A DNA stretch of 64,000 nt from Lingula anatina. Lineage: Eukaryota > Animalia > Brachiopoda. Below the pieces are notes generated by a model, which saw only the letters and a program-made list of their open reading frames with translations, was not told where the DNA came from and did no database searches. The stretch is from contig CM120646.1 in assembly GCA_051362555.1 (NCBI GenBank), positions 3,596,001-3,660,000 of the forward strand. Reading direction: 5' to 3'. Of this stretch, positions 1-64,000 are shown one piece after another. A program made the position numbers and the translations under genes. How positions within the stretch are numbered: the stretch's first letter is position 1; each line of letters begins with the position of its first letter.

Positions 1-217
1 ATCAACAAATTATTTAAGACTAAGTATAGAATATGTTGCAAAGAAATTTTTTGATGAGAAACTGTATTTTCATCATTGAATTAAACTGAGGAGGTGGTTT
101 TTCAGCTATTTTATCCTAGAGAGGTTGAAGAGAAACATTTATTTATTTGTACTACAGTGCCACAGTTGAAAAGAATTACAATGACAGCTGTGGCTATATT
201 AAGGTGAAGCAGTACAT

Positions 218-219
218 TT

Positions 220-254
<35 letters not shown>

Positions 255-256
255 TT
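218..256. repeat. (TTTA)n microsatellite
   Basis: Direct observation; (TTA)n at about 716-747, 10630-10680 and 12795-12855; (TAAA)n at about 46208-46246. Confidence 0.9.
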
Positions 257-712
257 TTGTGAAAAGTATTTCCTGCCTCCTAATTAATGCATCAAAGATG
301 ATGTTATTGTACTAATATTTTTTTTGAGTCCTCATGAGCTATTTACAAAGTCGAGCCAATTCTATGATATTTGATGATTTGTAGTAATAATTATATTGAT
401 GACAACAGCATATATCATTGTTATTATTTAATAATGACAAGTATTTATTAATTGCGATTATTTTTAAGTTTAATGGCAATTTCAACTAGTATTTAACTAC
501 AATTTATTTTAATTTTATCAGTGAACTTGCTTGATCTGAAATCATACCAAAATAAGACTATTATGATAAATTGAAAATAAGTTAATAAATAAAAATATTT
601 ATATTAATTTTCCATGAATTGCTTCTTCTTACAAACCGTTTCTGATGAATAATAGTTAGTGGCAAATTAGCTATAAATCTTGTTTCCTGCCAACTTTTTA
701 TATAGTTAAGAG

Positions 713-749
<37 letters not shown>

Positions 750-3009
750 AAACTTGAATATATATGTTCAGTTTACAAGTTGCTGAAAACTGTTGACCGA
801 CTCTTCATTAGTGATCATTAAAATGTTTTAATTATTTTAAAGTTTAATGACACTTACAAAAATGGCTATAAATTTATTTTAATTTTTTTAATGGTTAATT
901 TATATGTGAATGTGATAATACATGTATGTGTAATGAGATATGTAATTGTGTATCTCATATTGAGATTGGATAGTGTGTTTGTGTTAAATGTGATATACTG
1001 GTATAGGATATACTGTAGCACTGTTTCAGTTTTTGAAGGAAAACACTGCACAATAAACAGTTAAGATTTAGAAGCACCGTCTCATGATTAGTGTTTTGAA
1101 GTGTTTTTCGTTCATTTTTACTCACTGGTGTTCCGTTTTCTGTGAACAAAAGGGAAGCTATGATGCCTCAGAGAGCTCCCCTTTCACCTATATTCGATGC
1201 TTTATTACAAGGTTTGATATGAATTAGTTTACGAATGGTGAAACTAATTTTACAGGAATTTAACAGCTGGTGACATAAAAATATTCAATTTGTTAAAGAA
1301 CTGAGCGATTACTACAAGATAATGGAATTGGATAGGGTTAGCAATGATATAAATACCAGTAACCAGAGATTAAAAATTATCAAAAAGATACACGAAAAAT
1401 GCAGATGGCGCGCATGCTCCCTGTTTTAATGAAGCTTCCGTCTTTTGTAATTTCATAAACAGTCTTTTAGGTCTTTTAATTTTCACGGACTACTATTCTT
1501 TATTGTTGATTTGCTGGAGTATAACGAAGGACATGGTTTGACATAACTTGCCCTTTTTATATCTTTTAAAGTCGCTATAAACCTTATACGCTGCATACCT
1601 ACTGTATAAGGTACAGTGTACATGTTATGCTCTTAAGACTCTAAAAATGTCATGTAAAGGTGTTATTTAAAAATGTTGTTTAAGTCCAAAAATAGCCTTT
1701 CTCTTACGCGTAAATTCTCCATGTCATGCGTCTTGAGACCATACAGTGCATTTCGACCAATTAATCTGTGTACAAGAAGGTGGATTTAGAAGGTGTCCGG
1801 AAAGTTACTTTATCTTAATCCCAAAAGTATTAGATATCACAACTGCGCGAGGTACGTGCAATCCCTAGGAGGCTAGGTATTTCTTTCTGGAAGTTTAGAA
1901 TTATTTCCTCATTCCAATGTTATGGTAAACATTCGAGAGAATTCAAAGTCTTGCGACCTCGAAGTCTCTCGTAAAAGCGAGCAAAAACTGTCAGAATTTA
2001 TAATTATTCCTGGTTATATTTCTGGTTTTCAGTTCAGTTCTGGCGAAATCGTATTATACACAACGTATTCACCATATTTTGCTTGTTGCTTTTGCATTGT
2101 TTTCTAAGACGATATTCCCAGGACTTGAACACTCATTATAAAGGTTATCCCCAGCTCACGTGTTTTCTGGAGAGTTTTCTACTTCTGTATGACGTCGCAC
2201 AGTGTCAGCAGCCTCGTTTTTAGCTATACTGAAGATTTCCTCTGATGACCTACTGAAAACGGATTATTTGATTTTAAAAAGAATCAATTTCTTTACTTAA
2301 ATACTTATTCAAAAACGTTGCCAATGACAAAATTGTTCTGTACCAAATACACCTTAGACACGCGGACTCCTAACTGCAAAAAGATAAATATTCTGGAGAC
2401 TTTCCTACAGTTTTGAGGTTGTACGCTGAAAAAATTGAAGCCACGAAAAGACGCAAACAGCCGCAATGATTGGTACATGTCACGCGCGTCTGTGTGGAGA
2501 TAGATTTTGTTGGAGGTTTGTAAGAGTTGAAAGCGACATGACTCTCAAGTTACGTCAACTTCGTTTATAAGGGTCTACTTATTCAGCTGCGAAAATCACA
2601 CGTTATGCCTTTTTCATGTTTTATAACAGTGTCATTTGAGAGACGAACGCGACATGGGTCGTGTCAATCTCGCATCTGTGGAGTTCAGTAAGTGGCAAAA
2701 GAGACACAGCCATGTCATTTTCGGCTCTCAAAGCTCTGTAGTAAAAGACGAACTCGGCATAGGCCTTGTCGTTTTCGCATGTAAAGGGGCGTCTAAAAGA
2801 CGCACGCGTAGGCTCCTATGGGCCATGGTAGGTGCGGACAAACCCTCGAATAATACAAAGTTAGTTGATGGGTGTTGTGAATTAGGGTCAGCACAACACC
2901 AACTGTATTTCATTAATTCTACATGTAGGCCTACTAGTAGTCTCCTTTTTGGACGTGTTTATTCTCCGTGGTGTGTGTGAGTGTGTTTGTTTCCGCATGT
3001 GTGTGTGTG

Positions 3010-3171
3010 CAGGCCCGTAGCCAGCAATTTCAAAAGGGGGGTTCTTTTTCTGAAAAAGTGGACCTTTTTCCTCAAAAACTCCATGTACCTAGATCAAATA
3101 TTACCCAGAGTGGACCTTTCCCAGCAAAAGGTTCTTTCGAACCCCCCGAACCCCCCCTGGCTACGGGCCTG
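3010..3171 (+). mobile_element. MITE family A (hAT-like; TIR CAGGCCCGTAGCCA), inserted in a (GT)n tract
   Basis: Termini caggcccgtagccag ... ctggctacgggcctg; homologous copies at 17778, 43914 and 45732. Confidence 0.8.
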
Positions 3172-3978
3172 GTGTGTGTGTGTGTGTTTGTGTGTGTGTG
3201 TTTTGGGCGGGGAGAAGAGGTTATATAACTTTTTTGGACAATTAAATACTGTATAAACGATTATGTACAGTTTTTGTAGTTACATGCAGTTCACAGGTTT
3301 AATTAATGTTTAAAAGATATGAAAAATGTAAAGGCCTGAACAATGCACCCTCATTTAAATTGCTTCTCCCAATCGATAGACGATATTGTGTTTTTTCTCT
3401 AATTTTTTAAAATTGTCATTTGCCAAATTTTAGACAAGATTTCGTTTTTTTAAAAATGCTATGTTTAACATTTATCACGCAGAACAAATCTCCGTTTACT
3501 TACTTAAAGAAATGTAGACAATTAAATAAAATCAACGCAATATTTCTTAGAATATTTTTTGCACGATAGGCCTTATACCGCGGTATATATAGTTATCAAT
3601 GAAAATATTATCCGCCCGTCTCCTTCCGTATCCATCCGCTCACAAAGATAACCATGGTTTATCGCTCGGTTGTACTGGCCGGAGTTGTAGCAGTCTTACT
3701 CTTTATCGCTCTAATTTGATTAATTAGGGGACTCATATCAAAAGAATATCGGGAGTGATCTCATCACATCCCCCGCCTGGGTGGAAGAGACTGCCAAACA
3801 TGCCTCCGGCGGTGAGTTCGCGGTCACGTCACGCATGGAAATAACACGGAAGGTTAAAGTGCTTGGTGTATATTTAGTTAGACACTCCTAATACTTTGTT
3901 TTAAACAGATTTAGAGAGCGTAATGTTACTTTTGAGACCAGTTCGTGTGTGATACAGCATGGGGGTATTACTGAGAAC

Positions 3979-4160
3979 ATGAGGTGGTTTGAAATCTGGC
4001 TAGCGCTCTGCTGGGTGACGGTCAGCTTGGAGAAGAGGACGCTGGCGCTGGCGGAAGGGGGATGTTTTGAGGAGTACGCCGAGGTGTAAGTAGGACATCC
4101 ACTACTATGGTTGTGCATGGCTCAGTGTTTTTAACAGAAGCACGGTGTTTTGATATTTTA

Positions 4161-4212
<52 letters not shown>

Positions 4213-7200
4213 GTGATCCATGAAATATGTTGTGTTTAAATGCCTCAAGGTGACTCGTTATATGTTAATTGTGTTTAAATTACTCAAGGTGACTCGTAAT
4301 AAATCAAAAGATGAAAAGGAAGATCAAGGAAGTCATACCTGTAGTCGTTGCACATGCCACTGGCGTCCGCAATTGTACGCATTCTGCATACATTTCTTTC
4401 AAAAATGTCTCTTCAAGTTTCTCGCAAAAGTTAATTCGCAGTTTTGTCCATGATAGAAACTAGCACGCATCCAGACGCTGAGGACAAAAAAGCATAACCA
4501 GATTGATGTAGTTAGCATACCTGCTTATAATCGGTAACCAGGATGTCGATAGATATTTCTGCATTACCTTATGATAATAGGGACCCCTAAAATACATGTA
4601 CTATACAAAATCACAGTCAGTGTGGACCTTCAACATTTTTGTGTCAGATTAATTACTAGCGTACCCTGCGGTCAGAGAGTATCGCTGCATCAACATCTTA
4701 TTTCTGTCGCTGTCGTCTGTTATGAGTACAGTTTTCAAATTATGTGGCAGGCGACATATATGACTTTACCTACAAAAGGCACGTAACCAGGTCTGCCTTT
4801 ATTATTACCAGGTCACATGTTATCTATTTCATGAGTTAAAAGATTCACATTTTAATCAATTCTACAGCAAAGTATTAATGTTTGAAATACGCTTCTTTTC
4901 TAAGGATGGGTTATTGTTTGTTTGCGTTTGTCGTCTCAGTAATTACAAAGCCCCATTTTCTCACACACCCCCTACACCGCCAGGCCCACAGATTGTTTTT
5001 TCACTGGATATTTAGGGATATGTCTGTGGCTAAATCTAAAACAATTTTCCCCTGTCGAGAATGTTGGTGTGGATTTAATATCATCACTTAGTAGGCCTCT
5101 AGTATAATAGACAGCGGTAGATCTATACATGTAGATTGCCCTTTCTCCCAGTTCTGAGTAGATTATAATAACAACAAGAATGTACGTGTTAGTCATATTA
5201 GGCATGCATTAGTGTTGAACTGATTTAAATACCTAATCAGGTTAAGAAATGATTAAAATGTGTACTCTAGATCACGTTATCTGTAATAGGCTGCATTCAC
5301 AACCTTAGTTGATCCGCAGACTAACAGATCTAACAGACCCAGTGTTAGAGTGCATTCCCAGAAATTTAGATCGATCCATCCGGATCGACCTAACTCCCTG
5401 GGGGTTCACGCTAAATTGCAGTCAGCCGAGCGGGCACCATAGTTAATTACTCCCTTACAGCTTTTAGTAGGCGGGACAGACGCTTAAGCCGGCTAAGCTG
5501 ACAGTAATCTATTGAGACTCTCCACAGGGATAGATCGATCTAAAATTTGTGGGAATGGGGTCTTAGATCGGGATTACTTAGACAATCGATATTATCATTT
5601 ATTAATCGACTTGAGTCAGAGAGGTCATGACGAATTTGTTTAGGTCAATGTATAGATATTAATGACCTGTGTAATGATACACATAACATAACTGTATAAA
5701 TTTCATTGCATTTGAGCATTATAAGGACTACACCAAAGACGTCTTTTTTTTGCATTTTATAGAGAAAAAGAGAACATTACTAAAAAGTTGTCACATGGGT
5801 ATCATTCAACCGGTCATATAGCTAATCAACCAGACAACGTCCTCCATAGGCCGAAACCTATACTTTATGTTTGAAACTCCTCACAATATACATAAAGATA
5901 CCATTGAATTTATTATTATTATTATTATTAATGTAAACAAAAATGACGAAAACTGTTTTAAATTAACATAATAGCATTGTATTGTTTACAGGTACCAGGA
6001 AACGTACTTGAGGGCCGAACCCGTGGTCACCCATGTCTCCGTCACTCAGTCCTGTGGTATATTTGGGTGGGGCAGATGCCGCGTGCAAAGGTAATTCACA
6101 TTCCAGGTCCTCCACGGATTACGTAATTTGAATGTAACCTCGGGTAAATATACGGAATTAGCCGAGGTTAGCCGAGTGCAATATCACATACCGATTGTAT
6201 AATGATTTTTTTAACACACAATAATCGGATGTTAATTAATATGAAAAAGAAAAATGCACGAAACTGCAAGTGCTGCACGGTCAAATTTGACTTAATGATG
6301 ACATAGAACATAACCTGTGCAACTATGATCTACATTTAGACATTGTGATGTAAATCATTTTATTCAGGAAATGCGTCTGAATACGCTTAAGTACGTGTGT
6401 CTGTGGTTTTGTTACATGTCTGTACACTCGTCGAATAGTTTTAGCAATTTTTGTACCAGCAATTGCCTAGTACTTTGTCACTTGATTAGCAATGAATGGC
6501 TAACTTAAGAAAATAAAATAATAATATTTTCTGGAAATTATTCCAGTTTCTTTTCATCCCAAGGTACATGTATCTCCTATCCAAATCTGTCTTGAAAATC
6601 GCGATCTCTGTACTTTATTGGAAGTCCTTTTACATTTGTTTATTTTACGAATAGAAGTTGATTTCAACAGATTCCATCCCCACTATGAGAGCGAATCGGA
6701 ATAGTGAAACAAGTTTATAGATCGGGGGTATGTCAATTGTATTTGATATGAAGTACCTCGGTGATGGAGGGGGCACGTTGACCTTTCTATAGGAAATTCA
6801 GTTTGTGCCATGTGAAGTTGTTTAAAAAAAGATAACTCGCGGGATACCCCTGTAATAGGAGGAAATACACGCGGCTACCCTGAATGGCTAAGATGCCAAA
6901 CAATTAAGATCTACTGAGATTACATAAAATCTTTTAAGTAGAAAAATATCAAAGTATTGTTTCGGCCGGATGAAATATCTGGATAGTACAATGACCTTTT
7001 GGAAAAAGATTGCTTACTTTAGACAATTTAAGGAGATATTTGTCCAATTCTTGAATAGTGCCCATGATATAAAGACAATTAAATCTAAATTCCTCGTGTA
7101 TTTTGTCTTTTATAGACGTATTACAAAGACTCGTCACGTGACCGCAACCCGCCTGGCAACGAGACTTCGGAAACGATGCTGCGAGAACTGGACAGGGGAG

Positions 7201-10200
7201 CTTTGCGGTACGTATTCCTAATAAATATTAATCAACATCACTTGTTTGCTATCAGCCATCGAGTTATGAAATGAATTTCTCTTTCGACAACTGTGGCCGT
7301 CTGCATATGTTGGTGAGCCACATTGTTGTAAGTTGTAGTGTTATGTGTCAATTGAAAACTGTCCATCGGAGCATTCAGTTGTAAAAGACAAGTTGCATGG
7401 TCTTTCCTATCATAGGTGCAAATAGACCATTGTGGATCTATTTAAAATTCCCCGAATAGAATCTGTGTAAAGAAATGACGTAATGTTTTTCTTGTGTAAC
7501 GAATACAAGTATCTTTATAGTTTGAAAAATGAAAAAACTAAACAGTACTTAGTTCTCGTGATTATTATTAAATGGTAAGCCTACAGTTTTATGTCAAAAT
7601 TCAGCTATATTTCTTTTCTTGAAAATCTTAAGTTTAAAAAGCCAGCTGAAGATATTTCAGATTGGAATAGAACGTTTCCTCATACGGAAGACATTCTAGT
7701 TATGAACTCGATTCATACTCTTCCAGATCAAAGTTTAATTACTTCCACAGTGTCAAGTTCCCCGTCCACTACTCCTACTTCTACAATGACCAGGCCACCC
7801 CCAATAATCGTGACAGTGTCAAAATCTCCTGGAACCTCCTCAGAACACAGCAGTACGAGCTTTAGGAAGCCAACAAAGGTTCTCATACCCACGCAGGACC
7901 TCTGGCCCAGTACAGGTACGGACTCCACGCCAGGATTATCTGGTCAGACTACGGCAAGAGGAACCCCAGGAACGAATTCTACTGTAAAGGCACCTGCAAC
8001 TCCAACCTTAAGACCGACGCCAATACTGACGCCAATGCCAACAGCACTGCGACCTAGTCCTACAGGGCTACGGCCGACGACTTGGCCCGGGCCGACGCCA
8101 TCTTCAACACCAATACCAAGACCTTCACTAATGCCGTCACGTACTGCAGAGCCAACGCCCACGCCACAAACTCCAAGAAGGCCTACCCCAACAAAAGGAC
8201 CGGGGCCACAGCCAACGCCCATGCCAGAAACTCCAAAAAGGCCTACTCCATCAGTGTTTCCGGGGCTAGAGCCAACGCCTTGGATACCGCCACGAACTGC
8301 AGGGCCAACGCCCATGCCAGAAACTCCAAAAAGGCCTACTCCATCAGTGTTTCCGGGGCTAGAGCCAACGCCTTGGATACCGCCACGTACTGTAAGGCCA
8401 ACGCCCATGCCAGCGACCACGCTATCGCCAACGCCATCGCCATCGCCACGTACTGCAGTACCAAGGCCAGGGACAGTTGTCACTCCTTCACCCAGTACTG
8501 TGACGCCGCAACCCAAACCACCCGACAAGACCCCCTCTTCGTGGACGGATGTCCCAACACGGTATGTGCCAGACCAAGGGTCTGGGGTAACCCATTTCAA
8601 TGTCAGCGTGACCTCCTCGTGGTCACCGAGTTTGCAAACGTCACCAACTACGTCAGCTACGACACACGAGGAGAAATATACGACAACCACCCTTGATGCA
8701 CGAGGCGAATGGACAACCGCAGGCGATAAGGGCCACTTGACATCACCTAGCGTGTGGTCAGCTGTGACTACCGCGGGCGAAACGGACGGTGTAACACCAA
8801 CGCTAATTCACCTGTCTTCAGATGTTACTATCTCCTTTTTGTCTAGAAATATAAGCGAAGAGCTCCTCTTCCTCTGTGAGTTTGATTTTCATCGCCCTTT
8901 CGATAGCAAGACGTGTGAATTGAAGGTAAGTGTATGTAGTGTATGTATAGTGTATGTTTGAATGGACACTTAAACAGAAGTTTATGTGCCGCTTGAAATT
9001 GGACATATGAACGCTTAAAATTTGTGAGGTCTTTTAACCCCTTACATACAGTCAAATTAACCTAACTTTTGCTGTCTGTTTGCACATGCAGCAGCAGTGT
9101 TTACCGCAAAGCTGGTCCCACCTACCTCGATCACTAAGCCACTTATCTTATCCTAAAAGATAAATGACATGGAACGTAAACCAATGAAACCTGCTCATGC
9201 ATGAACGGAATACCAAAGGTACTTCCTTATGGGGAATTCCCCTGGATTCTCCTCACATGTGACGTGTTTCTACTGGCTAGTACAGGTGCTGTCCTTAAAA
9301 CTGTCACGTGTTTTGTTTGCGGTTTGATAAATAAGCCGAGGCGTGTGCCTTGCTTAATGCTTTTCGACATCGTCTGGAGCACGCGCAAAGGCTTTTTTAG
9401 TCAAAGTAACTTACTGTTGAATCGAAAAATGTCACGATCGGTTTGATGCGGTGACAATAATGCAACCGTTTAGCAGAATAACATCACGGAATTTTCAGTA
9501 TATTTTTGTAATTTAAGCTACTGCCTTGCGTAGAAAGGAACCCGTCAAAGGACAGCGCGGTATCTAAGATAGAACAGGAACAAAACACACAACGAGATAC
9601 CATTTTGCAGTTCCGCTCCGACTACAAATTGTTTTGAAAACTTAACTTACACTGGTAGAAATGCACATCTAAATTGACTTCTTTACCGGACAAGCACTGC
9701 TGTTGAGTTAACGAGAATAAAGCGCAGCTTTGTCAATGGAAATGCCTGGGTCGTTAAGGAAGGTGGCGTGTGTTGTGTGAACCACCTGACGCTATACGTG
9801 TATGCAGAAAATCCGTTATCATGCCCACTGCGACAGATAACACGAACATGTATCAGTGACTGTTATTGATTCCCCCCACAGAAAAAAACTGCAGTATAAT
9901 GAAAGACTAACCAAACTTTTCTCTACCTTTTCTGACATACGCCATAACTCTGTAGGAATCTGGGAAAATTAAGTAGGCCTTAGCCCACACATAACGATGG
10001 TTTTCAAATTCCGCCCACCCTTCGGGCTCTACAATGTCATTAGGAATCAGCACGTTAAAAGTTAAACTGTCTTAAAAGACAGCTGACTGGCGGCAAAGTT
10101 CGACCTGGCTGTGGTAAAAATATTCATCAATTTTTATCAAAGAAAGGTATTTTGTATTTGTTTCTTTATATTCGTTCTCTATTTTAGTGGCTACGCCATG

Positions 10201-10629
10201 GACAGCGAATCAGCAAGATCAGCTCTCGCTTCCACGAGAATTTCTACAGCGGCAAAGGAAGGACCCGTTTTCTAAATGTCCTGAAAATCTCGCCACTGAA
10301 TAGGACGGACGTGGGGGAGTACGTGTGTGTGGCAAGCACGCAGACGGCGTCCAGTAATGTGTCAGTTGAGATAAGAGGTGAGAAAGATTGTGACTGCCTT
10401 GGTGTGTGCGTGTTTGAAGGAATTTATTTGATATTAGGGTTTTAAATTGATGTGCATGCCTTTGTGTGTGTTTGGATGCAAATCTTTTACACCACTGGTT
10501 CTTGACGTTCATTTAGACCTACCTTTTTGTTTATTTTTTGACAAATTATTCATCGTCAAGCCAACCATGTGTACATCTGAATTCCACTGTAGAATTTATT
10601 AAGGTGTTATTAATACCTACATTTTGGTG

Positions 10630-10665
<36 letters not shown>

Positions 10666-10994
10666 TATTTATTATTATTAATTTTTTTGTTGTTGTTGCA
10701 GAGCTCTTGGTATCTGAGCCACTTGGTACTAACGAACCTTTTCATATTGACAACCGTGCCGCCATAGCGACCATCACTGGCCTGGCGTTGTTGTTTGTGG
10801 TGACAGTGGTGGTTTTGCCTTGGGTCGTGTACCAGAAACGGTTTATCATAAAACTGAGAGCGAAGAGGTATTTTGGAAAGTACGAAGATACAGGTAAATT
10901 GTGTTAATTGTTTGCTTTTCTTTTAATACATTATTTTTTTTTCTGTACCTGTATTTAAATATATTTTCCTTGAGATTTTTCCGTGGATGTTTAT

Positions 10995-11026
<32 letters not shown>

Positions 11027-11313
11027 AACGCTGCTGTTTTTCATGACATGACATTATTTTAATTTTGTATTTTGCAGATGATAAGCTTTATGATGTATTC
11101 GTATCTTACTGCCCAGACTCGGTAGACGAAATATTCGTAGTTCGAACACTGGTTCCTAAACTGGAACAGACATATAATATGCGAGTGTGTGTTGACTACA
11201 AGGAGTTTTTGCCTGGAGAAGGTGGGTTTTCTGAAAATTGGATGGTCCGAGATCCTTACTGGAAAATTTTCTTTGAATGTTAAGTCACCTTCATCCTGCT
11301 CTCCTTCTGTCAT

Positions 11314-11349
<36 letters not shown>

Positions 11350-12027
11350 GTGCGCGCGCACACACATACTCGCACGTACGCTCGCGCATCTGTGCACATG
11401 AACTGACATAACTCGCATATTTAGTGCACCAATATTTCATTTTGCAATAATAATGGAAGACGTTAATATTAACATAAATGACTAGTTTCCGTTTATCTTA
11501 TAATGTTTTTCTTTCTTATTTTATTCATACTTTTAGTCCTAAGTGTCAGTGTTATAGAAGCCGTGGAATCAAGTCGAAGAACAATTCTCGTTCTCTCTCC
11601 GAGATTTATCGAGAACGGCTGGTGCAGATTTCACTTTCTTAGCGCGCAGTTGGAAATGCTTCAATCCAAGCACAGCATTATACCTTTGATATATGAGGAC
11701 ATAAGCAAAATAAGTTCCACAGACAAAGATCTCAGAAATATACTTAAGATCGCCAAACCAGTGCGGTGGCCATCTGAGAGAAGGCCTAGGACTGAAAACA
11801 ACTTCTGGGACCACTTGCATTTATTATTGCCAAAGAAACGAAAACCAGCGTCTGGTTTTAGGGTAAACTTTTCTCGATGGGTGTTTGCAAGCAATAAAGT
11901 GGATTATGTCAGTACAGATCTGAGTTATGACAATAGCAGGCCAAAATCGAGGTCCGAACGTTCAAACGGGGTCATAAGCCCGGCAGATTTTACGGACTTA
12001 AAACTCCACATAGAAGACATTGTTTGA
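3979..12027 (+). CDS. Single-pass Ig-TIR (IL-1R-like) receptor with N-terminal EMI-like domain and mucin-like stalk; 8 exons, 837 aa
   Basis: Exons 3979-4085, 5992-6090, 7116-7207, 7727-8925, 10188-10377, 10702-10893, 11078-11221, 11537-12027; all GT-AG and phase-compatible, 2514 nt in total. Signal peptide MRWFEIWLALCWVTVSLEKRTLA. EMI-like Cys pattern GGC...SCGIFGWGRC...KRCCENWTGELC. P/T/S-rich stalk. Ig domain LLFLC...LKWLRHG...LKISPLNRTDVGEYVCVAS. TM AAIATITGLALLFVVTVVVLPWVVY. TIR box1 YDVFVSY, box2 VCVDYKEFLPGE, SRRTILVLSPRF, box3 FWDHL. Confidence 0.9.
4166..4209. repeat. (CT)n microsatellite
   Basis: Direct observation; further (CT)n at about 10999-11025 and (CT)n(CA)n at about 11314-11350. 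Confidence 0.95.
5349..5563 (+). mobile_element. MITE family B (probably PIF/Harbinger-derived; CATTCCCA...TGGGAATG ends)
   Basis: Core ctccctggggg-ttcacgctaaattgcagtcagcc...ttagtaggcgggacagacgcttaagccggctaagctgac recurs at about 35130, 42259 (reverse) and 12230 (diverged); boundaries approximate. Confidence 0.7.
8212..8410 (+). repeat. Coding 93-bp tandem repeat (31 aa, PTPMPETPKRPTPSVFPGLEPTPWIPPRTAG) in the mucin stalk
   Basis: Near-identical units start at 8212 and 8305, with a partial third at 8398; degenerate PTP units lie upstream. Confidence 0.85.
9231..9242. promoter_or_regulatory. Perfect palindromic NF-kB (Rel) consensus site GGGGAATTCCCC in intron 4 of the TIR receptor gene
   Basis: Direct match to GGGRNWYYCC on both strands; a second kB-like site GGGATACCCC at 6841-6850 (intron 2). 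Function is not demonstrated. Confidence 0.4.
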
Positions 12028-12229
12028 CAATGTCGGCGTTGCAGCAGTGATTAACCTATTAGATACAGGTCTAATTGGTCGGTTAGTTCCAGATACTTGA
12101 CTAGAGTCATCATCGGTTGGACTAATTTAAAGGGAATGTGCCTTCCAAATGATTGCACAGGACCAGACACACACGAGCACGTGCTTTGTCGCAAACGACA
12201 TTTATACTGGGTTCCCATACCTACATCGA

Positions 12230-12440
12230 TCTCACAGGATCGATCCATCTCCAAATGGTTTCTCATTAAATTGCTTTCCACTTAAGCGTCTTATATTTCT
12301 GGCACACCTACTGAAGCTGTTAAACGATAATTAATTATCCCCTCACAGCTTCAGTAGGCGTGACAGACATCTAAGCCGCTTAAGCGGAAAGCAATTTAGC
12401 GAGAACCCCCCTTGCAGATAGATCGATCCACAGTTAGTAC
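12230..12440 (+). mobile_element. Diverged MITE family B relative in the 3' UTR/flank of the TIR gene
   Basis: gatcgatccatc...taattatcccctcacagcttcagtaggcgtgacagacatctaagccg...gatagatcgatc. Confidence 0.55.
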
Positions 12441-13406
12441 GATAGGGTCAGCGAATGGACCCTTACAAAAAATCATTTCTATTTTTATTTTGGTTCAAAT
12501 TATACATAATTATTGGAAATTTATATTTAATATTAGTGAAGAAAGAAATTACTTATATGATTAGTCTTATTTATTTATTGCTTCTCTTCCTAATTAGGGT
12601 TTACGTGTGATGGGTATAAGGTAAAAGTAGCGTGCTGGCGGTCCTTAATACTTGCTATGAAAAGATTTGTGAAATGTAAAAAGTTCCTGAAGACGCCTAG
12701 TAAATATAAGTGAGAATGTGTTTACGTCTGAGGGATCAGCTTGCCGGCATTGGTTTGCGGAGTCATTTAGTTTCCTTTAAGACTAGCGCCTGTTATATTT
12801 ATTATTATTATTATTATAATTATTATTATTGTTGTTGTTGTTGTTGTTGTTGTTGCTTAGTCCACGGTAAATAATGGAAGTGTGTCTTCTGTTATAGCGA
12901 TATTTACTTTAACTTGAAGGGCTAACGAACACTATGGCAAATTACTAAATAAATACAGTAAATATGAAGAAAACTCAAAAAGAAAATAAACTGATTCCCC
13001 GACTTCGTGGAAACCTATCACTGGAACATTGATCCGTTTGATTAGTGAAGTAAAACAAAGGGTATTTACCTCCTGGTAAACCTTGCCGCTCGTCAACCAT
13101 CTTTGAAATCGCGCGTGATCTGGAAGCCGGCGCGAGAATTGAAATCGAATGGATGGCAGAATTTGAAAAACCACCGCTTAAAACGAGGGTAAAGGGCATT
13201 TTCATTGACCCATTGGTCCTCAAACGAATTATACCCCATCAACGAAGTGTTTACCTCTCTTAACCTTTGATAAGATATATATCTCATGTACGCAAACTTA
13301 TATCATATTGTGTAAGGATTAAAGTCCTAAACTGATGTAAATATAAAGATACCTGCCACATTGTTTGGCCAGATTATATCAGGCTGATAGGAACAGTGTA
13401 TAAGTC

Positions 13407-16400
13407 ATGATCATCCGTGAGTGTTCTCTAGGTAAGTTATCTCAATGTCCATTTATTACACAATTTATAGATGCAGCTCCTCCTCCTGTCAGAAACTAGG
13501 CCGTAATTCTGCAACTGATTGCATTTTCTTGTGTGATTTGTACTGTTTGTTTCTCCATTTAATTTAAAAGATATTGATTTACGGTTTCTCACTCAATTGC
13601 ATTTTCTTACGTGACATGCACAATTTGTTTCTCTATTTAATGTGTAAGATATTGGTTTTAGATTCCCTCACTCTTGAACTAAAAAGGCATTGAAATCCGT
13701 ACTGTTTCTAAAAACAAAAGGGTGAATAAAAAGTTTATTTGAAGATACAAGGTTAAATGGGCAGTGCTAAAAAAAACGAGGGTCATGGTAACAGAGCGTC
13801 CGCCCTCCATTAAATTCGTACAGGTTAGGGTTATCGTGACGTAGGTGGGTCATATCTAGGATGAAGTTTACATGTACAAATCAATGGTATCCCGTATCAC
13901 TAGGGGCTTTGGTACGTGACATGCTTCTAACGCGTAACTGCACCATTGTATTGTAGCGCTAGTACTGTTGGTTAGCGTCTGGGCGTTCCCCAAACCTCCT
14001 CGAACCATACCGCCCGCGAACCCCAGCGACCCTGGCCGTCTGCCGGATGGCATACAAAAACGAGTTCTCGTTCTAGGTAAGTTTTCAAAAGGAGTTTAAA
14101 AAGGAGTTAACTCAGAGCTATCTGCGAACCTATAGGCCTATCTCGATCGGTGCCTCTTATTAATGCATTTTGTACTGTATTTTTGATCCTGGAACTTACG
14201 TTTGTAACCTGATAAATTGTTCTCTCACTAGTTCCAGTATCAGATTTATATACATATTTGTCACTCTAATTCTACTGGATGACTGAATACATCCATTCAT
14301 TAGTAGAGCATGTTCATACCATACATCTATTTAATTTTTGTTACTGCAATCATAGGATCTATCTATTTCGTTTCATATCGTGTATGTTTTCATTATTGTT
14401 GAATAACAACGTTTTAAACGTATCTTACCCATATTTTATGAAGCACGATTTAAACTAAAGTGACGCAACCGCACCGTACAGGCTTTCTTATGGAATGAAC
14501 TATTTTTATACGCACTTTACCAAGGTGGGGGCTTAGCTGGCCTCTCAGCTGCACTAGAGCTCGCGGAACGTGGCTATGACGTCACAGTTAAGGAGAAGAG
14601 TGACGTGTTCGGCGGGAAATTGTTTACCAGAAGGGTCGACATTCCAGGGCTTGGAGCTTTTGACGTCGAGCATGGCTTTCATGGTAGGGGGCTGCAGGGA
14701 CTGGGCATTATTCAGCCCTCGGGTCGGCGTCAAATTAAATGTTTTTTAAAGGGTCCATAAAATAATTGTTCTCTAAATTCTTCAAAATGAAAAAGAAAAG
14801 TTTTGGGAGGGGTTGGGGGAGATTATTTGTGAAAGAAAATCAGATCAGGTTGAGGTAAGACAGAACACAGATTTGCTAACAAATTGCTATTCAGACGAAT
14901 CGTTCAGAAAACGACCTATACGGGCTTTCTAAGTTATCAAACGACTTATATTTTTCATTAAATATGCGTTATTCATTAATCCTTGGAAAAAATCTTTATA
15001 AGTGGACTAATCAATATGTTCCTCTCAAGACCCTATTCTACATAGTTTTGTTTTAAAATACATTTTTTCTCAGTTCACATTCTCATTTCACAATCTATTT
15101 ATAATTTGCCATTCCGTAGCATGGTTCTTTAATTACCATCAATTCAAAGACATTCGCCAGCGTCTGAAAATCGACAACAATTTTCGGGTATGGAAGGCCG
15201 TCCACTACATCTTCTTGGACTACAAGCCGGAGACGATTTACAGCGAGGGACCTTATCCGCTCAACCTTTTAGGTAAGCTAGAGACCACAGTTTCTATATA
15301 TAAAATAATGTTAATCAAAAATTTAGCTTTTTAACACACGTAACTATTGTATGAAAAAAAAAAGAAAGAGAGAGGGGCGTATCCGTTAGCTAGAAACTAG
15401 TGAACATTAGGATGGGGCGTATACGTTCAACCAACTTAAACCCAACGAATGGAGTGGGGGCATTTTCGTTTAAGCTACTGGTGTGGGTGAGCTTAAACCA
15501 AATGGAATTTGGGATGGGGCATATTCGTTCAACCCATGGGTAGGCTAGAGACTATCGGACTTATGGAGAGGGCATATCCGAAACTAGGGACACTGAAGTT
15601 CTAAAGACCAGGGCACACTATTTCCTTCACTTTTTCTACTAAAATACTCATTGTCACTCATTGACTGGGTCAAAGAAATTATGCGTAATATTCAGCCCTT
15701 GTGTTACAATCCCAACTTTAGATCTTGTGTTACACGGGACTCAGAGTATTAATGAGACCTTGGACATAAATTCGTTATTATGTCCAAGATGAGGCCCTGA
15801 AGTTTTGTTACATCAGCCTGACACCATTGTGTCCAACGGACACCAAATGACCTTTCAGGTAACCATCTTGCCCTGGATTGTATGCACCAGTGTCCTCATC
15901 TCTTATGACAAAGGAAGCAGTCGTCACTTTATCAGGTTCAGTAAATAGATCCACTTAAATTGGTCGGGGCGTAGTCTAGAGGTGTCGTCAAACAAGGCCG
16001 ACTGCCTTTCATCTTGTTATCAAGGGCCTTTAATCAGATTGTCAAGGTCTCAAATGACTTGACGCCACGTGACTAAGGGCTCATTCCCAACGAAACTATC
16101 GTTCCACATAGATCGATCCGACATATCGGGGATTTTTGCTTATTATTATTATTATAGATGTGATGATTTTGCTGCTCCTCTCCTGTAGTAAGTGGTATAC
16201 CATTATCCTCAATGCCCTACTATGCTGTACTTCAATCACATACTAAAGGTTTCAAGACACAATGCTTAATTATTGAATTATTTATATTTTGATATGATAT
16301 AACAATATGAGCGAATTTGAATTAAATATAATATATGGCCAATGAAAAAATATATGGATACTAGTGGCAATACTAGCAACTAAATAATTAACTAATACGG

Positions 16401-19400
16401 TTGGGTGTTCGAAATAAGAAAGATTAAGCTTTGACCAATAGCAGCCTGTGTTTCATTTAATGCTGAAAATGATAAGGTTATTTCCATTCTTTTGATTAAT
16501 CTTAAAGCACGTAGTGCCTTTATTTATTATATCATTCTAGGCATTATCAGTAGGAGCCCCAATATCAAACTGACGGACGCTATTCTCTCCAGTCTAATGT
16601 TGCCAGATCTGGATTTTTTCGACTACGACACAGTGTATCAAAAGTAAGTACTGAAAGTTAAGTCTGCATCCGGGTCTTTGTAAGAAAATTGATTCATTAA
16701 TCTTTTATAGACAACGGCTTTGTTTAAAACATTAGGGCACTGTCTGTTTTTATTATCAATTTATAATTTATCACATTGGCATTTATTGTACCTGTAGACT
16801 GGAAGGTTTTTGACAAAGTTATTGGATTAGCGATTTTAGCACCATTACACTGTCTCGTCTTGTACATATGCTGTTGCATAAAGTAACTTTTGCCTCAAAA
16901 TGTGATGATGATTTTGTCTTTTGACCAAAGTGACACAAAAAGGATATTTTCCAAGAATAATATACGCAAACAAATAAGATACCCACATGACGAAAAATGA
17001 TCTGTGGAATAATAACAATAATATCATTGTTTTTAAGGTATGATAACATAACATTTGACCAGTGGGCCACCATGCGTGGCGTGCAACGAGATCTGAACGA
17101 TATTCTCCTTCGTCCCGCCCTCTCTGTGACCTTGAACGAACCCAGGGCCATCAGTGCAGCTGAGATGCTCATGTAATTATACTTATATGATTTATGATTA
17201 TAACTTAAAGAATGCTTAATAAAACGGAAAACTAACTTTAAAATAACAATATTGGGTTTGAAGTTTTGGTGTATAGAGGGTTTGATTAAAAATAAATAAT
17301 GCCCCGACTGAACTTCAAAAGTGATGTATACATGTATGCTTTATACCGGAACACGTATCTCAAATTATTCGCTATGGTTTATAGTTTATTGTTGACATTT
17401 AATACCTCTGGCACCTCTGGTGTTTAATAAAAGTAATGTTCAAAAAGGCATATATTTTTGATACTAGGAATATTTTACCTGTTTCCCCGTTTCAATTAAG
17501 ACCAATCTAGTAAGTGGAGAGGGGGCGCAATATTTCCTATTAAATTAATACAGGTAAAATTTAGTGTAATTTGTGCTCCATAGATGAATAAATTATCAGA
17601 TTTGAAGCATATTTTAACATAGGTACATGCAGCTCTATTTCCTGACCAATGCGGAGGCTGACCACCGCGAGGTGACCATATACAGCTTTGGGAAAGCCAT
17701 CCTGCAGCCCTGGCTTGATCGGCTGTCCGAGCTCCATGTGAAGTAATTAATTTTTTTATAAAAAATGTTTGTAAGAACAGGCCCGTAGCCAAGGGGGTTC
17801 GAAAGAACCACCCCTTTTGCTGGGAAAAGGTCCACTCTGGGTAAAATATAATCGAGGTACATGAAGTTTTTTTATGGAAAAAGGTCCACTTTTTCAGAAA
17901 AAAAAAAAACCTTTTGAAATTGCTGGCTACGGGCCTGTAAGAATCTGAACAGCGCATGGGTAAGGTACTATTTTACATTATAGTGTGAGCAGGGGACTAT
18001 CAATAATAATAATAATAAGATTCTTATATGGCGCCTTACATTCTATCTCAAGGCGCCTTACAATAATGGCTAATATACTAAAATCATTAAAATGACTACA
18101 ATATTTTAATCATAAACTCTCATTGGAAACCATTTAAAATTTACACTACTAAAAATCAATCTTATTAAAAAACATATATATATTTAAATAAAATCTAAGA
18201 GACATAGACAGAATTAAAAATGTCAATTAGTTTAAATAAATCTTGCGTGAAATTTCGAATAAAATGTTTTACACCATTGATAATCCAGACACAAAAATCA
18301 TTAATTTATATTTAACGCGCAATGAATAGGAATACAGTTCTTTGCAATATTATGTTAACATGAAAGACCGTCAGTCTACAGCTGTACACGTGTTCCTATT
18401 CTAACAGGTTGCATTCCAACTATTCAGTTGAGCGTCTAACCATAAGTGACCAAGGACAGGTGACCGGTGATAGCAAGGACGCTGTCGTGTATGATCACGT
18501 GGTTTCAGCGATGGACATCGTGGGCACGCAAAGCGTTCTGAATGCGACTTTGTCTTATTACGGCAATAAACCCATAATAACGGATAGTCTGTCTAAACTA
18601 TGGAGTAAAGTGTCTCGCATGAAGTTAGCCCCACCTTATAAGGTAGGCACAGTTAACGTTCTCTACAATTATGCAATTACAGACTTCTTTTGAAAAGGTA
18701 ACATTTTGGCGATTACTTCATTCAAATACATATCTTCTAAAAAGCTCGTCTGATATCATCGTTTTCTGATGAAGCATTGTCAGTTGTACACGTTAAGCGG
18801 ACACTCAAACGCCTGATGATTCAAATACAAAGTGAATACTGCTTTTAAAATTTATATTCACACATAAAGGATACTTATTTCAGACCTAATTTATCAGAAA
18901 GAAAAAAGAGAGCAAACCTGATTATATTTTTGCACCCCTTTCCGCCAGGTTCTCCGTGTTTGGTTCGACAAGCAGCTCAACGCGTCCACACCAGATATTC
19001 TCGAGACTCCCCAACACACCCCAGTCAACCTCGTGGCGCAGTACCACCGCCTGGAACAAGAGGCCAGCGCCTGGGCCAACAAGACCGGTGGTTCTGTACT
19101 GGAATTCCACCTTTACAAATGGGCGCACGGCGACGTTACAGACGATCAAGTGTGGACAATAATTTCTCCCACGGTGAAGCTGATTTATCCAGAGATTTTC
19201 GAAAGGATGTTCAATATTTTAGGCTACCATGTCAACTCGTTTGAGAACTTTTCATCTTTTGAACTCAACTTGCAGATGTTCCGGCCTAATTCGTCCTTCC
19301 CAATGGAATGTGGTCTGCCAAATTTGCATCTTGCCGGTGATTGGTTAAAAACGGCGTATCCTTCCGCGTTGATGGAGAGGGCGGTGTCAACAGGCCGAGA

Positions 19401-19485
19401 GGCAGCCAACCAGATTTTACTATCTGATCGCGTGAAACAAGTAGAGCTCATCGTGACATCTTCTAAGGGTCCAGGAATACTGTAA
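13407..19485 (+). CDS. CrtU-like (isorenieratene synthase / carotenoid phi-ring synthase family) FAD-dependent oxidoreductase with signal peptide; 9 exons, 528 aa
   Basis: Exons 13407-13431, 13957-14076, 14525-14683, 15120-15272, 16541-16643, 17038-17172, 17623-17742, 18408-18642, 18949-19485; all GT-AG and in phase, 1587 nt. Rossmann motif RVLVLGGGLAGLSAALELAERG...EK...GGK, then VEHGFHAWFFNY, SAAEML, APPYKVLRVWFD, WANKTGGSVLEFHLY and LAGDWLKTAYPSALMERAVSTGREAAN; I recognise these as CrtU-family motifs from memory. The 25-nt first exon is the least certain. Confidence 0.88.
17778..17937 (-). mobile_element. MITE family A copy in intron 7 of the CrtU-like gene, with 6-bp TSD TAAGAA
   Basis: taagaa|caggcccgtagcc ... 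ggctacgggcctg|taagaa; reverse orientation relative to the 3010 copy. Confidence 0.85.
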
Positions 19486-22400
19486 AATCACCATCAACAT
19501 TTAACATCTATATTCAGTTTGATTACAAATTAATTTGCTGCAAATGCACTATTGCATTTATATAATTCAGACAATTAGTTTAACACAGAAAAACTGGCTA
19601 GTTTCATTGAGCTCCATATTTGGCCACTTCTATGATCAGCGTACGACCAAACTGACATTTCCATGAAATTAATTAATTAATCTTGGTCGAATTGTTTGGC
19701 ATATTACCGTAAATTTTATTTCAATTCAAATTCTAATTTGAAATCTGGACGCAGATATGTAATTAATTTAAAAAAATATTTTCACTTGTACAACTTGCAA
19801 CTGATTTTAATGGGTCGAACTGGCTAACGGGTGGAAGGTAAGAGAATGCACCCTGGTAGCATTTTATGATAATCTGAATGTACAATCAACTGCTTTCAGT
19901 TTAAAGACATACATGTACAGCGTAGATAGTTATATTACTTTAAAATATATATTTGACATGCAGGGAGTGATACTTAGAACCCTGGAGTGGTAAAAAAAGA
20001 CGATATTTACTTCAACATTATCTAAACACTATTAACATGTTCTTTCTGGATTAAAACGTTTGCAGTCCTTCACATTGAGGCATTACTCGGATTTATTATT
20101 AAAATAACACAATCTGATTTTTTTGTAAGTGCATGGAATGAACTTGTTACTTGAGTGGCAATCCAGGTTCATCGCCAATACACTGACATACATGTAAATA
20201 ATTTAATTATTAAAATTTGCTTAAGTCTGGATACACCGCCTGTTGTCTAAAATTGAAGATTCCAATTCATATTTTCAATACCTTGATGTACCATACTCTC
20301 AAAATGACCAAGGGAAAAAAGAGCACATGGGTCATATATCACATCAAAATTTCTAGATTGATCACTATTATTTACATTTCAACTTTTTGTCACATTCTTC
20401 TATCTGACCTTTTTCTTGCTTGTAAATATCACAAGGACACTGCTTGTTGCTCTTTCTGCCAATCTTTTAACCTGTCCAAGTGCCTTTTGATCTTGACAGT
20501 TCAGAAACACAAATTTTGATTAGTAATTGCCTCAATCTTTTAATTACCATCAATTTAGAAATAATATTTCCATCATTTGCTAATTTCAATATTCTGTAAG
20601 TATTTCCCATTTCCTCTATTTGATATCAACTTTTTCATGTTCTTCACACTTGACGGTTCAAATGTTGTGCAACTTATGCAATTAAGTGCACATTGCTTGT
20701 TGCTACTCCTGTACAAGTCCTAGCAAGTCCTTTAATCTGTCCAAGTGCAAGCTGATCCTCAGTCCTTGTACACTGAAAGTAGTAAGCAATATTCTAAAAT
20801 GTGCAGTCACTATTGATTGAGTAACAATTTTTCTTTCTCTTTGAAACTAAGAGAAAAACTTGAAAAGGCATTTTGCCTATGTACAGCATACAATATTACA
20901 CAATTTATACACCAAATTGCTGTTTTATTTTTCAGTCTGTGTATTTAATATGTTATCAGAAATTTATATTGTACTGTATGAAAAATAAGAAACAAGAAGA
21001 GAAAGTTTTAAAAAATCTAACTTCTATCAACTAGAAGAATCTAGGAATTTCTAAAAAGTATCCAACTTTTATAATCCAGAAAAATCCAAGGATTTCTGGG
21101 AAGAATCTAACTTCTATGAGCCTCTCTTTACAGAACTTACACAAGATAAGAAAAGGAAAATTGGTAATTAAACTAATAAAATCAAGAGAAACGTTGGCAA
21201 CTGACTGAATTGAAAATGGCAATGACAAAAGAAAAATAAATATAAGACAACTAAGTAGGACACTTACTCCATGATTCCATGACAATTCTTGCAAGGGACT
21301 CTACTTGCCTTCAAGGTGTAAGGTGACACACCACCTACAAGAGCCACCCATCACCACTCCAATCTGTTCCAATTCATCTAAAATCTCTGGTTTCAACCTC
21401 CATCTCTCTTCTCCTGGGGGTTTCTTGACTGACCCCTCTTTTTGTTAGCAACAGGGACTGTATTGCACAGTTCACCTTGTGGAGTTTGCTTGAACATTTC
21501 TGCAAGTATACCACTACATGTCACAGGCACAGTCCCAATCCAGGCACATCCTAAATGCACCAATCCCAATTTGGCATAATACACTTACTGTTAAAAGCAG
21601 CACAACCCTATATTTTAACTAATTTACAGGTAAGAAAATGGTTACCAGTGATTTGGAGTTTAATTTTTAGTAAGACCTGATTGCCATATAATTTGATCAA
21701 AGAAAGCAAATGAAATGGAATATTCCATTTAAACTATTAGTAAATTCAATGCTGCTTTGTATATATGCCATTGCAAAGGACACCAACGCAAACTGGCCTC
21801 TGACCTAGTGTAAATGAGTCTCTAACCTGTAAAATAGTAACATGCACCTTACTTATAAACTTCTGCTTTTAAAAATGCATTATGCTCAATAATACATGTA
21901 TATGAATCTGCCTGAATTAGGATTGAGCCTGCGATATGTATTCACTCGTGGAAGGGAACCTTGTTACATAATATGATAAACTTTGAATATTAAAATGTTT
22001 TTTTTTCTCTTGTATTTATATACATTTGAAATGCCACTGAAAACATGAACATTTTTATGCCATTTTTTCATATAGTATTTTAAAACAATTTTTAATTAAT
22101 ATTACACAACAGCTGCAGCCATGTCATCAACAGAAATGAGGATACATATGAAATACCCCAAAATTTATTTAAACTTTCAACAGAAGACAGCATTAGTTTC
22201 ATACAAATAAACAACTGGCAGCAGTCAGAAATTCTTGAGAAACGGATATATATCTGTTATCTGGATGGGCCTTAATGTAGACATGGAAAGAAATTAAATT
22301 ATTCACATAAAGTAACTGTAGAGCATTAAGAAGAATGTTGGACAACTACACATGAGATCTATTCAGGCCTACAACAAGAGTCCCCCTCCTATAGTTCAAA

Positions 22401-25127
22401 CTAAGGGAATCTACAATCTACTGCCTCGACTCAAAGGACCATGAAGTTCACTAATATCTCATAAAGAGAATGGACAATACATTCACATTACCACCAAAAC
22501 CTTGAAAGGCCAGTTTTTATTCTAGAAAGAATACTTCCTAGCATCAGTGGTACAAAACACATCATTGAAACACTTCAATGCCTTGAATGGACTCAACCAT
22601 GTACTGGGGTTCATTATGACACATACAGTAGTCTCATTTAATATTACATTAAAGTTGTGAAGATGCTAAGATAATGGGTAAGTCAGGACCACTGCCCATT
22701 GTTATCAGCAACCCTAAAGAAATCATGGCACTTACTGTCATAATATCTTTCTTGTCAAAAGATCAGGACATGTGTAAGCCTTCCAAAACAATAAAGGAAG
22801 AAAGAATGGAATGCAGAATAGCAAGGTCTTTGACATTGAAAAGGACGCAATTTCCCTCATGTATAACATACTTTATAAGATACCTCATGATCCACACCTA
22901 TACTTTGCTTAATTCAACAAAGAAAACCCTTTATGTGTACATATAGAAAAATTGCATTGCCATCAATGAGAAAAGAGAACGAACAATACATTCATACGGC
23001 AAAAACCTGGAAAGACCATTTTTTTTAGAAGGAATGTCTGTATCTTCTTGCATCAGTGGTAGCCAACACCACATTAAATTACTAAAATGTCTTCAGTAGC
23101 CCAGGTGGGTGCTCTTGCATTTGACAAGATGAAAATTAAAGATGGACTTGTCTGATCTTCAAAAACTAATGACCTGGTAGGGTTTGTAGACTTGAACACA
23201 GCAGAGGTAAAAGATCCCTCCAATCCAGCCCCCTCATCTTCATCAGTGCAGTAACTTGCCTTGCATATCACCCAGAAGCATCACCAAAAATGCGAAATGT
23301 CACAGTGAAAATGCATTAATGTGTCACACACCATTTCAAAAGTCTTCCACTTTACAGAGCCCCTTGGCAAATGAAAAAATTATTCAACATAACATCACAA
23401 ATCATTTGGTTTATGTAAACTCATCACACATCATCTTATATAATTGACCATACATAAATAAAATTGCCTTCCTTACTTTTCATCAACTGAAATTTAATAA
23501 TATATATTATGTATATTTAAGAAAATGGCACAACTGTTCCCTTGATAGGAGAAATGATTTCAGGCCCATACATAATGAAATTGGTGCTCTAAGAGTTACT
23601 GATGCTCCGTTTGTGCTACTACATGCACTGTTGATGTCTTTACAGATATTTTGAAGTCACTTCACATGGTAACTGCAGGCTGGGGAAATTGCGGTTTAAC
23701 TGTGAAGCAAGTACCCTTATAATACATTCAGTTTTGTAACAGATGAGAAGTAAACTGAGAAGTGAATTGAATGAACAACTGATTTGTATTGGTTATACCC
23801 ATTACACTAGAGCAATGTAATATGTTTTATCATGGATGTTAAAAAATCTGAAGTAATTTCATACATTACCTTTTTGAGGGAAAATGTCTTCTTAGAATTA
23901 TTGAAGAATGAAGTGTAAGGATATACACTAGTGATCTGGAAGAACTGATCATTGCAGGATTAAAAGAAAAATCTGACTTTTTGAAAAAAACATCGTCTAC
24001 ATGAGATCAATGAACACTGGAAGTGAAATTTTTTAACGTTTTTAATAAAACTTGGCAATTGTACATATAAATACGAATAAGAAAATAGAAAAAACACATG
24101 GTATCCATGTTTCACAGTTTCATCCCATTCATTGTGCAAAGCATGGTTAAATAAGAATAAGAGAAATTTTATAGAACACCAGTCAATCATTGGCAGCTTG
24201 GCAACTGGCATGAGGGTTAATACCGGGGAGGTTTCTCATGTCACTCATTGGGGACCAAGAAAAACACTATTATAATGGCAAGAGGCAGGGCATGTGCCTC
24301 TGGGGGGGGGGGGGACAATTTATCCACAGCCAGCTCATCTTTCACAACAAAAAAAATATATATTTCAAATAACTCCACATAGACTACACTGTTGTGGTTG
24401 TGGATTGTGCAGTGGACAGTGCGCCACCTATGAGAAAGAAAAAGAGCAGCGGAAAATTTAAGAAGAGATTCACTCAGATTCACTCCACTGAGAGACCGCC
24501 ACAGAGGCAACTCATCCTGTGCAGCTATTCTTCAATCAGCCAACATTCCTAAGCTCATCCTACTGCATCAAGCCACTTGGTGTATATAGTAGAGACAGGC
24601 TAGGAGCTATTTGGAGATCTCATAGGAGTCCTAAAGGTGGAAAATTTATGGTAAGTTGTTCACACCCCCGATCAGGGTGTGGCAACCGCCTTTGTGCATC
24701 ACTGCTAGTTAGACTGTAGTTGTCACAAGAATAAGTGAATTTAGCCACTCGGGTTCACTTTAACACTGAAAGTCAACAGTGTTTTAGTATTGGAATATTA
24801 CGCCATGTCTCACTGGCAATGCCAGCCATAAACAAAGAAATAGATGCCCTTGTTAAGAAAGTGTGAAGTCAAAATGCTGAACATTGTGATCAGAGTTTTT
24901 TCCTTCCTTCACCTGGTCTGCTCTTCATGCGCCAAGATAGGCCACCACAGGTGAGTGAGTTAGGCCAGGTGGGGACAGCACGCCCCCTGCAGGAGATTGT
25001 CTACATTGTGACATCATAACTGTCACACATCCATTGTCTCAGATCCTCCACTCCAAATCGGACGTGTCAAGATCGACGATCCCAAATATTCTGTCAAAAG
25101 CCTAACAATAGCCAGTGATCACTCACC

Positions 25128-26086
25128 AATAGAGTCTTTTCCACGAAATCGTGAGCATGCGCAGTTCGCGCCATTTTGTGCGGGACTGTTTCTCAGGGGG
25201 AAAGAGTAGAAGGGGCCTTCGGTACTTTTGTAGTATACCCCCCCCACCCTGTAACTTTCTGTAACTTTCACTTTTCAAACAGTTTTTTACATTTTATTGT
25301 TTATCTATGTCAAAGCTGTTGAAATAAAATGCTTTTGTAATTACCTGTGGACTTTTTATTAGTGTTAATCACGTTTAATCCAGCCCATTGAAATACAAAG
25401 TTAGAATCTTCAATTTACACTCGCAGTCAATAACTTGCCGCATTTTCGTTGGCTAACCCTAAGATAATTTTATGTGAACAAGTAGCTCATAATAATTTCA
25501 CAGAGGAAATCCAAGTATACAATGTATCAATCCTATGTTCACATAAAATAAGGTACATGTAGAGTTAGCCAACGAAAACGCAGCAAGCTGCGGTTACATT
25601 GTAAATTTTCACATTGTTTTTCAATGGGGTGGATTAAACGTGATTAAAACTAATAAAAAAGACCACAGGTAATTACAAAAACATTTTATTTCAACAGCTT
25701 TGACATAGGTGCAAAAGACACTGTAAAAAAATGTTTGAAAAATGAAAGTTTCAGGAAGTTACAGGGTGGGGGGGGGGGGTATACTACAAAAGTACCGAAT
25801 GTCCTATCTTTGCTGTCGATGAGGTACGTTTTTAGTTCTTTCATTGAAAAGTCATCAGGTACTTCTGCTAAATTTCTATTCCAACTGCTCCCATGAATGT
25901 TTTCGAAAAAAATCAGGTATTAACATGTTACGAAACTTTGAAAATTCAGATTGAAATGAGCACTCCTCGATATGGCGTCCGTCGTGTACACTCCACACTT
26001 TCCCCCTGAAACTTCAAATCCCGCAAAATCTCGCGTTCCCACGGATAATTTAGCGGAAGTCACGTGACCGTGGAAAAGACTCTATT
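25128..26086. mobile_element. Non-autonomous TIR element containing an internal ~580-bp fold-back palindrome (25218-25799)
   Basis: Outer perfect inverted repeat aatagagtcttttccacg / cgtggaaaagactctatt. Inner arms ttcggtacttttgtagtatacccc... / ...ggggtatactacaaaagtaccgaa pair imperfectly over about 240 bp. Confidence 0.8.
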
Positions 26087-29000
26087 CATTAAGTAGGTAC
26101 AGTGAATAATTTAATACTGAAAATCGTGACTTATGCAATTTAGAAAAATGAAATGCACAATATATGTACTTAATTTCTATTTGCAGACGGTCAGAAGAAT
26201 GTCCAAACACTTTTTTTTCGTTTCCAATGGTTTTAAAACCCTAATCCAGCAAAACGTTAGTAATTTATGCAAGCAAGTATCTCATATCTTGGGGCACTTA
26301 CAATGAGACCACTAACGACTAAAACTTAACAAGACCGGGCGAAAACCTACTTCTATTCAAGTTTCCCTTCCTTCTGGCCCTGCACGTGGAAGACCCGCAT
26401 GGTTCACTGTGGCGCGTGACGTTCTTACGTTTCGAGTCTTACGTTACATAAGAGCTCAGTAAGTAGACTGTGCTAGGTGAGATCACCCTCACCAACGCAA
26501 TATGCCTCAATAAACTACGTAGAAAATTTACTAGTTTGTAGTCACAGCTACAAAGCAGACGCACCATCAGTGAAGCAACCAAAAACGCATGACTGATTTT
26601 AAGTAAAAAAAAAATAAAATAAAGTTAAAGCGTTATTCGGATATCCCAATTTTACAAATAATTTTCTGAGGTTTTTATTTTCATTAACAAATCACAATGA
26701 CATCCCCATTTCAGTACATGTTTCAATGTGCAAACAATTTGTAATTTTTTAAAAAATAATTAAAATAATTCTTTTATGACTGTTTGTTTTATTTATTTAT
26801 TAATATATTTATTGATTTATTTTGAGTAATCTGTATTTGATTTTGTTTATAATTATATTTAAGTGCGATATTGGTCCAAAAGCTGCTGAGAGCATTTGTT
26901 TAAAGCCACGTCTATGAAACAATGAAATTCAAAATATTTTCTTATGTTATGTCGCACTCTGTATATAAAGGTTCTCAGTTACACTCTGTAGGCACGCTTA
27001 TTACATAGCAAACGAAACTTGTGTTGTGCAGCCTTTCTAAGATAGAAGTAGGCTAGTCGCACCCACCTTTAAATTGTGACTTCTGAGGAAGTTGTCGTCT
27101 TAATTAGATTTTCATCCTCTAAGATTCTGGTTTCTGACAAAGTGCATTTATTTTGGAGGACATAAAGGACAACTATGTGCATACTGCCATTATTTGAATC
27201 TGTAAAGTCCTGAACTTTTTGGTATTATTTTGCACCAGACACAGTGTGAAACTAAGTCAAGTACGCATGCCATTTTAAAAATGTCATATACCGAGTAATC
27301 TGGGTGCCCCGTTGACAACGAACCTGGTGCGGTGACCTGATAAATGATACACGGCAGCTCTTTTCTCCAAGGAAGTATTGGGATAGAAAAATGGTGCAAA
27401 AGACGTGTAAGAGGATCGGGGCGAAGATCATCTAAATATAGCCAATGTAAAGAGCGTGTTAATGTGTCTAGTAGACCTGAACACCGTTGTAGGCCTAGGA
27501 GTCTTTTTTTTAATAAAAGAACCCAACTGTAGTCCGGAAGTTGCCCTGAACTTCAGTCGTATTCCACATAGATAAAGATTTTAAAATCTAGTCCTGGCCT
27601 GACGATTAGGGCTCATTCCCATTGATACTATTGGTCTACGTTGATGAATCTAACTCCGCGGGGACTCTCGTTGAATACAATCAGTTTAGCAGCCCCCACC
27701 TTCTGGCGTTGAATAGAACATAGAAAAGCTGTTGATTTTAGGAATACGTTGGAAACAATAAGAAGCGTGTTTATCTGTTATAAGGGTCACTCCATGGGAT
27801 ATTTTCCCGTCAAAATGTAATTTTAGAAGTTTCCTCCACTCGTTTGAAAATCCCCCACATCATATTCAAGTCTTGTCAAAGCATCTGATCGATCATGATA
27901 TTTCACTATTCAGACTCTTAGGACAATAAAACCCTTAAAATTGATTAAAAAAGTTTTTCTGAAGCGTACCTTGTGTCGTTATTATCTTCGGTGCGTCGAA
28001 TCCGTTTTATAAATTTGAAAAAAAAGGTGTTTAAATGTGAAGGCTCTTTGCCCATGTTGTTTATCAAAAAAGAACAAAAAAATTAGAACATGTGAACGTT
28101 CTGCACAGCACGGTGAATATGTCGGTGACCCAGATCTTTGAAAGGGTTCCCTGAAGGTAGGGTGTACTTGAACGAGCACCTGCGTTACCAAATACTAAGA
28201 TATAAACTGTACCACTATGCAAAATGTACGTCACGTCTTTTTCAAAACAAAACAAAAAATGAAATAAAATAAAAAAATTAAAAACAATAGAATAAATAAA
28301 TAAATAAATAAAACTCTGAACTTATCCCTTTAAAGACAAAAGTACTGTTTTCAAATCGTATTAAAAATAAGAGTTGATACATGTCGCTGCTAAATCATTC
28401 AAGAACTGATACCGTTTAGGTTTAGCAACTAATTTTTTCTAATTTCTTTTGTTATCTTTTAAACTTTGTAAAATTACTTTGCGAGAAATTAAACTTTAAG
28501 GTTTGAAAACTGGTCTTTTTTGAGGTTTTGCATAATCGCAAACATGACATATCTCAAATCAATCGATTAAAAGGACAGCAGTCACGAATTATTTAAACTT
28601 TACAATTTTGGTCTAGTTTGACTGAGGATAGATCAGTAATAGTTAATTTAAATGAAGTTATGTGGTCTGCTCTTTAAAAAGTTCAAGAAATTTGAGAAGA
28701 GAAAACGAAGAGAACTTTGTGAATCATCCCTCCTTCGTAAATGACGAGTCTGTAGTCGGGACATTTTGCCATTACGGTCACGTACTTGCTGTAAGATTAT
28801 ACCACGTAAACAACAGGGCTTAATTTCATCCCTATTGAACAAAAATATTCTTTACTTGGAACTAACCTCTAACGTGAGGTGACAGCTTTCCTGAGGACAC
28901 GCGCAAGGACATTTCTGTAGCCTAAATTCTCAAAGACACAATGTGTATGTGTGTGTTTTGCTTGAACAGATAATGTAAAACCAAGCACATGTGTCCATAT

Positions 29001-29412
29001 AAAATTAGGCTTGACATTATGATAATGAATTAGAAAAAATATATACAATCGGGGGTGTCTTCTTAAGACACCGATACAAAAGGCAAAACGCTGGCGTAAA
29101 ATACCCAAGTTGACAGATTTTTCTTTTCGTTTCTGACAGATAGGAAATTTGTTATCGCATATAAAATTCACTTCTTATTTATTCGCAAATTGCCATCGTG
29201 CAATTTATCTGCAATAAGTATTTGCTTCGCGTACATTGTACAACTCTGGCACAAGACATCGTTTCCATTAATTGCCAAGTGTTCTAGTCGGTTTTAATAA
29301 TTTACACATGATATTAAAATCGCTTTTTGCTTCATATCATGTCGACTAAAAGCGAAACGTATTTAATTGTGAAAATGGGAAATTGCATTCGTCATCATGG
29401 CCAAAGCCATGG

Positions 29413-29521
29413 CCAATTACACGTGACTGCAGCATGCGTACAGAGATGACAGGTTATTGCAGCATCGTCACTGTCCAATCAAGGTGGATGTTTTTTTTTT
29501 CAACACGTGTAAGTACACGTG
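29413..29521. promoter_or_regulatory. Cluster of three CACGTG E-boxes (two in tandem with a 6-bp spacer) and two CCAAT boxes
   Basis: CACGTG at 29420, 29504 and 29516; CCAAT at 29413 and 29475; about 700 bp upstream of a strong donor (AAG|GTATGT, 30206/7). Confidence 0.5.
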
Positions 29522-30543
29522 GAAACTGATACTCTGTCAATGGGGACGTTCACACACATATCAATACCAAGACCAGCGCTGAATATGGGTATCTACCGTT
29601 GGTTTTTGGTTGTTTGCATGATTTAAAATAAGCCTGATAGCGCGACGCTGGAAGCGGCTACTTGATTGCAAGTTATGGTTGTCACGAAGGGGTGGGGTGG
29701 GAATGGGGGTGGGAATGGGGGAGGGGGTCGGAGTCGGGTGAGGGGGTATCATGGGAGTGAGTCCAGACCGATGTTCAGTGTGGTTGGACATGTGTCTAAA
29801 AGGCTTTATCAGGCAAACCCAGGTCACGTTTCTGTGAACAATCTATCCTCTGACGACACCAGTTAGGCCGTTTATAGGACAATGATTCTAAAGTTAACTT
29901 ACAATACCAACTTACACAAACATTACCACCCCGATCAGACCAACCGAAAACGGCCGATCGTTTGTCGCGTGTAAACATGTCCTAGGCGTCCCCGTGTCAC
30001 CGCCTTCTTATTATTCGGATTTTAAAGCGGTTTCTTGCCGCTATCCTCTTTCCTATCAGAGGAAAACAGGTCGACCGTGACACAAAAAAGTAAATAAAAA
30101 CGAGGCCTGGCAAGGACATCCCCATACGGCAGCAACGTAGAGTTCGAGACACAGCTGTGTTAGAATTGACGTTGAGACATTGTCCAGTGCGCATTAGACT
30201 TGAAAGGTATGTTATTAAAATTGTGTATTAATTCACACCCATTCGTTTTTATTATAAGGTAGACCCTGTAAAGAGCATGGGGTAGGGGGTATGCTAGTGC
30301 ACTTCTGGATAAAGAAAAAACTAATTACTTTAAGTCATGAGGATACTGAGCGCTGATTTTTATTATTTTTATGACTATTATAAGACAAAACTGTTTTGAT
30401 ATGTGCACTGATCACAGTCGCGCGTTCAGAAATAATTTATAGGAAGAACCAAATTAGTATCTGCATAATGATACTGTGGGTAATCAGTCGAGTTTACAAT
30501 AAAATCGATAATTTTGACAATGGCCCTTATCGATAAGTAACGA

Positions 30544-30545
<2 letters not shown>

Positions 30546-30597
<52 letters not shown>
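30546..30597. repeat. (TA)n microsatellite
   Basis: Direct observation; others at about 40246-40292 and 58270-58328. Confidence 0.95.
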
Positions 30598-30602
<5 letters not shown>

Positions 30603-32109
30603 GGCTGCAGTATTATCAGAATTATGTGATGTGCTTCAATGTATGCACGAGATCAGATCCAATAGGTACTCTGTAGGTGAGTGTGTTGAACAGGTGTCAT
30701 GTAAGCGGCAAAGTCTGTATATCGTTTGAAAAGCCAAATACAAGCACAGTAACAACGTTCAGGTAACATAACGCATGAACATAAAAGAAGGTGTAAAGGC
30801 AAAGAGCCGCAGTGTTAGTTAATTAGTTAGGTAGTAAGTAAGTACGTTAGTTACACGCTGTAGTTAGTAAGTTAGTTAATTTATTGGTTGGTACAAATTT
30901 TCAGTGAAAACACCATAAGAAGGGGGGATATTTAAGTATATAAGGAGATTTCAGTATAATAAAAATATGAAGCAAACTTATTATAAAAGTCTCATACGTC
31001 AGATATAAGCGTGCATGTAGAACTCTTGCACTGTTCCTCCATACTAAATTCAACTCAGGTGTTGTCTACGTAAACCAGTAATTAATTTTAATTAAAATTG
31101 AAGTCGATGAAATTTCTACAAGGCACAATCGTGGAAATGACTTCTAGGCGGTATAATTGCTAGCACAGTACCAAGTGCTATTGCAAGCATTGGCCAATAG
31201 CTTTCGCCATTCAGTGCCAGTACATCTGCTTTATAATGCCATCACAAAAGAACACAGATGGGTGATCGAAGCACACTGTTGGTAGTTCTTGCGTGCCAAA
31301 TAACACTTCCACACATGACTCGAATGTAAAGTAGTGCCTGATATATGGTTATTTGTTAAGCGCCACTGCCTCCCCCAAGTAAACGTAGGATAATTATCGG
31401 TTGTGGACAGTTTAGTGCGTTATGTCAAAATCACATGTTGTGTGGATGGCAATGCAGCGTCTTAAAGCTCATGTTGTGTGGATGGCCCGTGCTACACTAT
31501 ATCACATGGGTGGAGAGTGAAACTCCGTGACTGACGACTTGAACATTCAGTGGTACCGGTAATGCCGCCCACCACTGGAAAGATTACAGTGTACAAGGCA
31601 GTAGAATGACCCGCTGGTTGAACAGTGTGGTGTGCACGTGTTAGGCAGTTAAGCACGATGAATTGGCAAGATAATAATAAAAATAACAATGAGTCATGTT
31701 ATGGCACATTCCAAAAAGTGTAAACGCGCCTTACAAACTATAACTTTCCTATCTAAACGCTGACTATATAAAATGTTAATGGCGATAAAAAGAACACAAA
31801 CAAAAAAACTGGCAACTGGATGAATTGCATATCTTCACGGTCTATCCGCTACCGGATCAGTATATGTAGCAATGGGAGGGGTTTCATATTTTACTTGACT
31901 ATTTTGTTTTCATATGTTCATTTATTTTGGTGTGCGAACAGAACTTCCTTGGGGCTTAAATTAAAAATGTCTCCTCTCTTGGCAAAGACCAGGGGCTGTG
32001 GATGTCATTTGGTTATGGGATCTTTGTAAGTGTGACAAGTGCATGCATGTAACTATTTGAAAATTTTATTCCTGTCTTTGAATTTCTCTTATTTTCAGCA
32101 TTTCACAGA

Positions 32110-33662
32110 ATGGCGTCTCTGTGGCCAATACAGTCTTCGCTGGGGGTCTGCCCCCTGTATTCTGACGTCACACTGCACTACAATGAGGAGCATTCTCTAG
32201 GGGACCTTGCCGCCGAGACACAGTGTCCAGGGGCCACCTCACCCATAAAACACTCCAAGAAGATATTCAACTTCTTTCGTTTTGGGCGTAAGTGTTGAGC
32301 CAATTCATATTTGAGAATTATTAAATAGCTATTTATATGTCCTCCATATCATGTGAGATATGAGGTAACAAACACAACAGATAGGTTGATTGCTATTAAT
32401 GTTTGGACAAAATGCCAAACCGAAGTGCGAATTATTACAAAATTTTCTTTTTTCCTTATTTTGTACTTAGTTTAATATATTTACTGATAATTATTAGGGT
32501 TATGAAATAGCTGAGATAGACACATGTATTGACTTAACAAAAGTTTACAATTTCTCAAAGAAAGGTTTTGTCTCAGTAAATATGGCACTTTTTTAGTTGT
32601 AACAGTTTTTAAACATCTCTACCAGCATCTTTTCATGATAATTATGAATGTCTTTTAAATGCGGGACAGATGTGTTATGTAAATATTTTATCATTTATGA
32701 TCATCTCCAGATCTGCACATAAGTTATATATGTCAATTGTATCTTGTCAGACACTGCATATACGCATACACATCAAACATTATGGCAAATTGGCCATACA
32801 ACTTAAACATTATAAAGCAATTCGATTTGAAAAAAAAAAAAAAAAACGAAACTGCAGTGTCTTTCATTTAAGTCGACTACAGTGTATAAGGTGATGTGAG
32901 GATTATAACATATTGAAGGCCACAGTTTTTGCAAAATCTCAGTTGCAAAAAGACTACACTTTGACTATAGACAGAGAGAGCAATGTATTCAAAATGTTAA
33001 AATTGACAAGAAAAGAAGCTAAAAATAGAATAGATATGTAAAAATATCATCAACATATGCAAAAAAAATACCATTTGTTCGGCACAATTCTCTGCTTGAA
33101 GGCCAAGGATTTATCTGTCTTACGAATGCATACACCTCAGGTCACAATATGAATGTAAACATAGCTACGTGACACTATTGGCGGTATATCTATAACGTAA
33201 CTCATAGCTCCTGCCACAATTGTGGAACGATCTAGTTACCGAGATCACCTACTAAAAACAACTTATGAATCTTGTCTGACAAAGGAAAAAGACTGATTCT
33301 TCTTTATGAATCGATGTTTTGATAGGGGAAGGATTGTTTGTTTGGATGCTTGCGCTACTAGCCGAATTACTGAAGCAAAACAGGGCAAGGAATGCAACGG
33401 GATATGTTTTCAAAAACATTGTCGAATTAAAATAAGACGCTTGCCTTAGAAACTCAACTCATCAGTGCACTGTGCTTAATAACTGAGTAACATTATGAAC
33501 AAAAACAGATATTAAAAGGTTCATTTCGTGCTCAGTGAATTTCAGAATAATTAGCAAATTATGCAATTTATTTACTGAGACGGTGTTATTTCAGGACTAA
33601 GACGAAGGAGCAGCTCGGGAGAGAAAGGGAACTGCCCGGGTGAGGCAGAGAGGACCCCCTAA
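32110..33662 (+). CDS. Putative spliced 81-aa small protein of unknown function
   Basis: Acceptor ttattttcag at 32098, ATG in good context (agaATGg) at 32110, donor GTAAGT at 32288, acceptor ttatttcag at 33594, in-phase stop 33660-33662. Both exons are GC-rich against AT-rich flanks. Protein: MASLWPIQSSLGVCPLYSDVTLHYNEEHSLGDLAAETQCPGATSPIKHSKKIFNFFRFGRLRRRSSSGEKGNCPGEAERTP. Confidence 0.55.
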
Positions 33663-35129
33663 ACAAGTTCCTGACCTCTAGTGGGTTCAGAGACTGACTG
33701 TCACTTGTGGCAGGACATGGGTACCGGGCCGTTTATGCGAACTCAGTACGTTGTGTCATGTTTCAGACAACCCAGAGAGCATGTTAAGGGACACGTTGAA
33801 GTGTGCTTTGGACCTGATCTCCAATATAAATATAGTTTGAATACAGCTTGTTGCAGACATTTATTTATTTATTAGACGGGGTAGATGGCTAAATCCCGGC
33901 ATCGTGAACAAAGAATCAATTCAAAATATGACGTGCATTTTTGGCTCATCCGTTATAGCTACTGACATATAATACGTTAATTTCGAAATGATGTTGAGTG
34001 TACAGTATTTAAACAGAAAAACAAAAACATTTAAGCCATTGTGTATTAATCTTTTTTCTCATTAATAAGTTTTCGATTTTTAAGTTTAGATTTAATACAA
34101 ATTCGTTTTAATATTATTTTGATGACTGTAATCCAGAATGTGACGTTTGATCGGACTGTAAAATATCCACATAGTTCAATATAAAAAACTAATAAGTGCA
34201 GGCCAAAAGATTCAAGAAAAAATAGTATTAACAATATTAATGTAAAATTATCATCCAAAATTATGTTTTGATTGTACAAGTGTATATATATGTAAATATG
34301 TTAAAATAAAGCTAAATTGATTAAAAAACATTGCGTTGTTTGTCAATATTTAAATATAAACAAACTTTTACATGAATCAACATGAGCAAAAGAACGTACT
34401 GTAGTGCATTTAACTTAGATTATTTAAACATTTTAAAAACCAATTAATAAAATATTTATTGAAGTAATTCAACATTTATTAATCAAAATTAATTATCGCG
34501 TTCATACCTGCTTTTCTGGTCAAATAATCTACAACAGACATATGGCAATTTTCATGTATCTATTTACGTTCGAGGCTGGAAGCTTTTTTTTTTTCTGTAA
34601 TAATACGAGTGAGATTTTGTTGGACAGCAAGATGCAACTTCTTAAAAACGTCTATAAAAACTTCCCAACATAAAAAAAATCACCTGTTTTTTATTTGTAA
34701 ATCCAAGATACGTTTAACTTGTTGTTTTCACCTTTGCTAGCACGTGTGCCACCATGACACCTTGTGGCATGTTATTTGCTGTCAGAGGATGATGGATAGG
34801 GAAATCACAAAGTGTCCCAGAGAAAACAGTATCGTAAACACTATTCATTTGATGTACGCAGTCTTTTTCTGCTAGGTGCATTGTTAGTCGTATCGCTTTC
34901 AGGTATATATTTCATTGGTAATGTCAATGTTACATTTCACCTTAAAAAACAAATTAAAGAAGGCTAAAGTGTATTTAAATAGACCTGGTCCCGGGTGACA
35001 TAAGGACAGATACATGTGTATCTATTTGCCATAGAATTAGCATTGTGGCCTTTTTGGTTGGTAGATATTTCGGTATAGAATATTGATTTGTTGCTAGCAA
35101 CGGCGTCAGCTGGCGAGCTACTCTAAGGG

Positions 35130-35316
35130 TACATTCCCAGAGATCTAGATTTAGATCGACATAACTCCCTGGGGTTTCACGCTAAATTGCAGTCAGCCAA
35201 GCGCGCACCATAGTTAATTACCTACTTACAGCTTTTAGTAGGCGGACAGACGCTTTAGCCGGCTAAGCTGACTCCCCACAGGGATAGATCGATCTAAAAT
35301 CCATGGGAATGGGGTC
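35130..35316 (+). mobile_element. MITE family B copy
   Basis: Colinear with 5349-5563 and ends in tgggaatggggtct. Confidence 0.75.
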
Positions 35317-36069
35317 TAAGTAGATCATCTAAGAAGATGGTGACTGAGACATTGAAGCTTGTTAAGTATTTCAGAAATGAAGAAAAAATAACAAAATAAA
35401 ATTTTTAAAATATCCCACAAATGTATGTCATTATGTAAATATGATAAAATTGAAACAAACTCAGAAAAAACTATGCTTAGTTAGTAAGTCACTATTCTTT
35501 AGTGAGAAAATAGGACTAATAAACCGTTGTGTTTCAAGGGCTAACATTGTTTCAATAATTAAATACACTTATGATATACATTGCTCTTCAAAAACAAGTG
35601 CGACTTGAACAACTAAAAGACGTCACAACAATAATAATGTTTATTGAGCACTAAATGTGTACATGATTTGGCATTTGCAGGCTCACTATTCTACGACGAC
35701 TAGTATATATACATGCATGCATGCAATAAGTATAAAATGAATATCATATGTTAAATGTTATATCATATATAGCAATGCTAAGAAAGTTTTATATTTTTGA
35801 GATGCATACACGCACGAAAATGCAGTAGTATCGAAGTAGCAAAGAAGCATTAGTGCAGTAGTGGTGTGGAGAATATGTCCAGTAGAAATGAAGTATAGCT
35901 TACTGCAATTCTACTCCAAAAATTACATAGGGTTGTACAGTGGGGAGCATTAATGCAGAAGATTAGCAGCATGATAGAAGCATGTTTCAAATATGCTAAT
36001 TAGCTTCCAAATCTACTCCGATGAAGCAGAGGAAAAGCATTATGCTTATGCTGTACTGCACTGGCGCGC

Positions 36070-37708
36070 ATCGTATACTTCAAAGAGTATAAGAAAAAAT
36101 CGATGCTCGCGCACTGCTCCACGGAGGTACATGTAGGTTTGGAGTATATGAGAAAAAACCAATGCTCGCATACTGCTCTACGGAGGTAGATTTGGAGTAT
36201 ATGAGAAAAAAAAAGCCATGCTCACGCACTGCTCCACGGAGGTAGATTTGGAGTAGATGAGAAAAAAGCAATGCTCAGCGGAGGTAGTTTTAATAATTTA
36301 TTGAGCACAAAGAAATGGTTTACATTTACAGGCTCTCTAACCAAGGCCACACTTTTTTTTATGGATGACATCCTACGCGCGCACCGATTTTCGTCCGTTC
36401 TAAAAAAAAAAAAAGTCGGTTGTCGCTAACGTCCTTATTGAATTTTGCCGGAAAATGAGCTTTCTGCGCATGCCTATTATCGCCACGTGGAAATTGGCGG
36501 CTTTGTCGTCAAATTCATCTCTAGGATTACTGTCAAATTACACGACAATTAAAGTCATAAAGAGGACGGAGGCCGTCGTTTTGGATTGGTATGCCATTGA
36601 TATTTGGCATGGAGATATCATCTTTCTACAATTATACGAAAGGCTGGCGGCGGCCAGCGATTATCGCCCGAAAATTTCAGTGACATTCAGTCCAAAGCAG
36701 CACATACCAGGTTTTTTTTTAGAGAAAACTGGGTCGACAAAGGCGTCGAGGTATTTGGTGGGCTGAAGGTCGGACAGGCCACCCGACAGTTTGGTTGCTT
36801 CGTGCGAATCAAAGTAGACAAAACGGCATCTACCGAAATGACCTTTAATAGACTTGGTACATGTAGTATTAAGCACATCTTTGCATCATTTTTAAATATT
36901 TCTGTGAAGTGTTCATAATGCTTTAATATTCTGAGAGCACAAATAAAGACATACTGTTTGTTCAATATTTGTTTTATTGACTGGTATACCAACAAAATGC
37001 ATTAAATTATCTCAAATAGATTTGGTAATATGCAGCATATCTATTCATGACTTTTTTTTACCTTTCTACGAAGTATTCACAGTGCTGAGAGCATGGATAA
37101 AGACATATTGTCAGTTTGATACGTGTTTCTGTGGTAAATTTGTGTTTCAAGCTGTGTACTGACAGCATTCCTTTACTTAAACAGTATTTTTTTGGACTGT
37201 TTTTTTTTTTTCGCCCTCTCGCACCGATTTCTGGGTGTCCAGAGAATGTCATCCATAAAAATAAAAGTGTGGCCTAATAAAAATATAAAATGATAATTTA
37301 AGTGGTAAACAATGCTCATCCACGCAGGGATACACGCTTTTTGGGATATATGAGAAAAAAGCAATGCTCGCGCACTGCTCCACGGAGGTAGATTTGGACT
37401 ATGTGAGACAAAAAAAAAAAAAAAAAAAAAAAAAAAATGCTCGCGTGTTGCTCCACGGAAGTAGATTAGGAGTATATGAGAAAAAAAAGCAATGCTCGCG
37501 TACTGCTCCACTGAGGTAGATCGGAGAATATAAGAAAAAAAAAAAGCAATGCTCGCGTACTGCTGCGTGAAGGCAGTTTTGGGTATATAAAAAAAAGCAA
37601 CTCGCGTACTGATCCATGGAAGTAGTTTTGGGTATATAAGAAAAAAGCAATGCTCGCGTACTGCTGTGGGGAGGTAGTTTTGGAGTATATATACAGTAAT
37701 TTCAACAG
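36070..37708. repeat. Array of ~55-60-bp tandem repeats (A-run-gcaatgctcgcgtactgctccacggaggtagatttggagtatatgag), probably the subterminal array of a CMC/EnSpm-like non-autonomous element; split by a MITE
   Basis: About 4 units at 36070-36290 and about 7 units at 37310-37690, ending in aatttcaacagg. The superfamily assignment is an inference. Confidence 0.75.
36345..37274. mobile_element. 930-bp non-autonomous TIR element (GGCCACAC termini; Zator- or PIF-like)
   Basis: ggccacactttttttttatggatgacat ... atgtcatccataaaaataaaagtgtggcc; flanks caa / taa (imperfect TWA-type TSD). Confidence 0.75.
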
Positions 37709-38241
37709 GCACCAATAAATTGACAGTCAGCAGATATTCAGTAGCTTCATCCTTGAGGTCTATATATAAAAAAAGACAGATTGAAGTTTCTTTCATAGTT
37801 TATTATTTACACATTTTTCATACAAAATTTCATTTTCAAAAGACTTTGATTTTGAATATGCTGTTCCTTGGAACATCAATTTCTCTTGACAAGTGTGATC
37901 TGATCTGGTGTCCTAAAAAACAAATAAGACAAAATAAATATCTCAGTTCTGGTTCGCTTGATTGTTTTTCTGGGAAGACCTCAACTTTAATAGCAACCAT
38001 GCAAGATAATTAAAAACACCTTTTACAACAATGACTTGCATTAAGTGTTGAAAATACTTCAGCTCAAAACACACACCTATTGTTGTTCTCTGATGACAAA
38101 TATCCTATTCATTCAGTCTTCTGTGGTTTTACCTGGGCTCTATCAAATCAAATAAAACAATTGATATTACAATTCCAGTCCATTTGGTTGATTTTCTAGA
38201 AGTCTATAACTTTAATAGCAGCCAAGGAAATTAAAAGCGCC

Positions 38242-40242
38242 TTAAACAACACTACCATTCATTAACTGGATTAATAAATAATATAATTCTGAAGTGGGTA
38301 CATATATACACACCTTTTTGTTTTTTCTTGATTTACAGGAAAATGATGTAATTTTGCAGGCTATGGCCTGGCGCAGTTGGCCAGGGGTGGCTGGACTGTT
38401 TTTTGAACAGATGTCTGAAACATACAATAGATAAAAACAGATTAAGAAAGATATAGCTAACACTACCCTTAAGTCTACATTATACTTGCAACATTTGTGA
38501 GTTAAAAATGGAAGATTCAAAATCAACAAGTTTCCATTACTTCAAGGGTATATGTGCAATTAGACTACTAAATTAGACCATAAGTTATGTACCTATTATT
38601 GCTTTAATTGTCCTGGGATTCAGCTGCTTCTTCCCCTCAGTAGAGCTATGTAGAGTGCCATTTGCTATTTCTTCACTGCTAAAGAAAACTGACATTAGCC
38701 GCCTAGCCATCCTCAAACCATATTTCACACTACCTTTCTTCATCTTCCCAGGTTTGAAACAAGAAACAAGGTCCGGGCAATGAATATATATCGAGCTGCC
38801 TGGGACCAGCTCAACCATCTAGTGAAAAGACATAATCAGAAATATGATTTAAACTAATTGTTTTATAAATCACTCTCATACAAATAATCAGAAAGGAACA
38901 AGATATGATAAATAATTATTTACATCAAACAACAAACCCACAGGAATGTTGGATGGTAACATTTTGCTTATCATCAAAGAGAAACACAAGCACCATAGAG
39001 TAAATGAGCTAAAATAGAGTTATAGGGATAATAAATCTTCGTATGAGATCTATATTTCACAATAAAAACATTGCAATATAATATATTCTGTTTTACCACA
39101 AAAACGGCAGTTACAGCTATCATTCTGATATCTAAGCTTGTTATCGGACCATGTGACATCCATAGATGGCTATACTCTGTAATAATCTCTTAATTATAAC
39201 ATAAAACCAAACTTTTTAGGAAAAAAACAGGGACTAACTTTGAATGTAGAAATGGATTCATTTAACATTGGTAAGCATGGGAAAATTGTTGTTTACTCTA
39301 GGAAAATTCTTTTTTTTTTTTTTTTTTGTCAAAACGAAGAGTTATTATCCCTTTAACAATGACACATGTCAATGGACATACCGGTACTAGAGGCAAATTT
39401 GTATAAATATTAAAACACATACCTTATATTTTTCTCCAATTTTCTTTGGTAGGGGACCTGGCCTAGGAATTGCATAATCATCCTCTGAAAACAAACCAAA
39501 AAATCCTCATGTATATTCAGCACAATGTGTGTACATTTAGTATTTAAACTGGTATCATATTCCATTCCACTGGACCAAATTTCTCTGTTTTAAGGTTAGT
39601 TATTACAGCTATGCTGCTTGTTATAACAGTTGTTCTATAAACTTCAGTAAGCAAGTTTGGCACTACTTTTAAAGCGTCAAGGGCAGAAACTAAGTATTAA
39701 AATAAAACCTGGCTTAAAGTGAGGCCAGTGCAGTGCTTTTTAAACTGATCGACATGATAGCCCATAGACCTACAGGTTTTGAACATGCTGTTTCTTGAAA
39801 CATCTATGTAAGTGGAGGTTGCCATATTTAAACTGAAAAGTAACCAAAAAAAGAATTGCTGTATAACAACCTACCTATGTATCCCTTACTATGTTCCAAT
39901 GTCTTTACTCTTTTCCGTAGTTTTGCCACCTCTGGAAATACAAGAAGCATTATTTAAATCTCATCAGTCAGGTCTCACGGCTTGAACCACCCTACACTTG
40001 GATAATATGCTTAAAATAGATTCAGATCAAATCATTAGTTCCAATATGTTTTCCACTCTACCTTCAATGTCACAATTTACTATCATTTAACCATTTAACA
40101 ACAACACACTGCACCGGCTTTAAAAAGTTTATTGGTTACAAACTACTCTAGGACTTACACCTAAAACTACAACCAATAACAATTCTTTAATAAAAATATA
40201 AAGTCCTCCAAGAGAGGTAATGAAGCTGATACATAAGCATGC

Positions 40243-40296
<54 letters not shown>

Positions 40297-43104
40297 GCAT
40301 TACTTTTCACACAGATGCAAAAGACTAAGTAAACAAGCAACAGGGCGGGTGGGTGGGAATCAGTGATATAATACGCGAGGGAGGCTATGCGTATGCTGCT
40401 GCACAACTCAAGCTAGCTTTGAATTAAGCCATAGAAGTGGCCTGGCTTAAGGCCTTGTGCAGGTTAAGGGTACAGGCAGAATATGTACTACGTCACAGGG
40501 CTTAACTAAAGCAGGCGACGCTTGTGCTACGTTTAAATCATATTAACTAGGTTTATCCCCATGTCAGAAATACATTGACATCATTTACTTCCACTTTAAA
40601 ATGTCTTAGGTACCCTTAGAGCACGGTAACTAAATATTGCTAATTGAACAATGAATTAGTGCACTTTTATATAATGCATATGTGCTTCTGGTGTTTTAAC
40701 GATTTACACAAATGGCTGTTCAGATCAACTCAAGTCTTTTGAAAGACCAGCATTTAAGCTATACTCACTACGCTTTAAACGTCTACAATTATCACAATCA
40801 ATACTTCTGGAAGGACAAATCATAACAATGGATATTCATTCTTCAACATTACATCAAATGCTCATTATAAAACCCCCACACGAATTTACATCTTTATATT
40901 TTTGTTTATAGCACAAGTGATTTTATGACAAAATAAATGTGCATTTTTGTCAAAAGATGAAAAATAAGGAAATGGCTTCTGAAAAAAATGTATTAGAGCA
41001 ACTGCAAACATTTACCATTCACTTTTTCGTTATCCACAATATGTATAAAAATTAATAGCACATATTTATCTGAGACTCAATTAAAGGGATAATAACTCTT
41101 CTTATGAGGTTTATATATCACAATAAAAACATTGTGAATAACAGAAATTATAATATATAATATATTCTGTTTTACGACAAATTAAAGCTATTATAGCTAT
41201 TATTCTGATATCTGAGCTTGTCTTCAGACCATGTGACCTCCATTGATGGCTATACTCTGTTATTATCTCTTAAGAGATTTTAACAAAAAACCAAACTTTT
41301 TAGAAAAAAACCAGGGACTAACTTTGAATGTAAAAATGGATTCATTAACCATTGGTAAGTATGGGAAAATTGTTTTTTACTTCAGGAAAATTCATTTTTT
41401 GGCCAAAATGAAGAGTTATTATCCTTTTAACCTGTTAGGATTGCAAAGAACAATATATGAATTTGTTACCTGAACTGTCTTGGTTGCTTCTGGGCAACCT
41501 CCGGGTAGCCCTTAGCATTACAAGCTCTGCAAGTGATAAAATGGCATTATAAATACCATTTTTGTAGCTATTAACACATACAAAATACACATCCAAATAA
41601 ACACTGCTTGTCTCGATTCCACACTTAATACATGTACTGTATCGACCTTCAAATAACATGCCTGCAATAGCAGCAATCACAGTTATCACAATCAATACTT
41701 CTGGAAGGACAAATCATAACATTGGATATTCATTCTTCCACATTACACCAACAGCTACTTATAAAAACCCCACATAATTTACATCTTTATATTTTTTGTT
41801 GGTAGCACAAGTGATTTTATGACAAAATACATGTGCATTTTTGTCAAAAGATGAGAAATAAAAAATGGCTTCTGAAAAAAATGTATTAGAACAACTGCAA
41901 ACATTTACCACTCACTTTTTTGATATCCACAATATCTATAAAAATTTTTAACTTATATGAGACTCAATTAACCGATTAGTATTGCAAAGAACAATATATG
42001 AATTTGTTACCTGTACTCGTCTTGGCTGCTTCTGGGCAACCTCCGGGTAGCCTTTAGCATTACAAGCTCTGCAAGTAATAAAATGGCATTATACATACCA
42101 GTTAAGTAGCTATTAACACATACAAAATACACATACAAATAAACACTGCTTGTCTCGATTCCACACTTAATATTGACCTTCAAATAACACGCCTGCAATA
42201 GCAGCAATCATATGCACTTGCTGCAACTCATATGCTGTGGTTTAGGCCTATCCTACACCCCATTTCCATAGTCTCACTAGATTACTGTCAGCTTGGCCGG
42301 CTTAAGCATCTGTCCCACCTACTAAAAGCTGTAAGGGAGTAATTAACTATGGTGCCCGCTCGGCTGACTGCAATTAAGCGTGAACCCCCAGGGAGTTAGC
42401 AGGGGCGGATTTAGGCCGTCTTCTGGGTCTTCTGCGTCTTCTACGACAAAATAAATAATATAAATCGACATTAAAGTGTCTACCACCAAAGATAAAGCAA
42501 CTAACAAAGTCTCTTCTTCATCAGAAAAATTTTCCAGTGCCAAATCAAATCTATAAATGTAGAAAAGTATTAAACAGTAGCAATGTGTAGTATAACAGCA
42601 AAGATGTGAGGATAGGATGACTGTCATAAACCTCAGGAAAATTTAGGTACATTTGTGTAACTTTAATATCAGGCTTGCAATTTCTCCTCTCTTACAAAAT
42701 TCAGCCCTGAAACTTTTTACAAGCTCATAACAATACAATTAATTTTAAGGTAAAAACTTACTCCTCATCCCCTTCAGATTCTTGAGTAGCATTCCCTGCT
42801 TTCCTTGTTTCTGATAATGTACATGTAGGCTCTGAGAATAAACACACACGTTAAAGGGACAACTGTTATGAACAATTTTCTACTTTCTTTTCTAAGTACA
42901 CTTCTTTGCATATTTCAAATACCATGACTACCTTTGTACATGTATATGCAATTACATTTTAAACATCATGAATTTTTAGGTGGCCCTTTAATTTTTTTTC
43001 ACAAACCCAACATCTGCCCAACACTACTCAATTTGAAAATAGTGTGAAATAAACACTTAATGTAATAAACTTTGGGAAAAAATAACTCAGTTGGTGAAAT
43101 TACC
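38242..43104 (-). CDS. Coiled-coil + BEN-domain protein (BEN-solo type), multi-exon; 5' end uncertain
   Basis: Phase-compatible exons 42831-42762, 42550-42506, 41526-41470, 40782-40769, 39931-39875, 39484-39423, 38818-38593 and 38414-(38242 or an earlier donor). BEN-like motif VELVPGSSIYI...MARRLMSVFFSSEEIANGTL...KKQLNPRTIKAIIDIC...LRQAIACKIT, preceded by the basic coil KVAKLRKRVKTLE. Confidence 0.65.
39024..39352 (+). mobile_element. Kolobok-like MITE (family C), copy 1
   Basis: TIR agggataataa ... ttattatccct; flanks ttat / ttaa; homologous to 41085-41426. Confidence 0.75.
40790..42210. repeat. Local tandem segmental duplication (~530-bp unit) carrying one exon of the BEN gene
   Basis: tatcacaatcaatacttctggaaggac starts at about 40790 and 41684; both units end in gcaatagcagcaatca; unit 1 additionally carries MITE C. 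Confidence 0.85.
41085..41426 (+). mobile_element. Kolobok-like MITE (family C), copy 2, with TTAA TSD
   Basis: ttaa|agggataataactctt ... aagagttattatcctt|ttaa; the paralogous empty site is visible at about 41960-41980. Confidence 0.85.
42259..42398 (-). mobile_element. MITE family B partial copy (reverse), truncated by another CAGGGGCGGATTTAG-type end
   Basis: Reverse complement of the family B core. Confidence 0.7.
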
Positions 43105-43913
43105 TGTTTTCTTCATCTTTCCCAGTGATTGCGAAAGAGATTGAACACTTACCAGACATGTGGGCTGGAGCAAATTAAATTTTGTCAGCCCACACCTTTT
43201 TTTACCGGCCCACAACAAAATAATTAAGCTGTTTATTTTCACTTCATTTTTGATGAATATTATTGTCTGGCATTTTAAATCGCTGCTTTTAAATTTTCAG
43301 GCCAGATGTAATAGGATATTTAAAGGTTTAAGTTTAAACGTCTTTCATTTTGGTTGCTTTCTGGCATTTAAGTTTTATCCTTTTTATATCTGGGTTGCTT
43401 ATCTTAATTTCTAATCTTTTAACACAAGATCATGTATCCTTTGTAAATTTTATTCCAATTTTTGACTAAAATTAAAATATAAGTCATAGTGAAGTGGAGC
43501 TTCCAACTTATCTAACTTTTTTTAGATTTTCACTCTTGGAAAAATGCTTGTCTGTTTGTTAGCAGGGATTGTCCTGGGTCAGAATCTGGTCGGGCCATTT
43601 TGGACCACTTGGCCATTTTTTTAAAATGTGTGCCATGAATTATTTAAAGAAAACTCATTGTATTTCAATATTTTTTATATGATTAAATTCAATGAAAAAA
43701 GGCTTGATGCTACTACTCTGAAGTCCTAAATAATTGTAGTGTGTGGAAAAATCTTCCAAAAGAAACATACTGTCCGAAAAATTGTACAGTAAAAACTGTA
43801 TTTAATGAAAAAATCTTCAGAATTGATAATTGCACTATGCCAAATAATTGCACTACATGGAAAAGGTAGACAAATTCCATTTTTATTGTAAAATAAAGCT
43901 ATTGCTCTCATAG

Positions 43914-44063
43914 CAGGCCCGTAGCCAGCAATTTTAAAAGGGGGAGGGTCTTTTTCCATAAAAACGCCATGTACCTAGATCAAATTTTACCAAGAGTGGA
44001 CCTTTTGTCAGCATAAGAGGCGGTTCTTTCGAAACCCCTGAACCATCCCTGGGTACGGGCCAG
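43914..44063 (+). mobile_element. MITE family A copy (diverged right TIR)
   Basis: Colinear similarity to 3010-3171. Confidence 0.75.
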
Positions 44064-45731
44064 AGTCTGAAAAGAATCTTTATTCAATATCTAAGCTAGT
44101 TCGTTTAGATGAATATAATGGACAGTTTTGCACCCTGACTGTGCCATTGCGGATTTTCCGCATTGAAAATGATGTTGTCCCTCATTTTGACATATAGCAC
44201 CGCTAAAGGTGCAATATTACTTAAATATCCGTTAAAATTAGTTAAGAGCACCCATCTAAAAAGCAAATGAATATTTCTCCTTTTCACTTATCGTTTACTC
44301 AACATGCAGTCCGACGGAAGCCATACTTGTTTACCCAGCACGTGTAGTTAGGTGTTCTCAGAGGTCCGCGCGTGGCCTGTCGTAAGCAGTTTGAGCGACC
44401 TGTTTACGATTTTCATTGACCTGTAGTTGTTTCAGTTTCGATACATTTTTTGTGAAACGGGTCACATGTCAGCCCTCACACCATCACTACGCACACTTCG
44501 AGCGACATTAAATGTACATAGACCTTTATTACAAAAAATAGTGTTTGCTATTTGTACGCACCAGTATGGCGCAAGTTAAAGTTTTACTTGCGCACTTAGA
44601 GCTCTACGATAAGTTCAAATATGAGGCGAGGTGTCTGTTAAAGAAACCGACTTTAGTCCGTCGGACATGTGGGCCGATGAGTTAAAAGGGTTTTCCAGCC
44701 CACAGAATTTTTGCCGGCATATGGCCGTGGTCCGACGGCTTTCGCAATCACTGCTTTCCTGTCGTTTCATAACCCCCAGCTTTTTCTTGATCACTCTCGG
44801 GTTCTGAAATTGCCTGTTCTGAAAATGAACACACATAGAGATATACACATCTGTAAAAGAACAGTGGTCGTATTCTCGACAGGTTGTAACTTACAACAAC
44901 TTGTAACTATTTAATTTGTAACTTAACTTGTAACTTGGACTTACACGATATATTCTCGAAACTTTTTAACTCTTCGACCTACAACATGTTGTAACTTCAC
45001 GTAACTTTCCGGAAGTGACCTTCGGTTTATGACTAACCCCCGTGACGTGGTTTGCGTCGATAAAACGTTCAACTAGACACAAAAGTCTCTTGAAATATAT
45101 TGAAAACCATTCAGAAGGACGTGCCCCAGCATTTTCTTTCAAGTTTTCATCGGGAAATTGACTCACATTGAATACGTTTCCGCTGACGCATAGGCACAGG
45201 AATCGGATTTGGCTTCTCTTGTGGGATTCCCCAAGCTGGGATTCCCCGAGTTTGCCACTAGCAAAAAGCGCTTAACTTCATTAAATTTGCAATGAAAACG
45301 TTCAAGGATATTTCCTAAATTAAGAATTTTATAATAAACACTCACCACGTTGTTCAAATTTGATACCTGCTTGGATTTCATGCTGTTCGTCGTTGCTTCT
45401 TTAGCTCGACACGCGGTTTCACACATGAATCCAGAAAACGCAAGTTTCACGTTCAACACTTTATTTCAATCTCCTTGTACTAGAGAGTACTCAAATAACT
45501 AATCAAGACAGTCAACTGCACAATATCTCCTTTCCTTTAAAACTCTGCTTAATCTCCTTGCCTTTAAAAATTACCATTTTTTTCTTTTTCTGAAACATAC
45601 TATATCTAGAACAATTTTAACTTGTATTATGCAGCTTTAAACAATTACCATAATGTATGTATGTGTAGGCCCTATATATAGGCCTAACGAGGCGAAACTT
45701 GCTCCCTTCGAAAGGAGTTTGCTAGTAGGTT

Positions 45732-45792
45732 CAGGCCCGTAGCCAGCAATTTCAAAAGGGGGGTTCTTTTTCTGAAAAAGTGGCCCTTTTAC
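45732..45792 (+). mobile_element. MITE family A, truncated left end
   Basis: Matches roughly the first 55 bp of the 3010 copy. Confidence 0.7.
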
Positions 45793-46207
45793 CATATAAT
45801 CCCTGAGGTTGCAAGTGAGACTTGCGTGGTCCAAGATGCACGTCGCAAGCAATGAAGGAGAAGTGCCCTTTGCGTGTTGAGCACGGCGCACGCCCTCACA
45901 TCTATAACGAAATAAGTCGAAAACACGGCGGGACTGCGAGTATAAAAGGCGTGCTCACGACGCATGCTCGTGTCTCTACAATTTCGTTGTGCAAAAATTT
46001 TGAATTTTGCTCAATTCAGATTCTAATATGCCTCCAAAAGACAAGGGAAAGAAGCTTAAAGAGCAGAAAAGAAGGTTGGAGGAAGAAGACAGAAAACGAA
46101 GCGCTTTAGCACTGCTTTTTTATTACTTAATAATTTAACGAATTTATCATTGCCTGAAGAAAAGACATAGCTGCGTTATCTTAGATAAAAACTAACTTTG
46201 CTTTAAG

Positions 46208-46246
<39 letters not shown>

Positions 46247-46497
46247 AAGGACGTATAATATATACGGTAACTACAGTAGGAGAACGATATTAATTTTGCA
46301 AAAAACATTTCTCAAAAATCACAAGGAAGAGCTGTAGGCCTACGTACTGTCATGGTGCACACTAAGTCTGAGATCGACTTCGTGAAACGTTTTTTATTTT
46401 CCCCAATATATTTCGAATAAAATGTGTCAACTTTGGGTCCCAAGAGGATGGTGCATCTTGAAAAACAGCATTATAGAAAGGGTTTTTAGAAGTGTTT

Positions 46498-46592
46498 TTG
46501 CGGAGTATCGGTACGTGGGAGTATCAGAGCGGGGGAGTATGGATGCGGGGATGTAAAGAAGCGGGGGAGTATCGGTGCGGGGACGTATAGGC
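46498..46592. repeat. Short GC-rich minisatellite (gcgggggagtatcggt-like units), likely a DNA-transposon subterminal repeat
   Basis: 5-6 imperfect copies of cggggagtat. Confidence 0.5.
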
Positions 46593-46619
46593 ATGTATCC
46601 TGGTGTATTAGTATTACCC

Positions 46620-47575
46620 CATTCTTAAATAGCTACGTGCAAGTCTTGTTTGCATTTTTTCCTTAGTCTTTCTGCAATCTTGACTGCTTTGCCATTCGCT
46701 TGGCTATGGTATGGAGAGCTTGTTTTATATTCAAAACCCCATTCTTTTGAAAATTTCTCATAATCTTGACTGATAAACTGTGGTCCATTAACCGAAATGA
46801 CTTCTTCCGGAATACCATGTCTTGCAAAGTGAGCTTTAGTACTAGTAGCTTCAATTACCGTGCTACTTGTCCTCCAGCTTATCTAATTAAAATAAGTCAC
46901 TAAAATAGTCAACAGTTACTAAATAGTTCTCTCCTCGCAAAGTAAACAAATCTTGGCCTACTTTGCTCCAGGACAAAGCATCTGACTGCGTTCTTTGCTG
47001 TATCTGCCTATCCGTAGGATGTGGCAGAGACACGTGCTCCTTCTGTTTAATGTTTTCTATGTCCTCACACAACTTGTCTTCCTCAGACATTTGGAATATG
47101 TAACATCTTGGAACTTATTTTTACTTCAATTTAGCGCTCGGCGGGGCATATGCTCTTGACAGCATATCTGCTATGTGCATTTTTGATCCAGGTAAGTATT
47201 TCAAATTCAAATTATATTTCTGCAAACGCATCAGCATTCTCTGTAATCTCTTTGGTGGGTGTTGAGTGAATTGCTTTTTTGAATATGGAAATTAATGGCT
47301 TATGATCAGTTTTCACATTTATAACTTCACGACCATGCAAATATATGTTGGTCAAATCGCTCTTTTTCTATTTCTGCATATCCTTGCTCTGTTTGTGACA
47401 ATGCTCGTGACGCAAATGCCACAGGCGTTTCTCAATTCCTGAAGTAGCGTCATCCCAACTCCTTTCTCTGATGCATCGCACTGCACTGTGACTGGTTTTT
47501 GAATGTCATAATACTGAACCACAGGTGCTTGTGTCATGGCCTCTACTATGTATCCAGTCATGTTGATCTAAACCA
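46620..47575 (-). mobile_element. Degenerate Ty3/Gypsy LTR-retrotransposon pol fragment (RNase H and integrase)
   Basis: VTVQCDASEKGVGMTLLQ; TDHKPLISIFKK; PKRLQRMLMRLQKYNLNLKYLPGSKMHIADMLSRA; WSKVGQDLFTLRGENYLVTVDYFS; frameshifts and deletions throughout. Confidence 0.9.
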
Positions 47576-47857
47576 TATTTCTTCAGTTTTTGTCACTATC
47601 AAATACTCGGTATAGGGGGCGCGAAACTGAGGGTCTGTGTGACAGAAAGTCCGTCCTCCATATAGTTATAATGGTTCTGGTTACTTTGATCTGAGTGGGT
47701 CAAAATCTAGGGCGAGGCTCACCTGTACAAATAAATGGGAAGCGGACTCTACATGTATGTCATGGGGGACCTTCTGGTACATAAACAATATAATTGTTTT
47801 GAATCTTACAGACATCCGTTTCTAAACTGCCATTTGGCTGTTTTCTTTGAGCAAATG

Positions 47858-50800
47858 TCAAACTTCCTCTACCGAAAAATCTTCATCAACTTGTACACCA
47901 AGTCTATTCAAACGCGTCACTTCCATCTTTGCCAACATTTCGTTTTTCGTCGATCCTTTGACCTCACCAGCCACCCTGTAAAGCTTTGCCAGTTCCTTGT
48001 ATACTGTCAACGGCATTTTAGATTTTGGGAATTGCTCATGAACCTGAGGAGTTAATTCAGCAGCTTCTTGCAAGTTGGACCGACTTTGTTCATATAGATT
48101 TCGATATTGATCACAGCGTAGAGCCCCTTGGCGCGGTCTACCAGTCGCCTTGGGCATTGTGTTTTGTTCATTCGTGGACAAATTACTATCATGATGTTCA
48201 AATGCTTGTTCACATTTATTGCTGTTATTTTCAGTAACCACAGTCTGTCCATTTGGTGCCACGTTTTCTTGGTCAACTCGTTGAGCCACTGCCTCGTATA
48301 TTTGCTCAGCCTGTGCCTGTCCTAAATGAAGCAGGTGCTCAACCAATGTGAAATGAATAGGTGTATGTTCTCTACGGATGTCAACAGCTTTCTGAAAATA
48401 ATCCACAGCTTCAGGAAACTCTTTTTTCTTCATACAAACAAGTCCAAAGTCATCATAAATGAGAGCTATATCTGTCGTCTTTCCAATCTTCTGACACATA
48501 GAAAAAGCATCTTGCAGCATAGACATAGCTCTGTCAAAATTCCCCGTTTTGACATAGAGCATTGCTGTATTACTTAGAGAGTAAACGATGGACAGGTTGG
48601 CTTGTTTCATACATCTTCGTTTGCATCTAAGACCACATTCGAAGTTCTTCAGTGCATTATCATCCTCTCCCAACTCGCGATATGTCAGACCCATATTGTT
48701 GTAGACAGCCCCAATGGAAGGATGATGCTCTCCAAAGTTAGATATGCGTAAGTCAAGGGTATCCTCAAAATATTTTATGGCTTTTTCTTTCTCTCCTGCA
48801 ATTACCATGAATAAGGGCAATGTTGATACCATTATTGGTTTTTGCACAAAGGCGCATGAGTTAACTAATACAGGTAGTGGCACACTGCCAATGACGTATT
48901 ACGTATACACTTACAGCTTGCGAAATAGCTTAATTTCCTAAGAAAATTGACTCTTTTCAATTTCAGCCGTTCTTCAGTTTATTTGCTCCTTAAATAGATC
49001 ACGCTCCTATTTTAAAACGACGAAGATTTCGTAACGTGATAACCTCACTCACCCATTATAGAAAAGACGAGGCCCTGGGTCGAAAGGGTTTGACTCATAA
49101 GAAGGCTTGCTTGCATACCCCCCTCTTCTTCCAGTTTGTATGCTTTCTGAAGGTACCTGTCATTATAATATAACCTCTACTCAAAGATTCATAGTCCAAA
49201 ATATATGAGAGTCGGGATTCACATGGCAGGTCTCTTTAGAAACTGTTTGACACTGATATCTTTTAACAGGAGAAAATAAAAGATGCATATTTCTCTTTAG
49301 AATGTGTTTGGTGCAAAACCTTTAATTCATCTTTAAGACTTACCTCTGTGACTTATTCAGGTGGCCATATTTGTAGTAGTTCCAACCCAGATGCTGGTAC
49401 AGAGAGGCCATGTCTACAGGAGTACCCTTGAGGGAAAGAATTACCCTCGCCTTCTCATAATAATCTATGCCTTTTTGTATATCACCCTGAAATATGCATA
49501 GCAACTGTCATATAGACACACGTGCACAAATGAAACCACTTTACACAAAACTGAAAAAGAAAAAATGAGCAAATGACCTTAAATCATAAATGAAGTAATA
49601 ACATTAGAGCCAATAAGTTGCAATCTTTAAATAGGCATACCCAACGGATCCAATGTTAAAAGAAACGGTGCGTCTTCTTTTATAAATATAGAAAGTCATG
49701 CAAATCGTATACCTTTCAATAATTATTTATGTACCTCAATATTGGTCACTGCCTGTGCGTATGCTGATAGCATAAGTCCATGATGTCTGTGGTCAGCACC
49801 GTCAAACATTCTAGACTGCTCCATCATGTCTTCGTAAAAGCCAATGCTTTCTTCTGCAAAAATAGCTAGTCCGTTAACGTGATTGAGAAATATGTTTTAT
49901 AGATACTGGGCCTATATTATATATTTGATATTTTTGAACAACCGTCTTGTTAAAATGTGTTTACTTTGTACAGTATCATCTTGCCCGACCGTGCCTCCGT
50001 TATTAACGGGTACTTTCCCAATAGATTAATTTTTACCGACAAAATAATAATCTTCATTGGTTCTCGGACATTTTACATTTCTAATGTACATTTTCAGCTA
50101 CCCACATAAATATATACACACGCTGCAAAGAATGAAGCATTTTACATTATACAGAAAGCAAAGTAATACATGCACATGCAAAATGTTAAAAAAATTGAAA
50201 TATGCAGATCTACAAAGACAAACTCTAGTATACTTGTTAGTTTTTCAATAAAGAAAAAATAAATAATAAAAATAATTCAATAACATACTTTGGAAGAAAC
50301 TAATGATAGGGTATTCTGCCAGCACAGCCACTTTGATAAAACTTTTGTAGCTGTCTTCATTACAATGCATCGCCTGTGTGAGCAGCTTCTCCAAGTTCTT
50401 CCATTCCACGTCCATGGTGGCAGTGGCAAACATTGAGTTCTTGGACAGCATTTGGTTATTAACACACTGAAGAATATCTGCGAAAAACTTACTATAACGG
50501 AGCCTCACCACTGAAAATAACACAATATTGTTGATTTTATAATGAGAAAATTCTTAGAAGATATGGTACAATCCGCTAAATTTTAATTTCATTTGGATGA
50601 ATTCCTTAAATAGTTTCAGTGTATCGCAGCTTAAATTATCAACAAATTAGGGCATTCAGCCTATATTTTTGCTTTATGTTTTCTCTCTCATTTGTTATTT
50701 TTAGTAAAATATTCAAGAAATGAATACACGCCTAAAATAGAAATTTCAAAAGGGGGTTGTCTTGGTTGAATCGTCGGGGGTGGGGGTAGGGAAAGAATTG

Positions 50801-51992
50801 TCTTGGGAGAGAATTGTCCATTGGATGGGTAGTCTTACGGGGACATTGTCCAGGAGAATTGAGTCAGAATCGGTACACGCATTGCCTCGTGAAATTTACC
50901 TGTGTGTAGTAACTTTAAGCACCTACCAGGTAATTCCTTTAACGGTACGTGCTTTTCCAAGTATTCTCTTCTCAGAGATTGGATGTCGTATCTCATCCTG
51001 TGTCTTTGTGCCATGGACAATCCTGTTGATTCTTCCTGTATCATGGACACTCTTAATAGTTCTTTCACGACTTGACCGCCACCAGTTTCCTGCTTGAAGC
51101 CTATGATATATTTTCAGATTTGGCAATTTTATAATAATTCCGGCATACTTGTAGGAATGGACATTTGTACTATTTGTCCTCATATTGCTTTTGGGGGGGG
51201 GGGGGGGGGGGGGGGGGGCAAAACTTGTGGACTAATGAAAACTTCATCCCCTTACTTTATTAGAAACAAGTACAATTTTAACCTTGAACGTGTGCAGAAG
51301 CTACAGACTGTAACATATGAAATGCACGAGGATATCAATATATTGACATATTTCCTTTGAAAACAGCCGGATCTATATGTAATTCATCTTACTAGTCATT
51401 TTACTCAAAAATATACTGCCATTTGACCAGTACTTCACTAAATAGCAATGTCACAGCGAATATAAAATATAATGTTGTTTAAAGTTGTCTTCTTTCTTCA
51501 GTCCCAGACTACTACATACATTGGACAGAATCTCAAAGACTCAAGCATGCTATCCTTACCCAAAACTGCAGCAACGGCCTCTTTGCTGAAATGACCAGGG
51601 ATATAACCAATGGCCGCTAAGTGCTGTCTGAAAACGTCAGTCAGTCGTGCAAGGTGGTTTCTAATCACTTTATCTGAAAAAAAAAAAAAAAAAAAAAAAA
51701 ACGTGGGAAAGAGAAACTAATGAAATGCGTCTTACTTTGGTCTTTTTTATTTTTACTTAGTTAAACTGTTCTCGTGTGATTTTTCCGAGAGAATCATTAA
51801 TAAAAAACAAAAACTTATCACATTTTTTCTATTTGGTCACTTGTCCACATTTTCTTTAACTTAACATATTTTTAAAAAGTGACCAAAACTTCAAGAGAGT
51901 CAAAGTAACTCGACAAGGGGAAATCGTTATCTCAGTATAGGCTTGAAAAGATTTTTCGAAAAAAAATGTTATTGTAGGCCTATATCTGCCTT

Positions 51993-52033
<41 letters not shown>

Positions 52034-53165
52034 TCAAAGTATTTCACAGTATGACAATATTTCTACCTAAACATTTATTTTCCATAGTAAACCTACCTAT
52101 TCTCTCAGAGTCAGAGAAACTCTCGTCACTGAGAGCTTTCAGCCGTTCTTCCTTCATGAGGTCCAACATTTCACTTGGGCTCAGATTACCATCACGTAGA
52201 ATGCTCCCTGGGAAAATTCGAGGTATATATTCTCAAGAAAATATTTAAACAAAATGAAAAAAATATTATTTGATAGATAAATAAGTAATGGTTAGAAAGT
52301 AAATAATACCCAGTCTCTTTTTGTCTAGAAAATTCGAGGTGTTCTCAAGATAATACTTCAACACATTAAATGGATGAATGGACAAATACATAACGACAAT
52401 AAAGTTTAAAAATCCACTTTCGTAATTGTGTAACATATAACTTCCCGGAAATGTATATAAATTCGACTTACCTACAATGATTAGAGCAAGGGGCAATCTT
52501 GCACATTGTTCTGCAAGTTGAGTTAAAGTATTATCATCTATAAATGGACCTTCATTTTCTGCATCGGAGTGAGGAAAAGTGTCAAGCAATAAGGCTTTTG
52601 CGTCCGAAACACAAAGTGGCATTAAACTCTGTTCAAAATATACTCTATTCAGTCTTGCGAACTGAAACTTGGTGCGAGAAACGATGAAGATCCTCACATC
52701 AGGGCACTGGTTTATGACGTCAAACACAAACGTGAGCAGCACATTCTGCAGGTTATGACTGACGTTTCTCGTAGTTGCCTCAGACACGGCAATGTGTTCG
52801 CATTTTTCAAAAATTAACACACAGGGAGCAATATTTTTTAAATGTGCGATGCTTTGTTGCTGCAGCAGCTCAGGGGTTGAATCGTCGGTAAGCAAAGGCA
52901 CTTTGTCTTCTAATAATTCGAGAGCAACGTACTTAAAGAAGTCTTTTGCACTGTTTACACTTTGCATCGACACGAACATAGTGCATAGGTCACCATTATA
53001 CGCCTTTGCAGACACCTGTCTCAAAATCTCCCGCGTTAAGCTTGCCTTACCAATGCCGGGAGGGCCATAGATACCAAATATCCGATGCTGTGTCCAAGTA
53101 TCTGTTATAAGTTTTATTTCCTTTTCTCGGCCGAAGAAAGTAGGGTGTTCTAAATGGAACGCCAT
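47858..53165 (-). CDS. NB-ARC/STAND NTPase-TPR (NLR-like) protein; 9 coding exons, 872 aa
   Basis: Exons 53165-52472, 52207-52097, 51673-51560, 51100-50927, 50510-50289, 49853-49735, 49486-49344, 49156-49053, 48795-47858; all GT-AG and in phase, 2619 nt. FFGREKEI; P-loop GIYGPPGIGKAS; Walker-B position VLIFEKCE; sensor IVSR; GLPL-like CARLPLAL; winged helix VKELLRVSMI...RYDIQSL; kinesin-light-chain-type TPRs (HPSIGAVYNNMGLTY). The start could extend via an upstream exon (acceptor at 53209). Confidence 0.88.
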
Positions 53166-55712
53166 GTTGTTTACTATTGACACGTGATGCAAAGGAAATT
53201 TGACCTTTCTGCAACAAAAGAATCAGCTGTGATCATTCAGTTCAACTGCGTGCAGTAGGTTCCTGCCTTGTGAACTAGCACACCTACATGTAAGGGGTAT
53301 AAAGGTGATAATATTTTAGTTGGAAGACCAAAATAAATGTAAATTTACAGTTTTCGAAAGGATGCAGGAGACAATTTAGAATGTATCAATATAGGGTTGT
53401 CTTCTAGGGGTAATATCTATAGGAAGATTGGGCCGATGATTAAGTTGGGTTAAATACGTGCGTTATATTGGACCGGTATGTACCTACATTGACTTCTATC
53501 ATGATCAGTAGCATAGGAAGCAAATTTTAAGTGAGGGTTGGAGGGGGTACAATTCAGAGAAAAAGCTAACAGAAAGCGAAATATTTTTACCATTTAGAAT
53601 AAAGGTAAGAGAACGCGAACATCTTTTTTTCCATCCTCTGGTTCTTAGTGCGTTCAATGTACTAAAAATGTGACTCACGTGGCTGAAAATGTATGGGAGA
53701 TGATACTGCTCTTAGACCTACCAGTAAATGTACCTTATATACCAGCCCAGACATTGATGTCTGAACTCACCTGTATTTATCTCTAGCCTATTGCAAATCA
53801 ATGCTACACATTTGGTCATGGCCTAAATAGCGAAACCATAGGGAAGTCCACTTATTTGTCACAGTTCTAAAAATACATGGGCTTTTTAAATTATGAATAG
53901 AAGTGTGGTGAGCGTAAACAATGCTTAAAGCACTCTCCTGTCAAAAGACAATAGGTCGCGCCGTGCTTTATTTCGTGTAAAGTCACGTCACCACGAATGC
54001 GTTCCACGCACCAGTGCACAGGGTTAATTACTCATGCTTTAAGCCAGATAAAGCACTCGGCGCTGAGCTTTACGCGAAATAGAGCAGATAATTGTCTCGG
54101 CTTCGCCTCGCCAATTATCTGCTCTACCTTATGTCTACAAGCGAATATACCGACACTTGATACAAGTACTTTTACAGGTTATATGTCGTAGGCCAGGTTG
54201 AAATTCAAGTCCAAATTGTAAATATATTAATCACACCCCAACAAAACCATTTGAGTTTTACAGTCAATGGATTAGAACATCTTTGATCAAATATTTTCCA
54301 TATGGGTATAACTTGATTTTAATTTTTTTTTCTCACATAGAGGTTCTTTTAACTAATCTGTTAGCATGGCATGTACATAGTACTTTTAAAAAACATTTTG
54401 AAATTTCTGTGCTTCTTACATGGTTCTTCGAGTTAAACTGGGATGTACTCTCAGTAGATTTTGTTGACTGAGGTTCATGGATTAAGGCTTGTGACGCATT
54501 TAAGAAATGAACACAAATACTAAAATAATATTCTGAAAATATTGTACAAATTTATATCATTTTGTAAATATGTCAAAATACAATTGAATCAAAGTCACGA
54601 AGAAACAAAGTTTCGTTTATCACTATTCATATCTATTAATTGTATTGGGAACACAGCGCTTACTAGCTTTAATACATGTACAAGCAAAAAGCTGTTTTGC
54701 CACAAAGGCCAACGTATTTTAATGATAACATTTCTAATATTATTAATATTACTCTTCAGAGACAGCCAAAAGACGACTTGAACTACTAACTAATTTCATT
54801 ATATCATATGTAGTAAAACTTTTTTTCATTTGGAATAGTCCCATGGTATCGTGCAGCGCATTACAATACAGTCATTTTTTGTTTGATATTTGTTTGATGC
54901 AGCTGTTCTAGTGACATGATTGCACAAGTACATGTACGCCACACAAGACAAAACTTATTTTAGTCTTGGACTGCCAGTCAGATAAGATAAAGAAAGAGAA
55001 AAAATAAACAATCATCTCATACAATTATAAATATTGGATAATACAAGACATTTTGAAAGGAGATGTATGCCAGGAATAATAGTTCGGATTTCGGTGGATA
55101 TCAAAGCGGATATTTTGTGTCATCCTGTCACAGTTGTCGTATCACAATAGGAGGAAAGAAGCAGATTGCGTTAGATGTGTCTCAGGGCTGGTGGCGAAGC
55201 AATTATAATTGGAGAGGGGGTACCTGTTTTAGGTCCACAATATACATGGTATAATGTTATTTAGATTGCCCTTGGATCTTTCTAAGACGCTTAATGACCG
55301 AGAGATTGAAGAAGTCTTATATTTTTAAAAGAACTCTTCAGATTTTTTTTCAAAATCTCAGTACCCCGCAGCCTAAGCCCCGAGTTGTTCTAGGAGCATA
55401 ACACAACAGCAGGCTATGTTGTATGTTCAGCCGGTCATTTTGTTCAATCCACTCAATTAAAATGCCAATCAGAAGCTGTTTGTAATGGGACCCCAGTTTC
55501 ATTCTGTACTTTTTTTGTACTAGCACCGCTGAACAGTTTTTCAAAGAACAAAACCGTTTAATACTAACCTGAACATATTTTTTTGTTTTCGAAAAAAAAA
55601 AACATTTTTGTCACTATCAAATACACGGTAGTGGTATATACGATATAACAGATTTGAATCCTACAGACACCCATCCCTAAACTGCCAATTGTCTTTATTC
55701 TTGGAGCAAATG

Positions 55713-57891
55713 TCATGCTTCCTCCATCGAAAAATCTTCATCAACTTGTACACCAAGTCTATTCAAACGCGTCACTTCCATCTTTGCCAACATTTCGTTT
55801 TTCGTCGATGCTTTGACCTCACCAGCCATCTTGTAAAGCTTTGCCAGTTCCATATAAACTGTGAACGGCGTTTTAGACCTTGGGAATTGCTCATGAACCT
55901 GAGGAGTTAATTTGGCAGCTTCTTGAAAGTTGGACCGACTTTGTTCATATAAATTGCGATACTGATCACAGCAAAGAACCCCTTGGTGTGGTCTAACTGT
56001 CGCCTTGGGCATGGTGTTCTGTTCATTTTTGGGCAAAATACCAGCATGGTGTTCAAACACTTGTTCACATTCATTGCTTCTATTTTCAGTAATCGCTGTC
56101 TGTCTATTTGGTGCCACGTTTTCAGGGTCAACTTGTTGAGCCACTGCCTCGTATATTTGCTCAGCCTGTGCCTGTCCTAAATGCAGCAGGTGCTCAGCCA
56201 ATGTGAAATGATTAGGGGTATGTTCCCTTCGGGTGTCAACAGCTTTCTGAAAATAATCCTCAGCTTCAGGAAACTCCTTTTTCTTCATACAAACAAGTCC
56301 AAAATCATCATAAATGAGAGCTATTTCTGTCGTCTTTCCAATTTTCTGGCACATAGCTAATGCCTCTTGAAGCATAGGCAAAGCTCTCTCAGTATCCCCC
56401 TTTCTGACGTAAAACATCGCTGTGTTACTCAAAGAGAGAACCACGGCTAAATTGGGTTGTTTCATAAATTTTTGTTTGTATCTCAGACCAAGTTCAAAAT
56501 TCTTTAGTGCTCGGTCATCATCTCCCTGCTCAAGATATGCCATTCCCATGTTGTTGTACATACCACCGATGGAAGGATGTTCTCCAAAGTTGGATATGCG
56601 TAACTCTAAGGAGTGCATAAAATAGCGTATGGCCTCTTTAAGCTTTCCTGAAATTATCATGAATTAGGGCATTGTGATGTCATTCATTTTTTTAGCTTAT
56701 AAAATACAACAAAAAAAAAACAAAAAAAAACAAAAAAAAAACAAAAAAAAACAGCTGAATTTCATATACGTATACTAATACATGTACCACACATACTGGT
56801 AGCCTTTATCATACAACTGTGTTCATTTCCAATTTTATGCTCTAGTTCAAAAGCGCTAAAATTCTGAATGTGTGATGTGATGATTTTACTCACCTATCCC
56901 TGTAAAAACGAGGCCCAAGGTCGAAAGGGTTTGACACATAACAAGGTTTGTGTGCATTCCACCATCCGTTTCCAATTTGAATGCTTTCTGAAGGTACCTG
57001 TAAATACAACATCATCTATATTTAAAGGTACATATGAACCGTTGGAGCGTGGATTCCCAGTAACACATATAAACCAATTCTACCACCTGTAGTTTCTTAT
57101 ACAACTCAAATGAATTCGATATGCCAAGGAATAAACTGATTAAATCACCCAATCAGCCATAATAGAGCTTTAGTTTGCTCCCTTCTTTAAAAATTTGGTC
57201 AGAAGTAATCCTACTTATCTAACCTTTTTTCTGCCCCTTTTAAATACAGCAGAGAAAGCTAGCAGAAAAATCCGCTCAAATATCACTTTACGGGTAATAT
57301 TAGACAATGTATTCTGGTAATTCTCCTAGTGATACTGTTTGAAATTATAAGCTGGCATTTGGTTGGCTTCTGTGGCAAAATATCGACTTTATATGCAGCT
57401 TAAAGGTTACATTACTTATATAACTAAAAGCCAATATCCTACATGAGTCCTATAGGACACTATGGGACCCTAAAGAAATGATATTGCGCGTCCTATAGAC
57501 TTCCTATTCAGAAGACATGCTCTATAGGACCCCAGAGGTTTTTTGGGCCAATTTCCAATGGAACGACCAACAAGACCCTATAGGAATACCAGAAAGTGAT
57601 GTGTCAAATGTAAAAAAATTGTTTTATCTTGGAAGAAACGATCGAGTCTTAAATGTAATCACCTTATTAGAACACTGATAGATTCAACAAAAATTAATTC
57701 CATCACAGAGTGGGTTGGCGCAAAAGCTAAAGCTCATCCTTAACCTACCATTGTGACTTATTCAGGTCACCAGTCTTGTAGTAATTCCAACCCAGGTGCT
57801 GATACAGAGAGGCCATGTCTATAGGAGTTCCCTTGACGGAAAGAATTACCCTCGCCTTCTCATAATAATCTATGCCTTTTTGTATATCTCC
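55713..57891 (-). CDS. Tandem paralog of the NB-ARC-TPR gene, last three exons only (5' part outside the window or lost)
   Basis: Exons 57891-57749 (143 nt), 56997-56894 (104 nt) and 56647-55713 (935 nt) mirror the paralog-1 exons (143/104/938). Open frame, conserved splice sites and a shared 3' flank (tttttgtcactatcaaatac). Confidence 0.85.
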
Positions 57892-58294
57892 CTGAAATAT
57901 TACAAAGCCAGAACTACAATATTTACTATTTATGACCTTATTCGTCGTAAATACAACCGTTCAGCATAACTGAAATAATGATGGAATATACATGTTATTG
58001 AAATTAAATGCAAAGGCTTTATGTCTGACATACGGTATGGGCACGAGTGTATACGCAAAGCAATATCCTGGTGACAAATAATGAGATAAAAATAAATAGA
58101 TGAAACACCGAAATTAATAGGAGAAGTAACTGAATGACAGAAAATAAGTAGCAAATTTAATCCTACCAGAACACAAAACGTACGACATCTAAGATAGAGA
58201 CGAATACAAAATACCTCATTATTACTTCCCACTCATGGTGAGCTGAAACACACATCGAGGTAGGCCCTATTATATATATATATATATATATAGG

Positions 58295-58331
<37 letters not shown>

Positions 58332-58599
58332 CGTCCACGAAACTGTGTAACAGCACAGGAGTCGATCTCGTGAGCACGCCTTCCGCTTAGGATATGCATC
58401 GTATTTTGCTTTATATTCATACATTTTTGAAAATGTAACAATTTAATTTAAAAACACATACAAAAATGATCAGGAAAGAGTACACTTAACTTCACAGAGT
58501 TAAGAAAGCACACTGAATCGACAGTTTATAATCAACAAGATGAAATCCCCTCTTGTTTGCACGCTCTCCTTTTATAATATAGGCTACCCGTGTTTTGCT

Positions 58600-59990
58600 T
58601 CATATTCATTATAGTTAAGAATTTGAGTTTAACATGCAGTAAGCGACATCTTGTCTGGTGCTAAGCGATCCCAGAAAGGTCAGCGCGTTCGGCGCAGCGA
58701 AAAAAGGGGAGAAAACGGTAAATTTTGTATGAGATGGCTTGTGATTCTATAACCTAGATAGTGAAACAGCAAATATACACAATGTTCTGGTACGAACAAA
58801 AGTAAGGTTGAAACGTTTAGAAGCCTCAGAGGCCTCCGCAACTGCGGGCATTGAGCAACCACGTGGGTTTGCATCACTGGAAGAACCGAGGCCCACCAGT
58901 AGGCTATATCCAACGGTGCTCTCGGTGAGGAGCTACAGGGAAAGAAGGTACAGAAGGTACGTCTTCAAAATGAACTAAAATTAAATAAAACCCGACAGGG
59001 GGTAGCCTAAAGAACTCACAGCTAATAACATCGTAGCTAAAAGCGCTCGTTATATGTGGAAACGACTATGAAACTCCTAGCATCCCTGAACTCACCAGAT
59101 GAAACAAAGAGCCTCACTTTGAACAACAGAAGAAGAATTGGGGAATATTTTAATGATTCAGTGCGCTCACATGAAATATCTGCAGGAAGAATGCCACTCT
59201 GCTGGTGCAAAGCCAATGCCCTGATGGCATTGCAAAGTGGTTTCGAAATATAGGAAAAAATACGTCTACCTTCACACCCGAGGTATGTGACAGACTCAAA
59301 ACGGCAGCTGAAATAAATAAAGCTACCGACTCCAGAGACAAACAGCGTGGTATTGGCAGAGGCTACCCTTACCGTGGTGGCAGAGGCAGGGACAATTACT
59401 ATAACAGATTTGTAAAACCTGTCAATCAAGCAAATGATCAGTCTGAACTGGATCATGGACAGTAGCCCCAGGTGACTAAAATGACTTCACTTTCCAAGAA
59501 TATTGATTATTGGATAAAGACTGGTGCATCTGACTTTATACTGTCTGTCATACTTGAATGCGTTAAGGTAAAATTTCAAGGTACCCCAGAGCAATATGAG
59601 TTGCCAAATAGGCCAATAACTGAACAAGCACATGTCTTTTTAACTACAGTAATCAATTCACTATTTAAGTCGGGGTATGTATCTCTATGTAATGAAAAAC
59701 CACACTGCGTATCTATTATATACTGTATACCAAAAAAAAGAAAGGAAATTATAGACTTATAACAGACTTGCGCAAACTCAATAAGTCGTGCAACCCTCCA
59801 AAGTTTGTCAACGAGGATTAATAATCAGTGTCAAGAAGATTATACAGGCTAATGATGAGTTGGTAACTCTGGATATTAAAGATGTTTTTTTTTTCATGTA
59901 CCAATCCATAAAGATTTTAGAAAGTTTTTTTTTGGATTCTTTTTAAACCAAAAATATTATGTGTGGAAAGTGCTGCCTTTTGGCTGGAAC
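58600..59990 (+). mobile_element. Degenerate DIRS/Ngaro-type retrotransposon (gag-like region plus N-terminal RT)
   Basis: LSKNIDYWIKTGASDFILSVI, PHCVSIIYCIPKK, DLRKLN, LVTLDIKD.FFHVPIHKDFRK, YYVWKVLPFGW; frameshifted; truncated by the Tc1 at a TA. Left boundary uncertain (may reach about 57930). Confidence 0.8.
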
Positions 59991-59992
59991 TA

Positions 59993-61496
59993 CACACACT
60001 GGACAATAGAAGTGTCACCCCCTAACTCAGAGTAATAAAAGTAGGCAGATCTTGGGTAGTTATAATACCTGGTCCATGGAATTGTATTGTTGATCTTGTA
60101 CATGTACAGCAAATGTTATTCCTGTTTTCCTCCAATATGGCTAGATACAAGAAATTATCTAACGGTTATAGGTGCAAGTTATTAACCTGAAGAGGCGGAA
60201 TATAAGCAATGTCAGAATATCGATACAATTGAATTGTTCAGTCAGAACCGTGCAGAGGGTCTGGGGCCGGTTTCACAAAGCAGTAGTTAGTTAGCGATCG
60301 GTAGTTAGCCTATCGCTAGTTGGAGTGCCGTTTCACGAAGCAGTCGCTAGTTCTCTCGCTCGTTATTGTCTCGTTGTTGCCTTGGATATTTAACGACTGA
60401 TCAGACCAGTCGCTAACTCTAGAGTTTCATCGTACGCATGCGTAATGAGTGAAATAAAAAGATTGCTTAGTTACCGTTGTCTGTCGTTTGTCTTTGTATC
60501 CAATATGGCGGCTACTTTTCTTGCTATCCGTACCGCCAGATGGCAACGTAGACTACGACGTTTTCATGAAAGGCAGAATCTATTAGAATATACACACGAT
60601 GATGCAATTTACGAGAGGTTGCGCCTAGCTGTGACAAAAAGAGCGGCAAAAAGGTGGTGGAGATCCTTTACGACGACCTCAAAGCAGACGTTCTTATGCA
60701 TTTCCAGCCACCAAAAATTGGAGAGTTAGTGCTTTCGTGACACTTTTACGCAAGAGTTCCACTTCCGGCAGACGGTTTCGAGACTACGGTGAGTAACGAG
60801 AGAACTAACGACCGAACTTTACGACTGAACTTAGCGATGAGTTAACGACTGCTTCGTGAAACACCCCTCGAAAATCGCTAAGTTTGCTCGTTAGCGAGGT
60901 AGTTCAGTAGTTAGTTGTTCTAACTAACTACTGCTTTGTGAAACCGGTCCCTGGTCTCGGTATAGAAACACTGGATCAAGAGACAAATTGCCTCTTATGG
61001 GTCGTCCAAGAAAAACTACTGGCCGTGAAGACCGACGACTGATTTTGATGTCCAGGTTGTCAAAGTTCGACACTGCTTGTCAGTTGACAACATAGTGGAA
61101 CAATTTCACACATAAGAATGTGTCTGTGAAAATTGCTAGGCGTCGGTTACATGCTCATAGTGTGTACAGCAGGGTAGCAAGACCGAAACCTCTTATATCG
61201 TTACAAAACGGGCAACGTAGAGTGAACTAGGGTCAACAGGATCTGGAACTGAACAGTCCATGACAATTGGTCCTATATATATTTTTTCTGATGAGTGTCG
61301 CTTTGGTCTGACCTCTGATGACAGACGGTTACGATGCTGGCGAACTGCTGGTAAAGCATTTGAACCAAAAGCACTGAATTTTCGAACCCGGAGCAGCATA
61401 TTCATCATGGTGTGGGGCTGCATCAGCATCGCGTTGGCGAATTGATAGTAGTTGATGGAAACATGAATCACTAGAAATATATCGATGTTTTGGAGT
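59993..61496 (+). mobile_element. Tc1/mariner transposon remnant, interrupted by Harbinger elements
   Basis: TA|cacacactggacaatagaagtgtcacccc terminus. RTVQRV[insertion]WSRYRNTG...GRPRKTTGREDRRL, IFSDECRF, IMVWGCIS, VVDGNMN; stops and frameshifts. Confidence 0.9.
60264..60950 (+). mobile_element. Non-autonomous PIF/Harbinger element, copy 1 (complete, CTG TSD)
   Basis: ctg|gggccggtttcacaaagcagtagttagttag ... ctaactaactactgctttgtgaaaccggtcc|ctg; internal relic of a transposase N-terminus (RRFHERQNLLEYTHDDAIYERLRL). Confidence 0.9.
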
Positions 61497-61499
61497 CAG

Positions 61500-62089
61500 G
61501 GGCCGGTTTCACAAAGCAGTAGTTAGTTAGCGATCGGTAGTTAGCCTCTCGCTAGTTAGAGTGCTGTTTCACGAAGCAGTCGCTAGTTCTCTCGCTCGTT
61601 ATTGTCTCGTTGTTGCCTTGGATATTTAACGACTGGTCAGACCAGTCGCTAACTCTAGAGTTTCATCGTACGCATGCGTAATGAGTGAAATAAAAAGGTT
61701 GCTTAGTTACCGTTGTCTGTCGTTTGTCTTTGTATCCAATATGGCGGCTACCTTTCTTGCTAACCGTACCGCCAGACGGCAACGTAGACTACAAATGTAC
61801 GATGTTTTCATGAAAGGCAGAATCTATTAGAATATACACACGATGATGCAATTTACGAGAGGTTGCGCCTAGCTGTGACAAAAAGAGCGGCAAAAAGGTG
61901 GTGGAGATGCTTTACGACGACCTCAAAGCAGACGTTCTTATGCATTTCCAGCCACCAAAAATTGGAGAGTTAGTGCTTTCGTGACACTTTTACGCAAGAG
62001 TTCCACTTCCGGTAGACGGTTTCGAGACTACGGTGAGTAACGAGAGAACTAACGACCGAACTTTACGACTGAACTTAGCGATGAGTTAA
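61500..62089 (+). mobile_element. Non-autonomous PIF/Harbinger element, copy 2 (CAG target; interrupted at TTAA)
   Basis: Near-identical to 60264-60845; similarity stops abruptly after gagttaa. Confidence 0.9.
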
Positions 62090-62420
62090 AGGACAATGTT
62101 CATGTAAAAATCCATTTCTCGAATTTTGAAGATACAGCACTCAATCTATACACTAGAGGTATGTTTTAATCGATCCCCGCCATTTAAAAATTATAAAAAC
62201 AATCTATTAGTTGAAAAAAAAGCGTTTTAGTAAACCTCACCTCAATATGCAAAAATGAAGCAACAGATCTGGGTCACGTGGTACTGTGACGACAATCACG
62301 ATAAAGGTCTATGAGACTCAACTGAGCTGCATACAGACGGAGAAGTTAAGGAAAGTTGTGTTGAACGGAGTTGAGGAATTTTCGTTATGCCTCGGTGTGT
62401 TGCCGTGGGATTCACCAATA
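62090..62420 (+). mobile_element. Kolobok-like element left end with relic THAP start
   Basis: TTAA|AGGACAATG terminus; MPRCVAVGFTN at 62387 resembles a THAP N-terminus (MPxCxxxGCxN) with the second Cys lost. Confidence 0.6.
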
Positions 62421-64000
62421 TTGCAGCTCTCGTTGACAATCTTTCTTTGTCTGTGACGGTCTTCCGTGACTTACTTACTAACTTCGGTGACAATAGTTGC
62501 GATGCTCTAGATCATGGTCACCTCAGGTGGTTTAGATCATATCAAGAGCTGGTAGTCTTTCAGATTAATTGTCATCAGTTGGCAAACTTACTGATTGCTG
62601 ATGCATTTTAAATGCATTGTAGTTGACCAAAAGCTCGTTTACAACAAACCTGTTAATTATGCACCGCTGCAATTCCCAAGCCAGGTAATAACAGGTATGA
62701 AACTCGTCTTGGTGGGCTTTCATATTTTTCAAAATATCTCATTTATTTCAAGGGGTGATTTTATTGGTATTTGTAAATGACGTTAAATATCAATACTTAA
62801 ACAATTAAGTTCAAACACGGTCGCGAACATTAATAAAAGAAATTGCTCTCAGGGTATCTTGAAGCTTCCGTGGAAGAAAACGTGTTGAGGAAAAACAGGA
62901 AAAAGAGCGTTATATTAAAGAAAAAATGGGAACTGCTATAATAAAATGGTTCGTTATCCTAATTCGTTTATGCTTTGAGGATTTGTTTCTGAAGATTATT
63001 TCATCTGAAATATTAAATAATTTAAAAGATTGATTATTTTATAACTTGAAACGCAAATTCTGCGTCAGTACGCAATTTTTTTTTTTTTGCAAATTTGTAA
63101 GCTTATAACACCGTGCTATAAAGATCTACTCAAGAAAAAAATTTGCTTGGGTAAAATTGAGTACGGAATGAACTGGAGACACTTGGCTTGTCATTAAGTT
63201 TACACGAAAATATGTCAGGTAACTTTATACTGTCTTTGAAAGAGTAAAGATTGAAAGATAATTTTAGACAAACTTTGACGGGGGAAATACCTACAAAGAG
63301 TAATGGGCTATTTCGCCAACATCTTGTTGAAAATTTTACACTGCAATTCTATTCAAATAAGCTAAGGAACTAATTGCCAAATTAATAATCTCATCACATA
63401 ACAGGGGGGTAACCAGACCTGCAAAAATTGTACGCACATATTTAAAAAGATTACAAGCACATACAGCAAAATGTAGACTTACGCAAAACATGAAGGACAG
63501 CGTAATCACAGCAAATGTACCTCATATAGTAGCTTAATTTCCATTAATAATAAAATCATCATTTAAGTCAAAAATATTCTTGCGATTTAATAACTATTTT
63601 AATTTACCCAGAACGGTATATTTATTTTAAAGGCGGTTAACTGAAATATAGTTTTATGATTTGTTTGTGAAAATTGCCCATGTCACCCTGTTAGTTTGGA
63701 GGTCTAAGCTGGATCAAGTCCGTGTTAAAATTCCTATGAAGTTGTGCAGGAAAAATTCTTCCTTTCTTTCTCTAGCTCCTCGATAAACCTGGTGTTCAGA
63801 TTTTATCTAGTACCCCCAGGTCTACGGGAGCTGCGCTTTGTAACTGACGCACAGGTAGAATTTTACCTGAGATAACTGGAGTAAAGCTTAGATAGAGTGT
63901 GCGTTCGATACAAGCAAGACAAATTGAATGCCATTTAACCCTCTAATTAAGAGGTAAAGGAAGTTCCAGTTAGATGGATGATTAAGATGGGACTTGTAAA
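62420..64000 (-). mobile_element. Possible highly degenerate CR1/L2-type LINE fragment
   Basis: Minus-strand relics resembling AP-endonuclease motifs (RPGG, G-FNTDL, TRVT) at about 63680-63830; weak. Confidence 0.3.

What the first reader, a model, noticed from the sequence alone, without database searches (positions are those of the whole stretch)
3979..12027. Unusual receptor architecture: EMI - ~350-aa mucin stalk - single Ig - TM - TIR
Seen: a complete 837-aa model, mostly invisible in the ORF track because the EMI and Ig domains are split over small exons. Known: TIR receptors normally sense through LRRs (TLRs) or 1-3 Ig domains (IL-1R/SIGIRR), whereas EMI domains head engulfment receptors (CED-1/Draper/MEGF10) and EMILINs. 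Inference: a shuffled receptor holding a Draper-like recognition or oligomerisation module far from the membrane on an O-glycosylated stalk and wiring it to TIR signalling.
Basis: partly seen in the sequence, partly recalled or inferred. Interest (0 to 1): 0.72.

Follow-up and report, generated by a model that had tools for sequence, protein, structure and literature searches.

The report
EMI-tipped stalk receptor with TIR tail
A lamp-shell (brachiopod) gene, with six of its seven splice joins seen in RNA, encodes a predicted membrane receptor that holds a likely EMI-type recognition domain on a long, predicted sugar-coated stalk and ends in a Toll/IL-1-receptor signalling domain, so it likely turns surface contact into an immune-type alarm, though no function has been tested.

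Summary
The gene is real. Eight exons (3979-12027, + strand) give an open 837-aa protein, four residues from Lingula anatina RefSeq XP_013419237.1. RNA reads show 6 of 7 splice joins, including those tying the N-terminal exons to the stalk. The Ig-to-membrane join is inferred. TIR passes Pfam's cut-off. The single Ig scores under it but has the expected Cys-Trp-Cys core. The six-cysteine head is EMI-like but divergent: EMI is its only Pfam hit (E 0.0011, under the cut-off), all 10 Atlas structure neighbours are EMI-type families, and 4 of 4 listed variants in it are silent. My own folds failed. The TIR keeps the BB-loop Pro-Gly but has His where NAD-cutting TIRs have Glu, so it is likely a scaffold, not an enzyme. 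It fails the vertebrate IL-1R sequence test, yet its last intron lies where IL-1RAcP's does. No relative carrying this head turned up among 1.84 billion representatives. No held paper names EMI with TIR, but the two key surveys (Gerdol 2017, 2018) were not seen. Verdict: a new ectodomain variant of the known invertebrate non-LRR TIR receptors. Ligand and pathway are untested.

The parts
3979..4085 (+). Exon 1: start codon, predicted signal peptide (hydrophobic residues 4-17) and first Cys of the EMI-like domain (C29)
   Evidence: join to exon 2 in 11 reads; signal peptide inferred from hydrophobicity, no predictor run
5992..6090 (+). Exon 2: middle of the EMI-like domain (aa 36-69; C57, C65)
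   Evidence: join to exon 3 in 22 reads; 3 of 3 listed variants silent
7116..7207 (+). Exon 3: end of the EMI-like domain (aa 69-99; basic strand, C90-C91, W94, C99), closed by a phase-1 intron
   Evidence: join to 7727 in 29 reads; Pfam EMI E 0.0011 on aa 24-102; Atlas structure neighbours
7727..8793 (+). Exon 4, first part: Pro/Thr/Ser-rich mucin-like stalk, aa 100-455, with 60-nt and 93-nt tandem units at 8147-8413
   Evidence: composition; repeats; an in-frame 60-nt skip 8209-8270 in 7 reads of two runs
8794..8925 (+). Exon 4, last part: first half of the Ig domain (C483 and an extra C496)
   Evidence: join to exon 5 in 23 reads
10188..10377 (+). Exon 5: second half of the Ig domain (W500, D-x-G-x-Y-x-C546)
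   Evidence: Pfam I-set E 0.00086; PDB sequence hits are titin, Robo and contactin Ig domains
10702..10893 (+). Exon 6: linker, transmembrane helix (about aa 582-608) and basic juxtamembrane segment; phase 1 at both ends
   Evidence: hydropathy; helix 580-621 in a low-confidence AlphaFold model; join to exon 7 in 31 reads; join from exon 5 inferred
11078..11221 (+). Exon 7 (144 nt): TIR box 1 to the BB loop (P672-G673)
   Evidence: Pfam TIR; gap-free match to residues 1-45 of the IL-1RAcPb TIR, PDB 7fcc; join to exon 8 in 19 reads
11537..12027 (+). Exon 8: rest of the TIR (His707 at the catalytic-Glu site, codon 11632-11634; box 3 F764-W765; P773), a 62-aa tail and the stop codon
   Evidence: over exons 7-8, 13 of 15 listed TIR variants are silent, including one in the His707 codon

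Best explanation
This is one spliced gene (six of seven joins seen in RNA, the seventh inferred) for a predicted single-pass receptor in which a likely EMI-fold head binds a ligand on another cell, particle or matrix, and the clustering that follows likely lines up its TIR domains as a non-enzymatic scaffold for a MyD88-type adaptor. Steps: (1) Shown: exon chain, domain order, expression at low depth in 8 of 8 RNA runs laid. (2) Supported but under naming thresholds: the head is EMI. (3) Inferred: the 356-aa stalk is O-glycosylated and extended, placing the head roughly 70-90 nm out (0.2-0.25 nm per residue, a recalled figure). The basic head (12 Lys/Arg against 7 Asp/Glu, pI 9.1) would favour an anionic ligand such as exposed phosphatidylserine or sulfated glycans. 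(4) Inferred: the membrane-proximal Ig is a spacer and pairing module, and its odd third Cys could link two chains. (5) Shown in sequence: the TIR keeps box 1, the BB-loop Pro-Gly, the charges of box 2 (Arg-Asp read as Lys-Glu) and box 3, but has His707 in place of the catalytic Glu. (6) Inferred: output runs through adaptor assembly to NF-kB/MAPK rather than through cADPR. Odds: gene and architecture about 0.9; this activating mechanism about 0.5.
For: Splice joins and sense-strand depth. Independent RefSeq models with the same 837-aa chain. EMI is the only family of 24,736 to hit aa 24-102. All 10 Atlas structure rows are MEGF10/11, EMILIN, EGFL7, collagen XXVI, multimerin or EMI-carrying clusters, TM by query 0.56-0.70 over 62-78 residues, with the aligned part assigned to EMI in 6 of 10. 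Silent variants: EMI 4 of 4, TIR 13 of 15, stalk 10 of 21, against 0.21-0.28 expected. The Ig-TM-TIR part is nearest to IL-1R-family clusters by features (0.95). His707 stands against Glu in 6 of 6 other TIRs aligned; catalytic animal TIRs, including a Lingula unguis TLR, need that Glu (10.64898/2026.04.20.719644, passages). EMI is required for NimA- and PEAR1-type contact (PMC13076899, passages) and heads receptors that recognise phosphatidylserine directly or indirectly (PMC11349873, passages).
Against: The EMI score is under Pfam's cut-off, and all Atlas rows are 'under the bar' for naming. The best feature hit (0.89) has no family. My own AlphaFold runs did not give an EMI fold (pTM 0.33 and 0.26), and the PDB searches for the head found nothing significant. 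The exon 5-6 join was not seen, and no read spans the whole transcript. Box 2 is altered and 6 of 9 IL-1R-group positions differ, which could weaken adaptor recruitment. Nothing here ties the gene to immunity: Ig-TIR proteins of invertebrates have unclear function (PMC2858798, passages). The variant counts are small and come from the rows the tool chose to show.
Confidence: 0.5

Rival explanations
1. SIGIRR-like damper: the receptor engages self surfaces or dying cells through EMI, and its TIR joins TLR/MyD88 assemblies without passing on signal, lowering inflammation.
For: A single Ig next to the membrane, a tail beyond the TIR and heavy predicted glycosylation recall SIGIRR (PMC3482685, passages). 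SIGIRR clusters are among the nearest by features (0.92-0.93). There is Leu770 where IL-1R-group TIRs mostly have Tyr, box 2 is altered, and the catalytic Glu is missing.
Against: The bivalve relative P0005 has Leu at that site too while keeping Arg-Asp and the Glu, so Leu is a family trait rather than a loss. BB-loop Pro-Gly and Ser687-Arg-Arg are kept. Orthology to SIGIRR is not shown.
Confidence: 0.25
2. Adhesion or developmental receptor: EMI mediates cell-cell contact (homophilic or with matrix), as in NimA and PEAR1, and the TIR and tail signal or scaffold outside immunity, as IL1RAPL proteins are recalled to do at synapses.
For: The EMI of NimA is needed for cell aggregation. The Ig half resembles adhesion-type I-set domains. 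Low expression in all 8 runs laid. The protein ends in a hydrophobic residue that could bind PDZ domains (the motif class is recalled).
Against: Tissue labels of the runs are not given, so a neural or developmental pattern cannot be seen. In-frame length variation of the stalk between animals fits a surface-exposed protein but does not separate the roles.
Confidence: 0.18
3. Two products rather than one: exons 1-5 make a secreted EMI-stalk-Ig protein by reading into intron 5, and exons 6-8 belong to a separate membrane TIR transcript.
For: The exon 5-6 join is in neither read table. Read-through of exon 5 ends in a stop after 22 further residues. Some sense reads lie in the 3' part of intron 4.
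Against: Depth in the 10498-10706 bin is 0-0.1. One search lists no loose ends there. The tool drops rows beside that repeat. The only open in-frame acceptor is 10701. Exon 6 has no start of its own in the model, and both RefSeq models contain the join.
Confidence: 0.04

Closest known systems
Invertebrate non-LRR TIR receptors (Ig-TIR / IL-1R-like and EGF-TIR of oyster, Aplysia, amphioxus, sea anemone)
   Same: Single-pass receptor with Ig and TIR and no LRR. These classes are listed in PMC4346834 (one legend seen), PMC9334734 and PMC2858798 (passages). Nearest sequence: Mactra antiquata P0005, 38% over TM-TIR. A 65-member, mostly molluscan cluster of 739-aa TIR proteins (EGF in 14%) is a structure neighbour.
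   Different: An EMI-like head and a 356-aa mucin stalk. P0005 has only about 30 residues before its membrane segment, so its ectodomain cannot be compared. The molluscan cluster's sequences could not be fetched, so an unnoticed EMI there is not excluded.
Vertebrate IL-1 receptor family, especially SIGIRR (IL-1R8) and IL-1RAcP
   Same: Ig-TM-TIR order; nearest clusters by features; box-2 spacing and the alpha-E Pro as in group 4. Exon 7 matches IL-1RAcPb TIR residues 1-45 without gaps, and the last-exon swap of IL-1RAcP/AcPb begins at alpha-B (PMC9213720, passages and section 10), where intron 7 lies here.
   Different: Only 3 of 9 extended-box-2 and 3 of 6 alpha-E group-4 residues are kept. 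The whole TIR scores slightly better on TLR1 (56.6 bits) than on SIGIRR (50.6) or IL-1RAcPb (46). Group 4 is reported only from jawed vertebrates (PMC7075850). No EMI or stalk in the vertebrate family.
EMI-headed receptors: CED-1 / Draper / MEGF10 / PEAR1 / NimA
   Same: N-terminal EMI on a single-pass receptor; MEGF10/11 clusters fill 4 of 10 structure rows.
   Different: No EGF or NIM repeats follow the EMI (Cys list). A stalk and one Ig stand in their place. The tail is a TIR rather than tyrosine-based motifs.
Toll-like receptors, including the cADPR-making Lingula unguis TLR
   Same: TIR with boxes 1-3 and BB-loop Pro; best PDB sequence hits are TLR1/2/10 TIRs.
   Different: No LRR, and the catalytic Glu that the L. 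unguis TLR needs is His here.
Head-on-mucin-stalk receptors such as TIM-4 (recalled, not looked up)
   Same: A small recognition domain lifted by an O-glycosylated stalk.
   Different: EMI rather than IgV head, an extra membrane-proximal Ig, and a TIR tail.

Membership tests
EMI domain (Pfam PF07546) | Profile score at or above the curated cut-off (25 bits) | tested here: not met
   20.2 bits, E 0.0011, profile positions 16-69 of 69, sole hit on aa 24-102; 14.7 bits in the whole protein
EMI domain (Pfam PF07546) | Six Cys with an adjacent pair followed by x-G-aromatic, at the N-terminus of a secreted or membrane protein (pattern recalled, no call) | tested here: inconclusive
   C29, C57, C65, C90-C91, C99 and W94 are present; Asn93 stands where Gly is recalled
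EMI domain (Pfam PF07546) | EMI fold | tested here: inconclusive
   Atlas model: 10 of 10 rows are EMI-type families, TM 0.56-0.70, all under the naming bar. Own single-sequence models too poor to test
TIR domain | Pfam TIR above cut-off, with boxes 1-3 | tested here: met
   61.8 bits against 21.3; box 1 at 631, P672-G673, F764-W765; box-2 Arg-Asp is Lys-Glu
NAD-cleaving (cADPR-making) TIR enzymes | Catalytic Glu in alpha-C | tested here: not met
   His707 in both RefSeq copies against Glu in 6 of 6 other TIRs; a silent variant keeps His in divergent animals
Vertebrate IL-1R family (TIR group 4 of PMC7075850) | One or three Ig, one TM, TIR | tested here: met
   One Ig, one TM, TIR; EMI and stalk are extra
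Vertebrate IL-1R family (TIR group 4 of PMC7075850) | Group-4 residues: E-x3-G-Y-x-L-x-I-x2-R-D-x2-P-G, and F-W-K-x3-Y-x-M-P in alpha-E | tested here: not met
   3 of 9 and 3 of 6 identical; spacing to P-G fits; no Gly-Tyr pair
Vertebrate IL-1R family (TIR group 4 of PMC7075850) | TIR split by an intron just after the BB loop (a gene-structure trait, not part of the paper's definition) | tested here: inconclusive
   The region matches; exact codon and phase in vertebrate genes are recalled, not checked
Vertebrate IL-1R family (TIR group 4 of PMC7075850) | Groups with IL-1R TIRs in a tree; binds an IL-1-family cytokine | not testable with these tools
   No IL-1R sequences could be brought into the tree tool; no binding data
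Toll-like receptors | LRR ectodomain | tested here: not met
   No LRR family hit
CED-1/Draper/MEGF10 receptors | EMI followed by EGF/NIM repeats | tested here: not met
   No Cys between 100 and 482; no EGF hit
Mucin-type stalk | Long Pro/Thr/Ser-rich, Cys-free segment with tandem units | tested here: met
   55% P+S+T over 356 aa; 60- and 93-nt units
Mucin-type stalk | Dense O-glycosylation | not testable with these tools
   Needs glycoproteomics

The most novel reading that the evidence does not exclude
A one-chain efferocytosis-to-inflammation switch: an engulfment-receptor EMI head that reads 'eat-me' or damaged-self surfaces from beyond the glycocalyx is wired directly to a TIR descended from the same intron-bearing ancestor as vertebrate IL-1 receptors. 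It would then stand for an overlooked lophotrochozoan EMI-TIR family (the divergent EMI escaping annotation in molluscan 'EGF-TIR' and 'orphan TIR' sets) and show what IL-1R-type TIR receptors sensed before IL-1 existed.
Probability: 0.15. Interest if true: 0.8.

Novelty: new variant of a known kind. Interest (0 to 1): 0.47.

Why it matters
Invertebrate Ig-TIR receptors have no known ligands, since IL-1 was not found in the animals examined (PMC2858798). Here the ectodomain carries a module with testable candidate ligands (phosphatidylserine, sulfated glycans, cell surfaces), so it offers a handle on what such receptors sense. It also shows that sub-threshold EMI domains are missed in TIR-protein catalogues (only TIR is precomputed for this protein). 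And it is a natural Glu-to-His TIR in a genus whose TLR makes cADPR, useful for separating enzyme from scaffold roles. Its weight is limited: one species so far, in a class already known for ectodomain shuffling.

Tried and rejected
An 859-aa model using the upstream AG at 7660 was rejected: reads join 7207 to 7727. No whole genome is held, so paralogues outside the window were not searched; tblastn finds no second copy inside the window. No RNA holder was listed by the index; the runs laid were added by species label. Searches for relatives of the head found only the protein itself: 27 word-sharing candidates and 1.84 billion representatives, where the one other hit (P0009, E 1.8e-4, 22 residues of a repeat protein) was rejected as spurious. 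AlphaFold on the head alone (pLDDT 64, pTM 0.33, other four models 38-42) and on the whole protein with an 8-row alignment (pLDDT 35) gave no usable EMI or Ig model. PDB sequence search with the head: best E 0.43. A test of EMI self-pairing was not available, so oligomerisation is open. No TRAF6-type motif and no NF-kB-like site in 2001-6000 were found by simple patterns. Literature: three searches requiring EMI and TIR together with other terms gave 0 papers. Gerdol 2018 is not held and Gerdol 2017 was not looked up. The one held supplement of PMC8662601 names neither accession nor EMI. PMC8419693, PMC5549309, PMC5620054 and PMC7144542 (passages) added nothing on this gene.
Full report
Observation. 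The region holds one plus-strand gene of eight coding exons (3979-4085, 5992-6090, 7116-7207, 7727-8925, 10188-10377, 10702-10893, 11078-11221, 11537-12027) that translate to 837 aa without a stop. A search with the last exon returned the same protein as RefSeq XP_013419237.1 of the brachiopod Lingula anatina, named 'uncharacterized', with only TIR precomputed. The window differs from it at 4 residues and from a second model, XP_013399554.1, at 17; the two models are likely haplotypes, which I could not test. The finding is therefore a correct reading of a gene already modelled but not described by its sources.

Is it one transcript? Eight RNA runs were laid, 6-30% of each being read. Reads cross introns 1 (11 reads), 2 (22), 3 (29), 4 (23), 6 (31) and 7 (19). 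In the five runs that behave as stranded, exon depth lies almost wholly on the side expected for a plus-strand RNA. Intron 3 is joined to 7727, which fixes the length at 837 rather than 859 aa. Intron 5 is not listed. Its acceptor abuts an ATT repeat at which the tool cuts reads and drops rows; the 10498-10706 bin is nearly empty, one search lists no loose ends at its edges, and 10701 is the only acceptor that keeps the frame. I take this join as inferred. Short reads show a chain of joins, not a whole molecule.

The head. Residues 29-99 carry six Cys (29, 57, 65, 90, 91, 99), are basic (pI 9.1) and end exactly at a phase-1 intron. Pfam gives EMI as the only hit, E 0.0011, 20.2 bits against a cut-off of 25. 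In the ESM Atlas, all 10 structure rows are MEGF10/11, EMILIN-1/3, EGFL7, collagen XXVI, multimerin-2 or another EMI-carrying cluster, with TM by query 0.56-0.70. All are under the tool's naming bar and both sides are predicted models. The best feature hit (0.89) has no family and the second (0.79) is 97% EMI. Against this, my own AlphaFold runs without a real alignment failed and the PDB searches were empty. The head is under constraint. I classed the variant rows the tool showed: 28 of 40 shown (12 non-coding rows dropped, 268 not shown) and 40 of 40 shown (108 not shown), 49 codons in all. Silent were 4 of 4 in the head, 13 of 15 in the TIR, 2 of 4 in the Ig and 10 of 21 in the stalk, where random changes would be silent 21-28% of the time (transition bias ignored). 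I call it a divergent EMI-like domain, about 85% likely a true EMI.

Stalk, Ig and membrane. Residues 100-455 are 22% Pro and 33% Ser+Thr with no Cys and contain 60- and 93-nt tandem units. Seven reads in two runs skip 60 nt in frame, so stalk length seems to vary between animals. The Ig is split by intron 4, has C483, W500 and D-x-G-x-Y-x-C546, hits I-set under the cut-off and adhesion-type Ig chains in the PDB, and has an unpaired extra C496. One membrane-length hydrophobic segment follows.

The TIR. It passes Pfam easily. It keeps box 1, the BB-loop Pro-Gly and box 3; box-2 Arg-Asp is Lys-Glu. At the catalytic position it has His707, against Glu in 6 of 6 other TIRs aligned. A preprint shows that animal TIRs which make cADPR, among them a Lingula unguis TLR, depend on that Glu, and notes that TLR2, IL-1R9 and IL-1R10 have it yet showed no activity (10.64898/2026.04.20.719644, passages). 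So this TIR is predicted to be a scaffold; the His does not by itself make it inhibitory. Its affinity is mixed. Atlas features place the Ig-TM-TIR part with IL-1RAcP, IL-18R and SIGIRR clusters (0.92-0.95), while PDB sequence scores slightly favour TLR1. By the published group patterns (PMC7075850, passages) it keeps 3 of 9 and 3 of 6 IL-1R-group residues, so it is not a member of that vertebrate group. Still, exon 7 aligns without gaps to the first 45 residues of the IL-1RAcPb TIR, and the exon swap between IL-1RAcP and AcPb starts at alpha-B (PMC9213720, passages and section 10), where intron 7 lies here. That hints at shared ancestry rather than pure convergence; the exact vertebrate codon and phase are recalled, not checked.

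Relatives. No protein with a related head was found among 27 word-sharing candidates or 1.84 billion representatives. This says the head is divergent, since even ordinary EMI proteins were not reached; it does not say that EMI-TIR is absent elsewhere. The nearest TM-TIR is a Mactra antiquata model, 38% identical over 195 residues and lacking an ectodomain. A mostly molluscan cluster of 739-aa TIR proteins is a structure neighbour.

Mechanism. Most likely (0.5) the EMI head, lifted some 70-90 nm by a glycosylated stalk, binds a surface ligand in trans, and clustering lines up the TIRs for a MyD88-type adaptor. EMI mediates contact in NimA and PEAR1 and is not needed for NimA multimers (PMC13076899, passages), which favours recognition over oligomerisation. 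Rivals are a SIGIRR-like damper (0.25), an adhesion or developmental receptor (0.18) and two separate products (0.04). No ligand, adaptor or immune role is shown.

Comparison and novelty. Ig-TIR and EGF-TIR proteins are catalogued in oyster (PMC4346834, one legend); EGF-TIR genes are listed for Aplysia (PMC9334734, passages); and Ig-TIR is reported to have arisen several times (PMC2858798, passages). Three full-text searches requiring EMI and TIR together with other terms returned no paper, and this scan's notes hold none with both words. The two surveys most likely to list the gene, Gerdol 2017 and 2018, were not seen (the 2018 paper is not held; the 2017 paper was not looked up), nor were their supplements or those of the preprint, so 'undescribed' is provisional. 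Verdict: observation confirmed, interpretation partly supported, new variant of a known kind, interest 0.47.

Noticed in passing
window 3959-3982 (+): A seven-codon upstream ORF whose stop overlaps the main start codon at 3979; it could damp translation.
   Followed up: no
window 8147-8413 (+): Tandem units in the stalk vary between animals: an in-frame 60-nt skip (7 reads, runs X8 and X9), a possible extra repeat, and a 6-nt deletion at 8864 in the Ig.
   Followed up: partly
window 9871-10187 (+): Sense-strand reads in the 3' part of intron 4 in runs X5 and X2 (depth about 1-3): retained intron, pre-mRNA or a short isoform lacking head and stalk.
   Followed up: no
window 47858-56663 (-): Two similar TPR-repeat exons (47858-48898, 55713-56663) and a STAND/NB-ARC-like NTPase exon (52266-53222) suggest tandem NTPase-TPR (NLR-like) genes; the P-loop reads G-K-A-S.
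   Followed up: partly
window about 13900-19485 (+): A multi-exon FAD-dependent amine-oxidase-family gene just downstream (Pfam Amino_oxidase on two exons), with a possible signal peptide near 13938.
   Followed up: partly
window about 5290-5570 and 12200-12450: A dispersed repeat with RNA depth in the hundreds in intron 1, and a related copy in opposite orientation just past the stop codon; likely a transcribed short mobile element.
   Followed up: no
window 8914-8916 (+): Extra Cys496 in the Ig leaves an odd number of extracellular cysteines (nine after the signal peptide); a candidate for an inter-chain disulfide.
   Followed up: no
window 59037-60729: ORF pieces that look like decayed mobile elements (recalled resemblance to DIRS-type and Harbinger-type sequences); no Pfam hit for the 3 pieces scanned.
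   Followed up: partly
RNA runs X7, X8, X9: Reads of one study are clearly more divergent from the window than those of the other two (none 99% alike in X8 and X9), which suggests a distinct population or sibling species under the same label.
   Followed up: no

What the first reader, a model, noticed from the sequence alone, without database searches (positions are those of the whole stretch)
13407..19485. Intron-containing animal gene for a bacterial-type aromatic-carotenoid synthase (CrtU-like)
Seen: a clean 9-exon, 528-aa ORF in an animal genomic context, with a host MITE in intron 7, so bacterial contamination is not plausible. Known: the motif set EHGFHAxFxxY, SAAE, APP[FY]xVxRxWxD, WAxxTGGSVxExHxY and LAGD...ALMERAxxTGxxAAN characterises CrtU, which aromatises beta-rings to phi-rings (isorenieratene, chlorobactene) in Actinobacteria and Chlorobi. 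The protein has no Rieske insert, like the actinobacterial type. Animals generally cannot build carotenoid backbones, and aryl carotenoids in marine invertebrates are usually attributed to symbionts or diet. Inference: a horizontally acquired, intronised gene that could let the animal aromatise dietary beta-carotene itself. Automated annotations of such homologues may already exist; the function is what is unknown.
Basis: partly seen in the sequence, partly recalled or inferred. Interest (0 to 1): 0.88.

Follow-up and report, generated by a model that had tools for sequence, protein, structure and literature searches.

The report
Exported CrtU-sister carotenoid enzyme of invertebrates
This is a real nine-exon lamp-shell (Lingula) gene for a flavin enzyme, predicted to be secreted, that belongs to an old, apparently untested family shared by many invertebrates, protists, fungi and bacteria; it likely oxidises the rings of carotenoid pigments taken from food and could be the orange-pigment enzyme still missing in sea urchins and the alga Nannochloropsis.

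Summary
The gene is real: nine GT-AG exons give a 528-aa protein, 99% identical to a Lingula anatina RefSeq model. The exon 8-9 junction is spliced in RNA reads, and the intron-7 MITE is there. The reading 'CrtU acquired by this animal' needs correcting. The closest relatives (40-59% identity) come from six animal phyla, fungi, an aphelid, Vitrella, Nannochloropsis and Acrasis, and from bacteria (mostly Myxococcota where named, 42-47%). CrtU and CruE types are only 23-31% identical. Trees make the family the sister of CrtU/CruE; animals inside Rieske-less CrtU is rejected (AU p=1.7e-6). Eukaryotic members carry signal-peptide-like N-termini; many bacterial ones carry twin-arginine motifs and lie outside carotenoid clusters. 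The fold and 48 of 66 CrtU/CruE-conserved residues are kept; the F-H of FHxYF and several other conserved residues are changed. Best reading (inferred): an exported FAD enzyme oxidising the beta-ring of dietary carotenoids, more likely to 4-keto or didehydro products than to aryl rings, since well-profiled hosts hold ketocarotenoids. It is a candidate for the unidentified ketolase of echinoderms and Nannochloropsis. RefSeq already labels orthologues 'carotenoid phi-ring synthase-like'; my searches found no study of them.

The parts
13407..13431 (+). Exon 1 (start codon, first part of predicted signal peptide)
   Evidence: same N-terminus in RefSeq P0312; no RNA depth
13957..14076 (+). Exon 2 (rest of predicted signal peptide to about 13985, proline-rich family N-terminus, start of FAD-binding fold)
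   Evidence: cleavage site inferred from hydropathy and homologues, no signal-peptide predictor was run
14525..14683 (+). Exon 3 (GGGLAG dinucleotide-binding motif to EHGFH)
   Evidence: Pfam NAD_binding_8 and Amino_oxidase over cut-off
15120..15272 (+). Exon 4
16541..16643 (+). Exon 5
   Evidence: RefSeq P0001 uses an acceptor 33 nt upstream
17038..17172 (+). Exon 6 (SAAE motif)
17623..17742 (+). Exon 7 (Q235/Y237 in place of CrtU FHxYF; family-specific R247)
17778..17937 (.). 160-nt MITE in intron 7, 14-nt terminal inverted repeats, 6-nt flanking direct repeat
   Evidence: many reads of other copies in RNA runs
18408..18642 (+). Exon 8 (to APPYK)
   Evidence: spliced to exon 9 in RNA reads
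18949..19485 (+). Exon 9 (RxWxD, TGGSVxExHxY, ALMERA motifs, family C-terminal GPG, stop)

Best explanation
The gene encodes a flavoenzyme of the phytoene-desaturase/CrtU fold that is predicted to enter the secretory pathway and likely oxidises the beta-ring of carotenoids taken from food, giving non-aromatic products, most likely 4-keto carotenoids such as echinenone. Shown: gene structure, splicing of the last intron, family membership and sister position to CrtU/CruE. Predicted: fold, signal peptide, glycosylation. Inferred mechanism: the carotenoid enters a long hydrophobic cavity from a membrane or lipid particle in the ER or gut lumen. FAD removes a hydride from allylic C4 of the beta-ring, the step assumed to start CrtU chemistry (my recall, not from a call). 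The cation then takes up water (4-hydroxy, and on a second pass 4-keto) or loses a proton (3,4-didehydro), instead of going on to methyl shift and aromatisation; a quinone or oxygen would reoxidise the flavin. Origin (inferred): one old entry from bacteria into eukaryotes, or old sharing between them; present at least in the last common ancestor of Spiralia and Ambulacraria, then lost patchily.
For: Fold: the model of the brittle-star orthologue (pLDDT 95.5) matches rice phytoene desaturase best among solved structures (TM 0.77; Z 37.6 against 26.7 for the next); the Atlas model of the Lingula protein matches CrtU-type clusters at TM 0.87-0.91. 48 of 66 columns conserved in both CrtU and Rieske/CruE types are kept, among them E229, Y237, R353, W355, W392, E402, H404, Y406, P488, which the two PDS/ZDS-type rows lack. 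By the pairwise alignment, Y237 and P488 stand at PDS active-site positions Arg300 and Leu538 (positions from PMC5703498, passages). Export: 38 of 39 scored eukaryote-clade proteins have a hydrophobic N-terminus; 25 of 41 bacterial ones, and 17 of 17 Rieske types, have a twin-arginine-like motif. Against an aryl product: a review of marine-animal carotenoids places aryl carotenoids in sponges only, and lists echinenone, canthaxanthin and astaxanthin for echinoderms (PMC3093257, parts 1-2 of 4); no named hit is a sponge. Sea urchins form echinenone from beta-carotene in the gut wall (PMC12729423, passages). Nannochloropsis, which has the gene, makes canthaxanthin and astaxanthin with an unidentified ketolase (PMC11606307 and PMC11211512, passages). 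CrtO is a precedent for an FAD/amine-oxidase-domain enzyme making echinenone (PMC7463686, passages).
Against: No activity was measured, and the substrate is inferred from kinship alone. Bacterial members are not linked to carotenoid genes in 8 of 8 loci scanned, and 1 of 4 host genomes shows no crtB or crtI (it may be incomplete). Known animal ketolases are cytochromes P450, and P450s were proposed for sea cucumbers (PMC12631484, passages). No named hit is a crustacean, although crustaceans ketolate strongly. Chitons have the gene, yet the review lists no ketocarotenoids as their major pigments. In Nannochloropsis a foreign ketolase worked only when sent to the plastid, which fits an ER-lumen ketolase poorly; I found no matching name in the red-body supplements searched (2 files and the protein table not seen). 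One bacterial host also has a CrtO-like gene (321 bits, under cut-off). Residue mapping to PDS rests on a 21-22% identity alignment, not on coordinates.
Confidence: 0.42

Rival explanations
1. It is a true ring aromatase like CrtU/CruE: it desaturates the beta-ring and shifts a methyl group, making isorenieratene- or renieratene-type pigments from dietary beta-carotene, perhaps in the gut lumen, from where they are voided rather than stored.
For: CrtU/CruE is the sister group and nearest predicted structure; 48 of 66 conserved columns are kept; Rieske-type CrtU/CruE also carry twin-arginine-like N-termini, so export does not exclude this chemistry; gut contents and brachiopod pigments are not covered by the papers I saw.
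Against: Long branch (1.12 changes per column) from CrtU/CruE; H[AG]FF and FHxYF are absent in 15 of 15 named animals; aryl carotenoids are not listed for echinoderms, chitons or Nannochloropsis; bacterial members are outside crt clusters, whereas 5 of 6 CrtU-type control loci have crt genes beside them.
Confidence: 0.23
2. It acts on another isoprenoid or lipid from prey or food (apocarotenoids or retinoids, prenyl-quinones, tocopherols, phytyl chains, squalene-type compounds), as a digestive or detoxifying oxidoreductase.
For: No genomic link to carotenoid genes in bacteria; neighbours are exported lipoprotein-like proteins, di-haem cytochromes (RoxA-like in one lineage) and hydrolases. 38 columns are specific to this family. 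Hosts are largely grazers, filter feeders, algal parasites or predatory bacteria (lifestyles recalled). The best NCBIfam model is HpnE, far under cut-off.
Against: HpnE is also the best NCBIfam model for the CrtU controls, so it does not discriminate. The CrtU-type residues at PDS active-site positions are kept. 3 of 4 bacterial hosts have crtB and crtI elsewhere and 2 of 4 a clear lycopene cyclase.
Confidence: 0.3
3. Origin rival: a recent transfer of actinobacterial-type crtU into the brachiopod line, later intronised.
For: No named hit from sponges, cnidarians, chordates, arthropods, nematodes or annelids, so the distribution is patchy.
Against: Orthologues in six animal phyla form one clade in the 55-row tree (100/99); AU test rejects animals plus Rieske-less CrtU; eukaryote-clade rows are split from bacterial rows at 100/98. 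Animal monophyly drops to 55/68 when long rows are added, so several eukaryote-to-eukaryote transfers are not excluded.
Confidence: 0.02

Closest known systems
CrtU, Rieske-less type (Brevibacterium, Mycobacterium, Streptomyces; beta-carotene desaturase/methyl-shift enzyme giving phi-rings; function recalled and in PMC7395447 passages)
   Same: Fold (TM 0.87-0.89 between predicted models), no Rieske insert, most conserved residues such as RxWxD, WxxxGGSVxExHxY, LMExA
   Different: 23-28% identity (n=33); separate clade; signal peptide; W103, A244, N377, R247 and Q235 in place of F, G, D, F, H; bacterial members outside crt clusters
CrtU of Chlorobi / CruE of cyanobacteria (Rieske type)
   Same: 26-31% identity, slightly higher than to the Rieske-less type; TM 0.89-0.91; twin-arginine-like N-terminus like the bacterial members of this family
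   Different: No Rieske domain (0 of 30 window and named family rows against 13 of 13); separate clade
Plant/cyanobacterial phytoene desaturase PDS (PDB 5MOG) and ZDS
   Same: Best solved-structure match (TM 0.77, Z 37.6, rmsd 2.3 A); best PDB sequence match (E 2e-10)
   Different: 21-22% identity; NCBIfam scores of 43-69 bits against cut-offs of 569 and 622; Arg300 is replaced by Tyr; acts on acyclic carotenes in plastids
CrtO beta-carotene ketolase
   Same: FAD enzyme of the wider amine-oxidase clan that makes echinenone (PMC7463686 passages): a model for how this protein may work
   Different: CrtI-related, not PDS/CrtU-related; the CrtO model NF045689 did not hit any family member at E 1e-10. 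Works-like only, not membership
RefSeq 'carotenoid phi-ring synthase-like' proteins of echinoderms, hemichordates, chiton and nemertean
   Same: These are the orthologues (40-59% identity)
   Different: Automatic names only; other records of the same family are named phytoene desaturase, zeta-carotene desaturase or amine oxidase

Membership tests
CrtU (phi-ring synthase) | FAD-binding PDS/CrtU fold | tested here: met
CrtU (phi-ring synthase) | Falls inside the clade of crt-cluster CrtU proteins | tested here: not met
   Sister clade; AU p=1.7e-6 for animals plus Rieske-less CrtU. Reference CrtUs were chosen by cluster context and organism, not by published assay
CrtU (phi-ring synthase) | Residues conserved across CrtU and CruE types | tested here: inconclusive
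   48 of 66 kept, 18 not; which residues drive aromatisation is not known from my sources
CrtU (phi-ring synthase) | Gene sits with crtE/B/I/Y in bacteria | tested here: not met
   0 of 8 scanned loci of bacterial family members (two are under 3.3 kb; two further loci share neighbours with a scanned one); controls 5 of 6
CrtU (phi-ring synthase) | Converts beta-rings to phi-rings | not testable with these tools
   needs an assay
CruE / Chlorobi CrtU | Inserted Rieske domain | tested here: not met
   no CxHxGC motif; no Rieske Pfam on family members
PDS / ZDS | Score over the NCBIfam cut-off of TIGR02731 or TIGR02732 | tested here: not met
   (P0001, P0002 and six other members)
HpnE | Score over TIGR03467 cut-off (283 bits) | tested here: not met
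   97-154 bits for family members; CrtU controls score 130-161
CrtO ketolase | Match to NF045689 / CrtI-type sequence | tested here: not met
   no hit at E 1e-10
CrtO ketolase | Forms echinenone from beta-carotene (works-like claim) | not testable with these tools
   needs an assay
Exported CrtU-sister family (this report) | 40-60% identity to members, hydrophobic or twin-arginine N-terminus, W103, A244/R247, C-terminal GPG | tested here: met

The most novel reading that the evidence does not exclude
Bilaterian invertebrates, some fungi and several protist lines have carried their own exported carotenoid-ring enzyme since before the Spiralia-Ambulacraria split, and it aromatises dietary beta-carotene. 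Eukaryotes would then be an unrecognised source of isorenieratene-type pigments, whose fossils are read as markers of sulfur bacteria and cyanobacteria. A second novel reading, which I rate slightly likelier (about 0.25), is that the family is the missing beta-carotene ketolase of sea urchins and Nannochloropsis.
Probability: 0.2. Interest if true: 0.9.

Novelty: new variant of a known kind. Interest (0 to 1): 0.66.

Why it matters
Animals modify dietary carotenoids, but few of the enzymes are known, and the ketolases described in the papers I saw are P450s. This family gives one concrete, easily expressed candidate for open questions: what makes echinenone in the sea-urchin gut (roe colour and value), what makes canthaxanthin and astaxanthin in Nannochloropsis, and whether eukaryotes can make aryl carotenoids (relevant to sediment biomarkers). 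One expression experiment separates these outcomes. It also shows that the RefSeq label 'carotenoid phi-ring synthase-like' covers a distinct exported family, not CrtU itself.

Tried and rejected
Contamination: rejected (introns, MITE, animal neighbours, spliced reads). No whole genome is held for the window, so copy number and synteny were not tested; the window holds one copy. The look-up of sequencing runs listed no RNA holder, only same-species raw runs; 8 of 9 were laid, 6-30% of each read, tissues unknown. The genome-contig scan was swamped by a generic FAD motif and gave no family member, only CrtU-type and distant loci. A degenerate DNA pattern found nothing in 80 loci. The order-level search around G343 gave 1 of 8 genomes and nothing new. 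The last protein search (short proteins) gave fragments and no new named phylum. Exon 9 alone had no meaningful PDB match. Fatty-acid-desaturase hits in the four bacterial hosts were not examined for CrtW. GC3 of the gene (0.58 against 0.45 for a neighbouring exon) is uninformative. A conserved bacterial partner gene was not supported: the small downstream lipoprotein-like ORFs fall in two groups that did not match each other, and the one tested had no match in the window. Paper searches that found no study of this family in eukaryotes: 'carotenoid phi-ring synthase' (4 papers), crtU + horizontal gene transfer + invertebrate + carotenoid (0), Lingula + horizontal gene transfer + carotenoid (1, unrelated by title), 'isorenieratene synthase' (5), 'phytoene de' + echinoderm + carotenoid + genome (4); seen as listings only. 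The hemichordate genome paper PMC4729200 has no 'carotenoid' or 'desaturase' in its main text; its supplements were not searched and may list this family. PMC2593218 (CruE) is not held. Most subscription papers are outside the library. Earlier findings of the scan hold nothing on this sequence. No complex was predicted. Two PDS/ZDS or HpnE-like outgroup rows were dropped from the first tree for wrong frames; trees used 55 and 30 chosen rows.


Full report
1. The observation. Nine exons between 13407 and 19485 join to a 528-aa frame with 8 of 8 GT..AG introns. Exon 9 is 99% identical to a Lingula anatina protein. RefSeq XP_013399612.2 has the same length and differs at 5 residues, so an independent gene model agrees with all exons. 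RNA reads confirm the last junction in 3 of 8 runs laid (15 reads in all, one study); exons 1-7 were not covered, so those junctions rest on the RefSeq model and on homology. The intron-7 MITE and its sister copies are real, and the neighbours are animal immune-type genes. The gene is not contamination.

2. The family. Searches with exon 9 and with a brittle-star orthologue (the best 120 of 671 hits listed) and cluster look-ups give a compact family. Named animals: Lingula, a chiton, a nemertean, a rotifer, all five echinoderm classes and three hemichordates (six phyla; phylum labels are mine). Named other eukaryotes: Vitrella, two Nannochloropsis species, Acrasis, Quaeritorhiza, Saitoella, Amoeboaphelidium. 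Named bacteria: Myxococcota, Sorangium, Bradymonadia and loosely labelled MAGs. Identity to the window protein is 40-59% for animals (n=15), 47-49% for other eukaryotes (n=4), 42-47% for these bacteria (n=10), 23-28% for Rieske-less CrtU types (n=33) and 26-31% for Rieske types (n=13). A profile search of 1.84 billion representatives shows the same gap between family members and CrtU types.

3. Trees. In a 55-row IQ-TREE mixture-model tree the family is one side of a long branch (91/92, length 1.12), CrtU and CruE types the other (94/76). The eukaryote-like rows group at 93/97 and the 14 named animals at 100/99, with spiralians together and two ambulacrarian paralogue groups. Forcing animals with Rieske-less CrtU is rejected (p-AU 1.7e-6). 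A 30-row tree separates eukaryote-like from bacterial rows at 100/98 but supports animal monophyly only at 55/68 and does not resolve the order among eukaryotes. FastTree nests eukaryotes within the bacteria. So the gene is old in animals and shared with distant eukaryotes; bacterial ancestry is likely, but donor and date are not shown.

4. Anatomy. The N-terminus is hydrophobic in 38 of 39 scored eukaryote-clade proteins. 25 of 41 bacterial members have a twin-arginine-like motif, as do 17 of 17 Rieske types; Rieske-less CrtU types mostly have neither (simple hydropathy and pattern tests). The sequon at N190 recurs in 27 of 41 eukaryote-clade rows. The modelled orthologue (pLDDT 95.5) is closest to rice phytoene desaturase among solved structures, and the Atlas model of the Lingula protein is closer still to CrtU-type models. 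Of 66 columns conserved in both CrtU and CruE types, 48 are kept and 18 are not, among them F103W, F214A, H235Q, G244A and D377N; R247 is new. By sequence alignment, PDS Phe162, Arg300 and Leu538 (PMC5703498, passages) correspond to F104, Y237 and P488, the latter two as in CrtU.

5. Bacterial context. 4 of 401 genomes sampled from the phylum of a Nannocystis-labelled genome carry a family member (786-834 bits, against at most 280 for CrtU types). Eight loci were scanned, and none has a carotenoid gene nearby; ORFs were called by a simple script and some may be missed. CrtU-type controls have crt neighbours in 5 of 6 loci. Three of the four genomes have crtB and crtI elsewhere, two a clear lycopene cyclase. 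The enzyme therefore looks like a stand-alone exported tailoring or catabolic enzyme, not a step of a pigment operon.

6. How it likely works. Kinship and conserved cavity residues point to a ring-bearing carotenoid as substrate; export points to substrate met in the ER, gut lumen or periplasm. I infer FAD-dependent oxidation at C4 of the beta-ring. For the end product, host chemistry favours 4-keto: the review PMC3093257 (parts 1-2 of 4 read) lists aryl carotenoids for sponges only and ketocarotenoids for echinoderms; sea urchins ketolate beta-carotene in the gut wall (PMC12729423, passages); a P450 ketolase has not been reported in echinoderms (PMC12631484, passages); the Nannochloropsis ketolase is unknown (PMC11606307, PMC11211512, passages). 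Against this stand the P450 precedent, the lack of crustacean hits, chiton pigments, the plastid requirement of a foreign ketolase in Nannochloropsis and the missing gene linkage in bacteria. I give 0.42 to a non-aromatising beta-ring oxidase (about 0.25 for ketolase proper), 0.23 to aromatase and 0.30 to another substrate.

7. Comparison and novelty. It is not a member of CrtU by tree or gene context, nor of CruE, PDS, ZDS, HpnE or CrtO by their models; it may work like the first step of CrtU or like CrtO. Orthologues are auto-named 'carotenoid phi-ring synthase-like' in RefSeq, so the sequences are on record. Ten paper searches showed no study of the family in eukaryotes; most results were seen as listings, and unseen supplements (PMC4729200; files 8-9 and the protein table of PMC11211512) may mention it. 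PMC7395447 (passages) attributes sponge aryl carotenoids to microbes, which is why a eukaryotic aromatase would matter. PMC9304148 (one passage) notes only cyclase-CrtU fusions in myxobacteria, a different group; PMC7600253 (passages) added only that crustacean ketolase genes were unidentified.

8. Verdict. Observation confirmed; interpretation partly supported. A new variant of a known kind: an exported, untested sister family of CrtU spread across invertebrates, protists, fungi and bacteria. Interest 0.66, because one assay could settle an open question in animal and algal carotenoid metabolism, while function is so far only inferred.

Noticed in passing
window 18930-19274: In three RNA runs of one study, reads in the antisense orientation cover exon 9 and run into intron 8: possibly an overlapping minus-strand transcript.
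   Followed up: no
window 17778-17937, 3010-3171, 43914-44039, 45732-45799: MITE family with CAGG ends and a 6-nt flanking repeat at the intron-7 copy; thousands of RNA reads from other copies. Superfamily not identified.
   Followed up: partly
window 7579-8961 and 11527-12024 (+): Upstream gene with a long Pro/Thr/Ser-rich exon and a C-terminal TIR domain: an unusual TIR receptor-like layout.
   Followed up: partly
window 47781-48898, 52266-53222, 55636-56684 (-): STAND-type NTPase exon with duplicated TPR-rich exons (84.5% identical over about 1 kb): NLR-like immune genes in tandem.
   Followed up: partly
RefSeq P0001 and P0312: Two Lingula RefSeq loci on different scaffolds encode this protein at 97-99% identity (alleles or recent copies); LOC106179957 lacks the signal-peptide exons and looks mis-modelled.
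   Followed up: partly
P0002/P0117, P0006/P0020, P0331/P0334: Echinoderms often carry two paralogues; the Holothuria pair has consecutive accessions and is named phytoene and zeta-carotene desaturase.
   Followed up: no
P0093-P0105, P0178-P0195: 17 of 17 Rieske-type CrtU/CruE-like proteins have a twin-arginine-like N-terminus, suggesting export or membrane anchoring of CruE.
   Followed up: partly
L111-L114: In one bacterial lineage the gene converges on a RoxA-like cytochrome c gene; RoxA cleaves polyisoprene (recalled). One lineage only.
   Followed up: no
L142 2538-9815: A rhodopsin, blh, crtY, crtI, crtB, crtE cluster in a Myxococcota-group genome (G155) that also has the family gene.
   Followed up: partly
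P0122, P0170, P0172: Fungal and aphelid members include two algal parasites (Quaeritorhiza haematococci, Amoeboaphelidium protococcarum) and the pigmented yeast Saitoella (lifestyles and colour recalled).
   Followed up: no

Follow-up and report, generated by a model that had tools for sequence, protein, structure and literature searches.

A Lingula anatina flavoenzyme gene with a predicted secretory leader is likely a member of an old eukaryotic lineage related to CrtU/CruE

The window analysed here, a 64,000-nt stretch of Lingula anatina DNA, holds on its + strand a single copy of a nine-exon gene (13407-19485) in which every intron is GT-AG and whose product is 528 aa long. The features of the locus are:

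13342..13347, + strand: candidate TATAAA box (motif only), 65 nt 5' of the ATG
13407..13431, + strand: coding exon 1, 25 nt, phase 1, donor gtaagt; residues 1-8, comprising the leader n-region and the start of the h-region; the same in XP_013399612.2
13957..14076, + strand: exon 2; remainder of the leader (to 13985), the conserved mature arm FPKPP..I.P.NP and the first Rossmann strand
14279..14381 (end approximate), + strand: alternative first exon of RefSeq XP_013419238.1; leaderless, Rossmann strand broken, likely a mis-model
14525..14683, + strand: exon 3; FAD motif GGLAG, GG motif and EHGFH
15120..15272, + strand: exon 4; residues 102-152
16541..16643, + strand: exon 5; residues 153-187, helices aligning with a helical stretch of PDS, with a putative membrane-contact role
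17038..17172, + strand: exon 6; sequon N190 and CrtU-type E229
17623..17742, + strand: exon 7; Y237 and the family-specific R247 and W262
18408..18642, + strand: exon 8; sequons N276 and N317; exon 8-9 joint in RNA reads
18949..19485, + strand: exon 9 including the stop; R353, W392, E402-x-H404-x-Y406, AGDW, LMERA and the GPG tail; sequons N361, N394, N450 and N464

Spliced together, exons 1 and 2 encode MIIRECSLALVLLVSVWA-FPKPP..., after which RVLVLG|GGLAG spans the exon 2/3 junction; the ATG is preceded, at a distance of two codons, by a stop in frame. The last exon matched Lingula anatina RefSeq records at 99%, and RefSeq XP_013399612.2 (P0142, 528 aa) was identical to our model at 523 of 528 residues and shares its leader and all seven sequons. 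Another RefSeq record, XP_013419238.1 (P0001), starts at 14279 within intron 2 and has neither the leader nor the first Rossmann strand; for these reasons it is likely mis-modelled. RNA reads from eight of nine same-species runs (6-26% of each run examined) revealed low, 3'-biased expression. The exon 8-9 joint was found in three of the eight runs, all from one study, and at this low, 3'-biased depth exons 1-2 were unreached and no exon 1-2 joint was listed in the eight partly examined runs; thus the 5' exon rests on the sequence, the RefSeq model and the orthologues. Read depth near 13750-14220, 16000-16120, 17780-18150 and 19640-19710 was mostly or possibly repeat-derived and was excluded.

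Could the leader be a modelling artefact, the real protein being cytosolic and made from the alternative exon in intron 2? The start of XP_013419238.1, the examined RNA reads with their lack of an exon 1-2 joint and one leaderless family member (Saitoella, P0148) would all fit such a protein. However, XP_013419238.1 forfeits the conserved N-terminal arm along with the first Rossmann strand, XP_013399612.2 carries the leader, exon 2 codes for most of the h-region with no in-frame ATG from the nearest upstream stop to exon 2, and the orthologues bear leaders. We regard an artefact of this kind as very improbable.

By a rule-based reading the leader has the n/h/c layout, with R4 in the n-region, a hydrophobic core and small residues (V16/A18) at -3/-1, conserved in orthologues. 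The core contains the hydropathy maximum of the protein (2.77 in an 11-residue Kyte-Doolittle window), while, apart from the leader and the beta1-alphaA unit that binds FAD, the best 19-residue window of the protein reached just 1.04, which argues against a TM helix; moreover the C-terminus reads GPGIL and carries no KDEL. The protein is predicted to enter the secretory pathway. In these respects the preliminary description, which had claimed a cleavable-type signal peptide placed before the Rossmann fold, seven sequons and neither a TM segment nor KDEL, agreed with the exon 1-2 splice, with XP_013399612.2 and with the hydropathy windows.

All seven sequons are present (N190, N276, N317, N361, N394, N450 and N464), against 2.7 +/- 1.5 in shuffled sequences, and 1.3% of 5000 shuffles reached seven (p=0.013). 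Their use as evidence of secretion held up less well: the N450 sequon was commoner in prokaryotic members (50/62 and 12/12) than in eukaryotic ones (5/43), that at N190 also occurred in one third of the Tat members, and N394 (18/43 eukaryotes versus 1/62) was the sole sequon both widespread in and specific to eukaryotes. Observed-to-expected ratios were 1.43 for eukaryotes, 1.18 for Tat members and 2.09 for archaeal-type members. On these counts the sequons add little as evidence.

The AF2 model of P0142 (pLDDT 94.5) shows an FAD-binding amine-oxidase fold like that of PDS, including the GxGxxG and GG motifs. Its best PDB match was rice PDS (5mog; Z 38.7, rmsd 2.1, 443 residues); the next match stood at 27.4, and LAAO, MAO, PPO and renalase were listed at Z <=27.4. 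The Amphiura model gave an identical ranking of structural matches, and Atlas models of actinobacterial and of Chlorobiota/Cyanobacteriota Rieske clusters matched with TM 0.87-0.91. In profile comparison PDS aligned over the full length (residues 42-510, E 5e-36), and LAAO/MAO aligned mainly over the FAD-binding start (E 1e-13). P0142 contains PF01593 and lacks PF00355 (Rieske). None of the family members scored passed a curated NCBIfam cutoff: HpnE scored best (116-162 bits, and 115.8 for P0142, against a cutoff of 283), and P0001 and P0002 reached 54-69 bits for PDS (cutoff 569) and 54-68 for ZDS (cutoff 622).

Molluscs have H2O2-making L-amino acid oxidases, and a secreted defence oxidase of that sort had been proposed as an alternative function. 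The shared Pfam family (PF01593), the cleavable leader, the seven sequons and the immune-type neighbour genes in the window (TIR, STAND/TPR) would suit it. On the other hand, the fold is far nearer PDS than LAAO/MAO, whose profiles match little beyond the FAD-binding start; PDS is a monotopic enzyme whose FAD is reoxidised by quinones rather than O2, according to the accessible part of PMC5703498; and the clade takes in algae, fungi and amoebae and keeps the CrtU residues. A defence oxidase is improbable on this evidence.

Eleven columns were common to Rieske CrtU/CruE, actinobacterial CrtU and the Lingula family and absent from ZDS- and HpnE-type rows, outgroups that were small (three and five sequences respectively): R64, S158, E229, R353, W392, G397, H404, Y406, L491, N504 and G524. 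The family departed from CrtU-conserved sites at W103 (F), H108 (Y), R247 (F) and N377 (D), and position 235 was Q in 70% of eukaryotes (a group from which P0036, P0045 and P0198 were excluded after the tree) and H in 92-100% of prokaryotic members and CrtU. Y237 falls at the position of the R in ALNRFL of rice PDS, which we take to be Arg300. Rice PDS, the closest solved fold, is 21% identical; it is plastid-targeted, is without the CrtU polar set and has Arg where Lingula has Y237.

Actinobacterial CrtU is a beta-carotene desaturase/methyltransferase (isorenieratene synthase); it was represented here by crt-cluster homologues assigned by gene context, e.g. L002 (Brevibacterium) and L004 (Mycobacterium). 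These proteins share with that of Lingula a Rieske-free PF01593 fold, the residues E229, Y237, R353, W392, E402-x-H404-x-Y406, LMERA and N504, and an Atlas TM of about 0.88-0.89, given for actinobacterial clusters. They differ from it in being leaderless, in forming a separate clade and in lacking the substitutions W103, H108, Q235, R247 and N377, and identity is about 27-29%, a distance that counts against a carotenoid substrate. Cyanobacterial CruE and Chlorobi CrtU likewise have the polar signature, together with N-terminal export-type (twin-arginine) leaders, but they alone have the Rieske insert, are about 640-650 aa long versus 528 (the cyanobacterial matches with PF00355 have 644-651 aa), bear a Tat rather than a Sec leader, and are about 28-35% identical to the Lingula protein in local alignments.

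Full-length homologues with named hosts came from echinoderms (including the sea urchins Strongylocentrotus and Lytechinus), hemichordates, a chiton, a nemertean and a rotifer among animals, and from Vitrella, Nannochloropsis, Acrasis, Quaeritorhiza, Amoeboaphelidium and Saitoella among other eukaryotes, the clade spanning algae, fungi and amoebae. No sponge homologue was seen among the named matches (the best 120 of 215 and the best 120 of 219). Scored by eye, with two truncated Anneissia models left out, a hydrophobic leader was present in 14/14 animals and in 5/6 other eukaryotes, Saitoella being the one without; conservation of the leader in orthologues, which had been suggested as a check, therefore holds in 19/20. 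Some leaders look cleavable, and those of the sea urchins, Saccoglossus and Nannochloropsis resemble uncleaved anchors. With either kind the catalytic domain would face the lumen, and "lumenal, lipid-associated" is accordingly a safer wording than "freely secreted". Plastid targeting by the algal leaders was considered and dropped, as in Vitrella the mature motif comes straight after the leader.

Among prokaryotes, export leaders of another type prevailed. With minima of 38% identity and 480 aligned columns, the family set comprised 161 sequences, which a script sorted into 62 with a twin-arginine motif, 45 with a hydrophobic Sec-like leader and 54 with neither (it mis-called P0003 and P0034, and some near-duplicate cluster members are counted). 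Besides the archaeal-type branch, the last class contained a branch with long N-termini, truncated calls and a few sequences that the script missed. In many Tat leaders a terminal A-x-A is followed directly by an F/R-P-x-P-P arm, the one with which the mature protein of Lingula starts. TIGR01409, a Tat model, matched 11/16 Tat-type leaders (seven above cutoff), 0/9 leaderless controls and, below cutoff, 1/2 cyanobacterial CruE-type leaders. In a Myxococcota sample, three of 301 genomes contained a member. A GTDB scan, dominated by the generic GxGxxG pattern, returned CrtU/ZDS/HpnE-type references and no close member.

The preliminary description had taken bacterial CrtU to be intracellular, a statement that stands for the leaderless actinobacterial type and is doubtful for the rest. 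Rieske-type CrtU/CruE N-termini also bear twin-arginine motifs, and in the accessible part of PMC7880944 Synechococcus A1248/crtU has a log2 enrichment of 5.88 with lumen-targeted APEX2 and is missing from the cytoplasmic controls, in a set that spans lumen and thylakoid membrane proteins and hence does not fix the side. The occurrence of twin-arginine leaders both in the family and in Rieske CrtU/CruE suggests that rings may often be aromatised at the outer or lumenal side of the membrane, of which we found no printed statement in the literature searched.

Trees were built by quick LG+C20 searches on 61 rows, with L011 omitted from the mixture tree. The Lingula family (37 rows, SH-aLRT 100) did not fall inside the clade of characterised CrtU or CruE in these quick trees but formed a clade of its own, apart from Rieske and non-Rieske CrtU and in an unresolved fork with both; ZDS-type and HpnE-type rows branched farther out, beyond CrtU and the family clade together. 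All eukaryotes formed one clade (19 rows, SH-aLRT 100) nested within the prokaryotic family, and within it all animals formed one (11 rows, SH-aLRT 99), in which Lingula grouped with Brachionus and one further sequence (SH-aLRT 96). Other quick trees had a similar topology. An AU test on 36 rows rejected the union of eukaryotes with non-Rieske leaderless CrtU (p=2.75e-5), and that of eukaryotes with the leaderless archaeal-type members remained acceptable (p=0.62).

One eukaryotic clade with leaders and the rejected origin from leaderless CrtU argue for a single early gain: the leader was likely acquired once, at the base of the eukaryotic clade, rather than in Lingula. Most simply, it would have arisen by a Tat-to-Sec swap, perhaps through a leaderless stage. 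The idea of a CrtU re-targeted as a recent or special event is thus not upheld, leaders being clade-wide and the relatives largely of Tat type. A scenario in which the brachiopod lineage, or that of animals, recently received an intracellular CrtU from bacteria and re-targeted it would accord with the patchy distribution among named animals and with the leaderless state of actinobacterial CrtU; it sits badly with the eight introns of the gene, with the position of the animals as one clade within a wider leader-bearing eukaryotic clade and with the AU rejection, and we give it hardly any credence. The Lingula gene is likely a member of an old, clade-wide secretory lineage related to CrtU/CruE and not an invention of Lingula.

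Gene context differed between branches. Of nine leaderless archaeal-type loci, eight were adjoined by crtB, crtI-like, lycopene cyclase or crtZ-like genes, and control loci had crt genes in 14/17; Tat-leader loci had one in 0/19 within the DNA examined (at least 9 kb at 12 of them). In two of the three Myxococcota-sample hosts, crtB and crtI lay elsewhere in the genome. The accessible part of PMC9585477 describes a heliorhodopsin-carotenoid cluster of Thermoprofundales that matches the archaeal-type contexts. Its "CrtU", named there by annotation only, likely belongs to the leaderless archaeal branch of the Lingula family (40-45% identity, same neighbours); unlike the Lingula protein it is leaderless and encoded beside biosynthesis genes. 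The archaeal branch includes a Thermoplasmatota record (P0328).

Such contexts bear on the choice of substrate. Retinol saturase (RetSat), a member of the CrtI/CRTISO lineage, departed from carotenoid-enzyme relatives. With the same location and history, the Lingula enzyme might similarly act on another hydrophobic isoprenoid or lipid (a retinoid, a squalene-type compound, a prenylquinone or a prey-derived polyene), which is possible though not probable. Several observations would agree with this: i) Tat-leader genes lie outside crt clusters; ii) CrtU-conserved sites carry family- and eukaryote-specific changes; iii) HpnE gives the best NCBIfam score; iv) in animals RetSat is a flavoprotein of the ER that has a signal peptide at its N-terminus and acts on an isoprenoid, as the accessible part of PMC10784691 has it, so that an ER location of an isoprenoid flavoenzyme is not new in itself. 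Against it, the CrtU-only polar residues are retained, archaeal-type members nested in the family directly adjoin crtZ-like and cyclase genes, and the HpnE-type rows fall outside the CrtU and family clade; RetSat, moreover, is a reductase and was not among the matches of the Lingula family.

On balance, from the PDS-type fold, the CrtU-type residues, the crt context and the quinone chemistry of PDS, we lean towards an FAD dehydrogenase of the CrtU/CruE lineage that docks on lipid, is lumenal or secreted and acts on carotenoid beta-rings. The earlier suggestion of a lumenal or extracellular carotenoid-modifying flavoenzyme is thereby retained as to the secretory leader, the CrtU residues and the crt clusters, and narrowed as to free secretion. 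Full aromatisation, a subset of the beta-ring dehydrogenase reading, is possible but doubtful. The crt-free Tat-leader loci and the changed CrtU-conserved sites speak against a carotenoid substrate, and the report of aryl carotenoids in sponges alone among animals (PMC3093257, accessible part), with no sponge among the named matches listed, speaks against aromatisation.

The beta-ring dehydrogenase might work as follows: i) the protein would be imported by SRP/Sec, cleaved after A18, loaded with FAD and N-glycosylated in the ER; ii) with its helices near 149-188 it would dock, like monotopic plant PDS, on a lipid surface, be it the lumenal leaflet of a membrane, a lipoprotein or a micelle in the gut; iii) hydride would pass from the ring to FAD, with E229, R353, E402, H404 and Y406 as a putative CrtU-type polar site; iv) as the Rieske domain is absent, FAD could be reoxidised by a quinone or another lipid-phase acceptor; and v) the product would be that of ring desaturation alone, or of onward methyl migration and aromatisation. 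The substrates are likely to be the beta-ionone rings of dietary carotenoids, which would be oxidised in the ER or secretory pathway. The Tat leader exports folded, FAD-loaded protein, and the eukaryotic ancestor most likely exchanged it for a Sec leader.

A broader proposal, which we put forward only tentatively, is that a secretory carotenoid aromatase, derived by the Tat-to-Sec swap from a Tat-exported bacterial enzyme, has persisted since early eukaryotes in bilaterian invertebrates and, here and there, in protists and fungi, which use it to make aryl carotenoids of their own from dietary beta-ring carotenoids. If so, isorenieratene/renieratene-type pigments, at present ascribed to bacteria, would also come from animals and other aerobic eukaryotes, which would bear on the use of these pigments to recognise sulfidic, sunlit water in the geological record. 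If the rings are indeed aromatised, the view of aryl carotenoids as bacterial only would change, those of sponges being ascribed to symbionts in the accessible part of PMC7395447 (see also PMC3093257). The claim of undescribed biochemistry was consistent with our search, in that no account of the clade or its leaders was found in the literature covered (mostly open-access papers). Dietary carotenoids are modified by animals in many ways, for few of which, to our knowledge, the enzymes are known, and the family offers a concrete candidate carotenoid-modifying enzyme in brachiopods, nemerteans, chitons, rotifers, echinoderms and hemichordates. As a side observation, databases call the animal genes "carotenoid phi-ring synthase-like", from similarity alone.

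Twin-arginine leaders were found on homologues of the Rieske-type CrtU/CruE, i.e. the carotenoid aromatases of cyanobacteria and Chlorobi with a Rieske insert absent from the Lingula protein (loci L154:7425-9371 and L157:7425-9356; proteins P0155, P0157 and P0159-P0162), which suggests that ring aromatisation in both groups takes place at the lumenal or periplasmic face.

Around the Tat-type genes (prokaryotic family members with a twin-arginine leader), a RoxA-like cytochrome c gene adjoins convergently at four loci from one bacterial group. RoxA cleaves polyisoprene extracellularly, and this neighbour hints at isoprenoid processing beyond the cytoplasm. Directly after the Tat-type gene, five loci (L084, L085, L087, L089 and L110) carry a small lipoprotein-like ORF (~165 aa, without a Pfam match), a possible partner.

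Neighbours of Tat-type genes
L088:9123-10814, RoxA-like cytochrome c protein, convergent
L091:1532-3235, RoxA-like cytochrome c protein, convergent
L084:10007-10498, lipoprotein-like ORF
L085:9860-10348, lipoprotein-like ORF
L087:9066-9560, lipoprotein-like ORF

CrtU-type proteins can also carry a fused N-terminal membrane domain (loci L006, L131 and L132; proteins P0174, P0177 and P0178), which looks like a lycopene cyclase.

In Lingula, the first exon (14279-14381) of the leaderless RefSeq model XP_013419238.1 appears to be a wrong exon choice. RefSeq places the CrtU/CruE-like gene at two near-identical loci, LOC106165797 and LOC106179957, either haplotigs or recent duplicates.

The upstream neighbour (7579-12027, +) looks like an IL-1-receptor-type gene:
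7579-8961, +, long Pro/Thr mucin-like exon
10188-10445, +, weak Ig match
10614-10907, +, TM-like segment
11482-12027, +, TIR domain (Pfam E 4.7e-9)

The stretch 47781-56684 (-) likely holds tandem NTPase-TPR genes of immune type; its two TPR exons are 84.5% identical across ~1 kb and flank the following exon:
52266-53222, -, STAND/NB-ARC-like NTPase

Repeats and mobile-element remnants comprise:
12237-12429, 17778-17937 and 25218-25799, MITE-like elements, self-complementary or dispersed
46628-46882, -, retroelement remnant with part of an integrase core (rve), whose match (E 2e-6) falls short of the Pfam cutoff

The MITE-like element in intron 7 of the CrtU/CruE-like gene, with further copies at ~3010, 43914 and 45732, receives most of the RNA reads.
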